A stretch of DNA of 53,556 nucleotides from a virus (taxonomy: Duplodnaviria > Caudoviricetes). Location of the stretch: positions 1 through 53,556 of the IMG/VR virus record IMGVR_UViG_3300004369_000021; one strand, 5' to 3'. A program made the translations under genes and the position numbers. The notes beneath the pieces are model-generated. The model ran no database searches, was not told the DNA's origin, and saw only the letters and a list, made by a program, of their open reading frames with translations. Positions 1 to 53,556 of the stretch are shown piece by piece; within the stretch, counting starts at the first letter, position 1; every line of letters starts with the position of its first letter.

Positions 1-99
1 GGATCTGGCGGCTCAGGCAAAACCTACGGTGGTGGCGCGGGCAATAATAATCAAACCGGCGGCGTAGGAGCGGTTAGAATTATCTGGCCAGGAACCAGC
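1..99. repeat. Terminal direct repeat, left copy (circular-assembly overlap)
   Basis: 1-99 is identical to 53458-53556, and an ORF reads in frame across the junction. Confidence 0.95.
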
Positions 100-135
100 C
101 GTTCGTTCCCGAACACCAACACGGGGGATCTATAA
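1..135 (+). CDS. 3' end of FN3/glycine-rich paralog 1 (starts at 52579 and wraps the junction)
   Basis: Frame 1 reads ...GAVRIIWPGTSRSFPNTNTGDL*. The stop TAA at 133-135 overlaps the next ATG, and the C-terminus matches the other two paralogs. Confidence 0.85.
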   Translation, partial: GSGGSGKTYGGGAGNNNQTGGVGAVRIIWPGTSRSFPNTNTGDL

Positions 136-1232
136 TGCCTAATTTAAGTGGTATTTGGACATCGCGTCAGCAGATGCAGGCTCGTGGGGCGAACATTTGG
201 CCAGCGGCTCCTGGTGCTCCAACGATTGGAACTGCCACAGCGACTGGGGGAGTCTCGGCGAGTGTGACGTTTACCGCTCCTGCTGACACAGGTTATCCGG
301 CTAACGCAATCACCAGCTACACGGTCACTTCAAACCCTGGAAACATAACGGCAACTGGCGCTTCTTCACCGATCGCGGTTTCTGGTTTGACGACTGGAAC
401 AACATACACATTCACGGTCACCGCCACCAACGCTTCAGGAACTGGACCAGCATCTGCCGCGAGCAACACCGTTACACCCATTGCTCAGGGTCAGCAAGCC
501 TACACTACGGCAGGGACTTACTCTTGGGTGGCTCCTGCGGCGGTAACTTCTGTTGCTGTTGTTGCTGTTGGTCCTGGTGGTCGTGGTAGTGCAGGTGCTG
601 GTGGAAACGGTGGCGGTGAGTTGCGTTATACAAATAATATTTCAGTTACTGCTGGAAATAGTTATACAGTAGTTGTTGGTGCAGCCACAGTAAATACTGG
701 CGGTGCATATGGAACATCTAGTACGTTCGCTGGTACTTTGTGTGTGGCAAACGCTGGGCAAAACGCTGTTGCCGGCTCACAAGCTGGTGTTGGTGGTAGT
801 GGCGGAACAGGTACTGGCGGTGGAAATGGTGGCTCTGGCGGTATTGCCCAGAACTCTTATGGCTCTGGTGGAGGTGCTGGTGGATATGCTGGTGCTGGTG
901 GAAACGGCTCTGGCACAGGCTCTCCCTCTTCAGGCAGCGGTGGCGGTGGCGGTGGCGGTGCGTCATACACAGGCTCCAATTATTTGGTTGCATATGGCGG
1001 CGGTGGCGTTGGGATACTTGGCCAAGGCGCAAACGGGGCTGCAGGCGGTGGCGGTGGTTCAGGGGGCAGCAATGGACTACAAGCTAACGCTCAAGGCGGC
1101 ACTTATGGTGGCGGTGGCGGCGCTGCCGATGGTTCATCAACAGTTTCAGGCCTTCCTGGTGGTGGTGCAGTCCGCATCATCTGGCCAGGAAGCAGCCGTT
1201 CGTTCCCTTCAACTAACACCGGCGATCTGTAA
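135..1232 (+). CDS. FN3 + glycine-rich virion/receptor-binding protein, paralog 2
   Basis: FN3-like segment (APGAPTIGTATA...YTVTS...GLTTGTTYTFTVTATN) followed by a Gly-rich domain ending GAVRIIWPG. Confidence 0.75.
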   Translation: MPNLSGIWTSRQQMQARGANIWPAAPGAPTIGTATATGGVSASVTFTAPADTGYPANAITSYTVTSNPGNITATGASSPIAVSGLTTGTTYTFTVTATNASGTGPASAASNTVTPIAQGQQAYTTAGTYSWVAPAAVTSVAVVAVGPGGRGSAGAGGNGGGELRYTNNISVTAGNSYTVVVGAATVNTGGAYGTSSTFAGTLCVANAGQNAVAGSQAGVGGSGGTGTGGGNGGSGGIAQNSYGSGGGAGGYAGAGGNGSGTGSPSSGSGGGGGGGASYTGSNYLVAYGGGGVGILGQGANGAAGGGGGSGGSNGLQANAQGGTYGGGGGAADGSSTVSGLPGGGAVRIIWPGSSRSFPSTNTGDL

Positions 1233-1247
1233 ATCAAGGAGAAAACC

Positions 1248-1679
1248 ATGGAACTTTTCATTCGCATCAAAGACGGCCAGCCGTTCGAGCATCCTATCTT
1301 CGGCGACAACTTCCGCCAAGCGTTTCCTGACGTTGACGTGAACAACCTGCCGCCTGAGTTTGCACGCTTCGAGCGTTTTGAGCCTCCTGCTCTTGGAGTT
1401 TACGAAAAGAACTTGCGCGTGCAGTACGAGCGCGGCGCGGACGGCGTGTACCGCGACGTTTGGCGCTGCGACAAGATGACAGCTGAAGAAGTCAAAGCCA
1501 AGCAGGATGAAGTCAAAGCGCAGTGGGCCGCAAACCCCGACGCACCCAAGTCTTGGGTTTTCAACACTGGAACTTGCGCGTTCGAGGCTCCCGTGCCTTA
1601 TCCGACAACGGGAAAGTTTTACCGTTGGGACGAACCTTCTATTTCTTGGGTTGAAATCACGCCAGAGGTGGTGGAATGA
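1248..1679 (+). CDS. Hypothetical protein, possible tail-fiber assembly chaperone
   Basis: RBS AAGGAG; lies between fiber-like paralogs; C-terminal SWVF..C.FEAPVPYP...YRWDE...W motif recurs in phage fiber-associated proteins. Confidence 0.5.
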   Translation: MELFIRIKDGQPFEHPIFGDNFRQAFPDVDVNNLPPEFARFERFEPPALGVYEKNLRVQYERGADGVYRDVWRCDKMTAEEVKAKQDEVKAQWAANPDAPKSWVFNTGTCAFEAPVPYPTTGKFYRWDEPSISWVEITPEVVE

Positions 1680-2923
1680 GCGAGCAATATCCTGGTGGTT
1701 ATATAACCAAGACACCTCCGACCCCGACGGCAACTACGGCTCCTGGTCTTTGGAGTTTGAGCCAACAAGCTGGTTACCGCAAACTTGGGTTGTGGCCGGT
1801 GTCTCCAGGAGCGCCAACCATTGGCACCGCTACGGTCACGAGCAGCACCGCCGTGAGCGTAGCGTTCACTGCGCCCGCTGACGCAGGAAGTTCTGCAATA
1901 ACGCAATACACGGCGACCTCTTCTCCAGGAGGACTCACGGGGACGGCTTCCTCTTCTCCGATAACCGTTTCTGGTTTGACAACCGGAACGACTTACACAT
2001 TCACGGTCACAGCAACCAATGGTGCAGGAACAGGACCAGCATCTGCGGCGAGTAATAGCGTCACGCCGCAAATAGTTACAGGGCAACAAGCCTACACGAC
2101 AGCGGGAACATATAGCTGGGTTGCCCCAGCGGGTGTCACTTCAGTCAGTGTCGTAACCGTCGGCGGCGGTGGCGGCGGTTCTGCCGGGCGCAGGGGAGAC
2201 AACGGCGGCGGTGGCGGCGGTGGTGGCGCGCTAGCTTATCTCAATAATTATTCCGTAACGCCAGCCAGTTCATACACCGTTGTTGTTGGGGCCGCCGGTA
2301 ATGGTTCTTCTGGTGGAGACGGTTCTGCCGGAGGATCATCATATTTTGTAAGCACGGCGACCGTTGGTGCTGGAGGAGGCGCTCAAGGGTTGTACAGTAG
2401 TGGCAACGGCGGCGCTGGTGGGTCTGTTCTTGCGGGAACGGGAGGTTCTGGCGGGGCGGGCGGTACACGCTCATCGTTGGACGCTGGAGGCGGCGGAGGG
2501 GCGGCGGGTTACGCTGGCAACGGCGGCGCTGGCGCAGCGGCTGGAACTACGGGTGCTTCAGGTTCTGGCGGCGGTGCGGGTGGCGGAACAAGCGGTGTCG
2601 GAGGACCTTTCGGGCCTCCGTACGGTTGCGGCTCAGGAGGCGGCGGTGTAGGTATTCTCGGGCAAGGAACTAACGGGTCTGGTGGCTCTCTTTCAGGAAC
2701 AACGGTCAATGGCGGCGGCGCAGGCTCAAGCGGCACAGCAGGAACAAACGCAAGTACAAATTCACAAAACGGCACGGTCGGTGGTGCGTATGGTGGCGGA
2801 GGCGGCGGAGGCGCAGCTAACGACACAACCGGAGCAGGTGCGGCTGGCGCGGTAGGCGCAGTCCGAATCATATGGCCTGGAACAACTCGCCAATTCCCTT
2901 CAACCGACACAGGAAACCTTTGA
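1676..2923 (+). CDS. FN3 + glycine-rich virion/receptor-binding protein, paralog 3
   Basis: Same architecture as 135..1232 (GQQAYTTAGTYSWVAPA and GAVRIIWPG shared). Confidence 0.75.
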   Translation: MSEQYPGGYITKTPPTPTATTAPGLWSLSQQAGYRKLGLWPVSPGAPTIGTATVTSSTAVSVAFTAPADAGSSAITQYTATSSPGGLTGTASSSPITVSGLTTGTTYTFTVTATNGAGTGPASAASNSVTPQIVTGQQAYTTAGTYSWVAPAGVTSVSVVTVGGGGGGSAGRRGDNGGGGGGGGALAYLNNYSVTPASSYTVVVGAAGNGSSGGDGSAGGSSYFVSTATVGAGGGAQGLYSSGNGGAGGSVLAGTGGSGGAGGTRSSLDAGGGGGAAGYAGNGGAGAAAGTTGASGSGGGAGGGTSGVGGPFGPPYGCGSGGGGVGILGQGTNGSGGSLSGTTVNGGGAGSSGTAGTNASTNSQNGTVGGAYGGGGGGGAANDTTGAGAAGAVGAVRIIWPGTTRQFPSTDTGNL

Positions 2924-2955
2924 GCGTCAACAAAAGAGGATGAACGAGGCTAAAG

Positions 2956-3420
2956 ATGGATTTGCCAAAGATCACACCAGTGGTGCAGTTTGTGACCGCT
3001 TCGTTTGCTTTGGCGGTGGGCGGTTACACGGCTGGAGACAAATTCGGATGGTTTCAAAGACCGATCCTAGAGTGGGCTCCAGAGCACTTCAGCATTGCGA
3101 CGGCAAAAATCGGAGAACCAATAACCGTGACCGTTGCTAGAATCAAAAAGAGGGACGATTGTTCTGTGGAAAGTTTCGAACCAACTGTCAGAGACTTTTC
3201 AGGCATGGTTCATGCCGCTGTCCCGAGCATGAGCAAGTTCACTGGGCCAGCCGGTCCAGAGATCGACACGTTCACCTACGAATTGACACTATCCGACGAA
3301 GAAACTGTAGCTGCAGGACAAGCAACTTTGTTGGCAATCATAAAATACAAGTGTCCTGAAGGAGAGCGAACTGTGACGTACCCGCGTCATCAAAACCTAA
3401 CCTTTATGATGGAGGAATGA
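2956..3420 (+). CDS. Hypothetical protein with N-terminal hydrophobic segment, in the lysis region
   Basis: 154-aa ORF abutting the holin-like gene; N-terminal TM/signal segment; two Cys. Confidence 0.6.
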   Translation: MDLPKITPVVQFVTASFALAVGGYTAGDKFGWFQRPILEWAPEHFSIATAKIGEPITVTVARIKKRDDCSVESFEPTVRDFSGMVHAAVPSMSKFTGPAGPEIDTFTYELTLSDEETVAAGQATLLAIIKYKCPEGERTVTYPRHQNLTFMMEE

Positions 3421-3891
3421 ATGCTTGAAACGCTGTTAGGAGGGGTCTTTGGAGGCGTGCTGCGGCTTGCGCCGGAAGTCTTCAAGATCTTCGACAAGAA
3501 AAACGAGCGGTCGCACGAGTTGGCGATGCTCAGTGCGGAAATGGAATTCACCCGTCTACGCGGCGAGATCGCCATGCGCCAGACCGAAGCCGCAATGACC
3601 GTGGCGGAACTGGACACGATGGCCGAGGCGTTCAAGGAACAAAGCCGCACGGCGTCCAATGCAGGGAAATTGGTTTCTGCGATCTCTGCTCTGGTGCGCC
3701 CGTTCGTGACTTACCTGTTCGTTTTCTTGTTCGCGGCTGTGAAGGTGGCTGGTTACTTGATCGCGCTGCAGCAAGGTGGTGAATGGAAGACCGTTCTGGT
3801 CGAACTTTGGGGTGTGGACGACATGGCCGTGCTCAACATGATCTTGTCGTTCTGGTTTGTGGGTCGGGTCTATGAACGCACCCGTAAGTGA
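3421..3891 (+). CDS. Putative holin (GTA 3TM-holin-like)
   Basis: Hydrophobic helices, ...ALVRPFVTY... and ...FWFVGR motifs, directly upstream of the endolysin. Confidence 0.6.
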   Translation: MLETLLGGVFGGVLRLAPEVFKIFDKKNERSHELAMLSAEMEFTRLRGEIAMRQTEAAMTVAELDTMAEAFKEQSRTASNAGKLVSAISALVRPFVTYLFVFLFAAVKVAGYLIALQQGGEWKTVLVELWGVDDMAVLNMILSFWFVGRVYERTRK

Positions 3892-4330
3892 AGCTGTCGA
3901 GATCGCAGCCGCTCTTTGCCGACCCTTTGAGGGGTTGCGCCTCAAACCGTACATCTGTCCGGCTGGCTATCCCACGATCGGTTACGGCACGGTCTACAAG
4001 CCAGACGGCACCAAAGTGACGATGGATCATCCGCCGATCAGCAAAGAAACTGCTGAAGAATGGTTGATGGTTGAACTCCAGAAGACTTATGTTTCTGGCG
4101 TTTTGCAAGCGTCACCACACTTGATTGCGTACCCGAACATCTTGGGTGCGCTCGGCGATTTTGCCTACAATCTTGGTGTTCCGCGATATCGCGCCAGCAC
4201 TCTGAAGCGCAGAATCGATGAAAAAGACTGGGAAAGTGCTAAGACAGAACTGATGCGATGGGTGCGTGGAGGCGGTCGCGTTCTGCCTGGATTGGTGAAA
4301 AGAAGGAAGGCAGAATGTGAAATCTTCTGA
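3872..4330 (+). CDS. Endolysin, GH24 phage lysozyme
   Basis: FEGLRLKPYICPAGYPTIGYG catalytic motif, DFAYNLG, and GLVKRRKAE C-terminus; start codon uncertain. Confidence 0.92.
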   Translation: MNAPVSEAVEIAAALCRPFEGLRLKPYICPAGYPTIGYGTVYKPDGTKVTMDHPPISKETAEEWLMVELQKTYVSGVLQASPHLIAYPNILGALGDFAYNLGVPRYRASTLKRRIDEKDWESAKTELMRWVRGGGRVLPGLVKRRKAECEIF

Positions 4331-4336
4331 AATCAC

Positions 4337-4366
4337 TTGTCTTTTACACACTTTCGAGACTATAAT
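4337..4366 (+). promoter_or_regulatory. Sigma70-like promoter
   Basis: TTGTCT-N18-TATAAT in an AT-rich intergenic gap. Confidence 0.7.
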
Positions 4367-4417
4367 TAACACAAAACGGCGCATGCTGTATCAGCTGCTT
4401 GAACCTACGGAGTGGTC

Positions 4418-5050
4418 ATGGCATACAGTATGACATATGACAGTTTGCTGACGGACGCACGCCGTTACCTTGAGCGCGGTTTCACCGCCGAAAGTGACGA
4501 AGTCGTCTACGAGCAATTGCCTCGCCTGATAACGCTAGGCGAGCGTCGCATTGCGCGCGAACTGAAGATTCAAGGATTCATTCGTGCCGTGCAAACCCCA
4601 TTGCAGGTCGGTGTGGCGGTTTACCTCAAGCCAGACCGCTGGCGCGACACCATCTCCATGACGGTCGACGGTTCGCCGATCTACGCACGCTCTTACGAGT
4701 ATTGCCGTAGCTATTGGCCGAACGAAGCCGAAACAGGTTCTCCGAACTTCTACGCCGACTACGACTATCAACACTGGCTTGTCACACCGACACCGGCTTC
4801 TGCTCAGACGCTGGAGGTGATGTATTACGAACAGCCAGCGTTGTTGGGCGATGATTCTCAAACCAACTGGCTCACCGAGTATGCACCCGACTTGTTGACT
4901 TATGCGACACTGTTGGAGGCGACGCCGTTTCTGAAAAACGACGAGCGCATCCAGACTTGGCAGGCCATGTACGATCGTGCAGCGCAGGCGTTGAACGGCG
5001 AAGACCTCAAGCGCATCATGGATCGTTCAGCGAATAGGAGTGAAGCGTAA
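4418..5050 (+). CDS. Head-tail adaptor / tail tubular protein A-like
   Basis: TYDSL...PRLITLGERRIAREL, G.P.FYA, and TNWL...PDLL.YATLLEA pattern of podovirus adaptor proteins. Confidence 0.6.
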   Translation: MAYSMTYDSLLTDARRYLERGFTAESDEVVYEQLPRLITLGERRIARELKIQGFIRAVQTPLQVGVAVYLKPDRWRDTISMTVDGSPIYARSYEYCRSYWPNEAETGSPNFYADYDYQHWLVTPTPASAQTLEVMYYEQPALLGDDSQTNWLTEYAPDLLTYATLLEATPFLKNDERIQTWQAMYDRAAQALNGEDLKRIMDRSANRSEA

Positions 5051-6252
5051 TGCCAATTTACACAGACGTGTTCGGCGGCGCGAACATTTATCCCAGCGAA
5101 ATCAGCTACAGCGCCATTGCGTTGTCCGCTGACGTCACCCTAAGCTGGCCTGAAGAGACCTCGACCAACACCAACCTCGCAACCCGCATCATCGATGTGA
5201 CGCCGTCCGCTTCTGGTTTCAGCGTCATCCTTCCGGACGCCGACAAGACCGGCACAGGAAACACGATCCTTTTCAACAACCGTGGTGCGAACACTTTCAC
5301 GGTCAAAAATTCGAGCGGCGTTCAGGTTGTTTCGATCGCAGCTGGAACGCTTTGGCAGGTTTACGTTGCTGACAACAGCACGGCGGCTGGTGTTTGGCGT
5401 TCACTGCAGTACGGCGCGACCACTTCTACAGCCAACGCCTCTGCTCTCGCTGGGACAGGCATCGTTGCGGTGGGTGCGTTGCTCAGCCAATCAGTTCCGG
5501 TCACCGAGTTCAACTCAAATTACACAACCACAGCTGCTGACCGCGCCAAGATGTTTAACTGGACAGGAGCAGGTGGAACTTTTTCGTTGCCGGACGTAAC
5601 AGCGGTCGGAAATAACTGGTTCGTCTATCTCCGCAATTCCGGATCTGGAGCTATTGTGGCAGATCCTCCAGGAGCCATCAACATTGATGGTTCGGCTTCT
5701 TTAAGCATTCAGCCAAATGAATCTGCGATCATCGTGTCAGACGGAGTCAATTTCTACACGATTGGCTTCGGACAATCAGCCACGTTCGCCTTTGACTACA
5801 CCGTCATCAATGTCCCTGGAACTGGCACATATACTCTGACCGGCTCTGAGTTGAACCGCGTTTCCTACCGCTTTACCGGCACCTTGACGGGGAACCGAAC
5901 CGTTGTAATCCCCGCGACCGTGCAGCAGTATTGGGTTGACAACCAGACGACGGGTGCTTACGCCTTCACGATTTCTCCTTCTGGCGGTGGAACAAGTTTC
6001 GTCGTTGCTCAAGGCGAGCGCGTAATCCTTTATTGCGACGGCACAGACGTGCTGAATGCTTCGACGCAAGGCATTTCTGTCCCTTTGACGATTTCGGAAG
6101 GCGGCACAGGCGCGACAACCGCTGGCGCAGCACTGATCAATCTCGGTGGAACTTCAGTCGGTATTGGTGTTTTCACTGCTGTTGATGGGGCAGCAGCTTA
6201 TGCGGCTCTTGGCGCTTTGCCTGCTGGCGTTGTTGATGGAGGCGCGTTCTGA
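5050..6252 (+). CDS. Virion structural (tail) protein
   Basis: 400 aa, Thr/Gly-rich and beta-type; GGTGATT and a terminal DGGAF motif shared with the tail fiber. Confidence 0.6.
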   Translation: MPIYTDVFGGANIYPSEISYSAIALSADVTLSWPEETSTNTNLATRIIDVTPSASGFSVILPDADKTGTGNTILFNNRGANTFTVKNSSGVQVVSIAAGTLWQVYVADNSTAAGVWRSLQYGATTSTANASALAGTGIVAVGALLSQSVPVTEFNSNYTTTAADRAKMFNWTGAGGTFSLPDVTAVGNNWFVYLRNSGSGAIVADPPGAINIDGSASLSIQPNESAIIVSDGVNFYTIGFGQSATFAFDYTVINVPGTGTYTLTGSELNRVSYRFTGTLTGNRTVVIPATVQQYWVDNQTTGAYAFTISPSGGGTSFVVAQGERVILYCDGTDVLNASTQGISVPLTISEGGTGATTAGAALINLGGTSVGIGVFTAVDGAAAYAALGALPAGVVDGGAF

Positions 6253-8099
6253 TGCCTGAGTCGACCATCATCCTTCGTTCTAATCCTGGAATCAAGCGGG
6301 ACGGAACTAAATTTGAAGGCGACCACTACACCGACGGCCAGTGGGTTCGTTGGCAGCGTGGGTTGCCTCGGAAGATGGGCGGCTATCGTGCAACGCAGAA
6401 GTACCTCAACGAAATCAGCCGTGGGTTTTCGAACTTCACGCAGCAGAACTTCGTTTATTGTCACTCTGGCGGTGCGACCAAGATGGAGCGTTTCACGCTC
6501 GACGAAACAGCCAACAGTTCCGTCGTCACTGACCGCACGCCGGTCGTTGCACCAGCAAGTGGCACGGTCACGCTTGTTTCCGGCGCGGCAGGTTCGGTCG
6601 ACAGCATAACGGTCGATGGCGTCAACGTCATGTCTGGCGCGGTTTCATTCACGGCAGACCTTGCCACGACAGCCACCGCCGTAGCCGCAAACATAACCGC
6701 GCACACCTCGGTTCCGAACTACACCGCTGCAGCTGTTGGACAAGTCATAACGATCACCGCTGACGACGACGGTTCGTATCAGAACGGTTACGCTGTGGTC
6801 ACGACCACCACGACGATCGTTGCGACCGACACGGACATGGACGGCGGGTGCGACGCCTACGTGACCAGCAACAACAACATGTGGATGTTCGATTATCAGT
6901 ACGACTCGTCCACCAACCAAAACTACATCATCGCTCAAGTCGCTCCAAACCTTGATTGCTCGTGCAACGACGAAGGCGGACAGATTTTCTTCGGTGAGGT
7001 GCTCGGCACCGCGCCGTTCCAGAGCGTCAACCTCCCTCCAGACGCCAACTGTACGGGTGGAATAGTTTCGCTCCACCCGTACCTTTTTTACTACGGCACG
7101 GACGGAATCATCGGGTGGTCGGTTCCTGGAGAGCCGACAAACTTGACTTACCTTTCTGGCGGTGCAGGGTTGGCTCGTGTTTGGGGTCAAAAGATCATCA
7201 AGGGCATGCCTCTGCGAGCCGGTTCCGGTACTGCACCCGCTGGCATCTTCTGGGCGTATGACGCCGTAATCCGTGCGACTTTCACCGGTGGTGCGACGAC
7301 GTTCCAGTTCGACACGGTGGCGACCGACACTTCAATCATCTCGCCCAACAGCGTTGTCGACTACGACGGTGTTTTCTTCTGGTGCGGCGTTGACCGGTTC
7401 TTGATGTTCAACGGCGTGGTGCGCGAAGTTCCGAACACGATGAACTTGAATTATTTTTTCGACGGCATCAACATGCGTCAAGCGATGAAGGTCTTCGCCT
7501 TCAAAGTTCCGAAGTATGGAGAAATCTGGTGGTGCTATCCGCGTGGTGAGGCCACCGAATGCACGCATGCTGTTGTTTACAACGTGCGTGAGAACACTTG
7601 GTACGACACCGAGTTGCCCAACGAAGGTCGCGCAGCAGGTCAGTTCAACAACTCTTTCCGTGCTCCGATCCTCGCCGGAACGCAAGCAACGAACAACGAC
7701 TACCGCGTCTGGGTGCACGAGCAGGGTGTGGACGAATTCGACGGCTCCAACATCTCCCCGATCAAGTCCTACTTCGAGACAGCCGACCTTTCCAACCTTG
7801 TCCAAGGAAGAAACCAATACATGCGCATCACGCGCATCGAACCCGACTTCGTGCAAAATGGACCGATGACCGTGCAAATAACCGGTCGCGCCAACGCACG
7901 CGCTCCAGAAATTTACAGCAGCATCTTCACGTTCTTGGATCCGGAAGACATCACAGAACCACAACAACAGATCGTGATGTTGAAAGAACAGCGCAGGGAA
8001 CTGCGGGTGCGGTTCGAAAGCAACTCCGTCTACGGCGACTACCAAATGGGACAGATCATCGGTCACATCTCGACCGGCGACGGGACGGTGTTGGGATGA
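6252..8099 (+). CDS. Tail nozzle / DNA stabilization protein (P22 gp10 / T7 gp12-like)
   Basis: PGIKRDGT N-terminus, EIWWCYP...HAVVYN...W beta-propeller-type motifs, position after the adaptor. Confidence 0.6.
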   Translation: MPESTIILRSNPGIKRDGTKFEGDHYTDGQWVRWQRGLPRKMGGYRATQKYLNEISRGFSNFTQQNFVYCHSGGATKMERFTLDETANSSVVTDRTPVVAPASGTVTLVSGAAGSVDSITVDGVNVMSGAVSFTADLATTATAVAANITAHTSVPNYTAAAVGQVITITADDDGSYQNGYAVVTTTTTIVATDTDMDGGCDAYVTSNNNMWMFDYQYDSSTNQNYIIAQVAPNLDCSCNDEGGQIFFGEVLGTAPFQSVNLPPDANCTGGIVSLHPYLFYYGTDGIIGWSVPGEPTNLTYLSGGAGLARVWGQKIIKGMPLRAGSGTAPAGIFWAYDAVIRATFTGGATTFQFDTVATDTSIISPNSVVDYDGVFFWCGVDRFLMFNGVVREVPNTMNLNYFFDGINMRQAMKVFAFKVPKYGEIWWCYPRGEATECTHAVVYNVRENTWYDTELPNEGRAAGQFNNSFRAPILAGTQATNNDYRVWVHEQGVDEFDGSNISPIKSYFETADLSNLVQGRNQYMRITRIEPDFVQNGPMTVQITGRANARAPEIYSSIFTFLDPEDITEPQQQIVMLKEQRRELRVRFESNSVYGDYQMGQIIGHISTGDGTVLG

Positions 8100-8332
8100 G
8101 CAGCATTCGCGTCACTTTGCCGACTGGGATGGGCTTGCGGGACTGGGCAGACCAGATCGCGCTCGACCTTGACCCTTATGGTGCGTTCGGTCGGCTGGAC
8201 GACGAGAACCAATGGCAAAACTGGGCGATGCAATTCCTGAATAACATGTCCTTGAAAGAGAACGTACCCGTTCCTTACAACTTTGAAAACTGGCGGGAGT
8301 GGGCTGAAAGGTTCTGTCAGGTGTTGGAATGA
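8096..8332 (+). CDS. Small Trp-rich hypothetical virion protein (78 aa)
   Basis: ATGA overlaps with both neighbours; MSSIRVTLP...WREWAERF. Confidence 0.7.
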   Translation: MSSIRVTLPTGMGLRDWADQIALDLDPYGAFGRLDDENQWQNWAMQFLNNMSLKENVPVPYNFENWREWAERFCQVLE

Positions 8333-8766
8333 AGTTTGTTGGGTTCGCACGAGAAGAAGAGGCTGAACAATGGGCACGCAAGAAGTTGGGTTTGGAGCAC
8401 GCGCCGGAGTTTTTCCGAGCGATGAGTGCTGTAGACGAGACGGGAGAATTCATGTGCGTTGTTGTGATGACGAACTTCAACTCGACGAACGTCGACATAA
8501 GCATCGCGATGGACGGTAAGAAAATGAGACCGAAAGCAACAATCGAGATGTTCAACGAGGTGTTCGGCTTTTTGTTCGACCGGCTGCACGTCAAGCGTTC
8601 GACAGGTTTGACGGACAGCGACAACAAGTCTGCGCAACGCATCATTGAACATTTTGGGTTCAAATTAGAAGGCGTCATGCGCAAGGCAGCAGCGCGTGGC
8701 CGCGACCTGATGGTCTACGGCTTCTTGGCTGAAGAGTATCACAATCACGCTTGGCGGAGAGGTTAA
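8329..8766 (+). CDS. GNAT-family acetyltransferase (in a T7 gp13-like position)
   Basis: N..AQRIIEHFGFKLEGVMR RimJ/RimL-type motif; precedes the internal virion protein genes. Confidence 0.75.
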   Translation: MKFVGFAREEEAEQWARKKLGLEHAPEFFRAMSAVDETGEFMCVVVMTNFNSTNVDISIAMDGKKMRPKATIEMFNEVFGFLFDRLHVKRSTGLTDSDNKSAQRIIEHFGFKLEGVMRKAAARGRDLMVYGFLAEEYHNHAWRRG

Positions 8767-8767
8767 C

Positions 8768-10687
8768 ATGCAAATCAAAGAAGCAATCATGGGGATGGCT
8801 AGCAACGACCCTTCGTTCGGCCAAGGCATCAACGCAATCGAAGCCCAACTCGGTGCAACACCGATTGTTCCTGAAGACCTCGACGAAGCAATCAAGCTGC
8901 TCGAATTCGTTTTGCAGAACCCCGACCGCTATGAAGAAGTCGTCGCGGCGGCGATCCGCGATGGTCTGATCGACGAAGGCATGGTGCCTCCGCAGTTCGA
9001 TCAAGCGTTCATTGTCTCTTTGCTTATCGCTCTCTACGGTCTGCAAGAGCGCACGTCCCAGAAGATGGCGCGTGGCGGCTTGACTTACGCGGGACGCCGT
9101 GCAATGACCGGCGGTCAAGGCGGCGACACCGAGTTGGTGCACGTCAACCGTCGCGAAGCCGAAATGCTGCGTCGGATGGGCGGTCAAGGAACCGTCAACC
9201 CCAACACCGGCCTGCGTGAATACAAGAGCGTGAAGAAGATCCTTGGTGCGGTGCTGCCAATCGCCGCTTCGATCTTCGTTCCTGGCTTGGGTGCTGCAAT
9301 CGGCGGCGCATTGGGTGCTTCTGGCGTTGGCGCATCCATCGTCGGCGGAGCAGTGATCGGCGGTGCTTCTTCGGCACTCACCGGAGGAAACGTTCTCAAA
9401 GGCGCACTCATGGGCGGTCTGGGCGGCGGTGTGGGCGACGTGGTTGGCAGCGCAGCGAACAGCGCACTCGGTCTGGGTCTCGGCGAAACCGGTCAGGCGA
9501 TCCTCGGCAGCGGCTTGGTGGGTGCTGGCGCTGGGGCCGTTACAGGGGAAGGCGTCCTCAAGGGTGCAGTGCAAGGTGTTGCCGGTGGCGCAATCGGCCA
9601 GCTGGCTGGCGGCGTGGCTGGTCCGACGGCATTCGAACAAGGTGTCAGTTCCGCTGGTCGGACATTCGGTCAGGCGCTCACGGCGGGTTACGACCCCAAG
9701 ACTGCGGCCACCGCTGGCGCTTTGAGCGGTCTGGCAACTGGGATCACCTACAAACCTTCAGACGCCGCTGTCAACAACCTGCGCACAGGCGAACAACCCG
9801 CTGCTGGCGAATCGACGACCGTGCGACTGCCGGACGGCACGACCACGACCAACGTTCCTGGAACCCAAGGCGTCAACGCTGCTGGTCAAACCGGATCCTA
9901 TCAACTGAATCCGCAGACTGGTGCGGTCGAATTCCAAGTCGCTCCTGGAACGTACCAATTCAACCCGCAGACCAACGCGGTTGAATGGAAAGCGGCTGAA
10001 CCGACGTTTTTTGAACGCATCACGGCTGGTGGTCCTCTGGCTGGCACCAACGCTCTTGGAGCGGGTGGTGAAGGTGGCGGTCTCTCGATGGGCACGCTCG
10101 GCAAGGTCGCGTTGGCCGGTGCTACACTCAGCGGCTTGGGTGCGGCTCCGCCCGAGGTTCAGCAAGCTGTTTCGACGCTTCCTCCCGAGCAGCAAGAATA
10201 TTTCAATCGTCCAAGTGTTGCTTGGGACTGGAATAAGTTGCAAAATGACGCTAACCTCAACAACATGAGTCTCAGCCAATACATGGCACGCAATTGGAAC
10301 AACATCACCTCTGGCCAGTACAACATGGCAACCACACCGACCGGAATGGCGCGTGGCGGCTATCACATGATGCCGGACGGCACGATGATGCGCAATTCAG
10401 AACACGCCATGGCCAACGGTGGAAGTCCCCTGAGCGCGGTTGCACGCTTTGCGCGTGGTGCCGGTTCCGGTCGCGACGACACGATCAATGCTCGGCTGTC
10501 CGATGGTGAATACGTGATGGACGCAGAAACAGTTGCAATGCTTGGAGACGGTTCCAGCGAGGACGGCGCACGCAAATTGGATGCGATGCGGTCTCAATTG
10601 CGCAAACACAAAGGCAAGACATTGGCCAAGGGAGAATTCAGCCCCAACGCTAAGTCTCCGTTGACTTACCTCAAAGGAGTCGCATAA
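8768..10687 (+). CDS. Putative internal virion/ejection protein
   Basis: Gly/Ala-rich hydrophobic core, MARGG motifs, C-terminal GSGRDDTINARLSDGEYV domain. Confidence 0.6.
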   Translation: MQIKEAIMGMASNDPSFGQGINAIEAQLGATPIVPEDLDEAIKLLEFVLQNPDRYEEVVAAAIRDGLIDEGMVPPQFDQAFIVSLLIALYGLQERTSQKMARGGLTYAGRRAMTGGQGGDTELVHVNRREAEMLRRMGGQGTVNPNTGLREYKSVKKILGAVLPIAASIFVPGLGAAIGGALGASGVGASIVGGAVIGGASSALTGGNVLKGALMGGLGGGVGDVVGSAANSALGLGLGETGQAILGSGLVGAGAGAVTGEGVLKGAVQGVAGGAIGQLAGGVAGPTAFEQGVSSAGRTFGQALTAGYDPKTAATAGALSGLATGITYKPSDAAVNNLRTGEQPAAGESTTVRLPDGTTTTNVPGTQGVNAAGQTGSYQLNPQTGAVEFQVAPGTYQFNPQTNAVEWKAAEPTFFERITAGGPLAGTNALGAGGEGGGLSMGTLGKVALAGATLSGLGAAPPEVQQAVSTLPPEQQEYFNRPSVAWDWNKLQNDANLNNMSLSQYMARNWNNITSGQYNMATTPTGMARGGYHMMPDGTMMRNSEHAMANGGSPLSAVARFARGAGSGRDDTINARLSDGEYVMDAETVAMLGDGSSEDGARKLDAMRSQLRKHKGKTLAKGEFSPNAKSPLTYLKGVA

Positions 10688-12027
10688 TGGGCAGTATTTT
10701 CCAAGGCACGCCGCAAACGGCGACCTCTTACGCAACTTCTTCGTCCGAGACCCCAAAGTGGATGCAGGACGCCATCTACAATCAGGTGCAGTGGGCGCAA
10801 AACATCGCCAACACACCCTACCAGTCCTACGACATGCCGACTGTCGCGGAACTTTCTCCGCTGCAACAGCAGGCTTACGCTGACGTCGTTGCAAACCAAG
10901 GCTCTTGGAAAGAAGCAATGGGCAAGGCGCAAAGCGGGATGGAAGGTTTCAGTTCAAAAGGAACTGCAGACACTCTGAGGGTTGCGCAAGGCGACTATTT
11001 GCGCAAGGACTTGGTCGGGACAGGCTTAGACACCGGACAACAACTTTTCGGTCGAGCGGCAGGCATGGACACCGTTGGTGCTGGTCAACCTTACCTCACC
11101 CAAGCCGGTTCGACGACCGCGCAGGCACTTTCTGAGCGTGCGTTGGCGGCTGCATCGCCTTACCTGCAAGGTGCAGGCCAGACGTCCGCAAGTCAGGTCG
11201 GCCAATACATGTCGCCTTACCAACAAGGTGTGCTCGACGTCATCGCCAAACAAGGCGCACGCAACCTGACCGAGAACATCCTTCCTGGAGTTTCAGACTC
11301 CTTCATCAAAGCCGGTCAGTTCGGTTCCAGCCGCATGGGTGAGATGGGCGCACGCGCTCTGCGCGACACGCAGGAAGCGATCTTGAATCAACAGGCTCAG
11401 GCGGCGCAACAAGGTTACGGCCAAGCAATGCAGGCGGCTCAAACCGATCTCGCACGCCAAGCGCAGCTGGCCGGAACGGTCGGAAGCATCAGCGGTGCAG
11501 ATCTTTCCCGCATCATGCAAGGCGGTTCTCAATACGGCAACTTGGCGCAAACTGCTGGTCAGCTTACAAGTCAGCAAATGCAAAACCTCGCCAACCTCGG
11601 ACAGCTGCAAACGCAGTCTGGTCAGGCACAACAGCAGTTCGGTCTCACTTCGGCTCAACAAGCGCAGGCGGCAGAGGCGCAGGATTATCAGCGTCAGATG
11701 AACGCATTGCAACAGATGGCTGCTATGGCTCAACAGGAGCAAGGAATGCGTGCGGCAGACGTCGCCGCTTTGGAAACCGCTGGCGCTGCTCAACAGGCTC
11801 AACAGCAACGTCAGCTGAACGCCGCTCAAACGCAATTCCAAACCGAGCAGATGTATCCGAAGCAACAGCTGGACTTCTTGAGCACGCAGGTTCGCGGTTT
11901 GGCTCCGATCACGCCACAAATACGAAATGAATCTTCATCGACCATGGGTGCGACTTACTCGCCATCGCCGCTCTCACAGCTGGCAACAGGCTTGTACACG
12001 TACAAAGGTCTGCAGAACCTAGGTTAA
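10687..12027 (+). CDS. Putative DNA transfer/ejection protein
   Basis: Gln/Ala-rich coiled protein with the YMSPYQQ.V and G.FGSSR motifs seen in podovirus DNA-transfer proteins. Confidence 0.6.
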   Translation: MGSIFQGTPQTATSYATSSSETPKWMQDAIYNQVQWAQNIANTPYQSYDMPTVAELSPLQQQAYADVVANQGSWKEAMGKAQSGMEGFSSKGTADTLRVAQGDYLRKDLVGTGLDTGQQLFGRAAGMDTVGAGQPYLTQAGSTTAQALSERALAAASPYLQGAGQTSASQVGQYMSPYQQGVLDVIAKQGARNLTENILPGVSDSFIKAGQFGSSRMGEMGARALRDTQEAILNQQAQAAQQGYGQAMQAAQTDLARQAQLAGTVGSISGADLSRIMQGGSQYGNLAQTAGQLTSQQMQNLANLGQLQTQSGQAQQQFGLTSAQQAQAAEAQDYQRQMNALQQMAAMAQQEQGMRAADVAALETAGAAQQAQQQRQLNAAQTQFQTEQMYPKQQLDFLSTQVRGLAPITPQIRNESSSTMGATYSPSPLSQLATGLYTYKGLQNLG

Positions 12028-12036
12028 GGAGCGGTC

Positions 12037-14409
12037 ATGGGATACGAACTCAACAGATTGATGAAACAATACGGGGTGGCAACCCCAACCATGGCACCTG
12101 CACCGCAAATGCCTGGATCGCCTCCTGTGCAAAGTGCATACACGGGCGCAGAAGGTTCACCTGGAAACGCCGAAAAGTACGCCGCCGACAAAGCTGCGTT
12201 CGACGAAAGAGTCCGCAAGTACGGTCTGGCGCAAAAAGAGTACGACCAGTACCAAGGCGAATTTCAAAACCGCTTGGCCAACACCAACATGTACAACCAA
12301 GCGCAGTTCAGCACGACCGGTGCGAACGTTCCTGGAGCGATGAGTTACGTTCCGCAAGAAGACGGGAGCATGAAATTCGAGCGCGTTTCGAGGGAAACAG
12401 GCACGCAATACGGCACACCGCAGTACACAGACACTGTTCTTGCACCAAGCTACGGCGTCGCGCCGATCACTCTTGCAGGCAAACCCATTCAAGAAAACGC
12501 TGATTGGTACCTCGGTCAGCGCGGCATCGGTTACACCGACGCAGATTTGCGCGGCGGTTCTGAGAAGACCTTTGGACCGATCGACGATGCATCTTGGCGC
12601 AACCTTCTCAACACAGCTTATCCGCAATATTCTGGAACGATCGAGTCTGCTTATTCACCGCTCGGTCGCAGTGGTTACGGAACAAATGTTGGTCAGATCG
12701 ACGACGCAGGTTACAACTACTGGTTGAACCAACTCAGCACGGGTGCAGTTTCGCCGCAAGACTTGAATCAGGCAGTTTACAAAGCTGGTGTCAACTGGAA
12801 CCCCGAGCAAGGTGTCTCATACGACCTGAATGGCGTGCCGCAGAATTTCGATTGGACTTATTACGTCAACCAGAACCCAGACCTGCTCAAAGCAGGGATC
12901 GACACCCTCCCTGAAGCGCAAATGCACTACGCTGCTTACGGCATGAACGAAGGTCGTTCGCCGTACGAAGGTTGGACGCCGTACGAAGGTTGGACGCCAC
13001 CGCAACTTCCTGATGATCCTCCTGCGACTGTCTTGGATCCTGTCTTGGATCCTGTCTTGGATCCTGGTTTTCACGTCGATTTGTTTCAAGAATACGACTT
13101 GCAAGGTCGCATGGCAGAAGGCGGCGCTGTGAAAGGTTACCAAGCAGGCGGTCTCGAAGACAGTGGAATTGTAGATCCGGAAACTGGCGTGATCGTTTAT
13201 CCGGTTCCTGGATCCGGACCGATCACCTCAAGACCGCTTTACGACGATCCGGTTCTCGAAGGCGCGGCTCAAGCCATCGAACGTGCCGAGGTTGCGGCGG
13301 CTCCTGCTGCTGTTGCTCCTGCTGTTCCTGTCACTCCTGTGGTGGACGAGCGCACCGCCGCTTTGCAAGCGATGTTAGAGCGGTATGGCCCACAAGACGT
13401 TGACTACAGCGGCCAGATCAACACGGCACGCGAACGTCAGGCCAGCGAACAGCGAGCGTTCGAAGAGATGTTGCGCGCACAACTTGATTCTCCGGAAGAC
13501 GCCGCGTCTTCGAAGGCTGAGATGTACTTCCGCCTCGCTGCGGCTTTCGGTGCACCGACCAAGACCGGTCACTTCACGGAAAACTTGTCGCTGGCTGGCA
13601 AAGAGATGGCTGAAACCGCAAAAGGTCAGCGTGAGTCTCGCGCCAAGAAGTTGGGCGTACGCATGGAACTTCAGAAGATGCGCATGGACGCCGCTGGCGC
13701 GGAACTGGACACCTTGCGTGCGTTGGAACAAGAAAGTTCTCGCGACCGCCGTGTCATCGTGCAAGAAATGATTCGCGAATACATCGCTTCTGGCAAACCG
13801 CAATCCACCGCTGGCAAAACAGCCTTGGACATGGGCTTTAAACCAGGAACACCAGAGTTCAACGCGAAAGTTGAAGAGTTGACGGCTTTGGAAATCAACC
13901 GGCAAACCGCCTTGATCAACGCGCAGTTGGCTTCTACAGCCGCAACAACGACGCGTGCAAATCAGATGTCTCCGGCTGAGATCGCTCTCCGAACAACCAC
14001 CGAAAACAACCTCGCCAACCTCAATCAGGCGAAGCAAGACGTTCAAGAGGCTTACCGTCTGAACCCCAACAGCTACGCTGGTGGTTGGTTGAACCAAGGT
14101 CAACGTTGGCTCTACGAGGTTGCTGGTTCCGACGATCCGAAAATCGTCAACACACGCCGCATCGACAACCTGTTGGGCGCGCAGGCTTTGGGGTCGTTGC
14201 GTGCAACCTTCGGAGGCAACCCGACAGAAGGCGAACGCGCGATCTTGCTAGAATTGCAAGGCATCGGCTCCAAGTCGTTGGAAGAGCGTCGTCAAATCAT
14301 GCTGCGTCTCTATGAGGTGCTGGAAGACCGCACTGCGCGAGAAACCAAGCGTTTAGAAGACATTCTCAGCGGCGCATACCGCACCTACACACCGCTCGAA
14401 GGAGAATAA
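12037..14409 (+). CDS. Putative modular ejection protein
   Basis: 790 aa; surface-protein-like modules, MAEGGAVKGYQAGG linker, C-terminal coiled region. Confidence 0.55.
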   Translation: MGYELNRLMKQYGVATPTMAPAPQMPGSPPVQSAYTGAEGSPGNAEKYAADKAAFDERVRKYGLAQKEYDQYQGEFQNRLANTNMYNQAQFSTTGANVPGAMSYVPQEDGSMKFERVSRETGTQYGTPQYTDTVLAPSYGVAPITLAGKPIQENADWYLGQRGIGYTDADLRGGSEKTFGPIDDASWRNLLNTAYPQYSGTIESAYSPLGRSGYGTNVGQIDDAGYNYWLNQLSTGAVSPQDLNQAVYKAGVNWNPEQGVSYDLNGVPQNFDWTYYVNQNPDLLKAGIDTLPEAQMHYAAYGMNEGRSPYEGWTPYEGWTPPQLPDDPPATVLDPVLDPVLDPGFHVDLFQEYDLQGRMAEGGAVKGYQAGGLEDSGIVDPETGVIVYPVPGSGPITSRPLYDDPVLEGAAQAIERAEVAAAPAAVAPAVPVTPVVDERTAALQAMLERYGPQDVDYSGQINTARERQASEQRAFEEMLRAQLDSPEDAASSKAEMYFRLAAAFGAPTKTGHFTENLSLAGKEMAETAKGQRESRAKKLGVRMELQKMRMDAAGAELDTLRALEQESSRDRRVIVQEMIREYIASGKPQSTAGKTALDMGFKPGTPEFNAKVEELTALEINRQTALINAQLASTAATTTRANQMSPAEIALRTTTENNLANLNQAKQDVQEAYRLNPNSYAGGWLNQGQRWLYEVAGSDDPKIVNTRRIDNLLGAQALGSLRATFGGNPTEGERAILLELQGIGSKSLEERRQIMLRLYEVLEDRTARETKRLEDILSGAYRTYTPLEGE
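12961..13066 (+). repeat. In-frame micro tandem repeats
   Basis: ccgtacgaaggttggacg x2 (12961-12996) and ctgtcttggatc x3 (13028-13063). Confidence 0.9.
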
Positions 14410-16448
14410 TGATGGGAGACGTGGCAAATTTCACCCGTGCCTTGCTCGGTCAAGGTCTTGGGATGGGTTGGGGCGACGAAGCCGAAGCGTGGCTTCGTTC
14501 GAAAGTCGGCGAAGAGACCTACGAACAGGAACTGGAAAAAATCAATCGTGGATACGGTGAATTCTCTCAACGCAACCCATTCTTAGCACCGCTCACTGAG
14601 TTCGCCGGTGGCGTGCTTCCGATGGCAGCTGCCTACGTTGCGACACCGTTCACTGGCGGTGCTGCAGCACCCGCCGCTGCTGCGACCACGGCAAGAACCG
14701 CTGGCGCATTGACGCGGTTGGCTCAAAACCCAGTGGTGCGCGGTGCGTTGGTCGGCGGAACAACGGGCGCAATCGCTGGCGCTGGCTCAGAGCAACCAGG
14801 AGAGCGTGACCAAGGCGCGGTCGTCGGCGGAACGGTAGGGACGATCTTGGGCGGTGGTGCACCGATCGTGATTCGAGGAACCGGCGCAGGTTACAACTGG
14901 TTGCGCGACCGTCTTGCGCCGAGCGAAGAGGTTATCACCCGTAACGCAACAACCCGCGTCAACCGTGCTCTTGAACAGGCTCAGGGAGGCCAAGGCATGA
15001 CGGCTCAAGAAGCCGCAGACATGGTCGCTGCTGACCGCGCTCGTGGCATCCCTTCGACGGTGGCCAACGCGGATCCTGCTCTGGTCAACTTGGCAGAGGT
15101 CGCCGCCCAACGCACAGGAACCGGCGCAACGCGGATTGACACCGTGTTGGGCGAAAACACCGCTGGCTCACGAGATCGCGTTTACCAGCGCGTGCGTTCA
15201 GAACTTGGTTCAGGCAACTACTACGACGACGAAATGCGCATGGTGGATGAATTGCGCGGTCGTGCCGGTACGATGTACGATGAAGCCTATGCGTTCGGCG
15301 GCGTTTCCGACCCGCGCATCCGCCGCATCCTTGAGTCTCCTCAGTTCCGCAGCTTCTACGATCGTGCACGCGAGATCGCCGACAACGAGCGTTTGGCGGC
15401 AGAACTTCGCGGCGAAGACACCAGCCGGTTTGACCTCAGCGACATTTACGTGGCTGACGCGGATGGCAACGTGGTCGTGCAAAGCATTCCGGACGTGCGC
15501 ACGCTGGATTACATCAAGCGCGGCATCGACGCAACGATCGAACGCGGCTTCGATGGCAAAGGTCTCAGCACCGCTGAAGCAAGTGCTCTGCGTGACCTCC
15601 GTCGCCAGTTTGTGAACGTGATTGACGAAGCAACTGTCGATCCGCAAACAGGCGTTTCCGCCTACGCGCAAGCAAGACGAAGCTATGCTGGAGACATGGA
15701 GGTTCTCGACGCACTGCGCACCGGTCGAAACGATTTCAACCGCCTTGACCACGAGGAGATCGCTCTGATGGTCAAGGAAATGAGTGACGCTGAAAAAGAC
15801 GCATTCCGCACGGGTGCGATCCGCAACGTCTACGACAAACTGATGACTCCTTCTGGAAACATCAACGCCGCTCAACGCATCATTGGTTCGCCTGAATATG
15901 CCGCCAAGCTGCGACCGCTTTTCGATTCACCGGCTCAGTTCGATCTTTTCCAGTCTGCGATGCAACGCGAGATGCAGCTGTTCCAGCAATCCAACCGCAT
16001 CCTTAGTGGTTCAGCAACCGCTCGCCGCACGCAGGGTCGCGATGCATTCGAACAAGGTTCGCCGGTCGGCGACGTTGTGGCCGACACGATCACCGGTTCT
16101 TTCGGCAACTCACTGACCAACCTTGTTGCGCGCATCGTACGCAGCGCGACGATGACCGACGACATGGCGGATGAAGTTTCTCGCCTGTTGATGTCGAGCG
16201 ATCCAACCGATGTTGCCGCCGCCGTCAAGTTGTTGGAAGATTATGGCCAAAGAGCAGCGGTCGGTGCGGCTCAACTGAACAGAGCAGAAACCGGCGTGAT
16301 TATGGGAACGGCAGTTGCTCTGCCTCCGCCTCCGCCGACGGAAGAAGCGCCGGACGTGACCCAAGACGTTCTCGGCTTGAACGCGGCGCGCACTCAAGAA
16401 GGTGGCCCAAGCATTCAAGACGACCTAGAAGCCATGCGGGGTCAGTGA
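14409..16448 (+). CDS. Putative large ejection/DNA transfer protein
   Basis: 679 aa, last late gene; GQGLG.GWGDE N-terminus, hydrophobic Gly/Ala segment, GS.TA motif. Confidence 0.6.
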   Translation: MMGDVANFTRALLGQGLGMGWGDEAEAWLRSKVGEETYEQELEKINRGYGEFSQRNPFLAPLTEFAGGVLPMAAAYVATPFTGGAAAPAAAATTARTAGALTRLAQNPVVRGALVGGTTGAIAGAGSEQPGERDQGAVVGGTVGTILGGGAPIVIRGTGAGYNWLRDRLAPSEEVITRNATTRVNRALEQAQGGQGMTAQEAADMVAADRARGIPSTVANADPALVNLAEVAAQRTGTGATRIDTVLGENTAGSRDRVYQRVRSELGSGNYYDDEMRMVDELRGRAGTMYDEAYAFGGVSDPRIRRILESPQFRSFYDRAREIADNERLAAELRGEDTSRFDLSDIYVADADGNVVVQSIPDVRTLDYIKRGIDATIERGFDGKGLSTAEASALRDLRRQFVNVIDEATVDPQTGVSAYAQARRSYAGDMEVLDALRTGRNDFNRLDHEEIALMVKEMSDAEKDAFRTGAIRNVYDKLMTPSGNINAAQRIIGSPEYAAKLRPLFDSPAQFDLFQSAMQREMQLFQQSNRILSGSATARRTQGRDAFEQGSPVGDVVADTITGSFGNSLTNLVARIVRSATMTDDMADEVSRLLMSSDPTDVAAAVKLLEDYGQRAAVGAAQLNRAETGVIMGTAVALPPPPPTEEAPDVTQDVLGLNAARTQEGGPSIQDDLEAMRGQ

Positions 16449-16485
16449 CCTCGTCTCCTTCGTCGTGAGTTCTCATCGACGTTCA

Positions 16486-16517
16486 AACCCCGACCTGATT
16501 AGGGTCGGGGTTCTTTT
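16486..16517 (+). terminator. Intrinsic terminator between convergent gene blocks
   Basis: AACCCCGACC stem / GGTCGGGGTT followed by CTTTT. Confidence 0.85.
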
Positions 16518-16732
16518 CACATGTTGCAGGGAACGTCTTCACCTTTGTAAGGTGGCCATCCGGCTCGGTTTTCGGGTGGCACACCGCGTGCTGCGTCGTC
16601 TTCCCAAATTCTCACCATCTCGCAGTAAGCTTTTTCCTGCATGACAGCGTCTTCGTAGTCTGATTGTCCGGCTATGCCCATCAACACGAGGAGGAAGGCA
16701 AAGCCGACGAAGTACATGAAATTCGTCTTCAT
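16517..16732 (-). CDS. Small membrane-anchored hypothetical protein (71 aa)
   Basis: MKTNFMYFVGFAFLLVLMGIAG TM segment; GGAGAA RBS upstream. Confidence 0.7.
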   Translation of the reverse strand: MKTNFMYFVGFAFLLVLMGIAGQSDYEDAVMQEKAYCEMVRIWEDDAARGVPPENRAGWPPYKGEDVPCNM

Positions 16733-16746
16733 CGGCTTTCTCCGGT

Positions 16747-17742
16747 TCAGGCTGCTTCGAGCAGACGGTTGGTGACGTTCACCTTGAACGAGGCGCGGTC
16801 GGTCAGGTGCGCACGCTCGAATGCACGGCTCTTGTCTCCTTTGCCACCGGCTTCGTGATCGAAGAACTGAGTCACGGCGTTCACCAGACCCCATGCGGTG
16901 CCTTTGGAGGAGCGGAAGTCGTTGCCGAGGCTCTCGCTGTCGTACAACTTCATGATACGGCGCAGAACGATGGACGAATCAACCATCTCGTCGCGGGTCA
17001 TGTCGTCGCCTTCTTTGTTCTTCCACTCAGCCTTCAGTTCGTCAGCGACGATGTCGATCGCAAAGTCGCGGTCAATGTTCAGGTTAGCCAGCTTGTCGAT
17101 GTTCTGCAGGAAGTTTTCCCATGCGCCTTCGACGATGCCCAACTGACCTTTGACGACGCTGGGATCGAACACCGCTGAGTGCGGCACGCGGATCTGAGCG
17201 TTTTGACCTTGAGCGCCGATCGACATGCGCAGAGTGTTGTTGCAAACAACGCGGACGCTGGTCAGGTGCACGGCGGTTGCCATCGAGCCGTCGCAAGAAG
17301 AGGCCATCAGGAGGTAGGGCTTGATCTCGTCCTGACCCATGATGCGAGCGGTGTCGCCACACTTGGCGAGTGCCCAGAACTTGCGACCGCCGAACAAGCA
17401 ACCGGCAGTTTCCATCTGGAACCCTTGGTCAGCGATCAGGTCGCGGAAGAATTCCAACGCCTCACCAGGATGAACGATTTTGTAGTTGTTGGAAACAACG
17501 CCGAGCGCACCGCTGTTGTCGGAGCGGTAGAGCACGCGACGGTCGGGGAAAATCACGTCTTGGTTCTGTGCGCCTTTGTAAACCAGCGCGGTGTCGTTGA
17601 CGTTCCAGTTCATGCCAGCTTCAACACGCCACGTGTCGAGGTCAGCGTCTTCAGTCAGGGCTTGGCCAAGTCCGTGCCAAGGAAGCGAACCAACGTAAGC
17701 CATGTTAGCGCGGTTGTTCGTCATGTCGAGTTCGTGTGCCAT
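16747..17742 (-). CDS. DUF932 / TIGR03299-like phage-plasmid protein
   Basis: PWHGLG, GVVS.NYKIV, ETAG.L.GG, VRVVCNNTL and GTAWGLVNAVT motifs. Confidence 0.85.
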   Translation of the reverse strand: MAHELDMTNNRANMAYVGSLPWHGLGQALTEDADLDTWRVEAGMNWNVNDTALVYKGAQNQDVIFPDRRVLYRSDNSGALGVVSNNYKIVHPGEALEFFRDLIADQGFQMETAGCLFGGRKFWALAKCGDTARIMGQDEIKPYLLMASSCDGSMATAVHLTSVRVVCNNTLRMSIGAQGQNAQIRVPHSAVFDPSVVKGQLGIVEGAWENFLQNIDKLANLNIDRDFAIDIVADELKAEWKNKEGDDMTRDEMVDSSIVLRRIMKLYDSESLGNDFRSSKGTAWGLVNAVTQFFDHEAGGKGDKSRAFERAHLTDRASFKVNVTNRLLEAA

Positions 17743-17793
17743 TTTCATTCTCCAGTTCTGAGTTGGGTTGAGTAGGTCAAGCGACCTGAGTGT

Positions 17794-17822
17794 ATCATGC
17801 CTGAACTTTTCAGTTCAGGCAA
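17794..17822 (-). promoter_or_regulatory. Sigma70-like promoter overlapped by a palindrome
   Basis: TTGCCT-N17-CATGAT; perfect 10-bp inverted repeat at 17798-17807 / 17812-17821. Confidence 0.75.
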
Positions 17823-17841
17823 CTACTTTGTGAAACTATTT

Positions 17842-18312
17842 TCAGACATCCTCCTTCTTGGTGATTTTGTAGACCGCGATCGCACGCATCGCACGACCAT
17901 TGGTCCAGTCGTGATTGGTGCCGTTGATGATGGTCAGGACGTGACGCTTGGTGAACATCAGGTAGGTGTTGCCGTCAGCCCAGACGCTGTTGAACCGAGC
18001 AGGGTGGTGCGTGGTCACGTTGCGGAGCACGTCACGGTGTCCTTTGGGGTACTGGTCAATGAAGTCCTGGATGTGAGCGCGTTCCGCTTTGCAACCAAGG
18101 TCAGCAACAGCCTTGAAAATGTCGTTGGTGTAAGCACCACGACCGTTGCGGCGACCGTTGACAGCCATGGTGCGGTGGGCGATTTCGTACTCAACACCGC
18201 AAGCCAGCGCAACAGCCTTGACCGAGCAGTCGTTCTTTTCTCCCATCGCGTTGCTTGCTGCAACCAGTTGATTGAATTCGCCTGTGCGGATCGAGGTGTT
18301 GATTCGTGCCAT
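17842..18312 (-). CDS. Hypothetical protein, possible papain-like (Cys-His-Asp) fold
   Basis: NDCSVKAVALA...RHVLTIINGTNHDW; has its own promoter and RBS. Confidence 0.6.
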   Translation of the reverse strand: MARINTSIRTGEFNQLVAASNAMGEKNDCSVKAVALACGVEYEIAHRTMAVNGRRNGRGAYTNDIFKAVADLGCKAERAHIQDFIDQYPKGHRDVLRNVTTHHPARFNSVWADGNTYLMFTKRHVLTIINGTNHDWTNGRAMRAIAVYKITKKEDV

Positions 18313-18368
18313 TTTCAGTTCTCCAGTTCTTCAGTTCTAGGTCGGTTGAACGCTTCAACCTTAAGTGT

Positions 18369-18397
18369 ATTATGCCTGAGTGTTTCACATCAGGCAA
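18369..18397 (-). promoter_or_regulatory. Sigma70-like promoter overlapped by a palindrome
   Basis: TTGCCT-N17-CATAAT; TGCCTGA-N10-TCAGGCA inverted repeat. Confidence 0.8.
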
Positions 18398-18441
18398 ACA
18401 CTTTTCACAAATATTTTCATATTTTTGTAAGTTGTTGTTTT

Positions 18442-19956
18442 TCAACGAGAAAACAGAGCCATCCCCTTGTCTATGATGGTGTCTGCGATGTCCTTCTTGC
18501 TCATCAGCGTGCGGATCACGACCTCATCGATGGTGCCTTTGGCAGCGATGTTGATGTAGGTGACGTTCTTCTTCTGGCCGATGCGGTGGGCGCGGTCTTC
18601 GCTTTGGAGCCTGTCGCGCAAGCTGAAGTTGTTGCTGAAGTAGATCACGTAGGACGCCGCGACGAGCGTGATGCCAGTGCCACCGGCTTGCTGGTTGCCG
18701 ACGAACACCTGCGCGTCGCCGCGCTCGAATGATTCGATCGCATCCGTGCGGTCGTCCTTGTTCACTCCGCCGTGATACTCAACGCACTGAATTCCGTCCA
18801 AGCGCAGACGCTTCACAATGTCTTCGATCTCAACACGGTAGCGTGCCCACACGATCACCTTCTCGCCGCTTTCGACGATCTTGCCGACCCGATCGACGAG
18901 CAGATCCAGCTTTGGGTTGTCGCCTTCGATGCGCACAGGGTTTTCAGAAAGTGGGTGGATGTAGTAGCCAGACGTGATCTGCGCCAACTTGGTGACCGCG
19001 ACCAGCTTGTTGAACGGTGTTTCTTCGTTCTCGAACACAATGCGGCAATCGTCCTCGGCTTTCTTGTAGATCTTGATCTGCTCTGGCGTCATGCTGAAGA
19101 CCAGCGTCTTGTAGATCTTTTCGGGCAAGTCCAAGCATTCGCTCTTGAGCACACGGAAGCTGTGGGGTGCGATGAGCCGCGACAGCTTTTCGAGGTTGCG
19201 GTACTTGGGTCTCCCACCAGCACCACGGGCAACAACCTGAGGCACGCCGCGCGAGTTGGTGCGACGGCGGATGTTCTCAAGCAAGGGATTTCCCTGCTGC
19301 AACATCTCGGCGTACTCCGCCTTGAACGCATAGAAGCTGGTCGTCCCTAGTATGTGTTCGTCCAGGAACGAAAACTGACTGAAGGCATCGAACGGTGCGT
19401 TGTTGATCGGCGTTCCAGACATGATGCGCCGCCAGTGGCTGTGGTTCTTCAGCTTCATCAAATTCTTGGTGCGCTTGGCGGTGGGGTTCTTGACGCTGTC
19501 GCTCTCGTCGCAAACAATCATCAATCGGCGTGCGCACAACCCGAACCGCTCGGCTTCAGCCATGCCTTTGGCGGTTTGCAGTGCTTCCCAGTTCATGGTC
19601 AAGATCTTCAGTTCGCCGTTGGCTGGCTCGTAGAGCCTCTCCAATTCTTCCTTTTCAGCTTTGCGCGGCGTCGCCGCCCACGATGCTGCGCGGTAGCGAA
19701 CCCAGTCGGGCATGTGCTTGGGCAACTCCAGGCGCGTCCAGTTGGTGTGCACACCGTTGGGTGCGAAGACCAACACAGCGTCACAGTCTCCAGACGCCCA
19801 AAGGTCGGCAGCGTTGTTGATGACGATCCAAGTCTTGCCCGTGCCCATCTCGGCCAGCAATGCGTATGCACGCGAGCGGCCAAACTTGTTGAGGCATTCT
19901 AGTTGGTGCCGGTAGGGCTTGGTTTTGAACTTAGTGTCTGGCGTAATTTTGTCCAT
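18442..19956 (-). CDS. SNF2-family DNA helicase
   Basis: EMGTGKT, CDES, MSGTP, GTGITL and QSEDRAHRIGQ motifs. Confidence 0.92.
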   Translation of the reverse strand: MDKITPDTKFKTKPYRHQLECLNKFGRSRAYALLAEMGTGKTWIVINNAADLWASGDCDAVLVFAPNGVHTNWTRLELPKHMPDWVRYRAASWAATPRKAEKEELERLYEPANGELKILTMNWEALQTAKGMAEAERFGLCARRLMIVCDESDSVKNPTAKRTKNLMKLKNHSHWRRIMSGTPINNAPFDAFSQFSFLDEHILGTTSFYAFKAEYAEMLQQGNPLLENIRRRTNSRGVPQVVARGAGGRPKYRNLEKLSRLIAPHSFRVLKSECLDLPEKIYKTLVFSMTPEQIKIYKKAEDDCRIVFENEETPFNKLVAVTKLAQITSGYYIHPLSENPVRIEGDNPKLDLLVDRVGKIVESGEKVIVWARYRVEIEDIVKRLRLDGIQCVEYHGGVNKDDRTDAIESFERGDAQVFVGNQQAGGTGITLVAASYVIYFSNNFSLRDRLQSEDRAHRIGQKKNVTYINIAAKGTIDEVVIRTLMSKKDIADTIIDKGMALFSR

Positions 19957-20351
19957 GATTCTTTGTCCCGTACTGGTTTGGTTGTGTGCCAAAGTGCAAC
20001 CGCCATCAACTGATCGACGGTCATGTCGTTGATGGTTTCTGTGTGCTCACCGCCGATCAACATCCAACGTTTGTCGGTCACGATCAGGAAGTAAGCATTG
20101 CCCTCAGCCTTCATTTGCCGCATGAACCAGTTCTTCTGGTCTTGCGACACCTTGTGGTTGGAGCCGAACAGCTTGGTTGTTGCGCGCACAGGCTCCTTGG
20201 GTGACTTCTGCTCGATCCAGCACTCAACGCCTTCCGTGCAGTAGTTGATGTCCGGCATGCCGTTCACCACGACATTCTCAACGCGGTCGAGCCGGTCACG
20301 ACCTTGAGGAAGGTTTGCTTTCAACACCTTGTAGTCGTTGCTTTCAGCCAT
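19899..20351 (-). CDS. PD-(D/E)xK nuclease (VRR-NUC / Holliday-junction resolvase-like)
   Basis: RVEN....GMPD...WIEQK...Q..W motif, adjacent to the SNF2 helicase. Confidence 0.7.
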   Translation of the reverse strand: MAESNDYKVLKANLPQGRDRLDRVENVVVNGMPDINYCTEGVECWIEQKSPKEPVRATTKLFGSNHKVSQDQKNWFMRQMKAEGNAYFLIVTDKRWMLIGGEHTETINDMTVDQLMAVALWHTTKPVRDKESWTKLRQTLSSKPSPTGTN

Positions 20352-23100
20352 CGAGCCTCCGCCACTTGGTGATGAACGCATAGCGAATGTCGTTGAAAAA
20401 CTTGGCGCGAATCATCAAGTGCGCACCCGTCGGCACCCGCTCCAACAACTCCCTGCCGAACCGCTCGAAGTCATACCGCCCGATCCGACCGCCAATGGTG
20501 CCAGAGTCATCGCGCAACCGCACATCCACGAACTCCAGTGGACCGGTGCCGACCTTGCCTCCGCGCTTCTTGACGTTGACCTCTTCGTTGTAGTTGCGAG
20601 CGTTCTTGTAGATCAACTCGCCGAGGAACACCCGCTCTTCGTTGTGGCGGATGTTTTCAAGATCCTTGATCTCGACAACGTCGCTGGCGATGCCGTGCGT
20701 TGCCGGATCCTCGTACAAGTGCAGGTAATGGCGGCGGAACGGGAAGATGTCGGCGAAGATGTTCTCAGCCTTTTCGATTTCTTCGCGCTGCTTGTCGGTT
20801 AGCGTGCCGGAGTTGCGTGCTTCGATCAGCTTGGCGGCTTTGCTTTCGCCGATGCCTTTCAACGCCGTGAACCCGCCGTAGAGCACGCCGTCCTTGGCCG
20901 ACCAATTCATTTCTGACTTGTGCAGGTCGAACGAAACGTATTCAATGCCTTCGCGCACCATCTCGCGCAGCAACTCGACCGCGCTGTCTTCGTCCTTGGC
21001 GTTGCGCAGGTTGGCAGCAGCAAACTCCAGCGGGTGGTGCGCCTTGAGGTACGCCGTCCAGTAGCTGATAACAGCGTAGCTGAACGTGTGCGCCTTGTTC
21101 ATCTGCCAAGCACCCATCGCGTTGATGGTTTCCCACGTGGCGCGTGCTTCGGGTTCGCCGATGCCTTGGCTCGCCGCTCCTTCCTTGAACTTGGTCCAGT
21201 AGGTGTCGAAGAATTCCTTGCCCATGCGCTTAGACATCGCTTTGCGGATGGTGGAGGTTTCCTTCCAGTCGAACTTGCCGATCTCGCGCACGATGGCGAG
21301 CGTCTGCTCTTGGTAGACAGGCAGACCGTAGGTCTCCTTCATGTGCTCTTCCACTAGCGGGTGGATCGGCGTATACGCTTCACCCTTCTTGCGACGAACG
21401 TACTTTTCAGTCACGCCACCGCCGAATGGTCCAGGACGCGCCAGAGCCGTCACCGCGTCGATCTCGACGATGGTCTTGAAGTCGATGTCGCGGCTGATCG
21501 CTCGCAGGGCGTTGCCTTCGAATTGGAAGATCCCGCAAAGCCGACCGGCGTTGAACACGTCGTAGGTTTTCAAGTCATCGAACGGCAAATTGTACCAGTC
21601 AATTCCCAAGCCGCTGTCTTCGAGCACGCCCAGCGTCCGCAGACCGAGCACGTCAATCTTGAGCAACCCCAACTGTTCAGCCGCGCCTTTTTCCATGTGG
21701 GCGATGCCGTTTGCATCCACGGTTGCGTAGTTGGTGATCTCTTCGTTACAAACCAACAGCCCTGCTGCGTGCACACCGCTGTGCGAGGCGTGACCTTCCA
21801 AGAGCATTGCGGCTTTGGCTTGCGGGTATTGCTTGATGAACTCCTGACCAGGAGTGGTTTCGTTGAACGTGTCTTCCAAGCAGTTGTTGGCGCGTGAGTC
21901 GGCGGACGAACGCTCGATCATTGCAACCTTCACCGAACCCGTAGCTTGCGGAGGGATGTTCAACGCTTTGCACACCTGAATGAGTGCTGACTTGGGGCGG
22001 AACTGACCGATGGTGCCGATGTGGGCGACGTTGCTTGAGCCGTACTTCTCGGCCATGTATTCGAAGACCATGTGACGCTTGGAGTCAGGGAAGTCCAAGT
22101 CGATGTCGGGCAGGTCGGTGCGGCTGACGTCGATGAAGCGTTCGAAATACAGCTTGGGCGGGATCGGGTCGATCTCGGTGATGCGCGTCAGGTAACAAAC
22201 CAGCGAACCCGCCGCCGAGCCGCGTGATGGGCCAACGAGCATGTGTTGCTTGGCGTAGTGCACCATGTCGGCCACGATCAAGAAGTAAGACTCAAAGTCC
22301 TTGGAGCGGATCAAATCCAACTCGTACACCATCCGGTCTTCGTACTCCTGCGTCCACCGGTCTTCCATCTTGCGGAACTTGATTCCTTCACGACACCACT
22401 CTTCAAGGTTGCCCTCTGTGCGCACCATGGGTGCTTGCGGCAACTTCAACTCCGCGCATTCAGCGGCAATATCGGCGGCTGCATCTTGGTTTTCAAGCGT
22501 TTCCAAGATCCACTGCGGCGTAACCTTCAACCCTGCTCTGGAAGCCAACTCGAAAACAGCGTCGTCCTCTTTGTAAGCATAGGCATTGTCGCCTGTGCTC
22601 ACGACGCGCAAACCGTGTTGTTCAGCGATGCGCTGCTTGCGCATGTTCAGGATGCGGCTAGACGGGTTCAGGTCGATGACCGCGCCAACTTCCTTCAGGA
22701 ACTCACCGTCAACTATTTCACCAGCGAACTTCAGGATGTCGTCCGACATGTTTAAAACGTCGTTGCGGTACAGGCGCGGCAATGCGCCGGTTTTGGTAGG
22801 AATGGTCTGCTGGTGGCTCTTGCTGGTCGCCCTATACAACTCCCCAAGACCTTGCTGGTTCTTGGCTAGGAACCACATCCTGTGAGGCGTTTCGTCGTCC
22901 GAGACAACGCACTCGACGCCGAGCAGCGGTTGGATGCCTGCGTCCTTGCAACTCTTGTACCAAGCCACGTGTCCCCACGTTGAATTGTCAACGATCGCCG
23001 CCGCCGTGCAACCAATGTCTTGGAGACGCTGGATGACACGCTTGATCGGCGCAAATGTCTGGCCGAACGAGTATTCAGTCTTTACCCTTAGATGAATCAT
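20344..23100 (-). CDS. dnaE: DNA polymerase III alpha subunit (family C)
   Basis: PHP-like N-terminus, RGSAAGSLVCY, FERF, catalytic PDIDLDF, HAAG, KIDVLGL, GIFQFE, VYQEQ and NKAH motifs. Confidence 0.95.
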   Translation of the reverse strand: MIHLRVKTEYSFGQTFAPIKRVIQRLQDIGCTAAAIVDNSTWGHVAWYKSCKDAGIQPLLGVECVVSDDETPHRMWFLAKNQQGLGELYRATSKSHQQTIPTKTGALPRLYRNDVLNMSDDILKFAGEIVDGEFLKEVGAVIDLNPSSRILNMRKQRIAEQHGLRVVSTGDNAYAYKEDDAVFELASRAGLKVTPQWILETLENQDAAADIAAECAELKLPQAPMVRTEGNLEEWCREGIKFRKMEDRWTQEYEDRMVYELDLIRSKDFESYFLIVADMVHYAKQHMLVGPSRGSAAGSLVCYLTRITEIDPIPPKLYFERFIDVSRTDLPDIDLDFPDSKRHMVFEYMAEKYGSSNVAHIGTIGQFRPKSALIQVCKALNIPPQATGSVKVAMIERSSADSRANNCLEDTFNETTPGQEFIKQYPQAKAAMLLEGHASHSGVHAAGLLVCNEEITNYATVDANGIAHMEKGAAEQLGLLKIDVLGLRTLGVLEDSGLGIDWYNLPFDDLKTYDVFNAGRLCGIFQFEGNALRAISRDIDFKTIVEIDAVTALARPGPFGGGVTEKYVRRKKGEAYTPIHPLVEEHMKETYGLPVYQEQTLAIVREIGKFDWKETSTIRKAMSKRMGKEFFDTYWTKFKEGAASQGIGEPEARATWETINAMGAWQMNKAHTFSYAVISYWTAYLKAHHPLEFAAANLRNAKDEDSAVELLREMVREGIEYVSFDLHKSEMNWSAKDGVLYGGFTALKGIGESKAAKLIEARNSGTLTDKQREEIEKAENIFADIFPFRRHYLHLYEDPATHGIASDVVEIKDLENIRHNEERVFLGELIYKNARNYNEEVNVKKRGGKVGTGPLEFVDVRLRDDSGTIGGRIGRYDFERFGRELLERVPTGAHLMIRAKFFNDIRYAFITKWRRLDG

Positions 23101-23653
23101 CAGTCGTTTCCTCCCCGATCAGCAATTCCAAGAATCCGTCCTTTTGAATGCATTCGTGCAATGCCTTCACATCGTCCAGAGCACGGTGCGTTTGCGCCAA
23201 GGGGAAACCCATGATCCGCTCGTACAACTCCAACAGCTTGGGACGCTTGCCGAACTGAGAGTGATATTCCTGAACCGTGCAGACAACCTGCTCTGGCCAC
23301 GGAAAGTCCGTGCACTCAGCACGCTCCAAGTCTAGTTCAAGCATCTTCTTATCGAACGGTGCATTGTGCGCGACCAACACTTGCGTGTCGGTGAAGAATT
23401 CCTTCAGCTGCGGCAGGAAGTCTGTGAAGGTCGGCTTGTTTTCCAACATTTCATTGGTGATGCCGGTGATCTTGGTGATCTCCTCGCTGATCTCGATCTC
23501 CGGATTGATCATCTGGTTCAACTCGCGCAGGACGCCAGTCTTGTCGACCACCACCGCTCCAAGTTCAATGATGCGCGGTTGCTTTTCCAACGGCGCGGTT
23601 TTGGGCAGAGGCAATCCGGTTGTCTCAGTGTCGAATATCGCGACCTTGTTCAT
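23075..23653 (-). CDS. DEDDh 3'-5' exonuclease (DnaQ/epsilon-like)
   Basis: FDTETTG, VAHNAPFD and HRALDD motifs; overlaps the dnaE start. Confidence 0.92.
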   Translation of the reverse strand: MNKVAIFDTETTGLPLPKTAPLEKQPRIIELGAVVVDKTGVLRELNQMINPEIEISEEITKITGITNEMLENKPTFTDFLPQLKEFFTDTQVLVAHNAPFDKKMLELDLERAECTDFPWPEQVVCTVQEYHSQFGKRPKLLELYERIMGFPLAQTHRALDDVKALHECIQKDGFLELLIGEETTDDSSKGKD

Positions 23654-23676
23654 TTCAATTCCTCTTGTTTTCAGGT

Positions 23677-24144
23677 TCACTGATCGATTCGCACGATGAA
23701 CTTCAGGTCAACGCCAAGAACGAACTTGGTGTCGAATATCACGTAGTTGTACTTGCGCTTACCGGCGATGACGGGGTTGGTGTGCGAGTCGGTGAAAACC
23801 TCCTGCGCGACAGGGAACCCGCGTGCGTGGAAGAACTTGCGCCACTCGACCAACTCTTCAGCAGAGCAGTGCATGCCGAGATGGCTAACGGTGTTGCGAC
23901 CGCGCATCAGCGAGTCAACCCAGTTATCGCCGTTCGTGTAGTCCAGGATCTCAAACTCTTTGCCGCCGAACAGTTCATAGTTGAAGCTTAGATCGGCTTC
24001 GTTAGTTCCCTCCTTTCCGAAGACTTTGCCTGTGGCGACGACGTGGTCGTTGTGCCATTCGACCGCACCCATCTCGGCGAGCAACATTTTAGCGCGGACA
24101 GGGTCGGCGGGTGCGATGGCGATTTGTTCAATTACGAATTTCAT
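23677..24144 (-). CDS. VOC/glyoxalase-fold protein
   Basis: IEQIAIAP.DP, FEILDY, SHLGMHC and YVIFDT pattern resembling methylmalonyl-CoA epimerase/glyoxalase_4. Confidence 0.6.
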   Translation of the reverse strand: MKFVIEQIAIAPADPVRAKMLLAEMGAVEWHNDHVVATGKVFGKEGTNEADLSFNYELFGGKEFEILDYTNGDNWVDSLMRGRNTVSHLGMHCSAEELVEWRKFFHARGFPVAQEVFTDSHTNPVIAGKRKYNYVIFDTKFVLGVDLKFIVRIDQ

Positions 24145-24147
24145 GAT

Positions 24148-24816
24148 TTATGCTCCATAGGGAAGAATGCAACCAGTGAGGTGCTTGTGGTGGTCCTTGT
24201 CTTGCAACAAGAAGGCGATGAACTCAGCAACGCGCTCTGGGGGAGTTTCCTCACCGCAAAGCAAACCGTTCAGTTGGTATTGCTGGGCGTACTCTTTGGT
24301 CCAGCCGCGAGTTTTGACGACCTGATCGTCAATGGCGTCGCTCATGCCGGTGCCTTTGAGTTTGTTGGGCGCGACACCGAACACGGTGATGCCGTGCTTC
24401 TTGGTCAACTCACGCGCCAATTGCAGCGTCATGATGTGCGCCGCGCCTTTGGATGCGTTGTAAGCCAGCGAACAAGTCATCGGCATGTGCGCCGCGTTGC
24501 TCACGATGTTTAGGACTGTGCCCTTGCTTTTGATCAGCAGTGGCAGGTACGCTTGGGTCATCTTGAAGATGCCCTTGGCGTTTACGTCCATCACTTCGTC
24601 CCACTTCTCTTCGGTGAAGTTTTCCAGCCAATCAATCAGGTTGACGCCTGCGCAGTTGATCAGCACATCCAGCTTGTCGCATGCGATTTCCGGCTTCAAG
24701 ATGTCTTGGCCGAAGTTGCGGTCGTAGCCGATCACTTCGTGGTTGGCGGCTTCGAGAGCCTTGTAGATGGCTTTGCCGAGACCCTTGGCCGCGCCGGTGA
24801 CGAGGATTGTGCTCAT
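24148..24816 (-). CDS. Short-chain dehydrogenase/reductase (SDR)
   Basis: TGAAKGLG, LINCAG, NIVS and YNASK catalytic motifs. Confidence 0.92.
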   Translation of the reverse strand: MSTILVTGAAKGLGKAIYKALEAANHEVIGYDRNFGQDILKPEIACDKLDVLINCAGVNLIDWLENFTEEKWDEVMDVNAKGIFKMTQAYLPLLIKSKGTVLNIVSNAAHMPMTCSLAYNASKGAAHIMTLQLARELTKKHGITVFGVAPNKLKGTGMSDAIDDQVVKTRGWTKEYAQQYQLNGLLCGEETPPERVAEFIAFLLQDKDHHKHLTGCILPYGA

Positions 24817-25106
24817 TGCTTGTTTTCCTTTTCGATCAGTGATTGAACCATGGCTGCGTAAACTGCGCAGTCGTGAATGCTGTCGACGTGGGTGAGGTTG
24901 CTGTTGGCGAAGCGTGTCAGCTTAACGATCATCAACTCGAACAGGTGCCACGTGTTGAAGTCCTCTTGCGTCTTCAACTCGACGCCTTCAGGGAACAACG
25001 CGACCATCACGTCGCCGACACGCTTGTAGTTGTCGCCATAAACCTTGTTACGCTCGCGGAAGGTCTCGGCCATCTCCGCGAGGATGTCTGCTGCGTTCTT
25101 TTTCAT
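24813..25106 (-). CDS. DUF6378 / Nmad1-like nucleotide-modification-associated protein (97 aa)
   Basis: ERNKVYG...KLTR...H.DSIHDCAVYA pattern; ATGA overlaps on both sides. Confidence 0.6.
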   Translation of the reverse strand: MKKNAADILAEMAETFRERNKVYGDNYKRVGDVMVALFPEGVELKTQEDFNTWHLFELMIVKLTRFANSNLTHVDSIHDCAVYAAMVQSLIEKENKQ

Positions 25107-25582
25107 CTCATCTTCCTTGGGTTGGTGTAGGCGCACACGTTGTGAATTGACGTGTGGATGCCTTTGATGTTGTGATCGCGGTACATCTGTACCACGTCCT
25201 GCCGGTCGTCGTACGCGCAAACCACATCGCTCGGTTCGGCGTCCATCAACTTGAAGAACTTGCGCAGCTGGCGCTGTTTCAGTTCCACCGAGTGAGCATG
25301 GTCGTCCGTCGGGCGCATGAGCAGCGCGGCGCAATCGATCTTGTTGCGTTCGAGCCACTCTTGCGTGATGGGCGCGTAAAACTCCGGTCTGGCTGTGAAG
25401 ACAACGATCTCCGTGCCTTCCGGCAGGTTGCGCAGAAGGTATTGGTTGCCGAAGGCGTCGAACCCTGCCAACAAGTGATACCGGTGGTAACGCTCGAAGG
25501 GATGGTCTTTGGACCAGTCGATTTCATTGATGCGCCAGCCGTCATCGCTGATGGTGTTGTCTAGGTCGAAGATGGCGTACAC
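25103..25582 (-). CDS. HAD-superfamily phosphatase (PNKP phosphatase-like)
   Basis: IFDLDNTI, FTARPE, LLMRP..D, K and YDDR motifs. Confidence 0.85.
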   Translation of the reverse strand: MYAIFDLDNTISDDGWRINEIDWSKDHPFERYHRYHLLAGFDAFGNQYLLRNLPEGTEIVVFTARPEFYAPITQEWLERNKIDCAALLMRPTDDHAHSVELKQRQLRKFFKLMDAEPSDVVCAYDDRQDVVQMYRDHNIKGIHTSIHNVCAYTNPRKMR

Positions 25583-25584
25583 GG

Positions 25585-25947
25585 TTATTTGCTCCTCTCT
25601 GCGATGCGAGCGCGGTTGGCAGAGATTGCTTCACCGTCGGGGATCCAATGACACCACCAATCCTTGGCAATTATGCCGGTGGGCGGCGGCGTGTCGTAAC
25701 CGACCTTGTAGCCGCGACGCAGCATCTCGCCGCGCAGCTGATAGAAGCGTTGCGTGCAGAACGTGAGCCGCTTGTAAAAGAACTTCACGTGACCCGTGCC
25801 GAGCGTATACCGCTCTGGGGCGGTGACCTTGCGGTTGGCGTGGTAGGCTTTTGCAGCCAAAGTGAACACGCGAGGCAACTCTTTCCATTCGGCGAGCAGG
25901 TGCTGGCGCGACAACTCTTGCGGTGGGACGCAGTTGATCCGTGTCAT
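25585..25947 (-). CDS. denV: Pyrimidine-dimer DNA glycosylase (T4 endonuclease V)
   Basis: MTRIN...QHLLAEWKELPRVF and YTLGTGHVKFFY; Thr2, Arg3, Glu23 and Arg26 retained. Confidence 0.93.
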   Translation of the reverse strand: MTRINCVPPQELSRQHLLAEWKELPRVFTLAAKAYHANRKVTAPERYTLGTGHVKFFYKRLTFCTQRFYQLRGEMLRRGYKVGYDTPPPTGIIAKDWWCHWIPDGEAISANRARIAERSK

Positions 25948-25950
25948 GGT

Positions 25951-26673
25951 TCAACCTCCCTTGCGCATCTTGTCGACGATCTTGAGCAGCTTGCCTTTTT
26001 TGAGCAGGTCACCGCCGTATTCACGCTGCGCAAATTCCTCGATCTCAGCGAAGTAGTCGCGTCCCTCTTGGAACAAGAACTTCTCTGCCCATGGGTGCAC
26101 TTCAAGCACCGCGTCCACCATCGCGTTGACGACCTGCTGGTACTCGCCTTGCGTGCGACCACCGGTGCGGGACTTTGCAAGATCGACGAAGGTGCGCAGA
26201 TTGAACTTGCACACGATGTTGGTGGAGATGTTTGTTGGGAGCACGCCTCGTGCGTCCTCAACCGCGTGACCCATGTCGAGCAACTTGTTGTAGGTGTGCT
26301 TGATGACGGTGAGGCACTGGTTGACAGCTTCCATTGCGACAGGGTCGCTCTTGATCTTGTCGCTGTAAATGTAGTCAAACTCTCCCATGTTCAGCACGCG
26401 CATCGTCTGTTGGGCGTAAGACGCCTGACGGGTGCGAACCTGTTGGTGTGTGTACGCTCGGCTCACGCCTTCAACGAGGAAAACGTAGTCCACGAACTCC
26501 CAGCTGCTGGGGATGGTGTTGGCCATGTATTCCAACTCGGCCATCTTCTCGGTTGGGGACTTGGCGCGGATCTCGTCGAGCAGTCCAGGCGACATCGTCA
26601 GGCGCGTCGCCTTCGTGAACATCAAGAGATTTTCGGCATCTGCCGTGTGGCTTATCAAGGTTACTTTCATCAC
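25951..26673 (-). CDS. thyX: ThyX-like flavin-dependent thymidylate synthase, non-canonical active site
   Basis: F..EGVSR..THQ.VRTR.ASYAQQTMR, EDARGVLP, NLR and SR.....Q.E; signature residues are altered. Confidence 0.8.
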   Translation of the reverse strand: MMKVTLISHTADAENLLMFTKATRLTMSPGLLDEIRAKSPTEKMAELEYMANTIPSSWEFVDYVFLVEGVSRAYTHQQVRTRQASYAQQTMRVLNMGEFDYIYSDKIKSDPVAMEAVNQCLTVIKHTYNKLLDMGHAVEDARGVLPTNISTNIVCKFNLRTFVDLAKSRTGGRTQGEYQQVVNAMVDAVLEVHPWAEKFLFQEGRDYFAEIEEFAQREYGGDLLKKGKLLKIVDKMRKGG

Positions 26674-26726
26674 AATTCTCCATTCTGAGGTTTATGCGAG
26701 GGGCGGTCAACCCCTCGCCGTTGGGG

Positions 26727-27137
26727 TTACATCAATACGAATTCATGACCATCGAATTCAGCTTTGCCTTCCGCTTTGAGTTTCATGCGGAACTTGATGT
26801 GGGAGCCGATCGGTAGTCCCAGCGCAACGAACGCTGATCTTACCGACTTGTATTCGGTCTTGCCGTTAACCAGCACACCATTGCGTTGAGAACGAGCAGC
26901 CTTCACGTCAGCGTCAGACCAGCTGGCCGCTACTGCCGCGCTGCGTGCTTTGTTCTTGGGCTTGGTTTCAACTTTGGTTTCCATAGGTTTCTCCTGAAGG
27001 GATGGGTGTGCGACACGCGCATTCTCCAGCTGTCGGATGCCTGCCGCACGAGTTGAAAACTTCTTGATGCACTTGCCGGTGAGTTGGTTGTACTCGGCAA
27101 CCATCGCTGAAGTGGTCATTTGGTTGATGTCAATCAT
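26727..27137 (-). CDS. Hypothetical basic protein
   Basis: 136-aa ORF with GGAGAA RBS. Confidence 0.7.
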   Translation of the reverse strand: MIDINQMTTSAMVAEYNQLTGKCIKKFSTRAAGIRQLENARVAHPSLQEKPMETKVETKPKNKARSAAVAASWSDADVKAARSQRNGVLVNGKTEYKSVRSAFVALGLPIGSHIKFRMKLKAEGKAEFDGHEFVLM

Positions 27138-27156
27138 AGCAGTTCTCCATTCTCAG

Positions 27157-27324
27157 TTAGTTAACTCGTGCAAGGGTAATCCACCCATGCTCATACAACT
27201 CGCCGACGGTCATGTCACCGCATTCGAGTAGCATTTCAAAGTGTCCGATCGCCTTGTCTTCGCTGTCGTAGAGCGTGAACTCTGTGCGGTCGTCAAGGTC
27301 GGTGTAGCAGACGTAAACTTCCAT
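27157..27324 (-). CDS. Small acidic hypothetical protein (55 aa)
   Basis: MEVYVCYTDLDD...; GAGGAG RBS upstream. Confidence 0.6.
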   Translation of the reverse strand: MEVYVCYTDLDDRTEFTLYDSEDKAIGHFEMLLECGDMTVGELYEHGWITLARVN

Positions 27325-27335
27325 GGCCTCGCTCC

Positions 27336-27509
27336 TCACAGGGTTGGTTGCTGCACGGAGACCGTGTAGCCCAAGTCTTGGATCTGCGCGATGGCGCGGT
27401 CGGTGAAGGTCTTGGTGCCGATCAGGTCGGCCAGCTTGCGCGCAGTGTCGCAAACGGGATACACTGCGCGGTTGCCGAAATTGTTGGTGATGCGGACGAT
27501 GATGTTCAT
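27336..27509 (-). CDS. Small hypothetical protein (57 aa)
   Basis: MNIIVRITNNFGNRAVYPVC...; GAGGAG RBS. Confidence 0.7.
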   Translation of the reverse strand: MNIIVRITNNFGNRAVYPVCDTARKLADLIGTKTFTDRAIAQIQDLGYTVSVQQPTL

Positions 27510-27520
27510 GATCAATCTCC

Positions 27521-27718
27521 TCAACCAACAACATTGAAGTGAAAGTGGATGCCGTTCTGAAGGGCGACTTCGCCGACGAACACGGGGAAGAACCGTCCGT
27601 CCTCGTTTGTCATGATGAAGTGGCGCATACCCTCGAAACCCTTGTTGGCAACAGCCTTGCGAGCGTTGTCGGCAGTGGCGTAGGTCTTAGGGGCTGTGAT
27701 GTTGAATTCGCGGTTCAT
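27521..27718 (-). CDS. Small hypothetical protein (65 aa)
   Basis: MNREFNITAPKTYAT...; GAGGAG RBS; promoter upstream. Confidence 0.7.
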   Translation of the reverse strand: MNREFNITAPKTYATADNARKAVANKGFEGMRHFIMTNEDGRFFPVFVGEVALQNGIHFHFNVVG

Positions 27719-27766
27719 TTCGTTCTCCTCAGTTCTCAGTTCTCCGGTCCCATCGACCGTAACAGT

Positions 27767-27795
27767 ATTATCTAACATAATTTTCTGTCCGGCAA
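27767..27795 (-). promoter_or_regulatory. Sigma70-like promoter
   Basis: TTGCCG-N17-GATAAT with a ~21-bp tandem repeat upstream. Confidence 0.7.
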
Positions 27796-27819
27796 CGTTT
27801 ATTTTGCGTCCTGCAACAT

Positions 27820-28731
27820 TTATTTTGCGTTGGCTCTCATGCGGTCGTAAGTCGTTGTGTTCATCAGCTTTTTCAACACCGCGACGTCGTGGATCACGTC
27901 GTCCAGGAGCAGATTTCGCCACGTCCCGAACCGTCCGAGGCTGAAGATGTTGTGCTCGTGGGTGAGGTAGAAGATGAACTGCTTGCGCCATGAGTCGTTG
28001 ATTTTGGCGATCTTGCCGTAGCGTTGTGACACCTTCTCTATAGGCACGCAATCGCTCTCGCTCAAACCGAACGCCTCGAACAGCGGGTAGTCGTCAGAGG
28101 CGTCCACGTACTCCGCAATCAGCAAGTCGCCGGTGATGGAGGCGCGGTACAAACTGGTGTCCAGTCCAGGAAAGTAGACCGACTGAAACACGTCCGCGTT
28201 CGGGATGCGCCATCGCCGCACGACGATCGGTTCGTAGTTGAAGGTTGGGGCGGACTCGATGAACTCGCGGCTCAGTTCGTTGGCCATGAACTTGACCATC
28301 AGGTTCATTGGAAGCGTACTGATGACGGGTTCTTTGTCGGTCAACACTTCTTCACGCGTCAGCGCGTGGTTCCAATTTATGCGACCGGCGCAACGCTCGA
28401 TCAGCCGCTCGATGAAGTCCTCCGGCGCAATGAACCGCTCGGACGCTTCAAGATTCCAGATGCTGCGATCAGCCAACCGCCCGATCACCTTGCGCGAGTA
28501 CCAGTTGGAGAGTTGAATGCTCGGCGCGACCGCCTTGCCGTCCAGCCACAACCCTTTGTGCACTTTCACCTTGCGGAAGTCGATGCCGACCGCGTCCCCA
28601 ACGGCTGAACTCCTGAACCGAAGAACCGCCTTGTGTTGCGCGGTGTTTTCGGGAGACGCTTCGAAAATGCGCGCCTGTTGGAACATGCATCCAGCGAGCA
28701 AACCCGCGATGCCAGCACCATAGATCTTCAT
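27820..28731 (-). CDS. FAD-dependent oxidoreductase (UDP-galactopyranose mutase / protoporphyrinogen-oxidase-like fold)
   Basis: IYGAGIAGLLAG dinucleotide-binding motif, VISTLP, and C-terminal LGRFGTWRNLLLDD. Confidence 0.7.
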   Translation of the reverse strand: MKIYGAGIAGLLAGCMFQQARIFEASPENTAQHKAVLRFRSSAVGDAVGIDFRKVKVHKGLWLDGKAVAPSIQLSNWYSRKVIGRLADRSIWNLEASERFIAPEDFIERLIERCAGRINWNHALTREEVLTDKEPVISTLPMNLMVKFMANELSREFIESAPTFNYEPIVVRRWRIPNADVFQSVYFPGLDTSLYRASITGDLLIAEYVDASDDYPLFEAFGLSESDCVPIEKVSQRYGKIAKINDSWRKQFIFYLTHEHNIFSLGRFGTWRNLLLDDVIHDVAVLKKLMNTTTYDRMRANAK

Positions 28732-28763
28732 GTTATGTTCTCCGTTCTGAGTTCGTTGCAGGT

Positions 28764-28792
28764 ATTATGACGCAGTCCTGCAACAATGGCAA
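28764..28792 (-). promoter_or_regulatory. Leftward promoter of a divergent pair
   Basis: TTGCCA-N17-CATAAT; 8-bp inverted repeat GTTGCAGG/CCTGCAAC flanks the -10. Confidence 0.75.
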
Positions 28793-28818
28793 CTTATTTT
28801 TGACGAGCAAGAAATAGT

Positions 28819-28847
28819 TTGCCTTTTTGCGCAGGACGCAGGATAAT
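28819..28847 (+). promoter_or_regulatory. Rightward promoter of a divergent pair
   Basis: TTGCCT-N17-GATAAT. Confidence 0.75.
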
Positions 28848-28924
28848 ATCAGAGCCGAAAATAACCGTTGCGAAAGTTTGAAGACCACGGCATGATCGCA
28901 ACCTATGAAATGGAGAACTGAAGA

Positions 28925-29263
28925 ATGCCGAAAGTTTACATAACACAAGTGCCAAACCGGCGCGACCCAGAGACGAACATGTTCGTCCCGACGGTCAACA
29001 TTGCTCCTGCAGCTGAATGGGGCGAACCAGTCGTCCTCATGCCACCACGGTCATCGTTCTACGCGACAACCGACTTGGTGAAGCAGCTGCGCGAGAAACT
29101 AGAGCACTACGACTACGAAGTTGGCGACAGCATCGTGGCCATGGGCGACCCCGCTGTCATCGCTGTGACCTGTGCAATCCTCGGCAAGCTGCATGGGACA
29201 TTCTTGCTGTTGAAGTGGGACAAGAATGTGGGGCGGTATATTCCGTCGCACGTAAGAGTTTAA
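28925..29263 (+). CDS. Hypothetical protein
   Basis: 112 aa; GGAGAA RBS; GDP..I and LKWD motifs seen in phage replication modules. Confidence 0.75.
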   Translation: MPKVYITQVPNRRDPETNMFVPTVNIAPAAEWGEPVVLMPPRSSFYATTDLVKQLREKLEHYDYEVGDSIVAMGDPAVIAVTCAILGKLHGTFLLLKWDKNVGRYIPSHVRV

Positions 29264-29284
29264 CTGAAGAAAGGAGAAAGTAGA

Positions 29285-29785
29285 ATGTCTATCACACTAG
29301 ACGAAATGACCGCCTTGGCTCGTGCCTTGGTGGATGCGGACTCAGCTGTTGAAAACGCTGAAAACGCATTGAAGCACACCAAGGAGATTGCGCGCATCCT
29401 GCGTGAAGAAACAATCCCCTCGGCGATGCAGGAACTGGGCATCGAGAAGCTTGAACTCAGCACCGGTCAGAAGATCACCATCGCACAAGAGGTGTACGCT
29501 TCTATCCCAGCTGCGAGCAAAGATGAGGCTCATCGTTGGCTGGAGGCGAATGGATTCGGCGGCTTGATCAAGGTCGGCGTCACCACCCAGTACGGCAAGG
29601 GCGAACGCGACGAAGCGTTGCAACTGTTCAGCGAACTGCAAGGTCGCGGTCTCAGTGCAAAGTTCGACGAGAGCGTTCACGCTCAGACGTTGAAGGCGTT
29701 CCTCAGGGAACAAATTTCCTCCGGCAACAACGTGCCGTTGGAACTGTTTGGTGCGCGTCCTGTCTGGACCGCAAAGATCAAGTAA
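29285..29785 (+). CDS. Hypothetical replication-module protein
   Basis: 166 aa; IP..M, WL...G.G.LIK and VH.QTLKAF pattern; AAGGAG RBS. Confidence 0.75.
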   Translation: MSITLDEMTALARALVDADSAVENAENALKHTKEIARILREETIPSAMQELGIEKLELSTGQKITIAQEVYASIPAASKDEAHRWLEANGFGGLIKVGVTTQYGKGERDEALQLFSELQGRGLSAKFDESVHAQTLKAFLREQISSGNNVPLELFGARPVWTAKIK

Positions 29786-29809
29786 TCCCAACTCTCAAGG
29801 AGAATCATC

Positions 29810-30592
29810 ATGGCTACAAAACCCAAAACCGCTGTCGCAGTGAAAGAAGACAACAACCTCCCAATAGCAATGATGGCCGACATGGCCGCAGACGCTGGTA
29901 TGGGGCTGGAAGGCGCGGACAAAGACTCGTTTGCAATCCCGTTCATCGCAATGCTGCAAGGTCTCTCGCCGCAGCTGGAAACGGTTGACAACGCCAAACC
30001 AGGACTGTTCATCAACACCATCACCAACGAGGTGTTCAAGGAAGCGTTGGTCGTGCCTTGCGCCTACCAGCGGCGTTACCTGCGTTGGGCTCCGCGCGAC
30101 GCTGGCGGCGGCTACAAAGGCGACTTCAGCCCGATCGATGTCGAAACCGGCAAGTTGCTTAACGTGGAACGCGGTGACGATGGACGTCTGCGTATCGAAG
30201 GCGACGAACTGAAGGACACGCGCAACCACTTCGTCCTCGTGCGCTCGACGAGCGGCGTTTGGCAACCGGCGTTGTTGTCGCTCAGTTCAACGCAGATCAA
30301 GAAGTCGAAGCGTTGGATGAGCCTAATTCAAGGCATCGAGATGCGCAACCCGCAAGGCAAGGCATTCACCCCGCCGTCGTTCAGCCACGTCTACAAGCTG
30401 ATCGGCGTCAAGGAGGAAAACTCCAAAGGCTCATGGTGGGGCATCAACATCGAGGTTGTCGAGCCGGTCGCCGATCAAGAGTTGTACCTGAAGGCGCGTG
30501 AGTTCAGCAAGCAAGTTGCTGCAGGCGAAGTCAAGGTCTCCGAACCTGTGCCTGAAAGCGTGCACGAAGAAGGCGGCGAAGACCGTTTCTAA
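29810..30592 (+). CDS. Putative single-stranded DNA-binding protein
   Basis: IPFI..LQ.LSPQ, aromatic-rich core, acidic tail ending in Phe; directly upstream of the primase. Confidence 0.55.
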   Translation: MATKPKTAVAVKEDNNLPIAMMADMAADAGMGLEGADKDSFAIPFIAMLQGLSPQLETVDNAKPGLFINTITNEVFKEALVVPCAYQRRYLRWAPRDAGGGYKGDFSPIDVETGKLLNVERGDDGRLRIEGDELKDTRNHFVLVRSTSGVWQPALLSLSSTQIKKSKRWMSLIQGIEMRNPQGKAFTPPSFSHVYKLIGVKEENSKGSWWGINIEVVEPVADQELYLKAREFSKQVAAGEVKVSEPVPESVHEEGGEDRF

Positions 30593-30614
30593 CGCTGCAC
30601 GAACCTGCAACTAG

Positions 30615-30653
30615 AGGCGTGCGGCTGTAGCAACGGTCGTGCGCCTTTTTCTT
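30615..30653 (+). terminator. Probable intrinsic terminator
   Basis: AGGCG...CGCCT stem with several G-U pairs, followed by TTTTCTT. Confidence 0.6.
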
Positions 30654-30673
30654 GATCAACGAGGAGTTTATGA

Positions 30674-32833
30674 ATGAACGACACGCACACAGCTGCGGTC
30701 GAGTATGCCAAGCGCGGATGGATGGTCTTCCCGCTGCACTCGATCAACGACGACGGCGTGTGCACTTGTGGGAACGCGGCTTGCTCAGACGCGGGCAAAC
30801 ATCCACGTGTGCAACGCGGCTTGAAGGAAGCGTCACGCGACCTCAAGCAAATTGACGACTGGTTCGGCGCAACCGCGCCGCGCTCCAACATCGGCATTGT
30901 CACCGGTGAAGTCTCCGGCATCACGGTGCTCGACATCGACGTGGGTGAAGGCAAGTTCGGCGCAGAGTCATGGGCTGAGTTAATCGCCGACCACGGCGAA
31001 CCCGACACGCTCATCGCTGAGACCGGCTCCGGCGGGATGCACGTGATCTTCCAATACAACTCCGCGCTCAAGACAGCCAGCAACGTTCTCGGCAAAGGCG
31101 TCGACAGCCGCAACGACGGAGGCTACATCGTGGCCGCGCCTTCCCGCCACCGCTCGGGAGGAACCTACAAGTGGCTCAACTGGGGAACAGCGTTGGCTGT
31201 GCTCCCCGCGCATCTTTCGCGCCGCAAAGAAACACGTGGCCGTCCGAAGAAAGACGACATGTATCGCGGCAAGTATACCATCGAGCAAGTGGCGACGATG
31301 TTGGAGGCTGTTCCCGCCGACGACCGCGACCTGTGGCGTTCGATCGGGATCATTCTGGGCAGGGAATTCGACCGCGTGGACGAGGCGTGGCAGGTCTACT
31401 CAGACTGGTCCAACAAGTTCAGCGGCAAGAAAGGTCGCAACCACAACGAGATCATGCACGAGGCGTTCTATGAGTTGAGCCAGCAGAACGCCGAAAAGCA
31501 ACTCACCGTCGGCACCATCGTGAAGGCTGCGCTCGACAACGGTTGGGCTCCAAAGAGCGGTGAGGTGCCGCTCGGCAACTTCATCTACTACGGTCCAGGC
31601 AACAACTACATCTACCGCCCCACCAACAGCTTTTGGATTGCAGCAGCGGTGGATTCAGCCGTGTCGACGGTGAACGAGAGTGGCAAGTTGATGAAGGCGT
31701 CAGATTGGTTGCGCAAGAACGCGCTGGTCACCTCAATGACGTCCGACCCTTCGATCGAAGACGACTACGTGAAAGGCTACGATTGCCGCGACGGTGAGAT
31801 CGTGACGAGCGCAGGCGCGGCGTTGTTCAATGCGTACCGCCGCCCGACGATCGAACTTGGCGTGCCCAAGATGGCGAAGCCTTTCCTCGAACACGTCTAC
31901 CGCATCTTCAACAAGGCAGGCGACGCAGAGCAGTTCTTGGATTACATGGCTCACCGCGTGCAAAAGCCTTGGGAGAAGCCGCGATTCGCGCTGTTGATTG
32001 CCGGTGGGCAAGGCGTGGGCAAAGACACGGCAATCGAGTTTTGCTGTCCGGCGATTGGTGCTTGGAACGTCAGCAACATTGACCCTGGAGCCTTCGAGCA
32101 ATCCTTCAACGAGTACGCCGCCGCAACGCTCGTGCGCATCTCGGAAGCCGCCAACCTGCACGAGATGTCCAAGTGGGCGTTCAACGAACGCACCAAGGTG
32201 CTCATCGCCGGTTCGCCCGACACCTGCCAGATCAACCCCAAGTATGGCCAGAAGTTTTCGGTGCGCATGTACTGCGGCGTGATCATCACGACCAACCATC
32301 TCGCCAACGGCATCTACATCCCCGAGGACGACCGCCGCTACGACGTGATCGATTGCGCCTCGATGGACGAGATGGGGCTGCGCAAGGAGGACGCGCGACG
32401 CCAGTACTTTTCTGAACTGTGGGAGTGGTTCTTCGAAGGCGGTGCGAGCCACGTGGCCGCTTACCTCCACGAACACGACATCAGCAAGTTCAATGCAAGC
32501 AACGGTCAACGCAAGACAGATGCGCACAAAACGGTCGTGGCTTCCGGCATGACAGGCGACCAGTGGCTGGACGACATCCTCGAAAGCATGAACAGTCCAA
32601 AAGCCGTTCGGTCAGACTGGGTGCTGACCAAGGCGGTTGCCGAAGGCGAAAAGGAAGGCGACGTCAAGCGCAAACTCTCCAACTCCATGAGCCGCTCAGG
32701 TTACTCGCTGCATCGCTCGGACAGGAAAGATGGCCGGTGGAAGATCGGCAACAAGATCGTCACTGTTTACGTCAAGACCGGAACACCCGCAGATTATGAC
32801 CCAACAGAGGAATTGAGCAATGAACCGTTCTAA
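30674..32833 (+). CDS. Primase-polymerase (Prim-Pol + PriCT-2) fused to a P-loop helicase
   Basis: GWMVFPL, C.C....C...GKHP, NIGIVTG, VLDID, TGSGG.H, Walker A GGQGVGKD and DRRY motifs. Confidence 0.88.
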   Translation: MNDTHTAAVEYAKRGWMVFPLHSINDDGVCTCGNAACSDAGKHPRVQRGLKEASRDLKQIDDWFGATAPRSNIGIVTGEVSGITVLDIDVGEGKFGAESWAELIADHGEPDTLIAETGSGGMHVIFQYNSALKTASNVLGKGVDSRNDGGYIVAAPSRHRSGGTYKWLNWGTALAVLPAHLSRRKETRGRPKKDDMYRGKYTIEQVATMLEAVPADDRDLWRSIGIILGREFDRVDEAWQVYSDWSNKFSGKKGRNHNEIMHEAFYELSQQNAEKQLTVGTIVKAALDNGWAPKSGEVPLGNFIYYGPGNNYIYRPTNSFWIAAAVDSAVSTVNESGKLMKASDWLRKNALVTSMTSDPSIEDDYVKGYDCRDGEIVTSAGAALFNAYRRPTIELGVPKMAKPFLEHVYRIFNKAGDAEQFLDYMAHRVQKPWEKPRFALLIAGGQGVGKDTAIEFCCPAIGAWNVSNIDPGAFEQSFNEYAAATLVRISEAANLHEMSKWAFNERTKVLIAGSPDTCQINPKYGQKFSVRMYCGVIITTNHLANGIYIPEDDRRYDVIDCASMDEMGLRKEDARRQYFSELWEWFFEGGASHVAAYLHEHDISKFNASNGQRKTDAHKTVVASGMTGDQWLDDILESMNSPKAVRSDWVLTKAVAEGEKEGDVKRKLSNSMSRSGYSLHRSDRKDGRWKIGNKIVTVYVKTGTPADYDPTEELSNEPF

Positions 32834-33206
32834 CATGTTCGATCCGTTCGACCCGAACAATCGCGACAAGCGCAAGCGTCGCACCAAGGCGCAAATTTCC
32901 GCCGACACAGCCGCATGGAACAACGCCATCGATGAAGCGTTCCGCTCTGCGTTGAACGAACTGAACGATCCAAAATACGCGCAAGGCGATTACCTGCTGG
33001 AAGTGGCTGCTCAACATCACGACAATTACTACGCTCTGCGCCGCAACATCACGCCTTCGTTGGAGCGGCTCGGCTACGTCATCCTGCCCAACGACAAGTC
33101 CTCCGACAAGCGGTGGAAGGCGTTCGGCAAGAGCCTCACCGTCTACCGGAAAGTCGACGCGCCTGTCCTCGACCGCGACGCGCTGGCCGCTGAGTTGGAG
33201 TGGTGA
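32820..33206 (+). CDS. Hypothetical protein resembling the primase C-terminal region
   Basis: LERLGY....N....DKRWK..GK..TVYRK resembles primase MSRSGY....S...DGRWK.GNK..TVYVK. Confidence 0.6.
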   Translation: MNRSNMFDPFDPNNRDKRKRRTKAQISADTAAWNNAIDEAFRSALNELNDPKYAQGDYLLEVAAQHHDNYYALRRNITPSLERLGYVILPNDKSSDKRWKAFGKSLTVYRKVDAPVLDRDALAAELEW

Positions 33207-33209
33207 GGG

Positions 33210-33452
33210 ATGGGAAAACCGCTGCCACCTTGGATCAAGATCAACAAGGGCGACCGCCGTCCGACGGAACGGGTGATCGTTTCCTACGAATACAAAGACC
33301 TCAACGTTGAAACGTTGGATTGGGTCACGCGGTGGGGTGTCACCGGCGCATGGTGGAACCCTAAGCGCCAACATTGGGTTGCCGATCATGGCAAGCCGAT
33401 CACGAACGTAACACATTGGATGCCTATGCCTGGAGGGAATGGCGATGACTGA
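33210..33452 (+). CDS. DUF551-like small protein
   Basis: WIKI...P N-terminus and VTHWMPMP C-terminus. Confidence 0.65.
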   Translation: MGKPLPPWIKINKGDRRPTERVIVSYEYKDLNVETLDWVTRWGVTGAWWNPKRQHWVADHGKPITNVTHWMPMPGGNGDD

Positions 33453-33678
33453 TATCGAATGTAAAGCAGAACTAGAGGCACTCCACGCATCGCTGCCCGA
33501 GCGTCTGGAGCGCGTGGCCCTGATGGCCGAGATTGCCAACCACCACATCGACGACATGCGGGTCATGCCCGCAGCGGGCGTGGCCGACACACTTTACGAG
33601 GCGCTGGACGAGATCAAGCGGCTGGAAACCAAGCTGGCGAAGGCGGTGGGAGAACTGAAAGGACAAGACGATGAATAA
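33439..33678 (+). CDS. Hypothetical protein
   Basis: 79-aa ORF overlapping both neighbours; GGAGG RBS. Confidence 0.6.
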   Translation: MAMTDIECKAELEALHASLPERLERVALMAEIANHHIDDMRVMPAAGVADTLYEALDEIKRLETKLAKAVGELKGQDDE

Positions 33679-33862
33679 AGCAATCAAGCATGGCATTCCT
33701 GTTGCCATTGCATTTGTTGTAGGACTTGCACTGGGATCTTGGAGCCACCCTTATGAGCGATGCACGGTTGGCAAAGGTTTCACCAACCCAGAAGACATTG
33801 GCGAATGCATTTGGCTGCTCGAAAATCAACTCGCATTGTTGAAACGAGGTGAGTGGCGATGA
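33671..33862 (+). CDS. Small membrane-anchored hypothetical protein
   Basis: N-terminal hydrophobic helix; overlapping start and stop codons. Confidence 0.6.
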   Translation: MNKAIKHGIPVAIAFVVGLALGSWSHPYERCTVGKGFTNPEDIGECIWLLENQLALLKRGEWR

Positions 33863-34059
33863 TCCTGCAACTCAATCCTCCAATCCCTCTCGACACGCCC
33901 AAGGGCTCCGCTCTCGCTCACCTCGTCATCGACAATGGACCGGAATACAATCTGCTTTGGGTCTGCTTCAATGACGTTGACGGCGAGTGTTGGACTTGGG
34001 ACAACTCAAAAGTGCGTGGACAGAAAAACATCACCCATGGCAGGCTGACAAATGAATGA
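33859..34059 (+). CDS. Hypothetical protein (66 aa)
   Basis: MILQLNPPIPLDTPKG...WVCF...GECWTW...N.T.GR, a conserved-looking small phage protein; ATGA overlap. Confidence 0.7.
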   Translation: MILQLNPPIPLDTPKGSALAHLVIDNGPEYNLLWVCFNDVDGECWTWDNSKVRGQKNITHGRLTNE

Positions 34060-34383
34060 TGAGCAGCCCGACAAACTCTTTTAATAGTGTTAAAACAGAG
34101 ATTTTTGGAGAGAAAATTTCGTGGAGTTATCTTCGACGATCGTGGGTTTAACGGGCGGAAACAGAATGAGGATTTTCGACGATGTAATGGCGTAAGTCGT
34201 TGTTCGACGAGGGAAAATCGACGAATGCACGGCGGTGGTGCGAGGATGCGTAGCCCGTCAAACTTGATAATACTCCCAAAGATATTAATTTATATAACAA
34301 GGAGAATAGAGGGAAAATAGGAATAATAAACGATTAAATATCCAGACGATATTTACCACGTTTATCGGGCTAAAGACTTTCCC

Positions 34384-34412
34384 TTGCCTTTGTGGTGCAA
34401 TCAGCACATAAT
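34384..34412 (+). promoter_or_regulatory. Promoter for the packaging/head operon
   Basis: TTGCCT-N17-CATAAT. Confidence 0.8.
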
Positions 34413-34442
34413 TCAATCAAACACTTCCATGGAGCGTGCCAG

Positions 34443-34928
34443 ATGGCGACCAAGTACACGGACGCAGACAAGCGCAATATTGCAAACAAGGTCTTCAAAC
34501 TGATGGAGACTGGCATGCCGCTTGGAAAGTCGTGCAAAAAAACTGGTGTCCCGAAAGCAACCGTTCAGGGTTGGATCGCCGCTGACGCGGCCATTGCCGG
34601 CCAGTACGCGCTCGCGCGCGAGGCCCTGCTGGAACATTGGGCTGAGGAAGTGGTCACCGTTGCCGACGATGACCCCGCGCAAGTGGTCGATCAAAACGGC
34701 ATTGCTCGTTATGACTCTGCGGCGGTGCAACATCAACGCTTGCGTGTCGACTCCCGCAAGTGGGTGCTAAGCAAACTGAAGCCGAAAGAGTACGGCGACA
34801 AAGTCACGCAGGAACACACCGGTGCAAACGGCGGTCCAATCGCCATGGCGGCTGTCGACTTGAAGAACCTCAGCGACGAAGAGTTGGCTGCGATGAAAAC
34901 TTTGATGGCGAAGGTAACAAGTTCGTGA
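34443..34928 (+). CDS. terS: Terminase small subunit (Sf6-like)
   Basis: N-terminal HTH, Y..ARE, and RLRVDSRKWVLSKL.PK.YGDK. Confidence 0.88.
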   Translation: MATKYTDADKRNIANKVFKLMETGMPLGKSCKKTGVPKATVQGWIAADAAIAGQYALAREALLEHWAEEVVTVADDDPAQVVDQNGIARYDSAAVQHQRLRVDSRKWVLSKLKPKEYGDKVTQEHTGANGGPIAMAAVDLKNLSDEELAAMKTLMAKVTSS

Positions 34929-36496
34929 ACGCTTCCATCGAACCCGCATTGATGCTGAAAATGATCGAGGTGGAAGAAAGTCGCCGCGCCGCTTCAGCGT
35001 CTTTGTACGAGTTCGTGCGCCAGTGTTGGCCGACAGTCGAACCAGGAGTGAAGTTCGTCGAGTCATGGCACATTGAAACGATCTGCGAACACCTTGAAGC
35101 AATCACAGCCGGTGAGATCCGCAAGCTGCTGATCAACATTCCGCCGCGCCATTCGAAGTCTACGATCGTTTCGGTCATTTGGCCGATGTGGGAGTGGTTG
35201 ACAGACCCTGCCCAAAAGTACCTGTGCGCATCCTACTCCGGCAACCTGAGCATCCGTGATAACTTGAAGGCAAGACGCTTGGCGCAGTCCCCTTGGTACC
35301 AAGAGCGTTGGGGTCACATGTTCAAGTTGTCCGGTGACCAGAACGCCAAGCAACGCTTCGAGAACGACAAGACCGGCTACCGGCTAGCGACATCCGTGGG
35401 CGGTACAGCGACTGGTGAAGGCGGATCGAGGTTGATCCTCGACGACCCGCATTCCGCGCAAGAGGCGCAATCGGACGTCATCCGGCAGTCGGCGTTGGAG
35501 TGGTTCGACGTTGTTTGGTCCACCCGTCTGAACGACCCCAAAAAAGACGCCATGGTTACGGTCATGCAGCGTCTGCACGAACGCGACATCTCAGGACACA
35601 TCCTTGAGGACATTGGCGGCTGGGAACACTTGATGATCCCTGCTGAGTGGGACGGCGTGAAGCGCAAGACGTTCCTTGGTCCTTATGACCCGCGCAAAAA
35701 GAAAGGCGACCTGATATGCCCTGAACGCTTCGGCGTCAAAGAGATCACCGAACTCAAGCAGCTGCTCGGCACATACGGCACCGCAGGCCAGCTGCAGCAA
35801 GACCCGACGCCGTCTGAAGGCGGCATCCTGAAGACCGCACACATTCAGATGTGGCCGCATGAAAAAGCGTTGCCGCACTTCGAATACATCCTGCAGTCCT
35901 ACGACTGCGCGTTCACCGAAAAGACAACCGGCGACCCGACTGCTTGCACGGTGTGGGCGATGTTCACGCACGAAGGTCAACGCAAGGCGATGCTCATCGA
36001 CGCATGGGACGAGCATCTGTCGTACCCTGAACTTCGCACTCGCGCGATCAAGGACTGGGGAACTGAGTATGGCGGCACGTCCATCAAGGACGGCGTGCGC
36101 CGCGCTCGTAGACCAGACCGCGTGCTCGTTGAAGCCAAGGCGTCAGGCCAATCCTTGCTGCAGGACTTGCGGCTCGCCAAGGTTCCGGCTGTTCCCTACA
36201 ATCCTGGAATGGCCGACAAGATCAGCCGTGCGCACCAAGCCGCGCCGACGCTCGAACTGGAGTTGATCTGGGTTCCTGAGTCGGCCAAGAACCCTGGACA
36301 GCCGGTCAGTTGGGCTGCAGCGTTCTTGAAACAGCTTGCTAAATTCCCTGTTGCAGAGCATGATGACTATGTTGACACGTTCACGCAGGCGATAATTTAC
36401 CTCAAAAACAGCCAATGGTTCGAGTTGCCGCAGGCTCGCGACATCGACGAACCGCGCAGGCTCAACGAACGGAAGGTGAACCCATATGCAATCTAA
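34925..36496 (+). CDS. terL: Terminase large subunit
   Basis: INIPPRHSKS Walker A variant, LILDDPH, MQRLH, QQ.P, SYDCA, VE.KASG and HDD.VD motifs; GTG start overlaps the terS stop. Confidence 0.93.
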   Translation: MNASIEPALMLKMIEVEESRRAASASLYEFVRQCWPTVEPGVKFVESWHIETICEHLEAITAGEIRKLLINIPPRHSKSTIVSVIWPMWEWLTDPAQKYLCASYSGNLSIRDNLKARRLAQSPWYQERWGHMFKLSGDQNAKQRFENDKTGYRLATSVGGTATGEGGSRLILDDPHSAQEAQSDVIRQSALEWFDVVWSTRLNDPKKDAMVTVMQRLHERDISGHILEDIGGWEHLMIPAEWDGVKRKTFLGPYDPRKKKGDLICPERFGVKEITELKQLLGTYGTAGQLQQDPTPSEGGILKTAHIQMWPHEKALPHFEYILQSYDCAFTEKTTGDPTACTVWAMFTHEGQRKAMLIDAWDEHLSYPELRTRAIKDWGTEYGGTSIKDGVRRARRPDRVLVEAKASGQSLLQDLRLAKVPAVPYNPGMADKISRAHQAAPTLELELIWVPESAKNPGQPVSWAAAFLKQLAKFPVAEHDDYVDTFTQAIIYLKNSQWFELPQARDIDEPRRLNERKVNPYAI

Positions 36497-36653
36497 GAAA
36501 CCTGTTTGGGACAAAAAGCGACCAAAGGATCTTGGTGAGCCTAAGCCGCTCGGCAAGAAAGCTAAGAAGAGCGCAATGGCCGTTGCCAAGGAAGCCGGTC
36601 GTCCGTACCCGAACCTCGTCGACAACATGCGTGCTGCGAGGAAAAAGAAATGA
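36486..36653 (+). CDS. Small basic protein (55 aa), absent from the ORF track
   Basis: MQSKKPVWDKKRPK...AGRPYPNLVDNMRAARKKK; fills the terL-to-next-gene gap with an ATGA overlap. Confidence 0.65.
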   Translation: MQSKKPVWDKKRPKDLGEPKPLGKKAKKSAMAVAKEAGRPYPNLVDNMRAARKKK

Positions 36654-39508
36654 ACCAGCGCGTTGACAAAGACACCCTCCCGCTCGACAAGCCACGTCGC
36701 ACACCGAGCCACCCAACCAAGTCGCACATCGTGAAGACGCGGGTGGACGGCAAAGAGAAGATCATCCGGTTCGGCGAACAAGGAGCCGAGACCGCAGGCA
36801 AGCCCAAGGCAGGCGAGTCTGAACGCATGAAAAACAAACGCGCATCGTTCAAGTCTCGCCACTCCAAGAACATCGCCAAAGGCAAGAGCAGTCCCGCATA
36901 CTGGGCCAACAAAGTCAAGTGGGCTGACGGCGGCTCTGTGAACCTCGAAGAAATGTATCAGAAGTACGAACGAGGCGGCAAGGCTCGCGGCTCGTTGCTC
37001 GAAGGGTTCATGGCTGAGTTGGAGCGTTTGCGTTCGTTGCAGCGCAAGCAGGATTCGCTGGAGTTCCGCCCCGAATACACTGAACGCGGGCAACCCTTGG
37101 CACTTAGATACGACCGCGCTCCGACGCGCTCCGATCCGACGCGCTCCGACGCCGATCCGCAGACCGCTGGGGTGCCGACCGAACGTTCGCCGACAGGGAT
37201 GAACCCGAACTTTGCTTCTGCGTTGGAGAACTTGATTGCTGCGGCATCGGAAGCCGGTCACGATGTGACGATCAACTCAGGTTACCGGTCGCCAGAGCGT
37301 CAAGCAGAACTGTTCGCCGACGCTGTTCGAAAGTACGGCAGTGAAGCAGCGGCACGCCGCTGGGTTGCTCCTCCAGGAAAATCAAGACACAACCATGGCA
37401 TCGCGGCTGACTTGGGTTATGGCAGCGATGAGGCTCGCGATTGGGTTCATGCGAACGCTGAAAAGTATGGCTTGAACTTCCGCATGGATTGGGAGCCATG
37501 GCACATCGAACCGCTCAACATGCAACGAGGCGGCGCAGTGAAGGGTTACGAAACTGGCGGATTTAAGGACATTGCACGCTCTGTCCTCGGTCAAGGTCTT
37601 GGGTTGGGTTGGGGTGACGAGGGCGAAGCTTGGTTGCGGTCTAAACTTGGCGATGAGCGTTATGAAGACGCGCTCGCTGAAATTCAAGCATCGAACCGCG
37701 CCTATGCCGAAAACAACCCGATCGGGTCAATCGTTGGTGAGGTTGCTGGAGGGTTGATCCCGACAACAGCGGCATATCTTGCAACGCCGTTCACGGGTGG
37801 CGCAGCAGCACCCGCCGCCGCCGCGACCACGGCTCGCATGGGCATGTTGGCTCCACGGGTTGCAGCGCAGTTGCCGAACTGGATGAGAGGCGCAGCGGTC
37901 GGCGCAGGCGAAGGCGCGATTGTAGGAGCAGGGATGGCTGACCAAGGAGAGTCTCGCGCAGAAGGCGCAGCCATGGGAGCCGCGATCGGCGCACCGCTCG
38001 GCGCAGCAGCACCAGTTGCGATTGACGCCGTTCAAGGCGCGTTGGACCGCAGAGCGATCCGCACAGCAGCTTCGCAGGTGCCGGACGATTCGGCTTACGA
38101 ACCTCTGCGCCAGCGGTTGTTCGACCAAGGTGTGATGAACTACGCTGTCTTGCCGCAAGGCAATGTCAACTTGCAACCCGCGATCAGCGCCGAAACGCTG
38201 AGGGGTCCAGACGTCCAGACAGTTGAATCATTCTTGGCGCAAATCAAAGGCACTCCTGGCGTCAGCCAAGACGCGCTCGAAGAACTTTCAAGGCGTTACG
38301 AAGACCTGCCTCCTAATTCGACTATCAGCAAGGCTGACTTTGAGGCGAGAATCCCGCCTTCGCAGTACAACACGGTTGACCTGAAGAACTTGGCTGGAAA
38401 CAGCGAGTACGACATGGACCTTTACAGGGAACAAGCAATCGACTGGTTGTATGAACATCCGGACGAGCCTTATCAAAATGTTTTGTACAGCATTGGGCTC
38501 GATCCGAACGAGGACAATTTGCACTTGATCGCCGGTCTGAACGAGGGGGCGATCGACCTTGAGGACGTGCCTGAGGAGTTCCTCAATGCCTTCCGAAGAG
38601 CCAGTTGGGAAGATGACATTTTCGGCAACCTCAGCAAAACAACCGACAGCGCAAGGAACGAACTTGTCGAAGCCATGGCTCAAGACTTCGCAGAGCAAAC
38701 CGGAACTTCCGACGCAGGCTACCGCTACTTAGACTCTCAACGCTTGTTGACCGAAAACACCCAAGATGCGCTGGACGACAACTACTTCGAGATTGGCGTG
38801 ACGCACCCCGACATGGCTGGTAAGAACTACTGGCACTACCCAAATGCCTTGAATCCCGACGACGGCATGATCGGTCACATTCGCGGGACTTACATACCGG
38901 CGGACAAAACCAACGCCACCGTTCGTGCGCCTTTGGCCGACAACGTCCACTTTCCTGACGCGTCGATCCCTGTTCGACCGAACAGCGTTGTGATTGAGGA
39001 GATCCAGTCCGACGCTCAAAAGGATGCAGCCCAGTCCGGCGCACTGCGCCAAACCCACGGGACGCTTTTCAAGGCTGCAATCAACGACGCTCTGAAGCGC
39101 GGAGCAGACACGGTCTACCTCCCCTCGGCGGCGACGATCGCCTTGCCGCGTGGAGGCAATCGCGGAAGGTTCGCGCCGATTTACGATCAACAGATCGTGA
39201 AAGAGGGTCTGAGGCCGTTGTCGCAAATTCCTGGTGTCGAGATCAAGCCGGTCGGAGTCAACGGGGCGTTGGCTTACCACGAGATCACTTTCTCGCCCGA
39301 GGCGGTGGAAACAATCTTGCGCGGTCGCGGTCAGCGCACTCCAGGTTACGCAAAAGGCGGCGCGGTGATGGCCTACGACCCTACAATCGTGGAGGCGCGC
39401 ATCGCTTCTATCGGCAAAGGTTACGCAAAAGGCGGCGCGGTCAGAGCCTACGACCCTGCAACCATCGATCAACTAGTCAAAACCGTCCGAGAGGGTGCAC
39501 ATGTCTGA
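36650..39508 (+). CDS. Modular 952-aa protein: basic N-domain, M15 peptidase, ejection-protein-like segment and C-terminal domain
   Basis: SGYRS...Q, PG.SRHNHG.AAD and EPWH (M15 Zn peptidase); segment paralogous to the 14409 gene; IEEIQSD motif. Confidence 0.75.
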   Translation: MNQRVDKDTLPLDKPRRTPSHPTKSHIVKTRVDGKEKIIRFGEQGAETAGKPKAGESERMKNKRASFKSRHSKNIAKGKSSPAYWANKVKWADGGSVNLEEMYQKYERGGKARGSLLEGFMAELERLRSLQRKQDSLEFRPEYTERGQPLALRYDRAPTRSDPTRSDADPQTAGVPTERSPTGMNPNFASALENLIAAASEAGHDVTINSGYRSPERQAELFADAVRKYGSEAAARRWVAPPGKSRHNHGIAADLGYGSDEARDWVHANAEKYGLNFRMDWEPWHIEPLNMQRGGAVKGYETGGFKDIARSVLGQGLGLGWGDEGEAWLRSKLGDERYEDALAEIQASNRAYAENNPIGSIVGEVAGGLIPTTAAYLATPFTGGAAAPAAAATTARMGMLAPRVAAQLPNWMRGAAVGAGEGAIVGAGMADQGESRAEGAAMGAAIGAPLGAAAPVAIDAVQGALDRRAIRTAASQVPDDSAYEPLRQRLFDQGVMNYAVLPQGNVNLQPAISAETLRGPDVQTVESFLAQIKGTPGVSQDALEELSRRYEDLPPNSTISKADFEARIPPSQYNTVDLKNLAGNSEYDMDLYREQAIDWLYEHPDEPYQNVLYSIGLDPNEDNLHLIAGLNEGAIDLEDVPEEFLNAFRRASWEDDIFGNLSKTTDSARNELVEAMAQDFAEQTGTSDAGYRYLDSQRLLTENTQDALDDNYFEIGVTHPDMAGKNYWHYPNALNPDDGMIGHIRGTYIPADKTNATVRAPLADNVHFPDASIPVRPNSVVIEEIQSDAQKDAAQSGALRQTHGTLFKAAINDALKRGADTVYLPSAATIALPRGGNRGRFAPIYDQQIVKEGLRPLSQIPGVEIKPVGVNGALAYHEITFSPEAVETILRGRGQRTPGYAKGGAVMAYDPTIVEARIASIGKGYAKGGAVRAYDPATIDQLVKTVREGAHV
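39343..39460 (+). repeat. 75-bp-period imperfect direct repeat (GYAKGGAV.AYDP x2)
   Basis: aggttacgcaaaaggcggcgcggt at 39343 and 39418. Confidence 0.9.
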
Positions 39509-41999
39509 TATAAACGAACGCGACGATGAGTCCCTCGAAAAAGGCGAAACTGTCTCTTACGAGGATTCATTCTCAGAAGTTGAAGACACCGATGACGGTG
39601 GCGCAGTCCTGCGCATGGAAAACGAAGAAGACGAGAAGCGCAACCTCGCGCATTTCGCCAACATTGTCGAAGAGGTTGACCAAGCCGCGCTGAAGGAAGC
39701 GGTCACCGACCTGCTCGACAAGATCGAAAAAGACAAAGAGGCTCGCGAAAAACGCGACAAGCAGTACGAAGAAGGTTTGCGCCGCACCGGTCTCGGCGAC
39801 GACGCTCCTGGAGGCGCGCAGTTCACCGGCGCGAACAAGGTCGTTCACCCGATGTTGGTCGAGGCGTGTGTGGACTTCTCGGCGCGGTTCATGAAAGAAG
39901 TTTTCCCGCCCAATGGTCCAGTCAAGTCGAAGGTCTACGGCGAGCAGGACAAGAAGAAGGTCGAGAAGGCGGAACGCAAGACCGAGTTCATGAACTGGCA
40001 AACGACCAAGCAGATGCCGGAGTTCCGCAGTGAACTTGAACAGCTGAGCACGCAGTTGCCGCTCGGCGGTGGGCAGTACATGAAGTTCATGTGGAACCCG
40101 CAGCGTCGCCGACCCATGAGTGAGTTTGTTGCGATCGACGACATTTACTTGCCGTTCGCCGCCACGAACTTCTACACCGCCGAGCGCAAGACGCACGTTC
40201 AGTACATCACCAAGATGGAATACCAGCGTCGCGTCAAGAGCGAAATGTATGTCGACGTTGACCTCGGCGCTCCTGGAGAGGTTGAGTTCAGCAAGGCGTC
40301 CATCGCCAACGACAAGATCGAAGGTCGCAAGGAGTCCAGCTACAACGAAGACGGTCTGCGCACCATCTTCGAAATTTACACGCATCTCGACTTTGGCGAT
40401 GGTCTTGAGCCTTACATCATCAGCATCGACAAGACCACCGAGTTGCCGTTGGCGCTTTACCGCAACTGGGAACCCGACGACGAACTGCGCAACGAATTGG
40501 ATTGGATCGTTGAATTCCCGTTCGTTCCTTGGCGCGGAGCGTACCCAATCGGTCTCACCCACATGATCGGCGGTCTGAGCGGCGCGGCCACAGGCGCGTT
40601 GCGTGCATTGTTGGACAGCGCACACATCCAGAACGTTCCGACATTGCTGAAGTTGAAGGGTGGTCCAGGCGGACAGACCATCAACCTGCAGCCGACTGAA
40701 GTTGTCGAGATGGATGGCGGCGCAATGGTGGACGACGTACGCAAGCTGGCGATGCCGTTGCCGTTCAATGGTCCAAGTCCTGTGTTGTTCCAGTTGCTTG
40801 GCTTCCTCGTGGACGCAGGCAAAGGCGTTGTGCAAACGTCGTTCGAAAAACTCAGCGATCAGAACCCCAATGCTCCTGTCGGAACGACGATGGCGTTGAT
40901 CGAGCAGGGGATGGTGGTTTTCTCCAGCATTCATTCGCGGCTTCACAACGCGATGGAAAAGTGTTTCGGCATTTTACACCGCCTGAACAGCGCGTACCTT
41001 ACTGAAGAAGACGTCGAGGCGCACAAGTCGGGTTTAGAGATTGACCCGAGCGACTTTGATGGTCCGATGGACGTCATGCCGGTGAGCGACCCCGCGATCT
41101 TCAGCGAGACGCAACGTTTCGCGCAAACGCAAGCGATCATGCAACGCGCTCAAGCAATGCCGCAGATGTATGACCCGCGCAAAGTCGAGCAGATGTTCTT
41201 GCGCACCCTCAAGGTTCCATACGAAGACGTTCTGAAGCCAGAAGCGGCAAGCGAGGACATGGATCCGGTCAGCGAGAACGTGGCTGCGTCGATGGGCAGA
41301 CCGCTTTACGTGCTGCCGCGCCAAGACCACATTGCGCACATCATGACACACATGGCGTTCTTGAAGTCGCCGTTGCTGGGTTCCAACCCGCCGATCATGA
41401 AGACTTGCATCTACGCTCTCGCGCAACACCTCAAGGATCACGTTTTGAATTACTACCTCGTGGAGGCTCACAACGCCGTGGACAAAGCGCAACGCGAAGA
41501 GTTGATCGAGGCGGAAGCCGAAGAGCAGGTTCAGTTGATCATTCAGGTTCAGCAGCTGATCGAAAAGCAGCTTGGGTCGTTCGGTCAGGAACTTGCCCAA
41601 CTCACGGACTTCGCCGAGCAGTTCAAGCCGCAATCCCCTATGCCGCCCGACAACACCATGCAAGTTGCTCAACTCAACGCGCAGGTTCAAGGTCAGGCTC
41701 TACAAGAGCGTGCGCAGTACAATCAGGCACGCGTCCAGCTGGATCAACAAAAGCTGCAAACGCAACAGCAACTGGAAGCCGCCAAGTTGGCTCAACGCCA
41801 GCAAGACGCTCAAGAGAAGTTGCAGGCAGAGCAGATGAGACAAATGGCCGAAAACGAACGCACCGCTGCAGACATCGCTGCACGCGAGCGCATGAACACG
41901 GCAGACAACGACACCGCGAAGCTGCTCGCCGCAGCAGAATTGGCAACCGGCGAACGAGTCTCGGTGAGCACCGGCAGTGGCATCAACCCCAACCCTTGA
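39501..41999 (+). CDS. Portal protein
   Basis: ~830 aa downstream of TerL; HPML.EAC.DF, GL.H.IGGLS, APVGTT.ALIEQG and PVSDP motifs; Gln-rich helical tail as in P22-type portals. Confidence 0.85.
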   Translation: MSDINERDDESLEKGETVSYEDSFSEVEDTDDGGAVLRMENEEDEKRNLAHFANIVEEVDQAALKEAVTDLLDKIEKDKEAREKRDKQYEEGLRRTGLGDDAPGGAQFTGANKVVHPMLVEACVDFSARFMKEVFPPNGPVKSKVYGEQDKKKVEKAERKTEFMNWQTTKQMPEFRSELEQLSTQLPLGGGQYMKFMWNPQRRRPMSEFVAIDDIYLPFAATNFYTAERKTHVQYITKMEYQRRVKSEMYVDVDLGAPGEVEFSKASIANDKIEGRKESSYNEDGLRTIFEIYTHLDFGDGLEPYIISIDKTTELPLALYRNWEPDDELRNELDWIVEFPFVPWRGAYPIGLTHMIGGLSGAATGALRALLDSAHIQNVPTLLKLKGGPGGQTINLQPTEVVEMDGGAMVDDVRKLAMPLPFNGPSPVLFQLLGFLVDAGKGVVQTSFEKLSDQNPNAPVGTTMALIEQGMVVFSSIHSRLHNAMEKCFGILHRLNSAYLTEEDVEAHKSGLEIDPSDFDGPMDVMPVSDPAIFSETQRFAQTQAIMQRAQAMPQMYDPRKVEQMFLRTLKVPYEDVLKPEAASEDMDPVSENVAASMGRPLYVLPRQDHIAHIMTHMAFLKSPLLGSNPPIMKTCIYALAQHLKDHVLNYYLVEAHNAVDKAQREELIEAEAEEQVQLIIQVQQLIEKQLGSFGQELAQLTDFAEQFKPQSPMPPDNTMQVAQLNAQVQGQALQERAQYNQARVQLDQQKLQTQQQLEAAKLAQRQQDAQEKLQAEQMRQMAENERTAADIAARERMNTADNDTAKLLAAAELATGERVSVSTGSGINPNP

Positions 42000-42012
42000 A
42001 TAGGAGAGCACC

Positions 42013-42156
42013 ATGAGCGACAATCCAAACAAAGCCAAAGAAGTCCCGATGAACACCGCTGAGGTTCCTCAGCATCACCGCCTAGCCGCAGGCGAAAAGT
42101 GTGACGGCCAGAGCACCCCACCTTCCAAAAATTCTGGACCGAAGACACCGGCATGA
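42013..42156 (+). CDS. Small hypothetical protein (47 aa)
   Basis: AGGAG RBS; VPQHHRLA.G; ATGA overlap with the next gene. Confidence 0.55.
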   Translation: MSDNPNKAKEVPMNTAEVPQHHRLAAGEKCDGQSTPPSKNSGPKTPA

Positions 42157-42350
42157 ATTTTGAAACCACCTTGTTGAACCGCCTCAAGGAAGAGCAGCAC
42201 AAATTTGCTGTTGACGCCTTGAAGCGGCCACAAGAACGCGACGCTTTTGAGTACGGCTTGCGCGTTGGGGTGTTCGCCGGTTATGAGGCGGCGATCAATG
42301 TACTCTTGAAACTTCTTGATGAGGAGAAAAATGGTGACAACGACATCTGA
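42153..42350 (+). CDS. Hypothetical protein
   Basis: 65-aa helical ORF between portal and the GroES-like gene. Confidence 0.7.
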   Translation: MNFETTLLNRLKEEQHKFAVDALKRPQERDAFEYGLRVGVFAGYEAAINVLLKLLDEEKNGDNDI

Positions 42351-42753
42351 GAACGCTTTGGCAGAGGCGTTTCCGGCGGCAGACGCTGGAGTGCAGCCTT
42401 TCGGAAGCCGCGTTCTGGTTCAAATTCGAACGCCGAAGAGCAAAACTTCCGGCGGCATCATCTTGCACAGCGAGTCGCGTGACACTGAAAAGTGGAACAC
42501 ACAAGTTGCCAAGGTGGTCAGCGTTGGACCGCTCGCGTTCAAAAACCGCAACACCATGGAACAGTGGCCTGAAGGCTCTTGGTGCAAAGTCGGCGAATTC
42601 GTTCGCGTGCCGAAGTACGGCGGCGACCGATGGGAAGTCCCGCTCAGCAACAAGATGGGCGACAATGAGTCCGCAATGTTCGTAATTTTCAATGACCTTG
42701 ACATCATCGGGCAGGTAACTGGTGACCCGCTGGCGATCAAGGCGTTCATCTGA
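42331..42753 (+). CDS. GroES/Cpn10-like co-chaperonin
   Basis: QPFGSRVLV, KTSGGIIL mobile loop, VVSVGP, KVGE.V..PKYGG and ND.DII motifs. Confidence 0.85.
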   Translation: MVTTTSENALAEAFPAADAGVQPFGSRVLVQIRTPKSKTSGGIILHSESRDTEKWNTQVAKVVSVGPLAFKNRNTMEQWPEGSWCKVGEFVRVPKYGGDRWEVPLSNKMGDNESAMFVIFNDLDIIGQVTGDPLAIKAFI

Positions 42754-42766
42754 AAGGAGATGACAA

Positions 42767-43711
42767 ATGAGTGAAGTTATCAAAGAGCAAGACGAAAAAG
42801 ACGAAGAAATCGTAATCGTTGAAGACGAGTCTCAACTTGATAATTCAGTTGAAGATGACGAAGATGAAGACGACGGTCAAGACGATGACGAGCGTCTTTC
42901 TAGCGACAACGAAGAAAGTGAATACGACGAACGCGAAGCAATCCGCGAACGCCGCCGCAAAGAAAAGCTGGAACGCAAACATCGCCGCGAAGGAGCCATC
43001 AAGCGTGACAAACTTGAGTTAGACTTCCTGCGCAACCGCAACGACGACCTTGAGCGCAGGTTGACCGCGCAAGAACAAAGATCGTTCGCGGGAGACCTCA
43101 ATGCGTTCGATGCAGCAATAGCGCAAGCCTCCAAGGAAGCCCAGATGGCCGACAAGGTCATCGCTAAAGCTGTCGCCGCAGGCAACGGTGAAGACGTCAC
43201 CCAAGCCATGCGTTATCGCGATCAGGCACTGGCTCGCATCCAACAGCTGAACGCACAAAAGCAAACCGTCCAACAGCGTCCGCCGCAACCCAAGCAGCAG
43301 ATCGACGAACGCACGATGCATTACGCGCAAGAGTTCATCAAGGAAAACCCTTGGTACGACTCGCAAGGCCGCGATGAGGACTCTTCCATCGTGATTGCCA
43401 TCGATCAGGCTCTGGCCAAAGACGGCTATGACCCTCGCAGCGAGGATTACTGGACAGAACTGCGCAAACGCGCAGCACGCCGGTTGCCCGAGCGGTTCGG
43501 CAAAACACAAACCAAAGAACCGCGCACGCCGCGTGGTGGACCCGCTGTTGGGTCTGGTCGTGAACACGCGCCCACAAGCACGCGCCGAGAAGTTTACATC
43601 AGTCCTGAACGCAAACAGGCTCTGATCGACGCAGGCGTTTGGGACGATCCAGTGTTGCGATCCAAATATGTAAAGAGGTACGCAGAGTATGATCGACAGA
43701 ATAGATCATAA
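42767..43711 (+). CDS. Putative capsid scaffolding protein
   Basis: Acidic N-terminus, long coiled coil, NPWY motif; located before the capsid genes. Confidence 0.65.
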   Translation: MSEVIKEQDEKDEEIVIVEDESQLDNSVEDDEDEDDGQDDDERLSSDNEESEYDEREAIRERRRKEKLERKHRREGAIKRDKLELDFLRNRNDDLERRLTAQEQRSFAGDLNAFDAAIAQASKEAQMADKVIAKAVAAGNGEDVTQAMRYRDQALARIQQLNAQKQTVQQRPPQPKQQIDERTMHYAQEFIKENPWYDSQGRDEDSSIVIAIDQALAKDGYDPRSEDYWTELRKRAARRLPERFGKTQTKEPRTPRGGPAVGSGREHAPTSTRREVYISPERKQALIDAGVWDDPVLRSKYVKRYAEYDRQNRS

Positions 43712-43716
43712 AATGC

Positions 43717-43745
43717 TTGCCTTTTTCACATAAACAGAATTTAAT
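43717..43745 (+). promoter_or_regulatory. Promoter for the capsid genes
   Basis: TTGCCT-N17-TTTAAT followed by TCAATCAA, as at 34407-34420. Confidence 0.7.
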
Positions 43746-43774
43746 TCAATCAATCGCTGAAAGGAGCGAGTATC

Positions 43775-44305
43775 ATGACCGACGAACGACTAAAGAAATC
43801 CGCTGGTGAGGGTCGCGAAAATCGCGCGATGCAGGATCGTGCATCCACTGAAAATCGCGCAATTTCCGATGATGAGCGGGTAGAAATGTTCCGTCAGCAG
43901 TTTCACCAATCCTCTCTACCGGATTTGCCTAAACTTGACGGCTGGCACTTGTGCTGGCTGACGACGACAAACCCGCGTGATTCAATCCAGATGCGCATTC
44001 GTTTGGGCTATGAGCCTGTGAAGCCGGAAGATGTTCCTGGCTGGGAATATGCGACGCTCAAGACGGGCGACTGGACTGGTTTCATCGGGGTCAATGAGAT
44101 GCTTGCCTTCAAGCTGCCCATTTCGCTGTACGAAAAGTACATGCGTGAGGCGCACCATGATGCTCCGTTGCGTGAGGAAGAAAAACTCACCGACACTCAG
44201 GACTTCTTGGAACAACAGGCGCGTGCATCTAAGTCTCGTGTGGACATGGGCGACGGCAACAGGGAGTTTGGTGCGGATAGGGAGCCGATCTTTGATCTCT
44301 CCTGA
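43775..44305 (+). CDS. Hypothetical head-module protein
   Basis: 176 aa; AAGGAG RBS; GWH.CWL...GYEPVK motif. Confidence 0.7.
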   Translation: MTDERLKKSAGEGRENRAMQDRASTENRAISDDERVEMFRQQFHQSSLPDLPKLDGWHLCWLTTTNPRDSIQMRIRLGYEPVKPEDVPGWEYATLKTGDWTGFIGVNEMLAFKLPISLYEKYMREAHHDAPLREEEKLTDTQDFLEQQARASKSRVDMGDGNREFGADREPIFDLS

Positions 44306-44333
44306 CGAAACCATTCAACCTTAGGAGCAAACT

Positions 44334-44927
44334 ATGTCTTCGACTAGCGCACCCTTTGGCTTTCGTCCGTCTTACCACAACAGTGGCCAGATGCGCCCGA
44401 AAGCCTACACGATCGCTAGCACCTACGCTGCCAACATTTTTCAGGGTGACCCTGTGAAGTTGACGGATGCAGGTGTTATCCAGTTGGGCACCAGTGATGG
44501 TACCCGTTCCGGCACCGTGGATGGGATTTCCCTTCTCGGTATTTTTGCTGGTTGTCAGTACAACGATTCCACCGGTCGTCCGGTTGTTTCGCCGTTCTGG
44601 CCCACCGGCACAACGGCAAGTGACATCGTTGCATGGGTCTACGACGACCCTGAGACGCTGTTTGACGTTCAGTACAACAATCCTTCTCCAGCCACCACGG
44701 TTCAAACCGCTGTTGGCGAAGAGTGTGATTGGACTGTTGCGTCTCCAGGAGGCTCGACCAGCACTGGGCTGAGCACCTGTCTTCTGACGGCTATTCAGGC
44801 GACTTCTGGTCAATTCCAGATCACCGGTTTTGGCTACAACGTCAACGACTCCTTGACTGACGCTTACGTGGTTGCGACTGTTCGCATCAACGAGCATCAG
44901 TACAAGGCTTCTGTCAACTCGGTGTAA
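44334..44927 (+). CDS. Putative head decoration / minor capsid protein
   Basis: APFGFRP, IFQGDPV, G.F.GC.Y and DDP...F motifs; immediately upstream of the major capsid gene. Confidence 0.6.
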   Translation: MSSTSAPFGFRPSYHNSGQMRPKAYTIASTYAANIFQGDPVKLTDAGVIQLGTSDGTRSGTVDGISLLGIFAGCQYNDSTGRPVVSPFWPTGTTASDIVAWVYDDPETLFDVQYNNPSPATTVQTAVGEECDWTVASPGGSTSTGLSTCLLTAIQATSGQFQITGFGYNVNDSLTDAYVVATVRINEHQYKASVNSV

Positions 44928-44941
44928 GGAGGGCTTGAACC

Positions 44942-45856
44942 ATGGCTACACCTATGCGTAGTACTGACTTCCGGTCAGTCGTCGAGCCGATCCTGAACGA
45001 GGTCTTCGACGGAGTTTACGATCAGCGTGCTGATGAATGGAAGATGGTCTTCCGTGAGCAAAAGGGCATTCCCCGCAACTACCATGAAGAACCCGTCCTG
45101 TACGGCTTCGGTGCTGCGCCGGAACTACCTGATGGCATGGCAGTCACCTACCAGTCTGGCGGCGTGCTGTTCATTCAGCGTTACCTCTACAAGGTCTACG
45201 GTCTGGCGTTCAGCCTGACCAAGGTTCTGGTGGAGGATGGCGATCACATTCGTATCGGTCAGACCTATGCCAAGCACTTGGCTCAGTCTCTGATCGAAAC
45301 GAAAGAGACGTTGTCTGCTAACGTGCTGAACCGTGCTTTCAACAGTTCGTATGCGGGTGGTGACGGCGTTTCGCTGATCAACGCATCGCATCCGATTGTG
45401 AGCGGCACCTTCAGCAACCAGCTGACCACTCCAGCCAACCTGTCTCAAACTTCCCTTGAGCAGATGTTGATCCAGATCCGCAACGCTGTTGACAACAACG
45501 GCAAGCGTATCCGCCTGACGCCCAAGAAGATCGTCGCTGGTCCCAGCAACGTCTTCCAGGCCGAAACGCTGCTCAAGAGCGTGTTGCGTTCGGGAACCGC
45601 TGACAACGACATCAACCCTGTGAAATCCATGGGTCTGTTGTCGGAAGGTCAGGCCAACCTGTCGCGTATCACCTCTACCACCGCATGGTGGGTGCAGACT
45701 GATGCTCCGGAAGGTCTGAAGCTGCTGATGCGTCGTGCGTTGGAAAAGAGCATGGAAGGTGACTTCGAAACCGACTCCATGCGCTACAAAGCGACCGAGC
45801 GTTATACCGTTGGTTGGACTGACCCTCGCGGTCTGTACGGCACACCTGGTATTTAA
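44942..45856 (+). CDS. Major capsid protein (Mu gpT-like family)
   Basis: KETLSANVLNRAF, GGDGVSL....HP, GTA.ND.N and RYKA.ERY..GW.DPRG..G motifs; followed by a terminator. Confidence 0.88.
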   Translation: MATPMRSTDFRSVVEPILNEVFDGVYDQRADEWKMVFREQKGIPRNYHEEPVLYGFGAAPELPDGMAVTYQSGGVLFIQRYLYKVYGLAFSLTKVLVEDGDHIRIGQTYAKHLAQSLIETKETLSANVLNRAFNSSYAGGDGVSLINASHPIVSGTFSNQLTTPANLSQTSLEQMLIQIRNAVDNNGKRIRLTPKKIVAGPSNVFQAETLLKSVLRSGTADNDINPVKSMGLLSEGQANLSRITSTTAWWVQTDAPEGLKLLMRRALEKSMEGDFETDSMRYKATERYTVGWTDPRGLYGTPGI

Positions 45857-45863
45857 ATTGATT

Positions 45864-45889
45864 GGGGGAGCCTCGTGCTTCCCCTTTCT
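45864..45889 (+). terminator. Intrinsic terminator after the major capsid gene
   Basis: GGGGGAGC-ctcgt-GCTTCCCC followed by TTTCT. Confidence 0.7.
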
Positions 45890-45895
45890 AAAATT

Positions 45896-45968
45896 CCGAG
45901 GCTAACTCGGTGTGTTGGACAGTCCTCGGCTGACGTCATGCAGACCAACGCACTTAACTCGCATGAGA
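45896..45968 (+). ncRNA. Structured RNA with pseudoknot (possibly the Mu-gpT-DE motif)
   Basis: Pairings 45896-45900/45906-45910, 45910-45918/45945-45953 and 45920-45924/45928-45932, plus pseudoknot 45936-45941/45961-45966. Confidence 0.65.
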
Positions 45969-45978
45969 GGAAAATGCA

Positions 45979-46350
45979 ATGGCATCGACTACTTTTTCTG
46001 GTCCAGTCACTTCGATCAACGGCTTCATCGGCAATGTGACCGGTGACATCACTGGCGGCATCGTTGGCGACATCCAGTCGCTCTCCGGCGCAGGTGCAGT
46101 CAACACCACAAACCTGATCACCAACATCACCACCACAGGTGCAAACGCACTGACTCTTGCTGACGGCACAAATGGCCAGATCAAGATCATCACCATGGTT
46201 GTTGATGGCGGCGACGGCACCCTCACCCCAACCACTTTTGCCAATGGCACGACGATGACTTTCGGCGACGCAGGCGACACCGTGATGCTGGTTTTCAACA
46301 GCACCATCGGTTGGACCATTGTTTCCAACAGCGGCGTTGTCGTGGCTTAA
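45979..46350 (+). CDS. Hypothetical virion protein
   Basis: MASTTFSGPV.S.NGF N-terminus; Thr/Gly-rich. Confidence 0.7.
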   Translation: MASTTFSGPVTSINGFIGNVTGDITGGIVGDIQSLSGAGAVNTTNLITNITTTGANALTLADGTNGQIKIITMVVDGGDGTLTPTTFANGTTMTFGDAGDTVMLVFNSTIGWTIVSNSGVVVA

Positions 46351-46366
46351 TTGAGGGGAGGTCAAC

Positions 46367-46780
46367 ATGGCTGATGCAGTCACGTCACAAACGATTCTTG
46401 ACGGTGAACGACTGTTCATCGCCAAGTTTACCAACATCTCTGACGGCACGGGTGAAGCCGCTGCAACCAAGATCGATGTTTCCGCTCTAAATCCCAGCGA
46501 AGCAGGCAACGCCTGCAACGGCGTCAAGATCCACAAGATCTGGGCGCAAACGCAGGGAATGGGCGTGGACATCATCTGGGACGCAACGACAGACGTGTTG
46601 TGCGAAACGATCACAGAAGACACGTTCTACCTGATGGACTATTCGTCGTTCGGCGGCTTGCCGAACAATGCTGGCGCAGGTGTGACTGGGGACGTTGCAT
46701 TCACAACCGTTGGAGCCTCTGCTGGTGACCGTTACACAATAGTCTTGGAGTGCATCAAGACTTATGGCACGACACCTTGA
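46367..46780 (+). CDS. Hypothetical virion protein
   Basis: MADAVTSQTI.DG...KFTNISDGTGE; GGAGG RBS. Confidence 0.7.
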   Translation: MADAVTSQTILDGERLFIAKFTNISDGTGEAAATKIDVSALNPSEAGNACNGVKIHKIWAQTQGMGVDIIWDATTDVLCETITEDTFYLMDYSSFGGLPNNAGAGVTGDVAFTTVGASAGDRYTIVLECIKTYGTTP

Positions 46781-46786
46781 GGGGGC

Positions 46787-47050
46787 TTGAAATTGGATGT
46801 TGCGACCTTATGGAACGTCGTGCTTTCTTTTGTGAGCGCACTCTTGATCTGGGGTTGGAAAGGCCACGTTGAAGAGGTCAAGCGGCTCCAGATCCTTCTC
46901 AACCGCACTCGCGAAGAGATGGCCAAAGAGTACGTCACGAAAGAAGAAGTTCACGAAGACATCAATCGGGTGATGAATCGGCTAGAGGTGTTGGACGCAA
47001 AGCTAGACCGTCTCATCGAGGGCCACAGAACAAGAGGACAACCAATATGA
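46787..47050 (+). CDS. Small membrane protein (single TM + coiled coil)
   Basis: N-terminal hydrophobic helix, then LNRTREE..K.YVTK...KLDRL. Confidence 0.6.
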   Translation: MKLDVATLWNVVLSFVSALLIWGWKGHVEEVKRLQILLNRTREEMAKEYVTKEEVHEDINRVMNRLEVLDAKLDRLIEGHRTRGQPI

Positions 47051-47709
47051 GCAAGTCGTTCAAATATGTAAAGGAGTTCGAATTTCCTCGCGAAGCTGGT
47101 TACACCGGCTCTGCTGGGCAACAGATGGTCAAAGGCTACGCTCGCGGCGGCAAAACTGACGCTGCGCAGGACAAAGCAATGGTGAAGTCCGCCGTGCACA
47201 AACACGAAAAGTCGATGCACAAAGGCGAACCGTTGACCAAACTCGCCCATGGCGGCAAGATCAAAGACACCATCCGCAACGAACGCGAAGAGATGGCGCG
47301 GATCAAGCAGGAAACCCGCAGCGAACGCAAGGACGCTGGTGAAGAAATGTCGCGCGTGCGCAAAGAGATGCGTTACGACGAGGCAAAGATGAAAAACGAC
47401 CGCCCGATGCGCAAGCAATACCCTGTTGATCGCAGCGAACCGATAATTCCTATGAAGCACGGCGGCATGAAGCACGGCGGCATGAAGCACGGCGGCATGA
47501 AGCACGGCGGCATGACTGAAAAGCCGATGATGATGAAGCACGGCGGCATGAACCCGAAGCAAGAAGCCAAGGTTGGCAAGGTTATGGGTGAATTCAAAGA
47601 AGGCAAGCTGCATTCCGGCAGCAAGTCTGGTCCCAAGGTCAACAATCGCAAGCAAGCTGTGGCGATCGCGATGAATGAAGCAAGAAACATGGGCAAAAAG
47701 AAGAAATGA
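47047..47709 (+). CDS. Basic Lys/Met-rich protein with MKHGG repeats
   Basis: VHKHEK..H, MKHGG x5 and KVMGEFKEGKLHSG...KQAVAIA modules. Confidence 0.75.
   Translation: MSKSFKYVKEFEFPREAGYTGSAGQQMVKGYARGGKTDAAQDKAMVKSAVHKHEKSMHKGEPLTKLAHGGKIKDTIRNEREEMARIKQETRSERKDAGEEMSRVRKEMRYDEAKMKNDRPMRKQYPVDRSEPIIPMKHGGMKHGGMKHGGMKHGGMTEKPMMMKHGGMNPKQEAKVGKVMGEFKEGKLHSGSKSGPKVNNRKQAVAIAMNEARNMGKKKK
47452..47547 (+). repeat. 15-bp tandem repeat
   Basis: atgaagcacggcggc x4 (47452-47511) plus a fifth copy at 47533-47547. Confidence 0.95.
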
Positions 47710-47710
47710 C

Positions 47711-47739
47711 TTGTTATTTCTTCAGAAATGTACCATAAT
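47711..47739 (+). promoter_or_regulatory. Sigma70-like promoter
   Basis: TTGTTA-N17-CATAAT. Confidence 0.65.
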
Positions 47740-47801
47740 TAAGTGTAAACAAAGTGGGCTAGCTGTACCAGCGGCCATATCTGACCATAGATGGAGTTGG
47801 A

Positions 47802-48791
47802 ATGGCGTATTCTGGTGAAATAGGCAACACCACATTCAATGCGCTGAAGGTCGTTGATCACGCCTTCAGGCGTTGTCGCCTGCCTGCGCAAGCCATAACT
47901 GCAGAAATGCATGATTATGCTGTCGACACGCTCAACACGACATTGGCAGAACTGGCGAGCATCAAAACACCAAGCTGGTGCATCGAGAAAATCATCCTCC
48001 CGATGTACGAGAACCAACCGATTGTCACGCTCCCTTTGGGCACGGTCAGCGTTTTGAACCTGAACTACCGCGTTCTACAATTGTTGAGCGGAGCCAACAC
48101 CACAGCAGGCAACTTGTATCAAGTTTCCTTCACAACCTCGACTGTCGTCGACACGGTTGGAATCAAGTGGTCTGGCACGGCGGTGCCGGTTTATTTCCAA
48201 GTCAGCACGGACGGCGCAAGTTTCACCACAGTCGGCTCTTCAAGCGCAACGGCTTCAGCCGGTGAGATCACTTGGACGGACATCAGCGGTGCACTGGCCT
48301 ATCCTTACTTCAGGATTTACACACAAGACCCGAATGCCGTCTTGAGTTACTCCTCGATCACGCTCGGCAACATGCCGCAAGAGATCCCGCTCGGTCAGCT
48401 GAACCGCGACGGTTACGTCAACCAGTCGAACAAGGTCTTTCCTGGACGTCCCAGCAACTACTACTTCCAGCGCGACCTGCCGCAACCAATTGTGCGCATT
48501 TGGCCTGCGCCGTTTTATGCTGCTGAGCAAGCACAGTTGATCCTCTGGCGTCATCGGCAGATCATGAGCAACTCCAACCTTCAACAAGACGTGGAAATTC
48601 CCGCTCGCTGGTTGGAAGCGATAATCAACACACTCGCGGCACGCGTAGCGGCAGAAACGCCGCAAGTCGATCCGACGACAATGGCTGTCCTGGAGCAAAA
48701 ATCCGCACTAAGCATGCAGCGCGCATGGGACGGCGACAACGACGGGTCTCCGATTCAGATCAATCCTGGCATTGGAGCGTACACAGCATGA
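47802..48791 (+). CDS. Putative head-tail connector / adaptor protein
   Basis: AFRRC N-terminal helix, L.RD.Y....NK...GRP..YYFQR, IWPAP and P.RW motifs. Confidence 0.55.
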   Translation: MAYSGEIGNTTFNALKVVDHAFRRCRLPAQAITAEMHDYAVDTLNTTLAELASIKTPSWCIEKIILPMYENQPIVTLPLGTVSVLNLNYRVLQLLSGANTTAGNLYQVSFTTSTVVDTVGIKWSGTAVPVYFQVSTDGASFTTVGSSSATASAGEITWTDISGALAYPYFRIYTQDPNAVLSYSSITLGNMPQEIPLGQLNRDGYVNQSNKVFPGRPSNYYFQRDLPQPIVRIWPAPFYAAEQAQLILWRHRQIMSNSNLQQDVEIPARWLEAIINTLAARVAAETPQVDPTTMAVLEQKSALSMQRAWDGDNDGSPIQINPGIGAYTA

Positions 48792-49096
48792 GCAACGCAC
48801 TTTACTTAGACCCAACAGGTCAAACAACATACGGCATCGGTATTTGCGGTCGTTGCTCGCGCAAAATGTTCTTGTCTGACTTGCAACCCGATCCGAACTA
48901 TCCAGGACTGATGGTTTGCGAAGCAGACCGCGATCAGTACGATCCTTATCGACTCGCTCCTCGTGCGCCCGACAAGATTGTGTTGCCCTTCAACCGTCCA
49001 GACACGCCAATCAACACGCGCCCAGCAGGTTTGATTCAAGAGGCTGGCAATGAGTTCATCATCACAGAAGATGGTGACGGATATTTGGAGATTTGA
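48788..49096 (+). CDS. Small Cys-motif protein (102 aa)
   Basis: CGRC...GLMVC..D.D..DP...RPD; ATGA overlap. Confidence 0.7.
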   Translation: MSNALYLDPTGQTTYGIGICGRCSRKMFLSDLQPDPNYPGLMVCEADRDQYDPYRLAPRAPDKIVLPFNRPDTPINTRPAGLIQEAGNEFIITEDGDGYLEI

Positions 49097-49099
49097 CGC

Positions 49100-51787
49100 A
49101 TGTCTGAAGTCCCGAGCAATTTGATCCCAACCCGCGTCACGCAGCTTCCGACTGCGCCGGTTGCGGACGAAAACTCGCTGATGATGATTGTCTATCAGGG
49201 CAACAACTATCAGATCCGCGTTGGTGACTTGTTGAACGTCGCTGGCGTGCCGACTTCGCGGCAGGTCATCGCCGGAACCGGTCTCACCGGTGGTGGTCAG
49301 CTTACAAGCAACGTTACCTTGAGCGTCGCCAACGGCGGCATCGGAACGACGCAGTTGGCTGCTAGTGGTGTGACTGCAGGAACTTACGGCGATGCGACCA
49401 ACATACCTGTGTTCATCGTTGACGCGACCGGTCGCGTGACGGCTGCAACGACCGTCCCAGCAAGCGGTGGCGGCGGCGTTCCGACAAGCACGCAAGTCAT
49501 CGCCGGAACGGGCTTGAACGGCGGCGGCGCACTTACCGGCAACGTCACGCTGAACGCAAACCTTTCTAGCGCAACCCCTCAATCGCTCGATGGGGCTGGA
49601 TCGGCTGGCGCTTCGACCGACATCGCTCGCGCTGACCACACGCATCCCGCTGTCGACCTTGCTGACCAAAATCAAGTAGACGGCATCTTGCCTGTCGATC
49701 AAGGCGGCACGTCACGCAGTCTTGTCCCAGACGAAGGCGCAATCGTTTGGTCTGGTGCTGACGGATTATACATCGGTCCAGCGGGTGTTGCAGGTCAGGT
49801 TCTTCTTTCCGGCGGTATTGGCGAGTACACTTGGGCAGACCAAAACAACCTTGACGTTGGACAAGCAGACAACATCAACGGCGGTTCTGCAAATCAACTC
49901 CTTTACCAAACCGCAGCTGACACGACAGGTTTTGTTCCTGCTCCAACGGTGAGCAACACCGTTCTTTATTGGAACGGGACAAACGTCGTTTGGGGTTCAG
50001 TTCCTGGAACCGGCACCGTGGTCTCTGTTGGTTTGGCTCTTCCTCCCGATTTCACGGTCAGCGGTTCTCCGGTAACCACCAGTGGGACGCTTACAGGTGC
50101 TTGGGCAGCGCAAAACCCGAACATTGTTTTTGCTGGACCTGCTAGCGGTGCATCACCTGCGACACCTTCGTTCCGCTCGCTGAGTAGCGCTGACATCCCG
50201 ACCCTGAACCAAAACACCACCGGCAATGCCGCCACGGCCACCACAGCAACAAACATCGCCGGTGGTGCTGCAGGGTCTGTTCCTTACCAAACTGGTTCTG
50301 GCGCAACCTCGTTGCTGCCTGCAGGGACAGGCGTTTTGGTCGGGGGAGCCACACCCTCCTACACCACAACCCCGACCCTGACTGGCACGAACTTCAGTGC
50401 GATCCCGAATGCCGCGTTGAGCAACAGTTCTGTCACGATCGGCTCAACCGGCGTCGCGCTGGGTGCAACGGCTTCTTCGCTCGCTGGATTGTCTTCTGTT
50501 ACACTGACTGGTAACCCTACGCTGGCGTTGCAAGCAACAACCAAACAGTACGTTGACGCGTTGATCGCGAGCGGCATTCACTTCCACACGCCTGTGATGG
50601 TCGAAAGTCCTACCAATTTGAATGCGACTTACAACAACGGAACAGCCGGAGTTGGCGCAACGCTCACTAACGCGGGAACGCAAGTTGAGTTAATTATTGA
50701 TGGCGTCTTCACGTCTCCAGGTGATCGCGTTTTGGTTTATAACCAAACTAATCAAATCGAGAACGGCATTTATGTTGTCACAGTTGTGGGTACAGTTTCT
50801 ACAAACTGGGTGCTAACACGCGCCAGCGATGCTGACACCTATGTAATTAACGACGCAAACGGCCTGAGCGAAGGTTCCACGGTTTTTGTTCAGCTGGGCG
50901 CAACAGGTTCTGGTAACACCTACACCTGCAACACCTCTGGTGTGATCACGTTCGGAACGACTCCGATAACGTTCGTTCAGATCTCTACTGCGCAAATTTA
51001 CTCTGCCGGCACAGGGTTGACCCTGACCGGAACGGAATTCTCTCTGACAACTCCTGTTTCCGCAACAAATGGTGGAGTTGGTCAGTCTTCTTATACGACC
51101 GGCGACATCATTTACGCCACAGGTTCAACAACGCTGAACAAGCTGGGCATCGGCGCGTCAAGCCGCATCATGACTTCCACAGGTTCGGCTCCAATTTGGA
51201 CTGACCCTGCGAGCGTCACGGTTGGTTCGGCCACGACAGCAACAACCGCAACCAACATCGCTGGCGGTTCAGCCAACAGTATCGCTTACAACACAGGCTC
51301 CGGCGCGACAAATTTCATCACGGCTCCAACCGTTTCCAACACCTACCTTGAATGGTCTGGGTCTGCATTCCAGTGGTCTTCGAACCCGCTCGGTACTGTC
51401 ACGAGCGTCGATGTTTCTGGCGGCACGACCGGTCTGACAACTTCTGGCGGTCCAATCACCAGCAGCGGAACGATCACACTTGCAGGAACGCTCGCGGTCG
51501 CCAACGGTGGCACAGGAGCAACAACCACTGCAAACGCACTCACCAACCTTGGCGCTTACCCTGCCAGCAACCCGTCTGGCTACACCACCAACACCGGCAC
51601 CGTCACCAGCGTGACTGGTGGCTCTTACCTGACCGGCGGAACGATCACGACCAGCGGCACTTTGGCTGTTGACGCAACCAGCGCGAACACAGTTTCCAAA
51701 GTTGTGGCACGTGACGCGAGCGGCAATTTTGCAGCAGGACAAATAACGGCCACTAGCTACGTTGGCATGGATGGAGGGACGTTCTGA
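49100..51787 (+). CDS. Tail fiber protein
   Basis: 895 aa, Thr/Gly-rich, with repeated AGTGL.GGG.L..NVTL, ARADH.H, GGTG and ATTATNIAGG modules and GDRVLV.NQ....NGIY; ends DGGTF. Confidence 0.8.
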   Translation: MSEVPSNLIPTRVTQLPTAPVADENSLMMIVYQGNNYQIRVGDLLNVAGVPTSRQVIAGTGLTGGGQLTSNVTLSVANGGIGTTQLAASGVTAGTYGDATNIPVFIVDATGRVTAATTVPASGGGGVPTSTQVIAGTGLNGGGALTGNVTLNANLSSATPQSLDGAGSAGASTDIARADHTHPAVDLADQNQVDGILPVDQGGTSRSLVPDEGAIVWSGADGLYIGPAGVAGQVLLSGGIGEYTWADQNNLDVGQADNINGGSANQLLYQTAADTTGFVPAPTVSNTVLYWNGTNVVWGSVPGTGTVVSVGLALPPDFTVSGSPVTTSGTLTGAWAAQNPNIVFAGPASGASPATPSFRSLSSADIPTLNQNTTGNAATATTATNIAGGAAGSVPYQTGSGATSLLPAGTGVLVGGATPSYTTTPTLTGTNFSAIPNAALSNSSVTIGSTGVALGATASSLAGLSSVTLTGNPTLALQATTKQYVDALIASGIHFHTPVMVESPTNLNATYNNGTAGVGATLTNAGTQVELIIDGVFTSPGDRVLVYNQTNQIENGIYVVTVVGTVSTNWVLTRASDADTYVINDANGLSEGSTVFVQLGATGSGNTYTCNTSGVITFGTTPITFVQISTAQIYSAGTGLTLTGTEFSLTTPVSATNGGVGQSSYTTGDIIYATGSTTLNKLGIGASSRIMTSTGSAPIWTDPASVTVGSATTATTATNIAGGSANSIAYNTGSGATNFITAPTVSNTYLEWSGSAFQWSSNPLGTVTSVDVSGGTTGLTTSGGPITSSGTITLAGTLAVANGGTGATTTANALTNLGAYPASNPSGYTTNTGTVTSVTGGSYLTGGTITTSGTLAVDATSANTVSKVVARDASGNFAAGQITATSYVGMDGGTF

Positions 51788-51798
51788 TGAATCAATCG

Positions 51799-51827
51799 TT
51801 GCCTTGTAATGAACTTGAGGGCATAAT
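51799..51827 (+). promoter_or_regulatory. Sigma70-like promoter
   Basis: TTGCCT-N17-CATAAT. Confidence 0.8.
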
Positions 51828-51860
51828 GTTTCCAACTAACTTAAGAAAGAGGTAACAGCA

Positions 51861-52178
51861 ATGGCACAGACCGGCTACACCCCAATTCAGTTGTACCGCA
51901 GCACCACTTCCAGTGCAGTGCCTTCTGCAGCGAACTTGAATCCTGGTGAACTTGCGATCAACATCAACAACGCTGACATGGCCTTGTACGCCGAAAATGC
52001 GTCTGGCACTGTGACTCGCATCATGAACAATCCTGCTGGGTTGAAATACCCGACAGCAGATGGATCAAACGGCCAAGTAATCAGCACCGACGGTTCTGGG
52101 AACTTGACATTCTCAACACCGTCAGCTGGTGTGACAACCGGCAAGGCCATCGCCATGGCCATGATTTTTGGATTCTAA
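51861..52178 (+). CDS. Short tail-fiber-related protein
   Basis: IQL.RS.T....P....L..GELAIN fiber N-terminal motif; ends TGKAIAMAMIFG. Confidence 0.6.
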   Translation: MAQTGYTPIQLYRSTTSSAVPSAANLNPGELAININNADMALYAENASGTVTRIMNNPAGLKYPTADGSNGQVISTDGSGNLTFSTPSAGVTTGKAIAMAMIFGF

Positions 52179-52190
52179 GGAGCGAAAGAA

Positions 52191-52562
52191 ATGGCCAACC
52201 CGAATATCGTCAACGTAACGTCCATCTACGGCGAAACGTCGTATCTCATCCCGAGCACGACCGGCGCTACGACTTGGACTGCACTCACCCCTGCTGCCGG
52301 AACCGTTAACAAGGTCAACAACATCGTTGCTTCCAATGTGACCGGTTCTGCTGTTCCTGTCACCGTTTCGGTTAACAGCGCGACCGGCGGCGGTGGCACC
52401 GCGTACCGAATCGCTTATCAGATCAGCGTGCCGGCAAACGCCTCGTTGATCATCGTCGACAAGACGACCGCGATCTACGTTGGTGAAGCGCAGTCGGTCG
52501 TTGTCACCGTTGGAACTTCGAACGCAATCGAACTGACCTCCAGCTATGAAGCACTGACTTGA
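52191..52562 (+). CDS. Hypothetical virion protein
   Basis: MANPNIVNVTSIYG...ISVPANASL...SYE; AAGGAG RBS. Confidence 0.7.
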   Translation: MANPNIVNVTSIYGETSYLIPSTTGATTWTALTPAAGTVNKVNNIVASNVTGSAVPVTVSVNSATGGGGTAYRIAYQISVPANASLIIVDKTTAIYVGEAQSVVVTVGTSNAIELTSSYEALT

Positions 52563-52578
52563 TAGGGAGGACGACAAA

Positions 52579-53556
52579 ATGTCGATGCGCTATCAAGCTG
52601 GTATTTTAACGGCTTCTTATTTTCCGCTGAAAGTTCCAAACTCGCCGACCGCAGCCACGGCTTCGGTTGCTAGCGGAACTTCGGTTTCGGTTGCATTTAC
52701 CGCTCCGACTGATGTTGGCGGGGGTGCCGTTACCAGCTATTTGGTGGTTTCCTCTGATGGACAAACCGGAACAGGCTCTTCTTCTCCAATAACAGTCAGC
52801 GGTCTGATAACTGGAACAGCATACACTTTTGTCGTTTACGCAATCAACGATTTTGGCACTGGCCCCGCCAGCGCTGCAAGCAACAGTGTAACTCCGGTCT
52901 CAATCGGTCAGCAGGCTTATACTTCTGTCGGAACCTACAGCTGGGTCGCTCCGGCTGGAGTAACTTCAGTCTCTGTTGTTGCTGTTGGCGGTGGCGCGGG
53001 TAACGCCGGAGGCGGCGCTCAAGCTGGTGGTGGTGGTCTTGGATACAAGAACAATTACACGGTTGTGGCCGGAAACTCTTACACCGTGGTTGTCGGTCGC
53101 GCTGGTCCTCCAGGTTATTTAGGTGGAACAGATCTGAATAACGGAGGTGACAGTTACTTCATTTCAACAGCAGTTGTTAAAGGTGGTGGCGGCATCGGCT
53201 TTTCTGGCAACGCAGGTGGAACTTACGTCGGAGACGGCGGTGGCAATGGTGGTCTCGGAGGTTATGCAGCAGGCGGCGGCGCAGGCGGTTATTCCGGAAA
53301 TGGCGGCAACGCTGCGCAATCCAGCGGTGTGCTCGGAACAAATGGATCCGGTGGTGGCGGCGGCGGCGCATATTCATGGGCTAGCGGCGCAGATGGCGGT
53401 GGTGTGGGCATACTCGGCCAAGGCGCAAGTGGCTCGGCTGGTGATCCAGGCCAACCTGGATCTGGCGGCTCAGGCAAAACCTACGGTGGTGGCGCGGGCA
53501 ATAATAATCAAACCGGCGGCGTAGGAGCGGTTAGAATTATCTGGCCAGGAACCAGC
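52579..53556 (+). CDS. FN3 + glycine-rich paralog 1 (continues to 135 across the junction, about 337 aa); missed by the ORF track
   Basis: GGAGG RBS; MSMRYQAG...FTAP...GQQAYTSVGTYSWVAPAGVTSVSVVAVG; frame open to the contig end. Confidence 0.85.
   Translation, partial: MSMRYQAGILTASYFPLKVPNSPTAATASVASGTSVSVAFTAPTDVGGGAVTSYLVVSSDGQTGTGSSSPITVSGLITGTAYTFVVYAINDFGTGPASAASNSVTPVSIGQQAYTSVGTYSWVAPAGVTSVSVVAVGGGAGNAGGGAQAGGGGLGYKNNYTVVAGNSYTVVVGRAGPPGYLGGTDLNNGGDSYFISTAVVKGGGGIGFSGNAGGTYVGDGGGNGGLGGYAAGGGAGGYSGNGGNAAQSSGVLGTNGSGGGGGGAYSWASGADGGGVGILGQGASGSAGDPGQPGSGGSGKTYGGGAGNNNQTGGVGAVRIIWPGTS
53458..53556. repeat. Terminal direct repeat, right copy
   Basis: Identical to 1-99. Confidence 0.95.

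Follow-up and report, generated by a model that had tools for sequence, protein, structure and literature searches.

Does the flavin-dependent thymidylate synthase (ThyX) homologue encoded by this phage make dTMP, or does it attach something else to C5 of uracil? We addressed this question in the window, i.e., the whole 53,556-nucleotide stretch analyzed here, and in related loci. A first-pass annotation, made from the sequence alone, had noted altered folate-site and signature residues and proposed that dUMP and FAD binding are retained while the carbon donor is no longer methylenetetrahydrofolate (CH2-THF). The reading that we favor, with slightly less than even confidence, is that the protein carries out the C5-uracil alkylation at the center of a cassette for thymidine hypermodification at the nucleotide level and is not an ordinary thymidylate synthase.

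A ThyX relative with a rebuilt donor side

The phage gene product is a true relative of the flavin-dependent thymidylate synthases whose donor side has been rebuilt. We confirmed the open reading frame at positions 25951 to 26673 on the minus strand (240 amino acids); the start codon is probably the ATG at 26670, with an alternative GTG one codon earlier at 26673. The protein matched Pfam Thy1 (PF02511) over the whole profile (1 to 191 of 191; E value, 1.1e-32; 113.8 bits against a cut-off of 24.8) and marginally passed the NCBIfam thyX equivalog TIGR02170 (89.8 bits against a cut-off of 87.9). The structural comparison with Thermotoga maritima ThyX that the first-pass annotation had suggested was run with an AlphaFold2 model (pLDDT, 93.8), which superposed on 1o26 over 196 residues (Z, 18.3; rmsd, 2.3 Å). 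Across the ThyX enzymes of T. maritima (TM0449) and Mycobacterium tuberculosis (Rv2754c; EC 2.1.1.148), with which the protein shares the Pfam domain end to end and the dUMP-binding arginines, the predicted structure gave Z scores of 18.3 to 18.6 (rmsd, 2.3 to 2.9 Å; 196 to 203 residues). The model scored equally well (Z, 18.1) against PolB (4P5A/4P5B), the polyoxin ThyX paralogue that methylates C5 of UMP/dUMP, described in PMC5954106 and a precedent for recruitment of the ThyX fold to non-housekeeping C5-uracil modification. Unlike the phage gene, that of PolB lies in a bacterial antibiotic cluster with an unrelated gene context, and PolB has kept methyl transfer.

Motifs were aligned by phmmer to T. 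maritima ThyX (Tm) in the PDB (1kq4/1o26 family), and the alignment was gap-free in the motif regions. Tm GHETPFEH stood opposite TIPSSWEF, RHRIASYNELSGRY opposite RTRQASYAQQTMRV, and RADSHAQWE opposite RTGGRTQGE, with the ARxVLP, NxR, and later Arg motifs retained. What had been read by eye in the first-pass annotation, namely, TIPSSWEF in place of the canonical GH.S/T..EH, RTR in place of RHR, Thr in place of the signature Ser, and conservation of the ARxVLP, NxR, and later Arg motifs, was thereby borne out. A further claimed change, HAQ.E to RTQGE, is real but not distinctive, because the HAQ position is Arg in 118 of 119 cellular-type ThyX sequences (MAFFT count). The alignment also revealed substitutions beyond those listed earlier (Tm H59 to F60, N85 to A87, and Y91 to V93). 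Altogether, Tm His53 gives way to Ile, His59 to Phe, His79 to Thr, Asn85 to Ala, Ser88 to Thr, and Tyr91 to Val, the donor-side replacements in the phage protein being I54, W58, F60, T81, A87, T90, and V93, and the protein reads RTRQASYAQQT at the site of the RHRx7S signature. Tm R78, R80, R90, R147, and R174, which bind dUMP, correspond to R80, R82, R92, R142, and R169 and are kept in 120/120 near homologues and in 112 to 120 of 121 representatives.

The changed residues cluster next to the flavin, on its carbon-donor side. In T. maritima ThyX, the folate pterin is stacked by H53, which also forms hydrogen bonds with Y91 and N85, and S88 and Y91 assist methylene transfer (PMC11940539, PMC8316439), in agreement with the earlier statement that His53 stacks the folate; Y91 is reported as critical for activity (PMC8316439). 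The absence of His53 is not in itself proof that folate is no longer bound, because the T. maritima H53A mutant still has folate bound (PDB title 4GTF), and the S88A and S88C mutants fold normally (PDB titles 3G4A and 3G4C). The proposal of a kept dUMP site and a changed donor is supported in part, by the retained arginines, by the location of the changes, and by their spread across a whole phage clade; the change of donor itself is a hypothesis.

The residues that were replaced are otherwise highly conserved. H53, H59, H79, S88, and Y91 were present in 111/111 anchor-matched cellular-type ThyX sequences (an anchored, gap-free count outside which 8 of the 119 sequences fall for want of an anchor match). 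Among further canonical ThyX proteins from diverse bacteria and archaea, taken from a genome census in which 75 of 80 loci were parsed, H53, H59, H79, and S88 occurred in 67/67 and Y91 in 66/67, and the T. maritima and M. tuberculosis enzymes carry the canonical residues in HMMER alignments. RHR plus Ser was found throughout both sets (111/111 and 67/67), in keeping with the earlier description of RHRx7S as the family signature. A MAFFT count in which His53 appeared to be missing from cellular ThyX was rejected as an alignment artifact: the raw sequence reads MGHLSPFEH, and the anchored count gives H53 in all 111.

The replacements are themselves conserved. Among 120 near homologues (Tm numbering), we counted I53 in 120, W57 in 119, F59 in 117, T79 in 115, T88 in 119, and V91 in 120. 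Position 79 is Thr in 64 and His in 10 of 87 clade representatives and position 88 is Ser in 47, Thr in 26, and Ala in 14, so the changes from RHR to RTR and from Ser to Thr do not define the clade. Hydrophobic residues have come in on the donor side (I, W, F, A, and V), of which the Trp could stack on either a sugar ring or a pterin.

The clade, its companion flavoprotein, and the cassette

In a FastTree phylogeny of 148 rows, 121 formed a single clade (SH-like support, 100; stem length, 0.77), and the canonical rows (25/25) fell outside it. The clade includes the window protein and those of F8, phage 109, Bas100, XcP1, Ss1, PVA7, and RHph_TM61, takes in Pbunavirus F8 and 14-1, Wifcevirus, and Carpasinavirus, and replaces the donor-side residues of cellular ThyX throughout, variably at positions 79 and 88. 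Identities within the phage collection were either at least 38% or at most 33%, with nothing between. Based on the sequences at hand, the clade appears to be restricted to phages. A scan of one genome per species (185,579 species) recognized clade-type loci, among the best 80 of the 268 stretches that matched, only on metagenome-assembled contigs of 1.6 to 59 kb that carry the cassette and on no larger cellular contig; eight loci parsed as clade type, and a ninth, unparsed, had 53% identity. The gene is under strong purifying selection (dN/dS of 0.043 to 0.048 at dS of 0.44 to 0.51 relative to close relatives). Compared with TM0449 and Rv2754c, the clade thus differs in its six donor-side replacements, its phage-only occurrence, and its pairing with a flavoprotein of mutase-like fold (Table 1).

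Table 1. Features of the ThyX-like locus, in order of position in the window
Feature	Coordinates	Strand	Basis
Phage DnaE-type DNA polymerase III alpha	20344..23100	-	Pfam DNA_pol3_alpha, 1.1e-65
DEDDh 3'-5' exonuclease (polymerase proofreading subunit)	23075..23680	-	Pfam RNase_T, 4.9e-29
VOC/glyoxalase-like protein, 155 aa	23677..24144	-	Atlas features similar to Glyoxalase_4 clusters, 0.92-0.96
Short-chain dehydrogenase/reductase (SDR; FabG-like)	24148..24816	-	Pfam adh_short, 4.4e-35
DUF6378 small helical protein	24813..25106	-	Pfam DUF6378, 1.6e-4 (below cut-off); PHROG 4889, 5e-31
HAD-superfamily phosphatase, PNKP-phosphatase type	25103..25582	-	Pfam HAD_PNKP, 1.6e-8
T4 endonuclease V-like pyrimidine-dimer DNA glycosylase	25585..25947	-	Pfam Pyr_excise, 1e-12; PHROG 1183
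ThyX-like protein (Thy1 fold)	25951..26670	-	239 aa from ATG 26670
Shine-Dalgarno-like GGAGA	26677..26681	-	Read from bases; 7 nt upstream of ATG 26670
Flavoprotein, 303 aa, N-terminal GxGxxG	27820..28731	-	PHROG 4828

The flavoprotein is an obligate companion of clade-type ThyX. It was present at 55/55 IMG/VR loci that had 3 kb or more of upstream sequence and at 9/9 genome loci (64/64 together) and at 0/71 canonical ThyX loci. It had no Pfam match at an E value of 5 or below and no PDB sequence match, and the Atlas suggestion was an amine-oxidase/NAD_binding_8-like protein. The best structural match of its AlphaFold2 model (pLDDT, 83.9) was UDP-galactopyranose mutase (UGM) 4dsg of Trypanosoma cruzi (Z, 17.7; rmsd, 3.5; 287 aligned residues). 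Ranks 1 to 17 were all UGM (Z, 16.4 to 17.7), with protoporphyrinogen oxidases at 15.0 to 16.1, some 1.5 Z behind. The protein is shorter than UGM (∼300 versus 360 to 510 amino acids) and only 14 to 16% identical to it, and hhalign to Escherichia coli Glf aligned the GxGxxG motif alone (probability, 1%). The modeled likeness to UGM is therefore one of fold, and the protein falls outside the GLF sequence family.

Other members of the cassette, counted at related IMG/VR loci found with a 15-row alignment, differ in how regularly they occur. DUF6378 was present at 64/64 loci and the HAD phosphatase at 64/67; the two are fused in F8 gp057, Bas100, and XcP1, and in the window, judging from the ORF coordinates, the DUF6378 ATG at 25106 likely overlaps the HAD stop codon (ATGA). 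The glycosylase is an optional insert between ThyX and HAD (26/74 loci) and is absent from F8, Bas100, and XcP1. The SDR, at 42/56 loci and 48 to 56% identical to its Bas100 and XcP1 homologues, is probably an optional tailoring enzyme, and the equally optional VOC protein (37/54), which gave no Pfam or PDB match in sequence searches, covaries with it. The cassette lies directly upstream of DnaE on the same strand. Synteny by itself is weak evidence, because the exonuclease (52/52), DnaE (48/48), and SNF2 (39/40) co-occur just as strictly. In a T4-like Rhizobium phage, the flavoprotein, ThyX, and HAD/DUF6378 trio is kept with neither DnaE nor the exonuclease nearby. We found no paper on the cassette or on a neofunctionalized phage ThyX.

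Modified thymine in Pbunavirus DNA

A possible product is suggested by relatives of the window phage. According to a 2025 preprint by Yee et al., the DNA of Pbunaviruses F8 and 14-1 contains previously undescribed nucleosides derived from thymidine (362 and 390 u), which take the place of roughly one T in four within a TG context, are a sugar-type modification targeted by defense nucleases, and occur in a family described as being without known modification genes; F8 and 14-1 make different products, and about three quarters of F8 thymidines are ordinary T, with T and not 5-hydroxymethyl-dU (5-hmdU) as the leftover base (PMC12191111). Our literature search, which included papers citing Yee et al., found no genes for this modification, and a lead through Nmad1/DUF1599 yielded nothing.

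Both phages encode homologues of the flavoprotein, the ThyX-like protein, and HAD/DUF6378 (F8 gp065/gp059/gp057; 14-1 gp66/gp60/gp58), arranged as in the window, with the exonuclease and DnaE genes downstream. Identities of the F8 proteins to those of the window are 40% (flavoprotein gp065), 40% (ThyX-like), and 38% over DUF6378 (HAD/DUF6378), and the Pbunavirus ThyX-like proteins share the RTR...T...R-A pattern and the lack of His53. Unlike in the window, HAD and DUF6378 are fused in the Pbunaviruses; the window alone adds the SDR, VOC, and glycosylase genes, and homologues of its SDR and VOC proteins were not found in F8 positions 40000 to 66015. Modified nucleosides have been measured in the Pbunaviruses only. 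The cassette is the leading candidate for the synthesis of the sugar-type modified thymine of these related Pseudomonas phages, and it supplies a residue-level gene candidate for that modification, a donor-side-rebuilt ThyX with a sugar-mutase-fold flavoprotein, that is spread over thousands of phage genomes and many hosts. In therapy, Pbunaviruses belong to the most widely used Pseudomonas phages.

By hand arithmetic, the published masses are matched equally well by C-C-linked pentitol/hexulose derivatives of dU and by O-linked tetritol/pentose derivatives of 5-hydroxymethyl-dU. The difference between the F8 and 14-1 products is not readily traced to ThyX, as their ThyX-like proteins are 93.8% identical and the 19 of 305 differing positions include none in the motifs. 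The most divergent cassette proteins of the two phages are the small gp58 and gp60 (∼78%) and HAD-DUF6378 (84.6%).

We also compared observed/expected (O/E) ratios of 6-bp palindromes with four G/C that contain TG/CA with those of TG/CA-free ones. The ratios were 1.17 versus 0.61 in the window (P = 0.016), 0.92 versus 0.64 in F8 as the positive control (P = 0.074), and 0.18 versus 0.11 in T7 as the unmodified control, a comparison that has one positive and one unmodified control and P values of modest size.

Proposed reaction and alternatives

In the mechanism that we propose, reduced FAD would form an N5 adduct with an aldehyde-type donor, on the model of free formaldehyde in T. maritima ThyX, and C5 of dUMP would attack this adduct to give a 5-substituted dUMP. 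The favored donor would be an open-chain sugar or sugar phosphate, which the mutase-like flavoprotein may help to supply. The HAD/DUF6378 pair might carry out phosphate or nucleotide-pool steps, and SDR and VOC might tailor the side chain, after which the product or a derivative would be incorporated into phage DNA as the sugar-type modified thymine found in F8 and 14-1. Read as a single specific scheme, in which the ThyX-like enzyme and the flavoprotein couple an open-chain sugar (phosphate) to C5 of dUMP through the flavin N5 adduct, HAD/DUF6378 and SDR/VOC finish the side chain, and the product is the precursor of the 362- and 390-u nucleosides, this account is unlikely to be right. No enzyme is known to catalyze such a flavin-dependent "sugar alkylation," with C-C bond formation, on a nucleotide. 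A candidate aldose donor would be consistent with the published masses as well as with the genomic context. With free formaldehyde as the carbon source, T. maritima ThyX methylates dUMP by way of a flavin N5 carbinolamine, aided by S88 and Y91, and in UGM, N5 of the reduced flavin attacks a sugar carbon as a nucleophile (both PMC8316439).

Several observations count against the favored reading of a C5-uracil alkylating core. An enzyme acting on nucleotides leaves the TG-specific pattern unexplained, and hydrophobic I, W, F, A, and V are unexpected around a polyol. The large share of ordinary T in F8, the different products of F8 and 14-1 despite near-identical ThyX-like proteins, the fold-level likeness of the flavoprotein, and the equally good O-linked mass fit point the same way, as do the status of the gene as the lone thymidylate synthase homologue, its setting in RHph_TM61, and the folate-bound H53A mutant. 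If the chemistry is true, it would be a new reaction type in flavin and nucleotide enzymology and would explain the restriction resistance of Wifcevirus and relatives, and the marker TI.SSWEF / R[TSN]R...R[VIT], replacing GH...EH / RHR...RY, would predict modified genomes; with sugar coupling, thousands of environmental phages, including that of the window, would carry C-linked polyol-thymine DNA.

The strongest alternative, which we think somewhat doubtful yet take seriously, is an ordinary flavin-dependent thymidylate synthase that uses CH2-THF (or formaldehyde) to convert dUMP to dTMP and whose folate/NADPH pocket is built differently, the flavoprotein being a reductase or unrelated and the cassette one replication module. 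The Thy1 and (narrow) TIGR02170 matches and the retention of every dUMP-binding arginine fit such an enzyme. ThyA was absent from all five records searched (window, Ralstonia phage PY059YO380, RHph_TM61, Bas100, and F8; 0/5), and four of these, as well as XcP1, had a single Thy1 match each; with no second thymidylate synthase in the phages checked, there is room for a dTMP-forming role. In RHph_TM61, dUTPase and ribonucleotide reductase genes are found close to the ThyX-like gene, as is usual for a gene whose role is simply dTMP supply. The strict co-occurrence of exonuclease, DnaE, and SNF2, the folate bound by H53A and the normal folding of S88A and S88C (4GTF, 3G4A, and 3G4C titles), and the mostly canonical T of F8 (PMC12191111) likewise speak for a synthase. 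Against it, five residues that show no variation, or almost none, among 178 cellular ThyX proteins have been replaced by residues conserved in turn, including Y91, reported as critical in T. maritima (PMC8316439), and the clade has a long stem and was recognized only on phage-sized contigs among the best 80 of 268 stretches. The flavoprotein, moreover, is tied to clade-type ThyX only (64/64 versus 0/71) and stays with it in the T4-like phage that lacks the DnaE module. Were the protein a plain thymidylate synthase after all, ThyX residues thought to be essential would be dispensable.

Less probable still, and in our view improbable, is a flavin-dependent dUMP hydroxymethylase or related C1 enzyme, in which the exocyclic methylene would be hydrated and not reduced, giving 5-hydroxymethyl-dUMP to which other enzymes would add a tetritol or pentose, possibly after replication. 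The masses allow it (362 = 5-hmdU + tetritol - water; 390 = 5-hmdU + pentose - water, by hand arithmetic), and the altered S88 and Y91 sit beside the transferred carbon (PMC8316439). Known thymidine hypermodifications, as in phages M6, ViI, and PaMx11, likewise begin with a thymidylate synthase relative acting on dUMP, pass through 5-hmdU, and end in bulky, nuclease-blocking C5 substituents; they differ from the present cassette in using an unrelated ThyA-type dUMP hydroxymethylase, in being finished on DNA by a 5-HMUDK kinase and aGPT-Pplase, and in having amino acid-derived substituents (PMC8989533). Completion on DNA would allow a TG-specific pattern. However, we found no P-loop nucleobase kinase or aGPT-Pplase-type transferase among 55 chosen ORFs (Pfam, E value of ≤0.001), and a hydration switch would not need the rebuilt H53, N85, and H59 side. 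Nor do the Pbunaviruses have known modification genes according to the F8 authors, and leftover T in place of 5-hmdU in F8 (PMC12191111) would call for a further reduction on DNA. Such a step is known from phage phiW-14.

A catalytically dead dUMP- or FAD-binding scaffold or regulator within the replication module, for which the lost RHRx7S signature and the Ala at position 88 in 14 of 87 representatives might speak, is hardly credible given the very strong purifying selection, the retention of all substrate-binding arginines, and the inteins inside some members, inteins being typical of essential enzymes. Fusion partners gave no functional clue among 14 long ThyX-like representatives. Their fusions were inteins, a GIY-YIG homing endonuclease, and N-terminal extensions, and the one kinase fusion was on a canonical-type protein.

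Donor-side residues of the ThyX-like protein

The ThyX-like protein matched the whole Pfam Thy1 profile (E 1.1e-32) and the PHROG thymidylate-synthase families, and it narrowly passed the NCBIfam thyX equivalog cut-off (89.8 versus 87.9 bits). Its AlphaFold2 model (pLDDT 93.8, pTM 0.88) matched only ThyX structures in the PDB. VIA-align placed M. tuberculosis ThyX 3gwc at Z 18.6 (rmsd 2.9 Å, 203 aligned), T. maritima ThyX 1o26 at Z 18.3 (2.3 Å, 196 aligned), and PolB 4p5b at Z 18.1 (2.2 Å, 198 aligned), with the best unrelated chain at Z 3.4.

The motif regions aligned without gaps to T. maritima ThyX (phmmer against the PDB), and every substitution listed in the first-pass annotation is therefore real. 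The canonical GH.S/T..EH segment, GHETPFEH in T. maritima, is indeed TIPSSWEF, and the pairing of T. maritima RHRIASYNELSGRY with RTRQASYAQQTMRV bears out both RHR to RTR and the change of the signature Ser to Thr. We found four further substitutions, H59F, N85A, Y91V, and F57W (T. maritima numbering). RADSHAQWE aligned with RTGGRTQGE; the change of HAQ to RTQ is thus genuine but not distinctive, and it carries no weight because 118/119 cellular ThyX have the same Arg (MAFFT alignment count). M. tuberculosis ThyX and the C. glutamicum protein gave the same alignment with a profile of 97 relatives; we did not count the latter as validated because its PDB titles call it “atypical... not required for thymidylate biosynthesis.”

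We counted residues using a gap-free anchor on the RxR motif. The cellular-type sample comprised P0262 homologues from Desulfosporosinus, Carboxydothermus, and others (111/119 counted, 8 missing the anchor), and raw sequences read MGHLSPFEH, with His at positions 53 and 59. An independent sample of diverse bacteria and archaea came from a genome collection (of 268 matching stretches, the best 80 were taken and 75 could be parsed, 67 of them canonical). Among representatives at 50% identity, 87/121 fit the anchor.

Residue counts at five positions (T. maritima ThyX numbering)
Sample	n	53	59	79	88	91
Cellular-type ThyX	111	H 111	H 111	H 111	S 111	Y 111
Genome-collection canonical ThyX	67	H 67	H 67	H 67	S 67	Y 66
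Near homologues of the window protein	120	I 120	F 117	T 115	T 119	V 120
50%-identity representatives	87	I 64, V 9, L 6, H 3	F 82	T 64, H 10, S 6, N 6	S 47, T 26, A 14	V 40, T 14, I 12, A 7, Y 4

Trp57 occurred in 119/120 near homologues. Based on these counts, the clade-defining changes are the loss of His53, His59, and Tyr91, together with Phe57 to Trp and Asn85 to Ala; RHR to RTR and Ser to Thr are frequent but not universal. The dUMP-holding arginines were kept in 120/120 near homologues and in 112 to 120 of the 121 representatives, and R80, R142, and R169 were invariant in a 97-row alignment.

A phage clade and its gene cassette

The window protein has >3,000 homologues at E ≤ 0.001 in a 90%-clustered collection, the best 120 of which (74 to 96% identity) lie chiefly on 35- to 60-kb contigs, and 714 representatives at E ≤ 1e-10 in a 50%-clustered library. 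Two ThyX-like representatives, P0202 and P0214, contain inteins inside the Thy1 domain. Matches in 522 isolated phage records, including 292 Pseudomonas phages, dropped from at least 38% identity straight to 33% or less. The upper group includes Pbunavirus, Wifcevirus, Carpasinavirus, and Serratia, Pantoea, Vibrio, Cronobacter, and Rhizobium phages. F8, phage 109, Bas100, and XcP1 share the window pattern (TI[RK]SPF[ED]F and RTRTGAYQ..TSRA). In a 148-row FastTree phylogeny, 121 rows, including the window and these four phages, formed one clade (SH-like support 100, without bootstrap; stem of 0.77 substitutions per site), and all 25 canonical rows fell outside it. Five viruses of the lower group were sampled: three were fully canonical, ATSV had Tyr53 and Phe91, and a Streptomyces phage had a divergent pattern of its own. 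Gene 47 of Streptomyces phage Wentworth (“ThyX-like thymidylate synthase,” 348 aa) reads RSR...S.RA, lacks His at positions 53 and 59, and represents a further divergent lineage of phage ThyX, separate from this clade.

The minus-strand genes run in the order flavoprotein, three small ORFs, ThyX-like protein, DenV-like glycosylase, HAD phosphatase, DUF6378, SDR, VOC-like protein, DEDDh exonuclease, DnaE, and SNF2 helicase, with tight or overlapping spacing. This gene order is shared by Pbunavirus 109 and F8, Wifcevirus Bas100, Xanthomonas phage XcP1, Cronobacter phage Ss1, Vibrio phage PVA7, and Ralstonia phage PY059YO380. In F8 (gp057), Bas100, and XcP1, HAD and DUF6378 form a single fusion protein, which makes the window gene look split. 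We sampled 80 IMG/VR loci (58 to 97% ThyX identity) and counted those with sufficient flank. Clade ThyX was accompanied by the flavoprotein at 55/55 loci, DUF6378 at 64/64, HAD at 64/67, exonuclease at 52/52, DnaE at 48/48, SNF2 at 39/40, SDR at 42/56, VOC at 37/54, and the DenV-like glycosylase at 26/74.

In a one-genome-per-species scan (best 80 of 268 matching stretches), the flavoprotein lay within 10 kb of ThyX at 9/9 clade-type loci (8 parsed and 1 unparsed at 53% identity) versus 0/71 canonical loci. All recognized clade-type loci were on MAG contigs of 1.6 to 59 kb and carried the phage cassette; none of these 80 stretches placed clade-type ThyX on a larger cellular-genome contig. A 203-kb T4-like Rhizobium phage encodes the flavoprotein, ThyX-like, and HAD/DUF6378 genes within ∼6 kb, with no DnaE or exonuclease found within 8 kb, and the trio is thus not simply carried along with a single replication module. 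On a 49-kb Methanosarcinales MAG contig, SDR (52%) and VOC (53%) homologues lie within 10 kb of a non-clade ThyX (34% identity) with no flavoprotein nearby, indicating that the SDR-VOC pair is not strictly tied to the rewired ThyX.

The flavoprotein had no Pfam match and no PDB sequence match, and by protein-language features it lies near amine-oxidase/NAD_binding_8 proteins. Its AlphaFold2 model (21-row alignment, pLDDT 83.9) best matched UDP-galactopyranose mutases (UGM; Foldseek E 2.3e-9), which filled VIA-align ranks 1 to 17 (T. cruzi UGM 4dsg, Z 17.7, rmsd 3.5, 287 aligned), versus Z 15.0 to 16.1 for protoporphyrinogen oxidases and ∼14.5 for monoamine oxidases. Given this margin of ∼1.5 Z and an hhalign match to E. 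coli Glf confined to GxGxxG, we call it mutase-like at the fold level only. SDR and HAD were assigned by ordinary Pfam matches, and a 155-aa cassette protein resembles Glyoxalase_4 VOC proteins by features.

Modified thymidine and a possible role of the ThyX-like enzyme

F8 DNA resists enzymes with TG in their sites, and about one-quarter of T in F8 and 14-1 is replaced by novel nucleosides derived from thymidine (362 and 390 u); according to the authors, Pbunaviruses carry none of the genes that earlier work had linked to modification (Yee et al. 2025, bioRxiv, PMC12191111). Both phages encode the cassette. Literature searches found no paper assigning a function to this ThyX clade.

As an indirect test, we compared observed/expected (O/E) ratios for 6-bp palindromes, with expectations taken from a second-order Markov model (one-sided Mann-Whitney, two and four G/C pooled). 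With four G/C, window O/E was 1.17 for palindromes with TG/CA (8 sites) versus 0.61 for those without (16 sites); with two G/C, it was 0.72 versus 0.70 (P = 0.016 pooled, 0.0066 for four G/C alone). The corresponding values were 0.92 versus 0.64 and 1.03 versus 0.78 in F8, with measured TG modification (pooled P = 0.074), and 0.18 versus 0.11 and 0.70 versus 0.67 in unmodified T7 (pooled P = 0.17). With one positive and one negative control, the window pattern is weakly consistent with thymine modification shielding TG/CA sites. All-G/C palindromes in the window had an O/E of 0.13, with 5/8 absent (CCGCGG, 0 versus 23 expected; GGCGCC, 0 versus 24); their near-absence shows strong restriction pressure at sites that thymine modification cannot protect. 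DraI recognizes TTTAAA. In Extended Data Table 3 of PMC12191111, CACNNN/GTG is given as the site of “DraI,” one of the enzymes cutting F8 DNA; a site of this kind, with TG/CA, would run counter to the TG rule, unless the entry refers to DraI itself.

His53 of T. maritima ThyX stacks against the pterin of folate and forms hydrogen bonds with Tyr91 and Asn85 (PMC11940539), and Ser88 and Tyr91 are proposed to aid carbon transfer from the flavin N5 carbinolamine (PMC8316439). The donor-side set lost in the clade is exactly this one, and the dUMP side is kept; such comparative evidence lends good support to a functional shift on the donor side. The first-pass proposal, in which methylene-THF would no longer be the carbon donor, is supported in part. 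Free formaldehyde can replace CH2-THF in T. maritima ThyX, and UGM chemistry, in which reduced-flavin N5 acts on a sugar carbon, is mentioned in the Discussion of the same paper (PMC8316439). Because of these precedents and the one-sided loss, we infer that the enzyme may join an aldehyde-type donor, other than a folate one-carbon unit, to C5 of dUMP, the favored candidate being a sugar. Our tentative preference is for non-canonical C5 alkylation of this kind within a hypermodification cassette.

Several points weigh against this reading: T. maritima H53A still binds folate (PDB 4GTF title), the new donor-side residues are hydrophobic, the phages checked have no other thymidylate synthase, most F8 T is ordinary (PMC12191111), a step at the nucleotide level leaves TG specificity unexplained, and the F8 and 14-1 products differ while their ThyX hardly does. 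Plain dTMP synthesis is a plausible but somewhat doubtful alternative; H53, H59, H79, and S88 were present in 178/178 cellular ThyX counted. By hand arithmetic, 362 equals dU (228) with C5-H replaced by a 1-deoxypentitol-1-yl chain or 5-hmdU (258) plus tetritol minus water, and 390 equals dU plus hexose or 5-hmdU plus pentose, each minus water, so C-C and C-O linkages both fit. A hydroxymethylase-type role, to which the 5-hmdU sums are relevant, seems unlikely. A dead scaffold is highly improbable; dN/dS against close relatives was 0.043 to 0.048.

Other features of the genome

The record is a complete virus genome with direct terminal repeats, encoding terminase, portal, capsid, and tail proteins, primase-polymerase, SNF2 helicase, and DnaE-type polymerase. 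Two paralogues near its start are probably tail fiber or receptor-binding proteins; both belong to PHROG 4474, and the second falls in a tail-fiber-assembly PHROG as well. The inverted repeat that separates the upstream ORF from the ThyX ribosome-binding site has no T run after it and may be an attenuator or RNA-processing site. The DenV-like gene, between ThyX and HAD, is absent from Pbunavirus.

Features of the 53,556-bp genome
Position	Strand	Feature
135-1232	+	Fibronectin type III domain, then Gly_rich_2
1676-2923	+	Paralogue with the same domains
25103-25106		HAD stop/DUF6378 start, apparent ATGA overlap (from ORF coordinates)
25585-25947	-	T4 endonuclease V-like pyrimidine-dimer glycosylase
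25951-26673	-	ThyX-like ORF, 240-aa translation
26670	-	Likely ThyX-like start (ATG), GGAGA 7 nt upstream
26696-26719	-	G+C-rich inverted repeat, 9-10 bp arms, 5-nt loop
27820-28731	-	Flavoprotein
36650-39508	+	VanY D-Ala-D-Ala carboxypeptidase domain in 952-aa virion-type protein
42316-42753	+	GroES-like co-chaperonin, ahead of head genes
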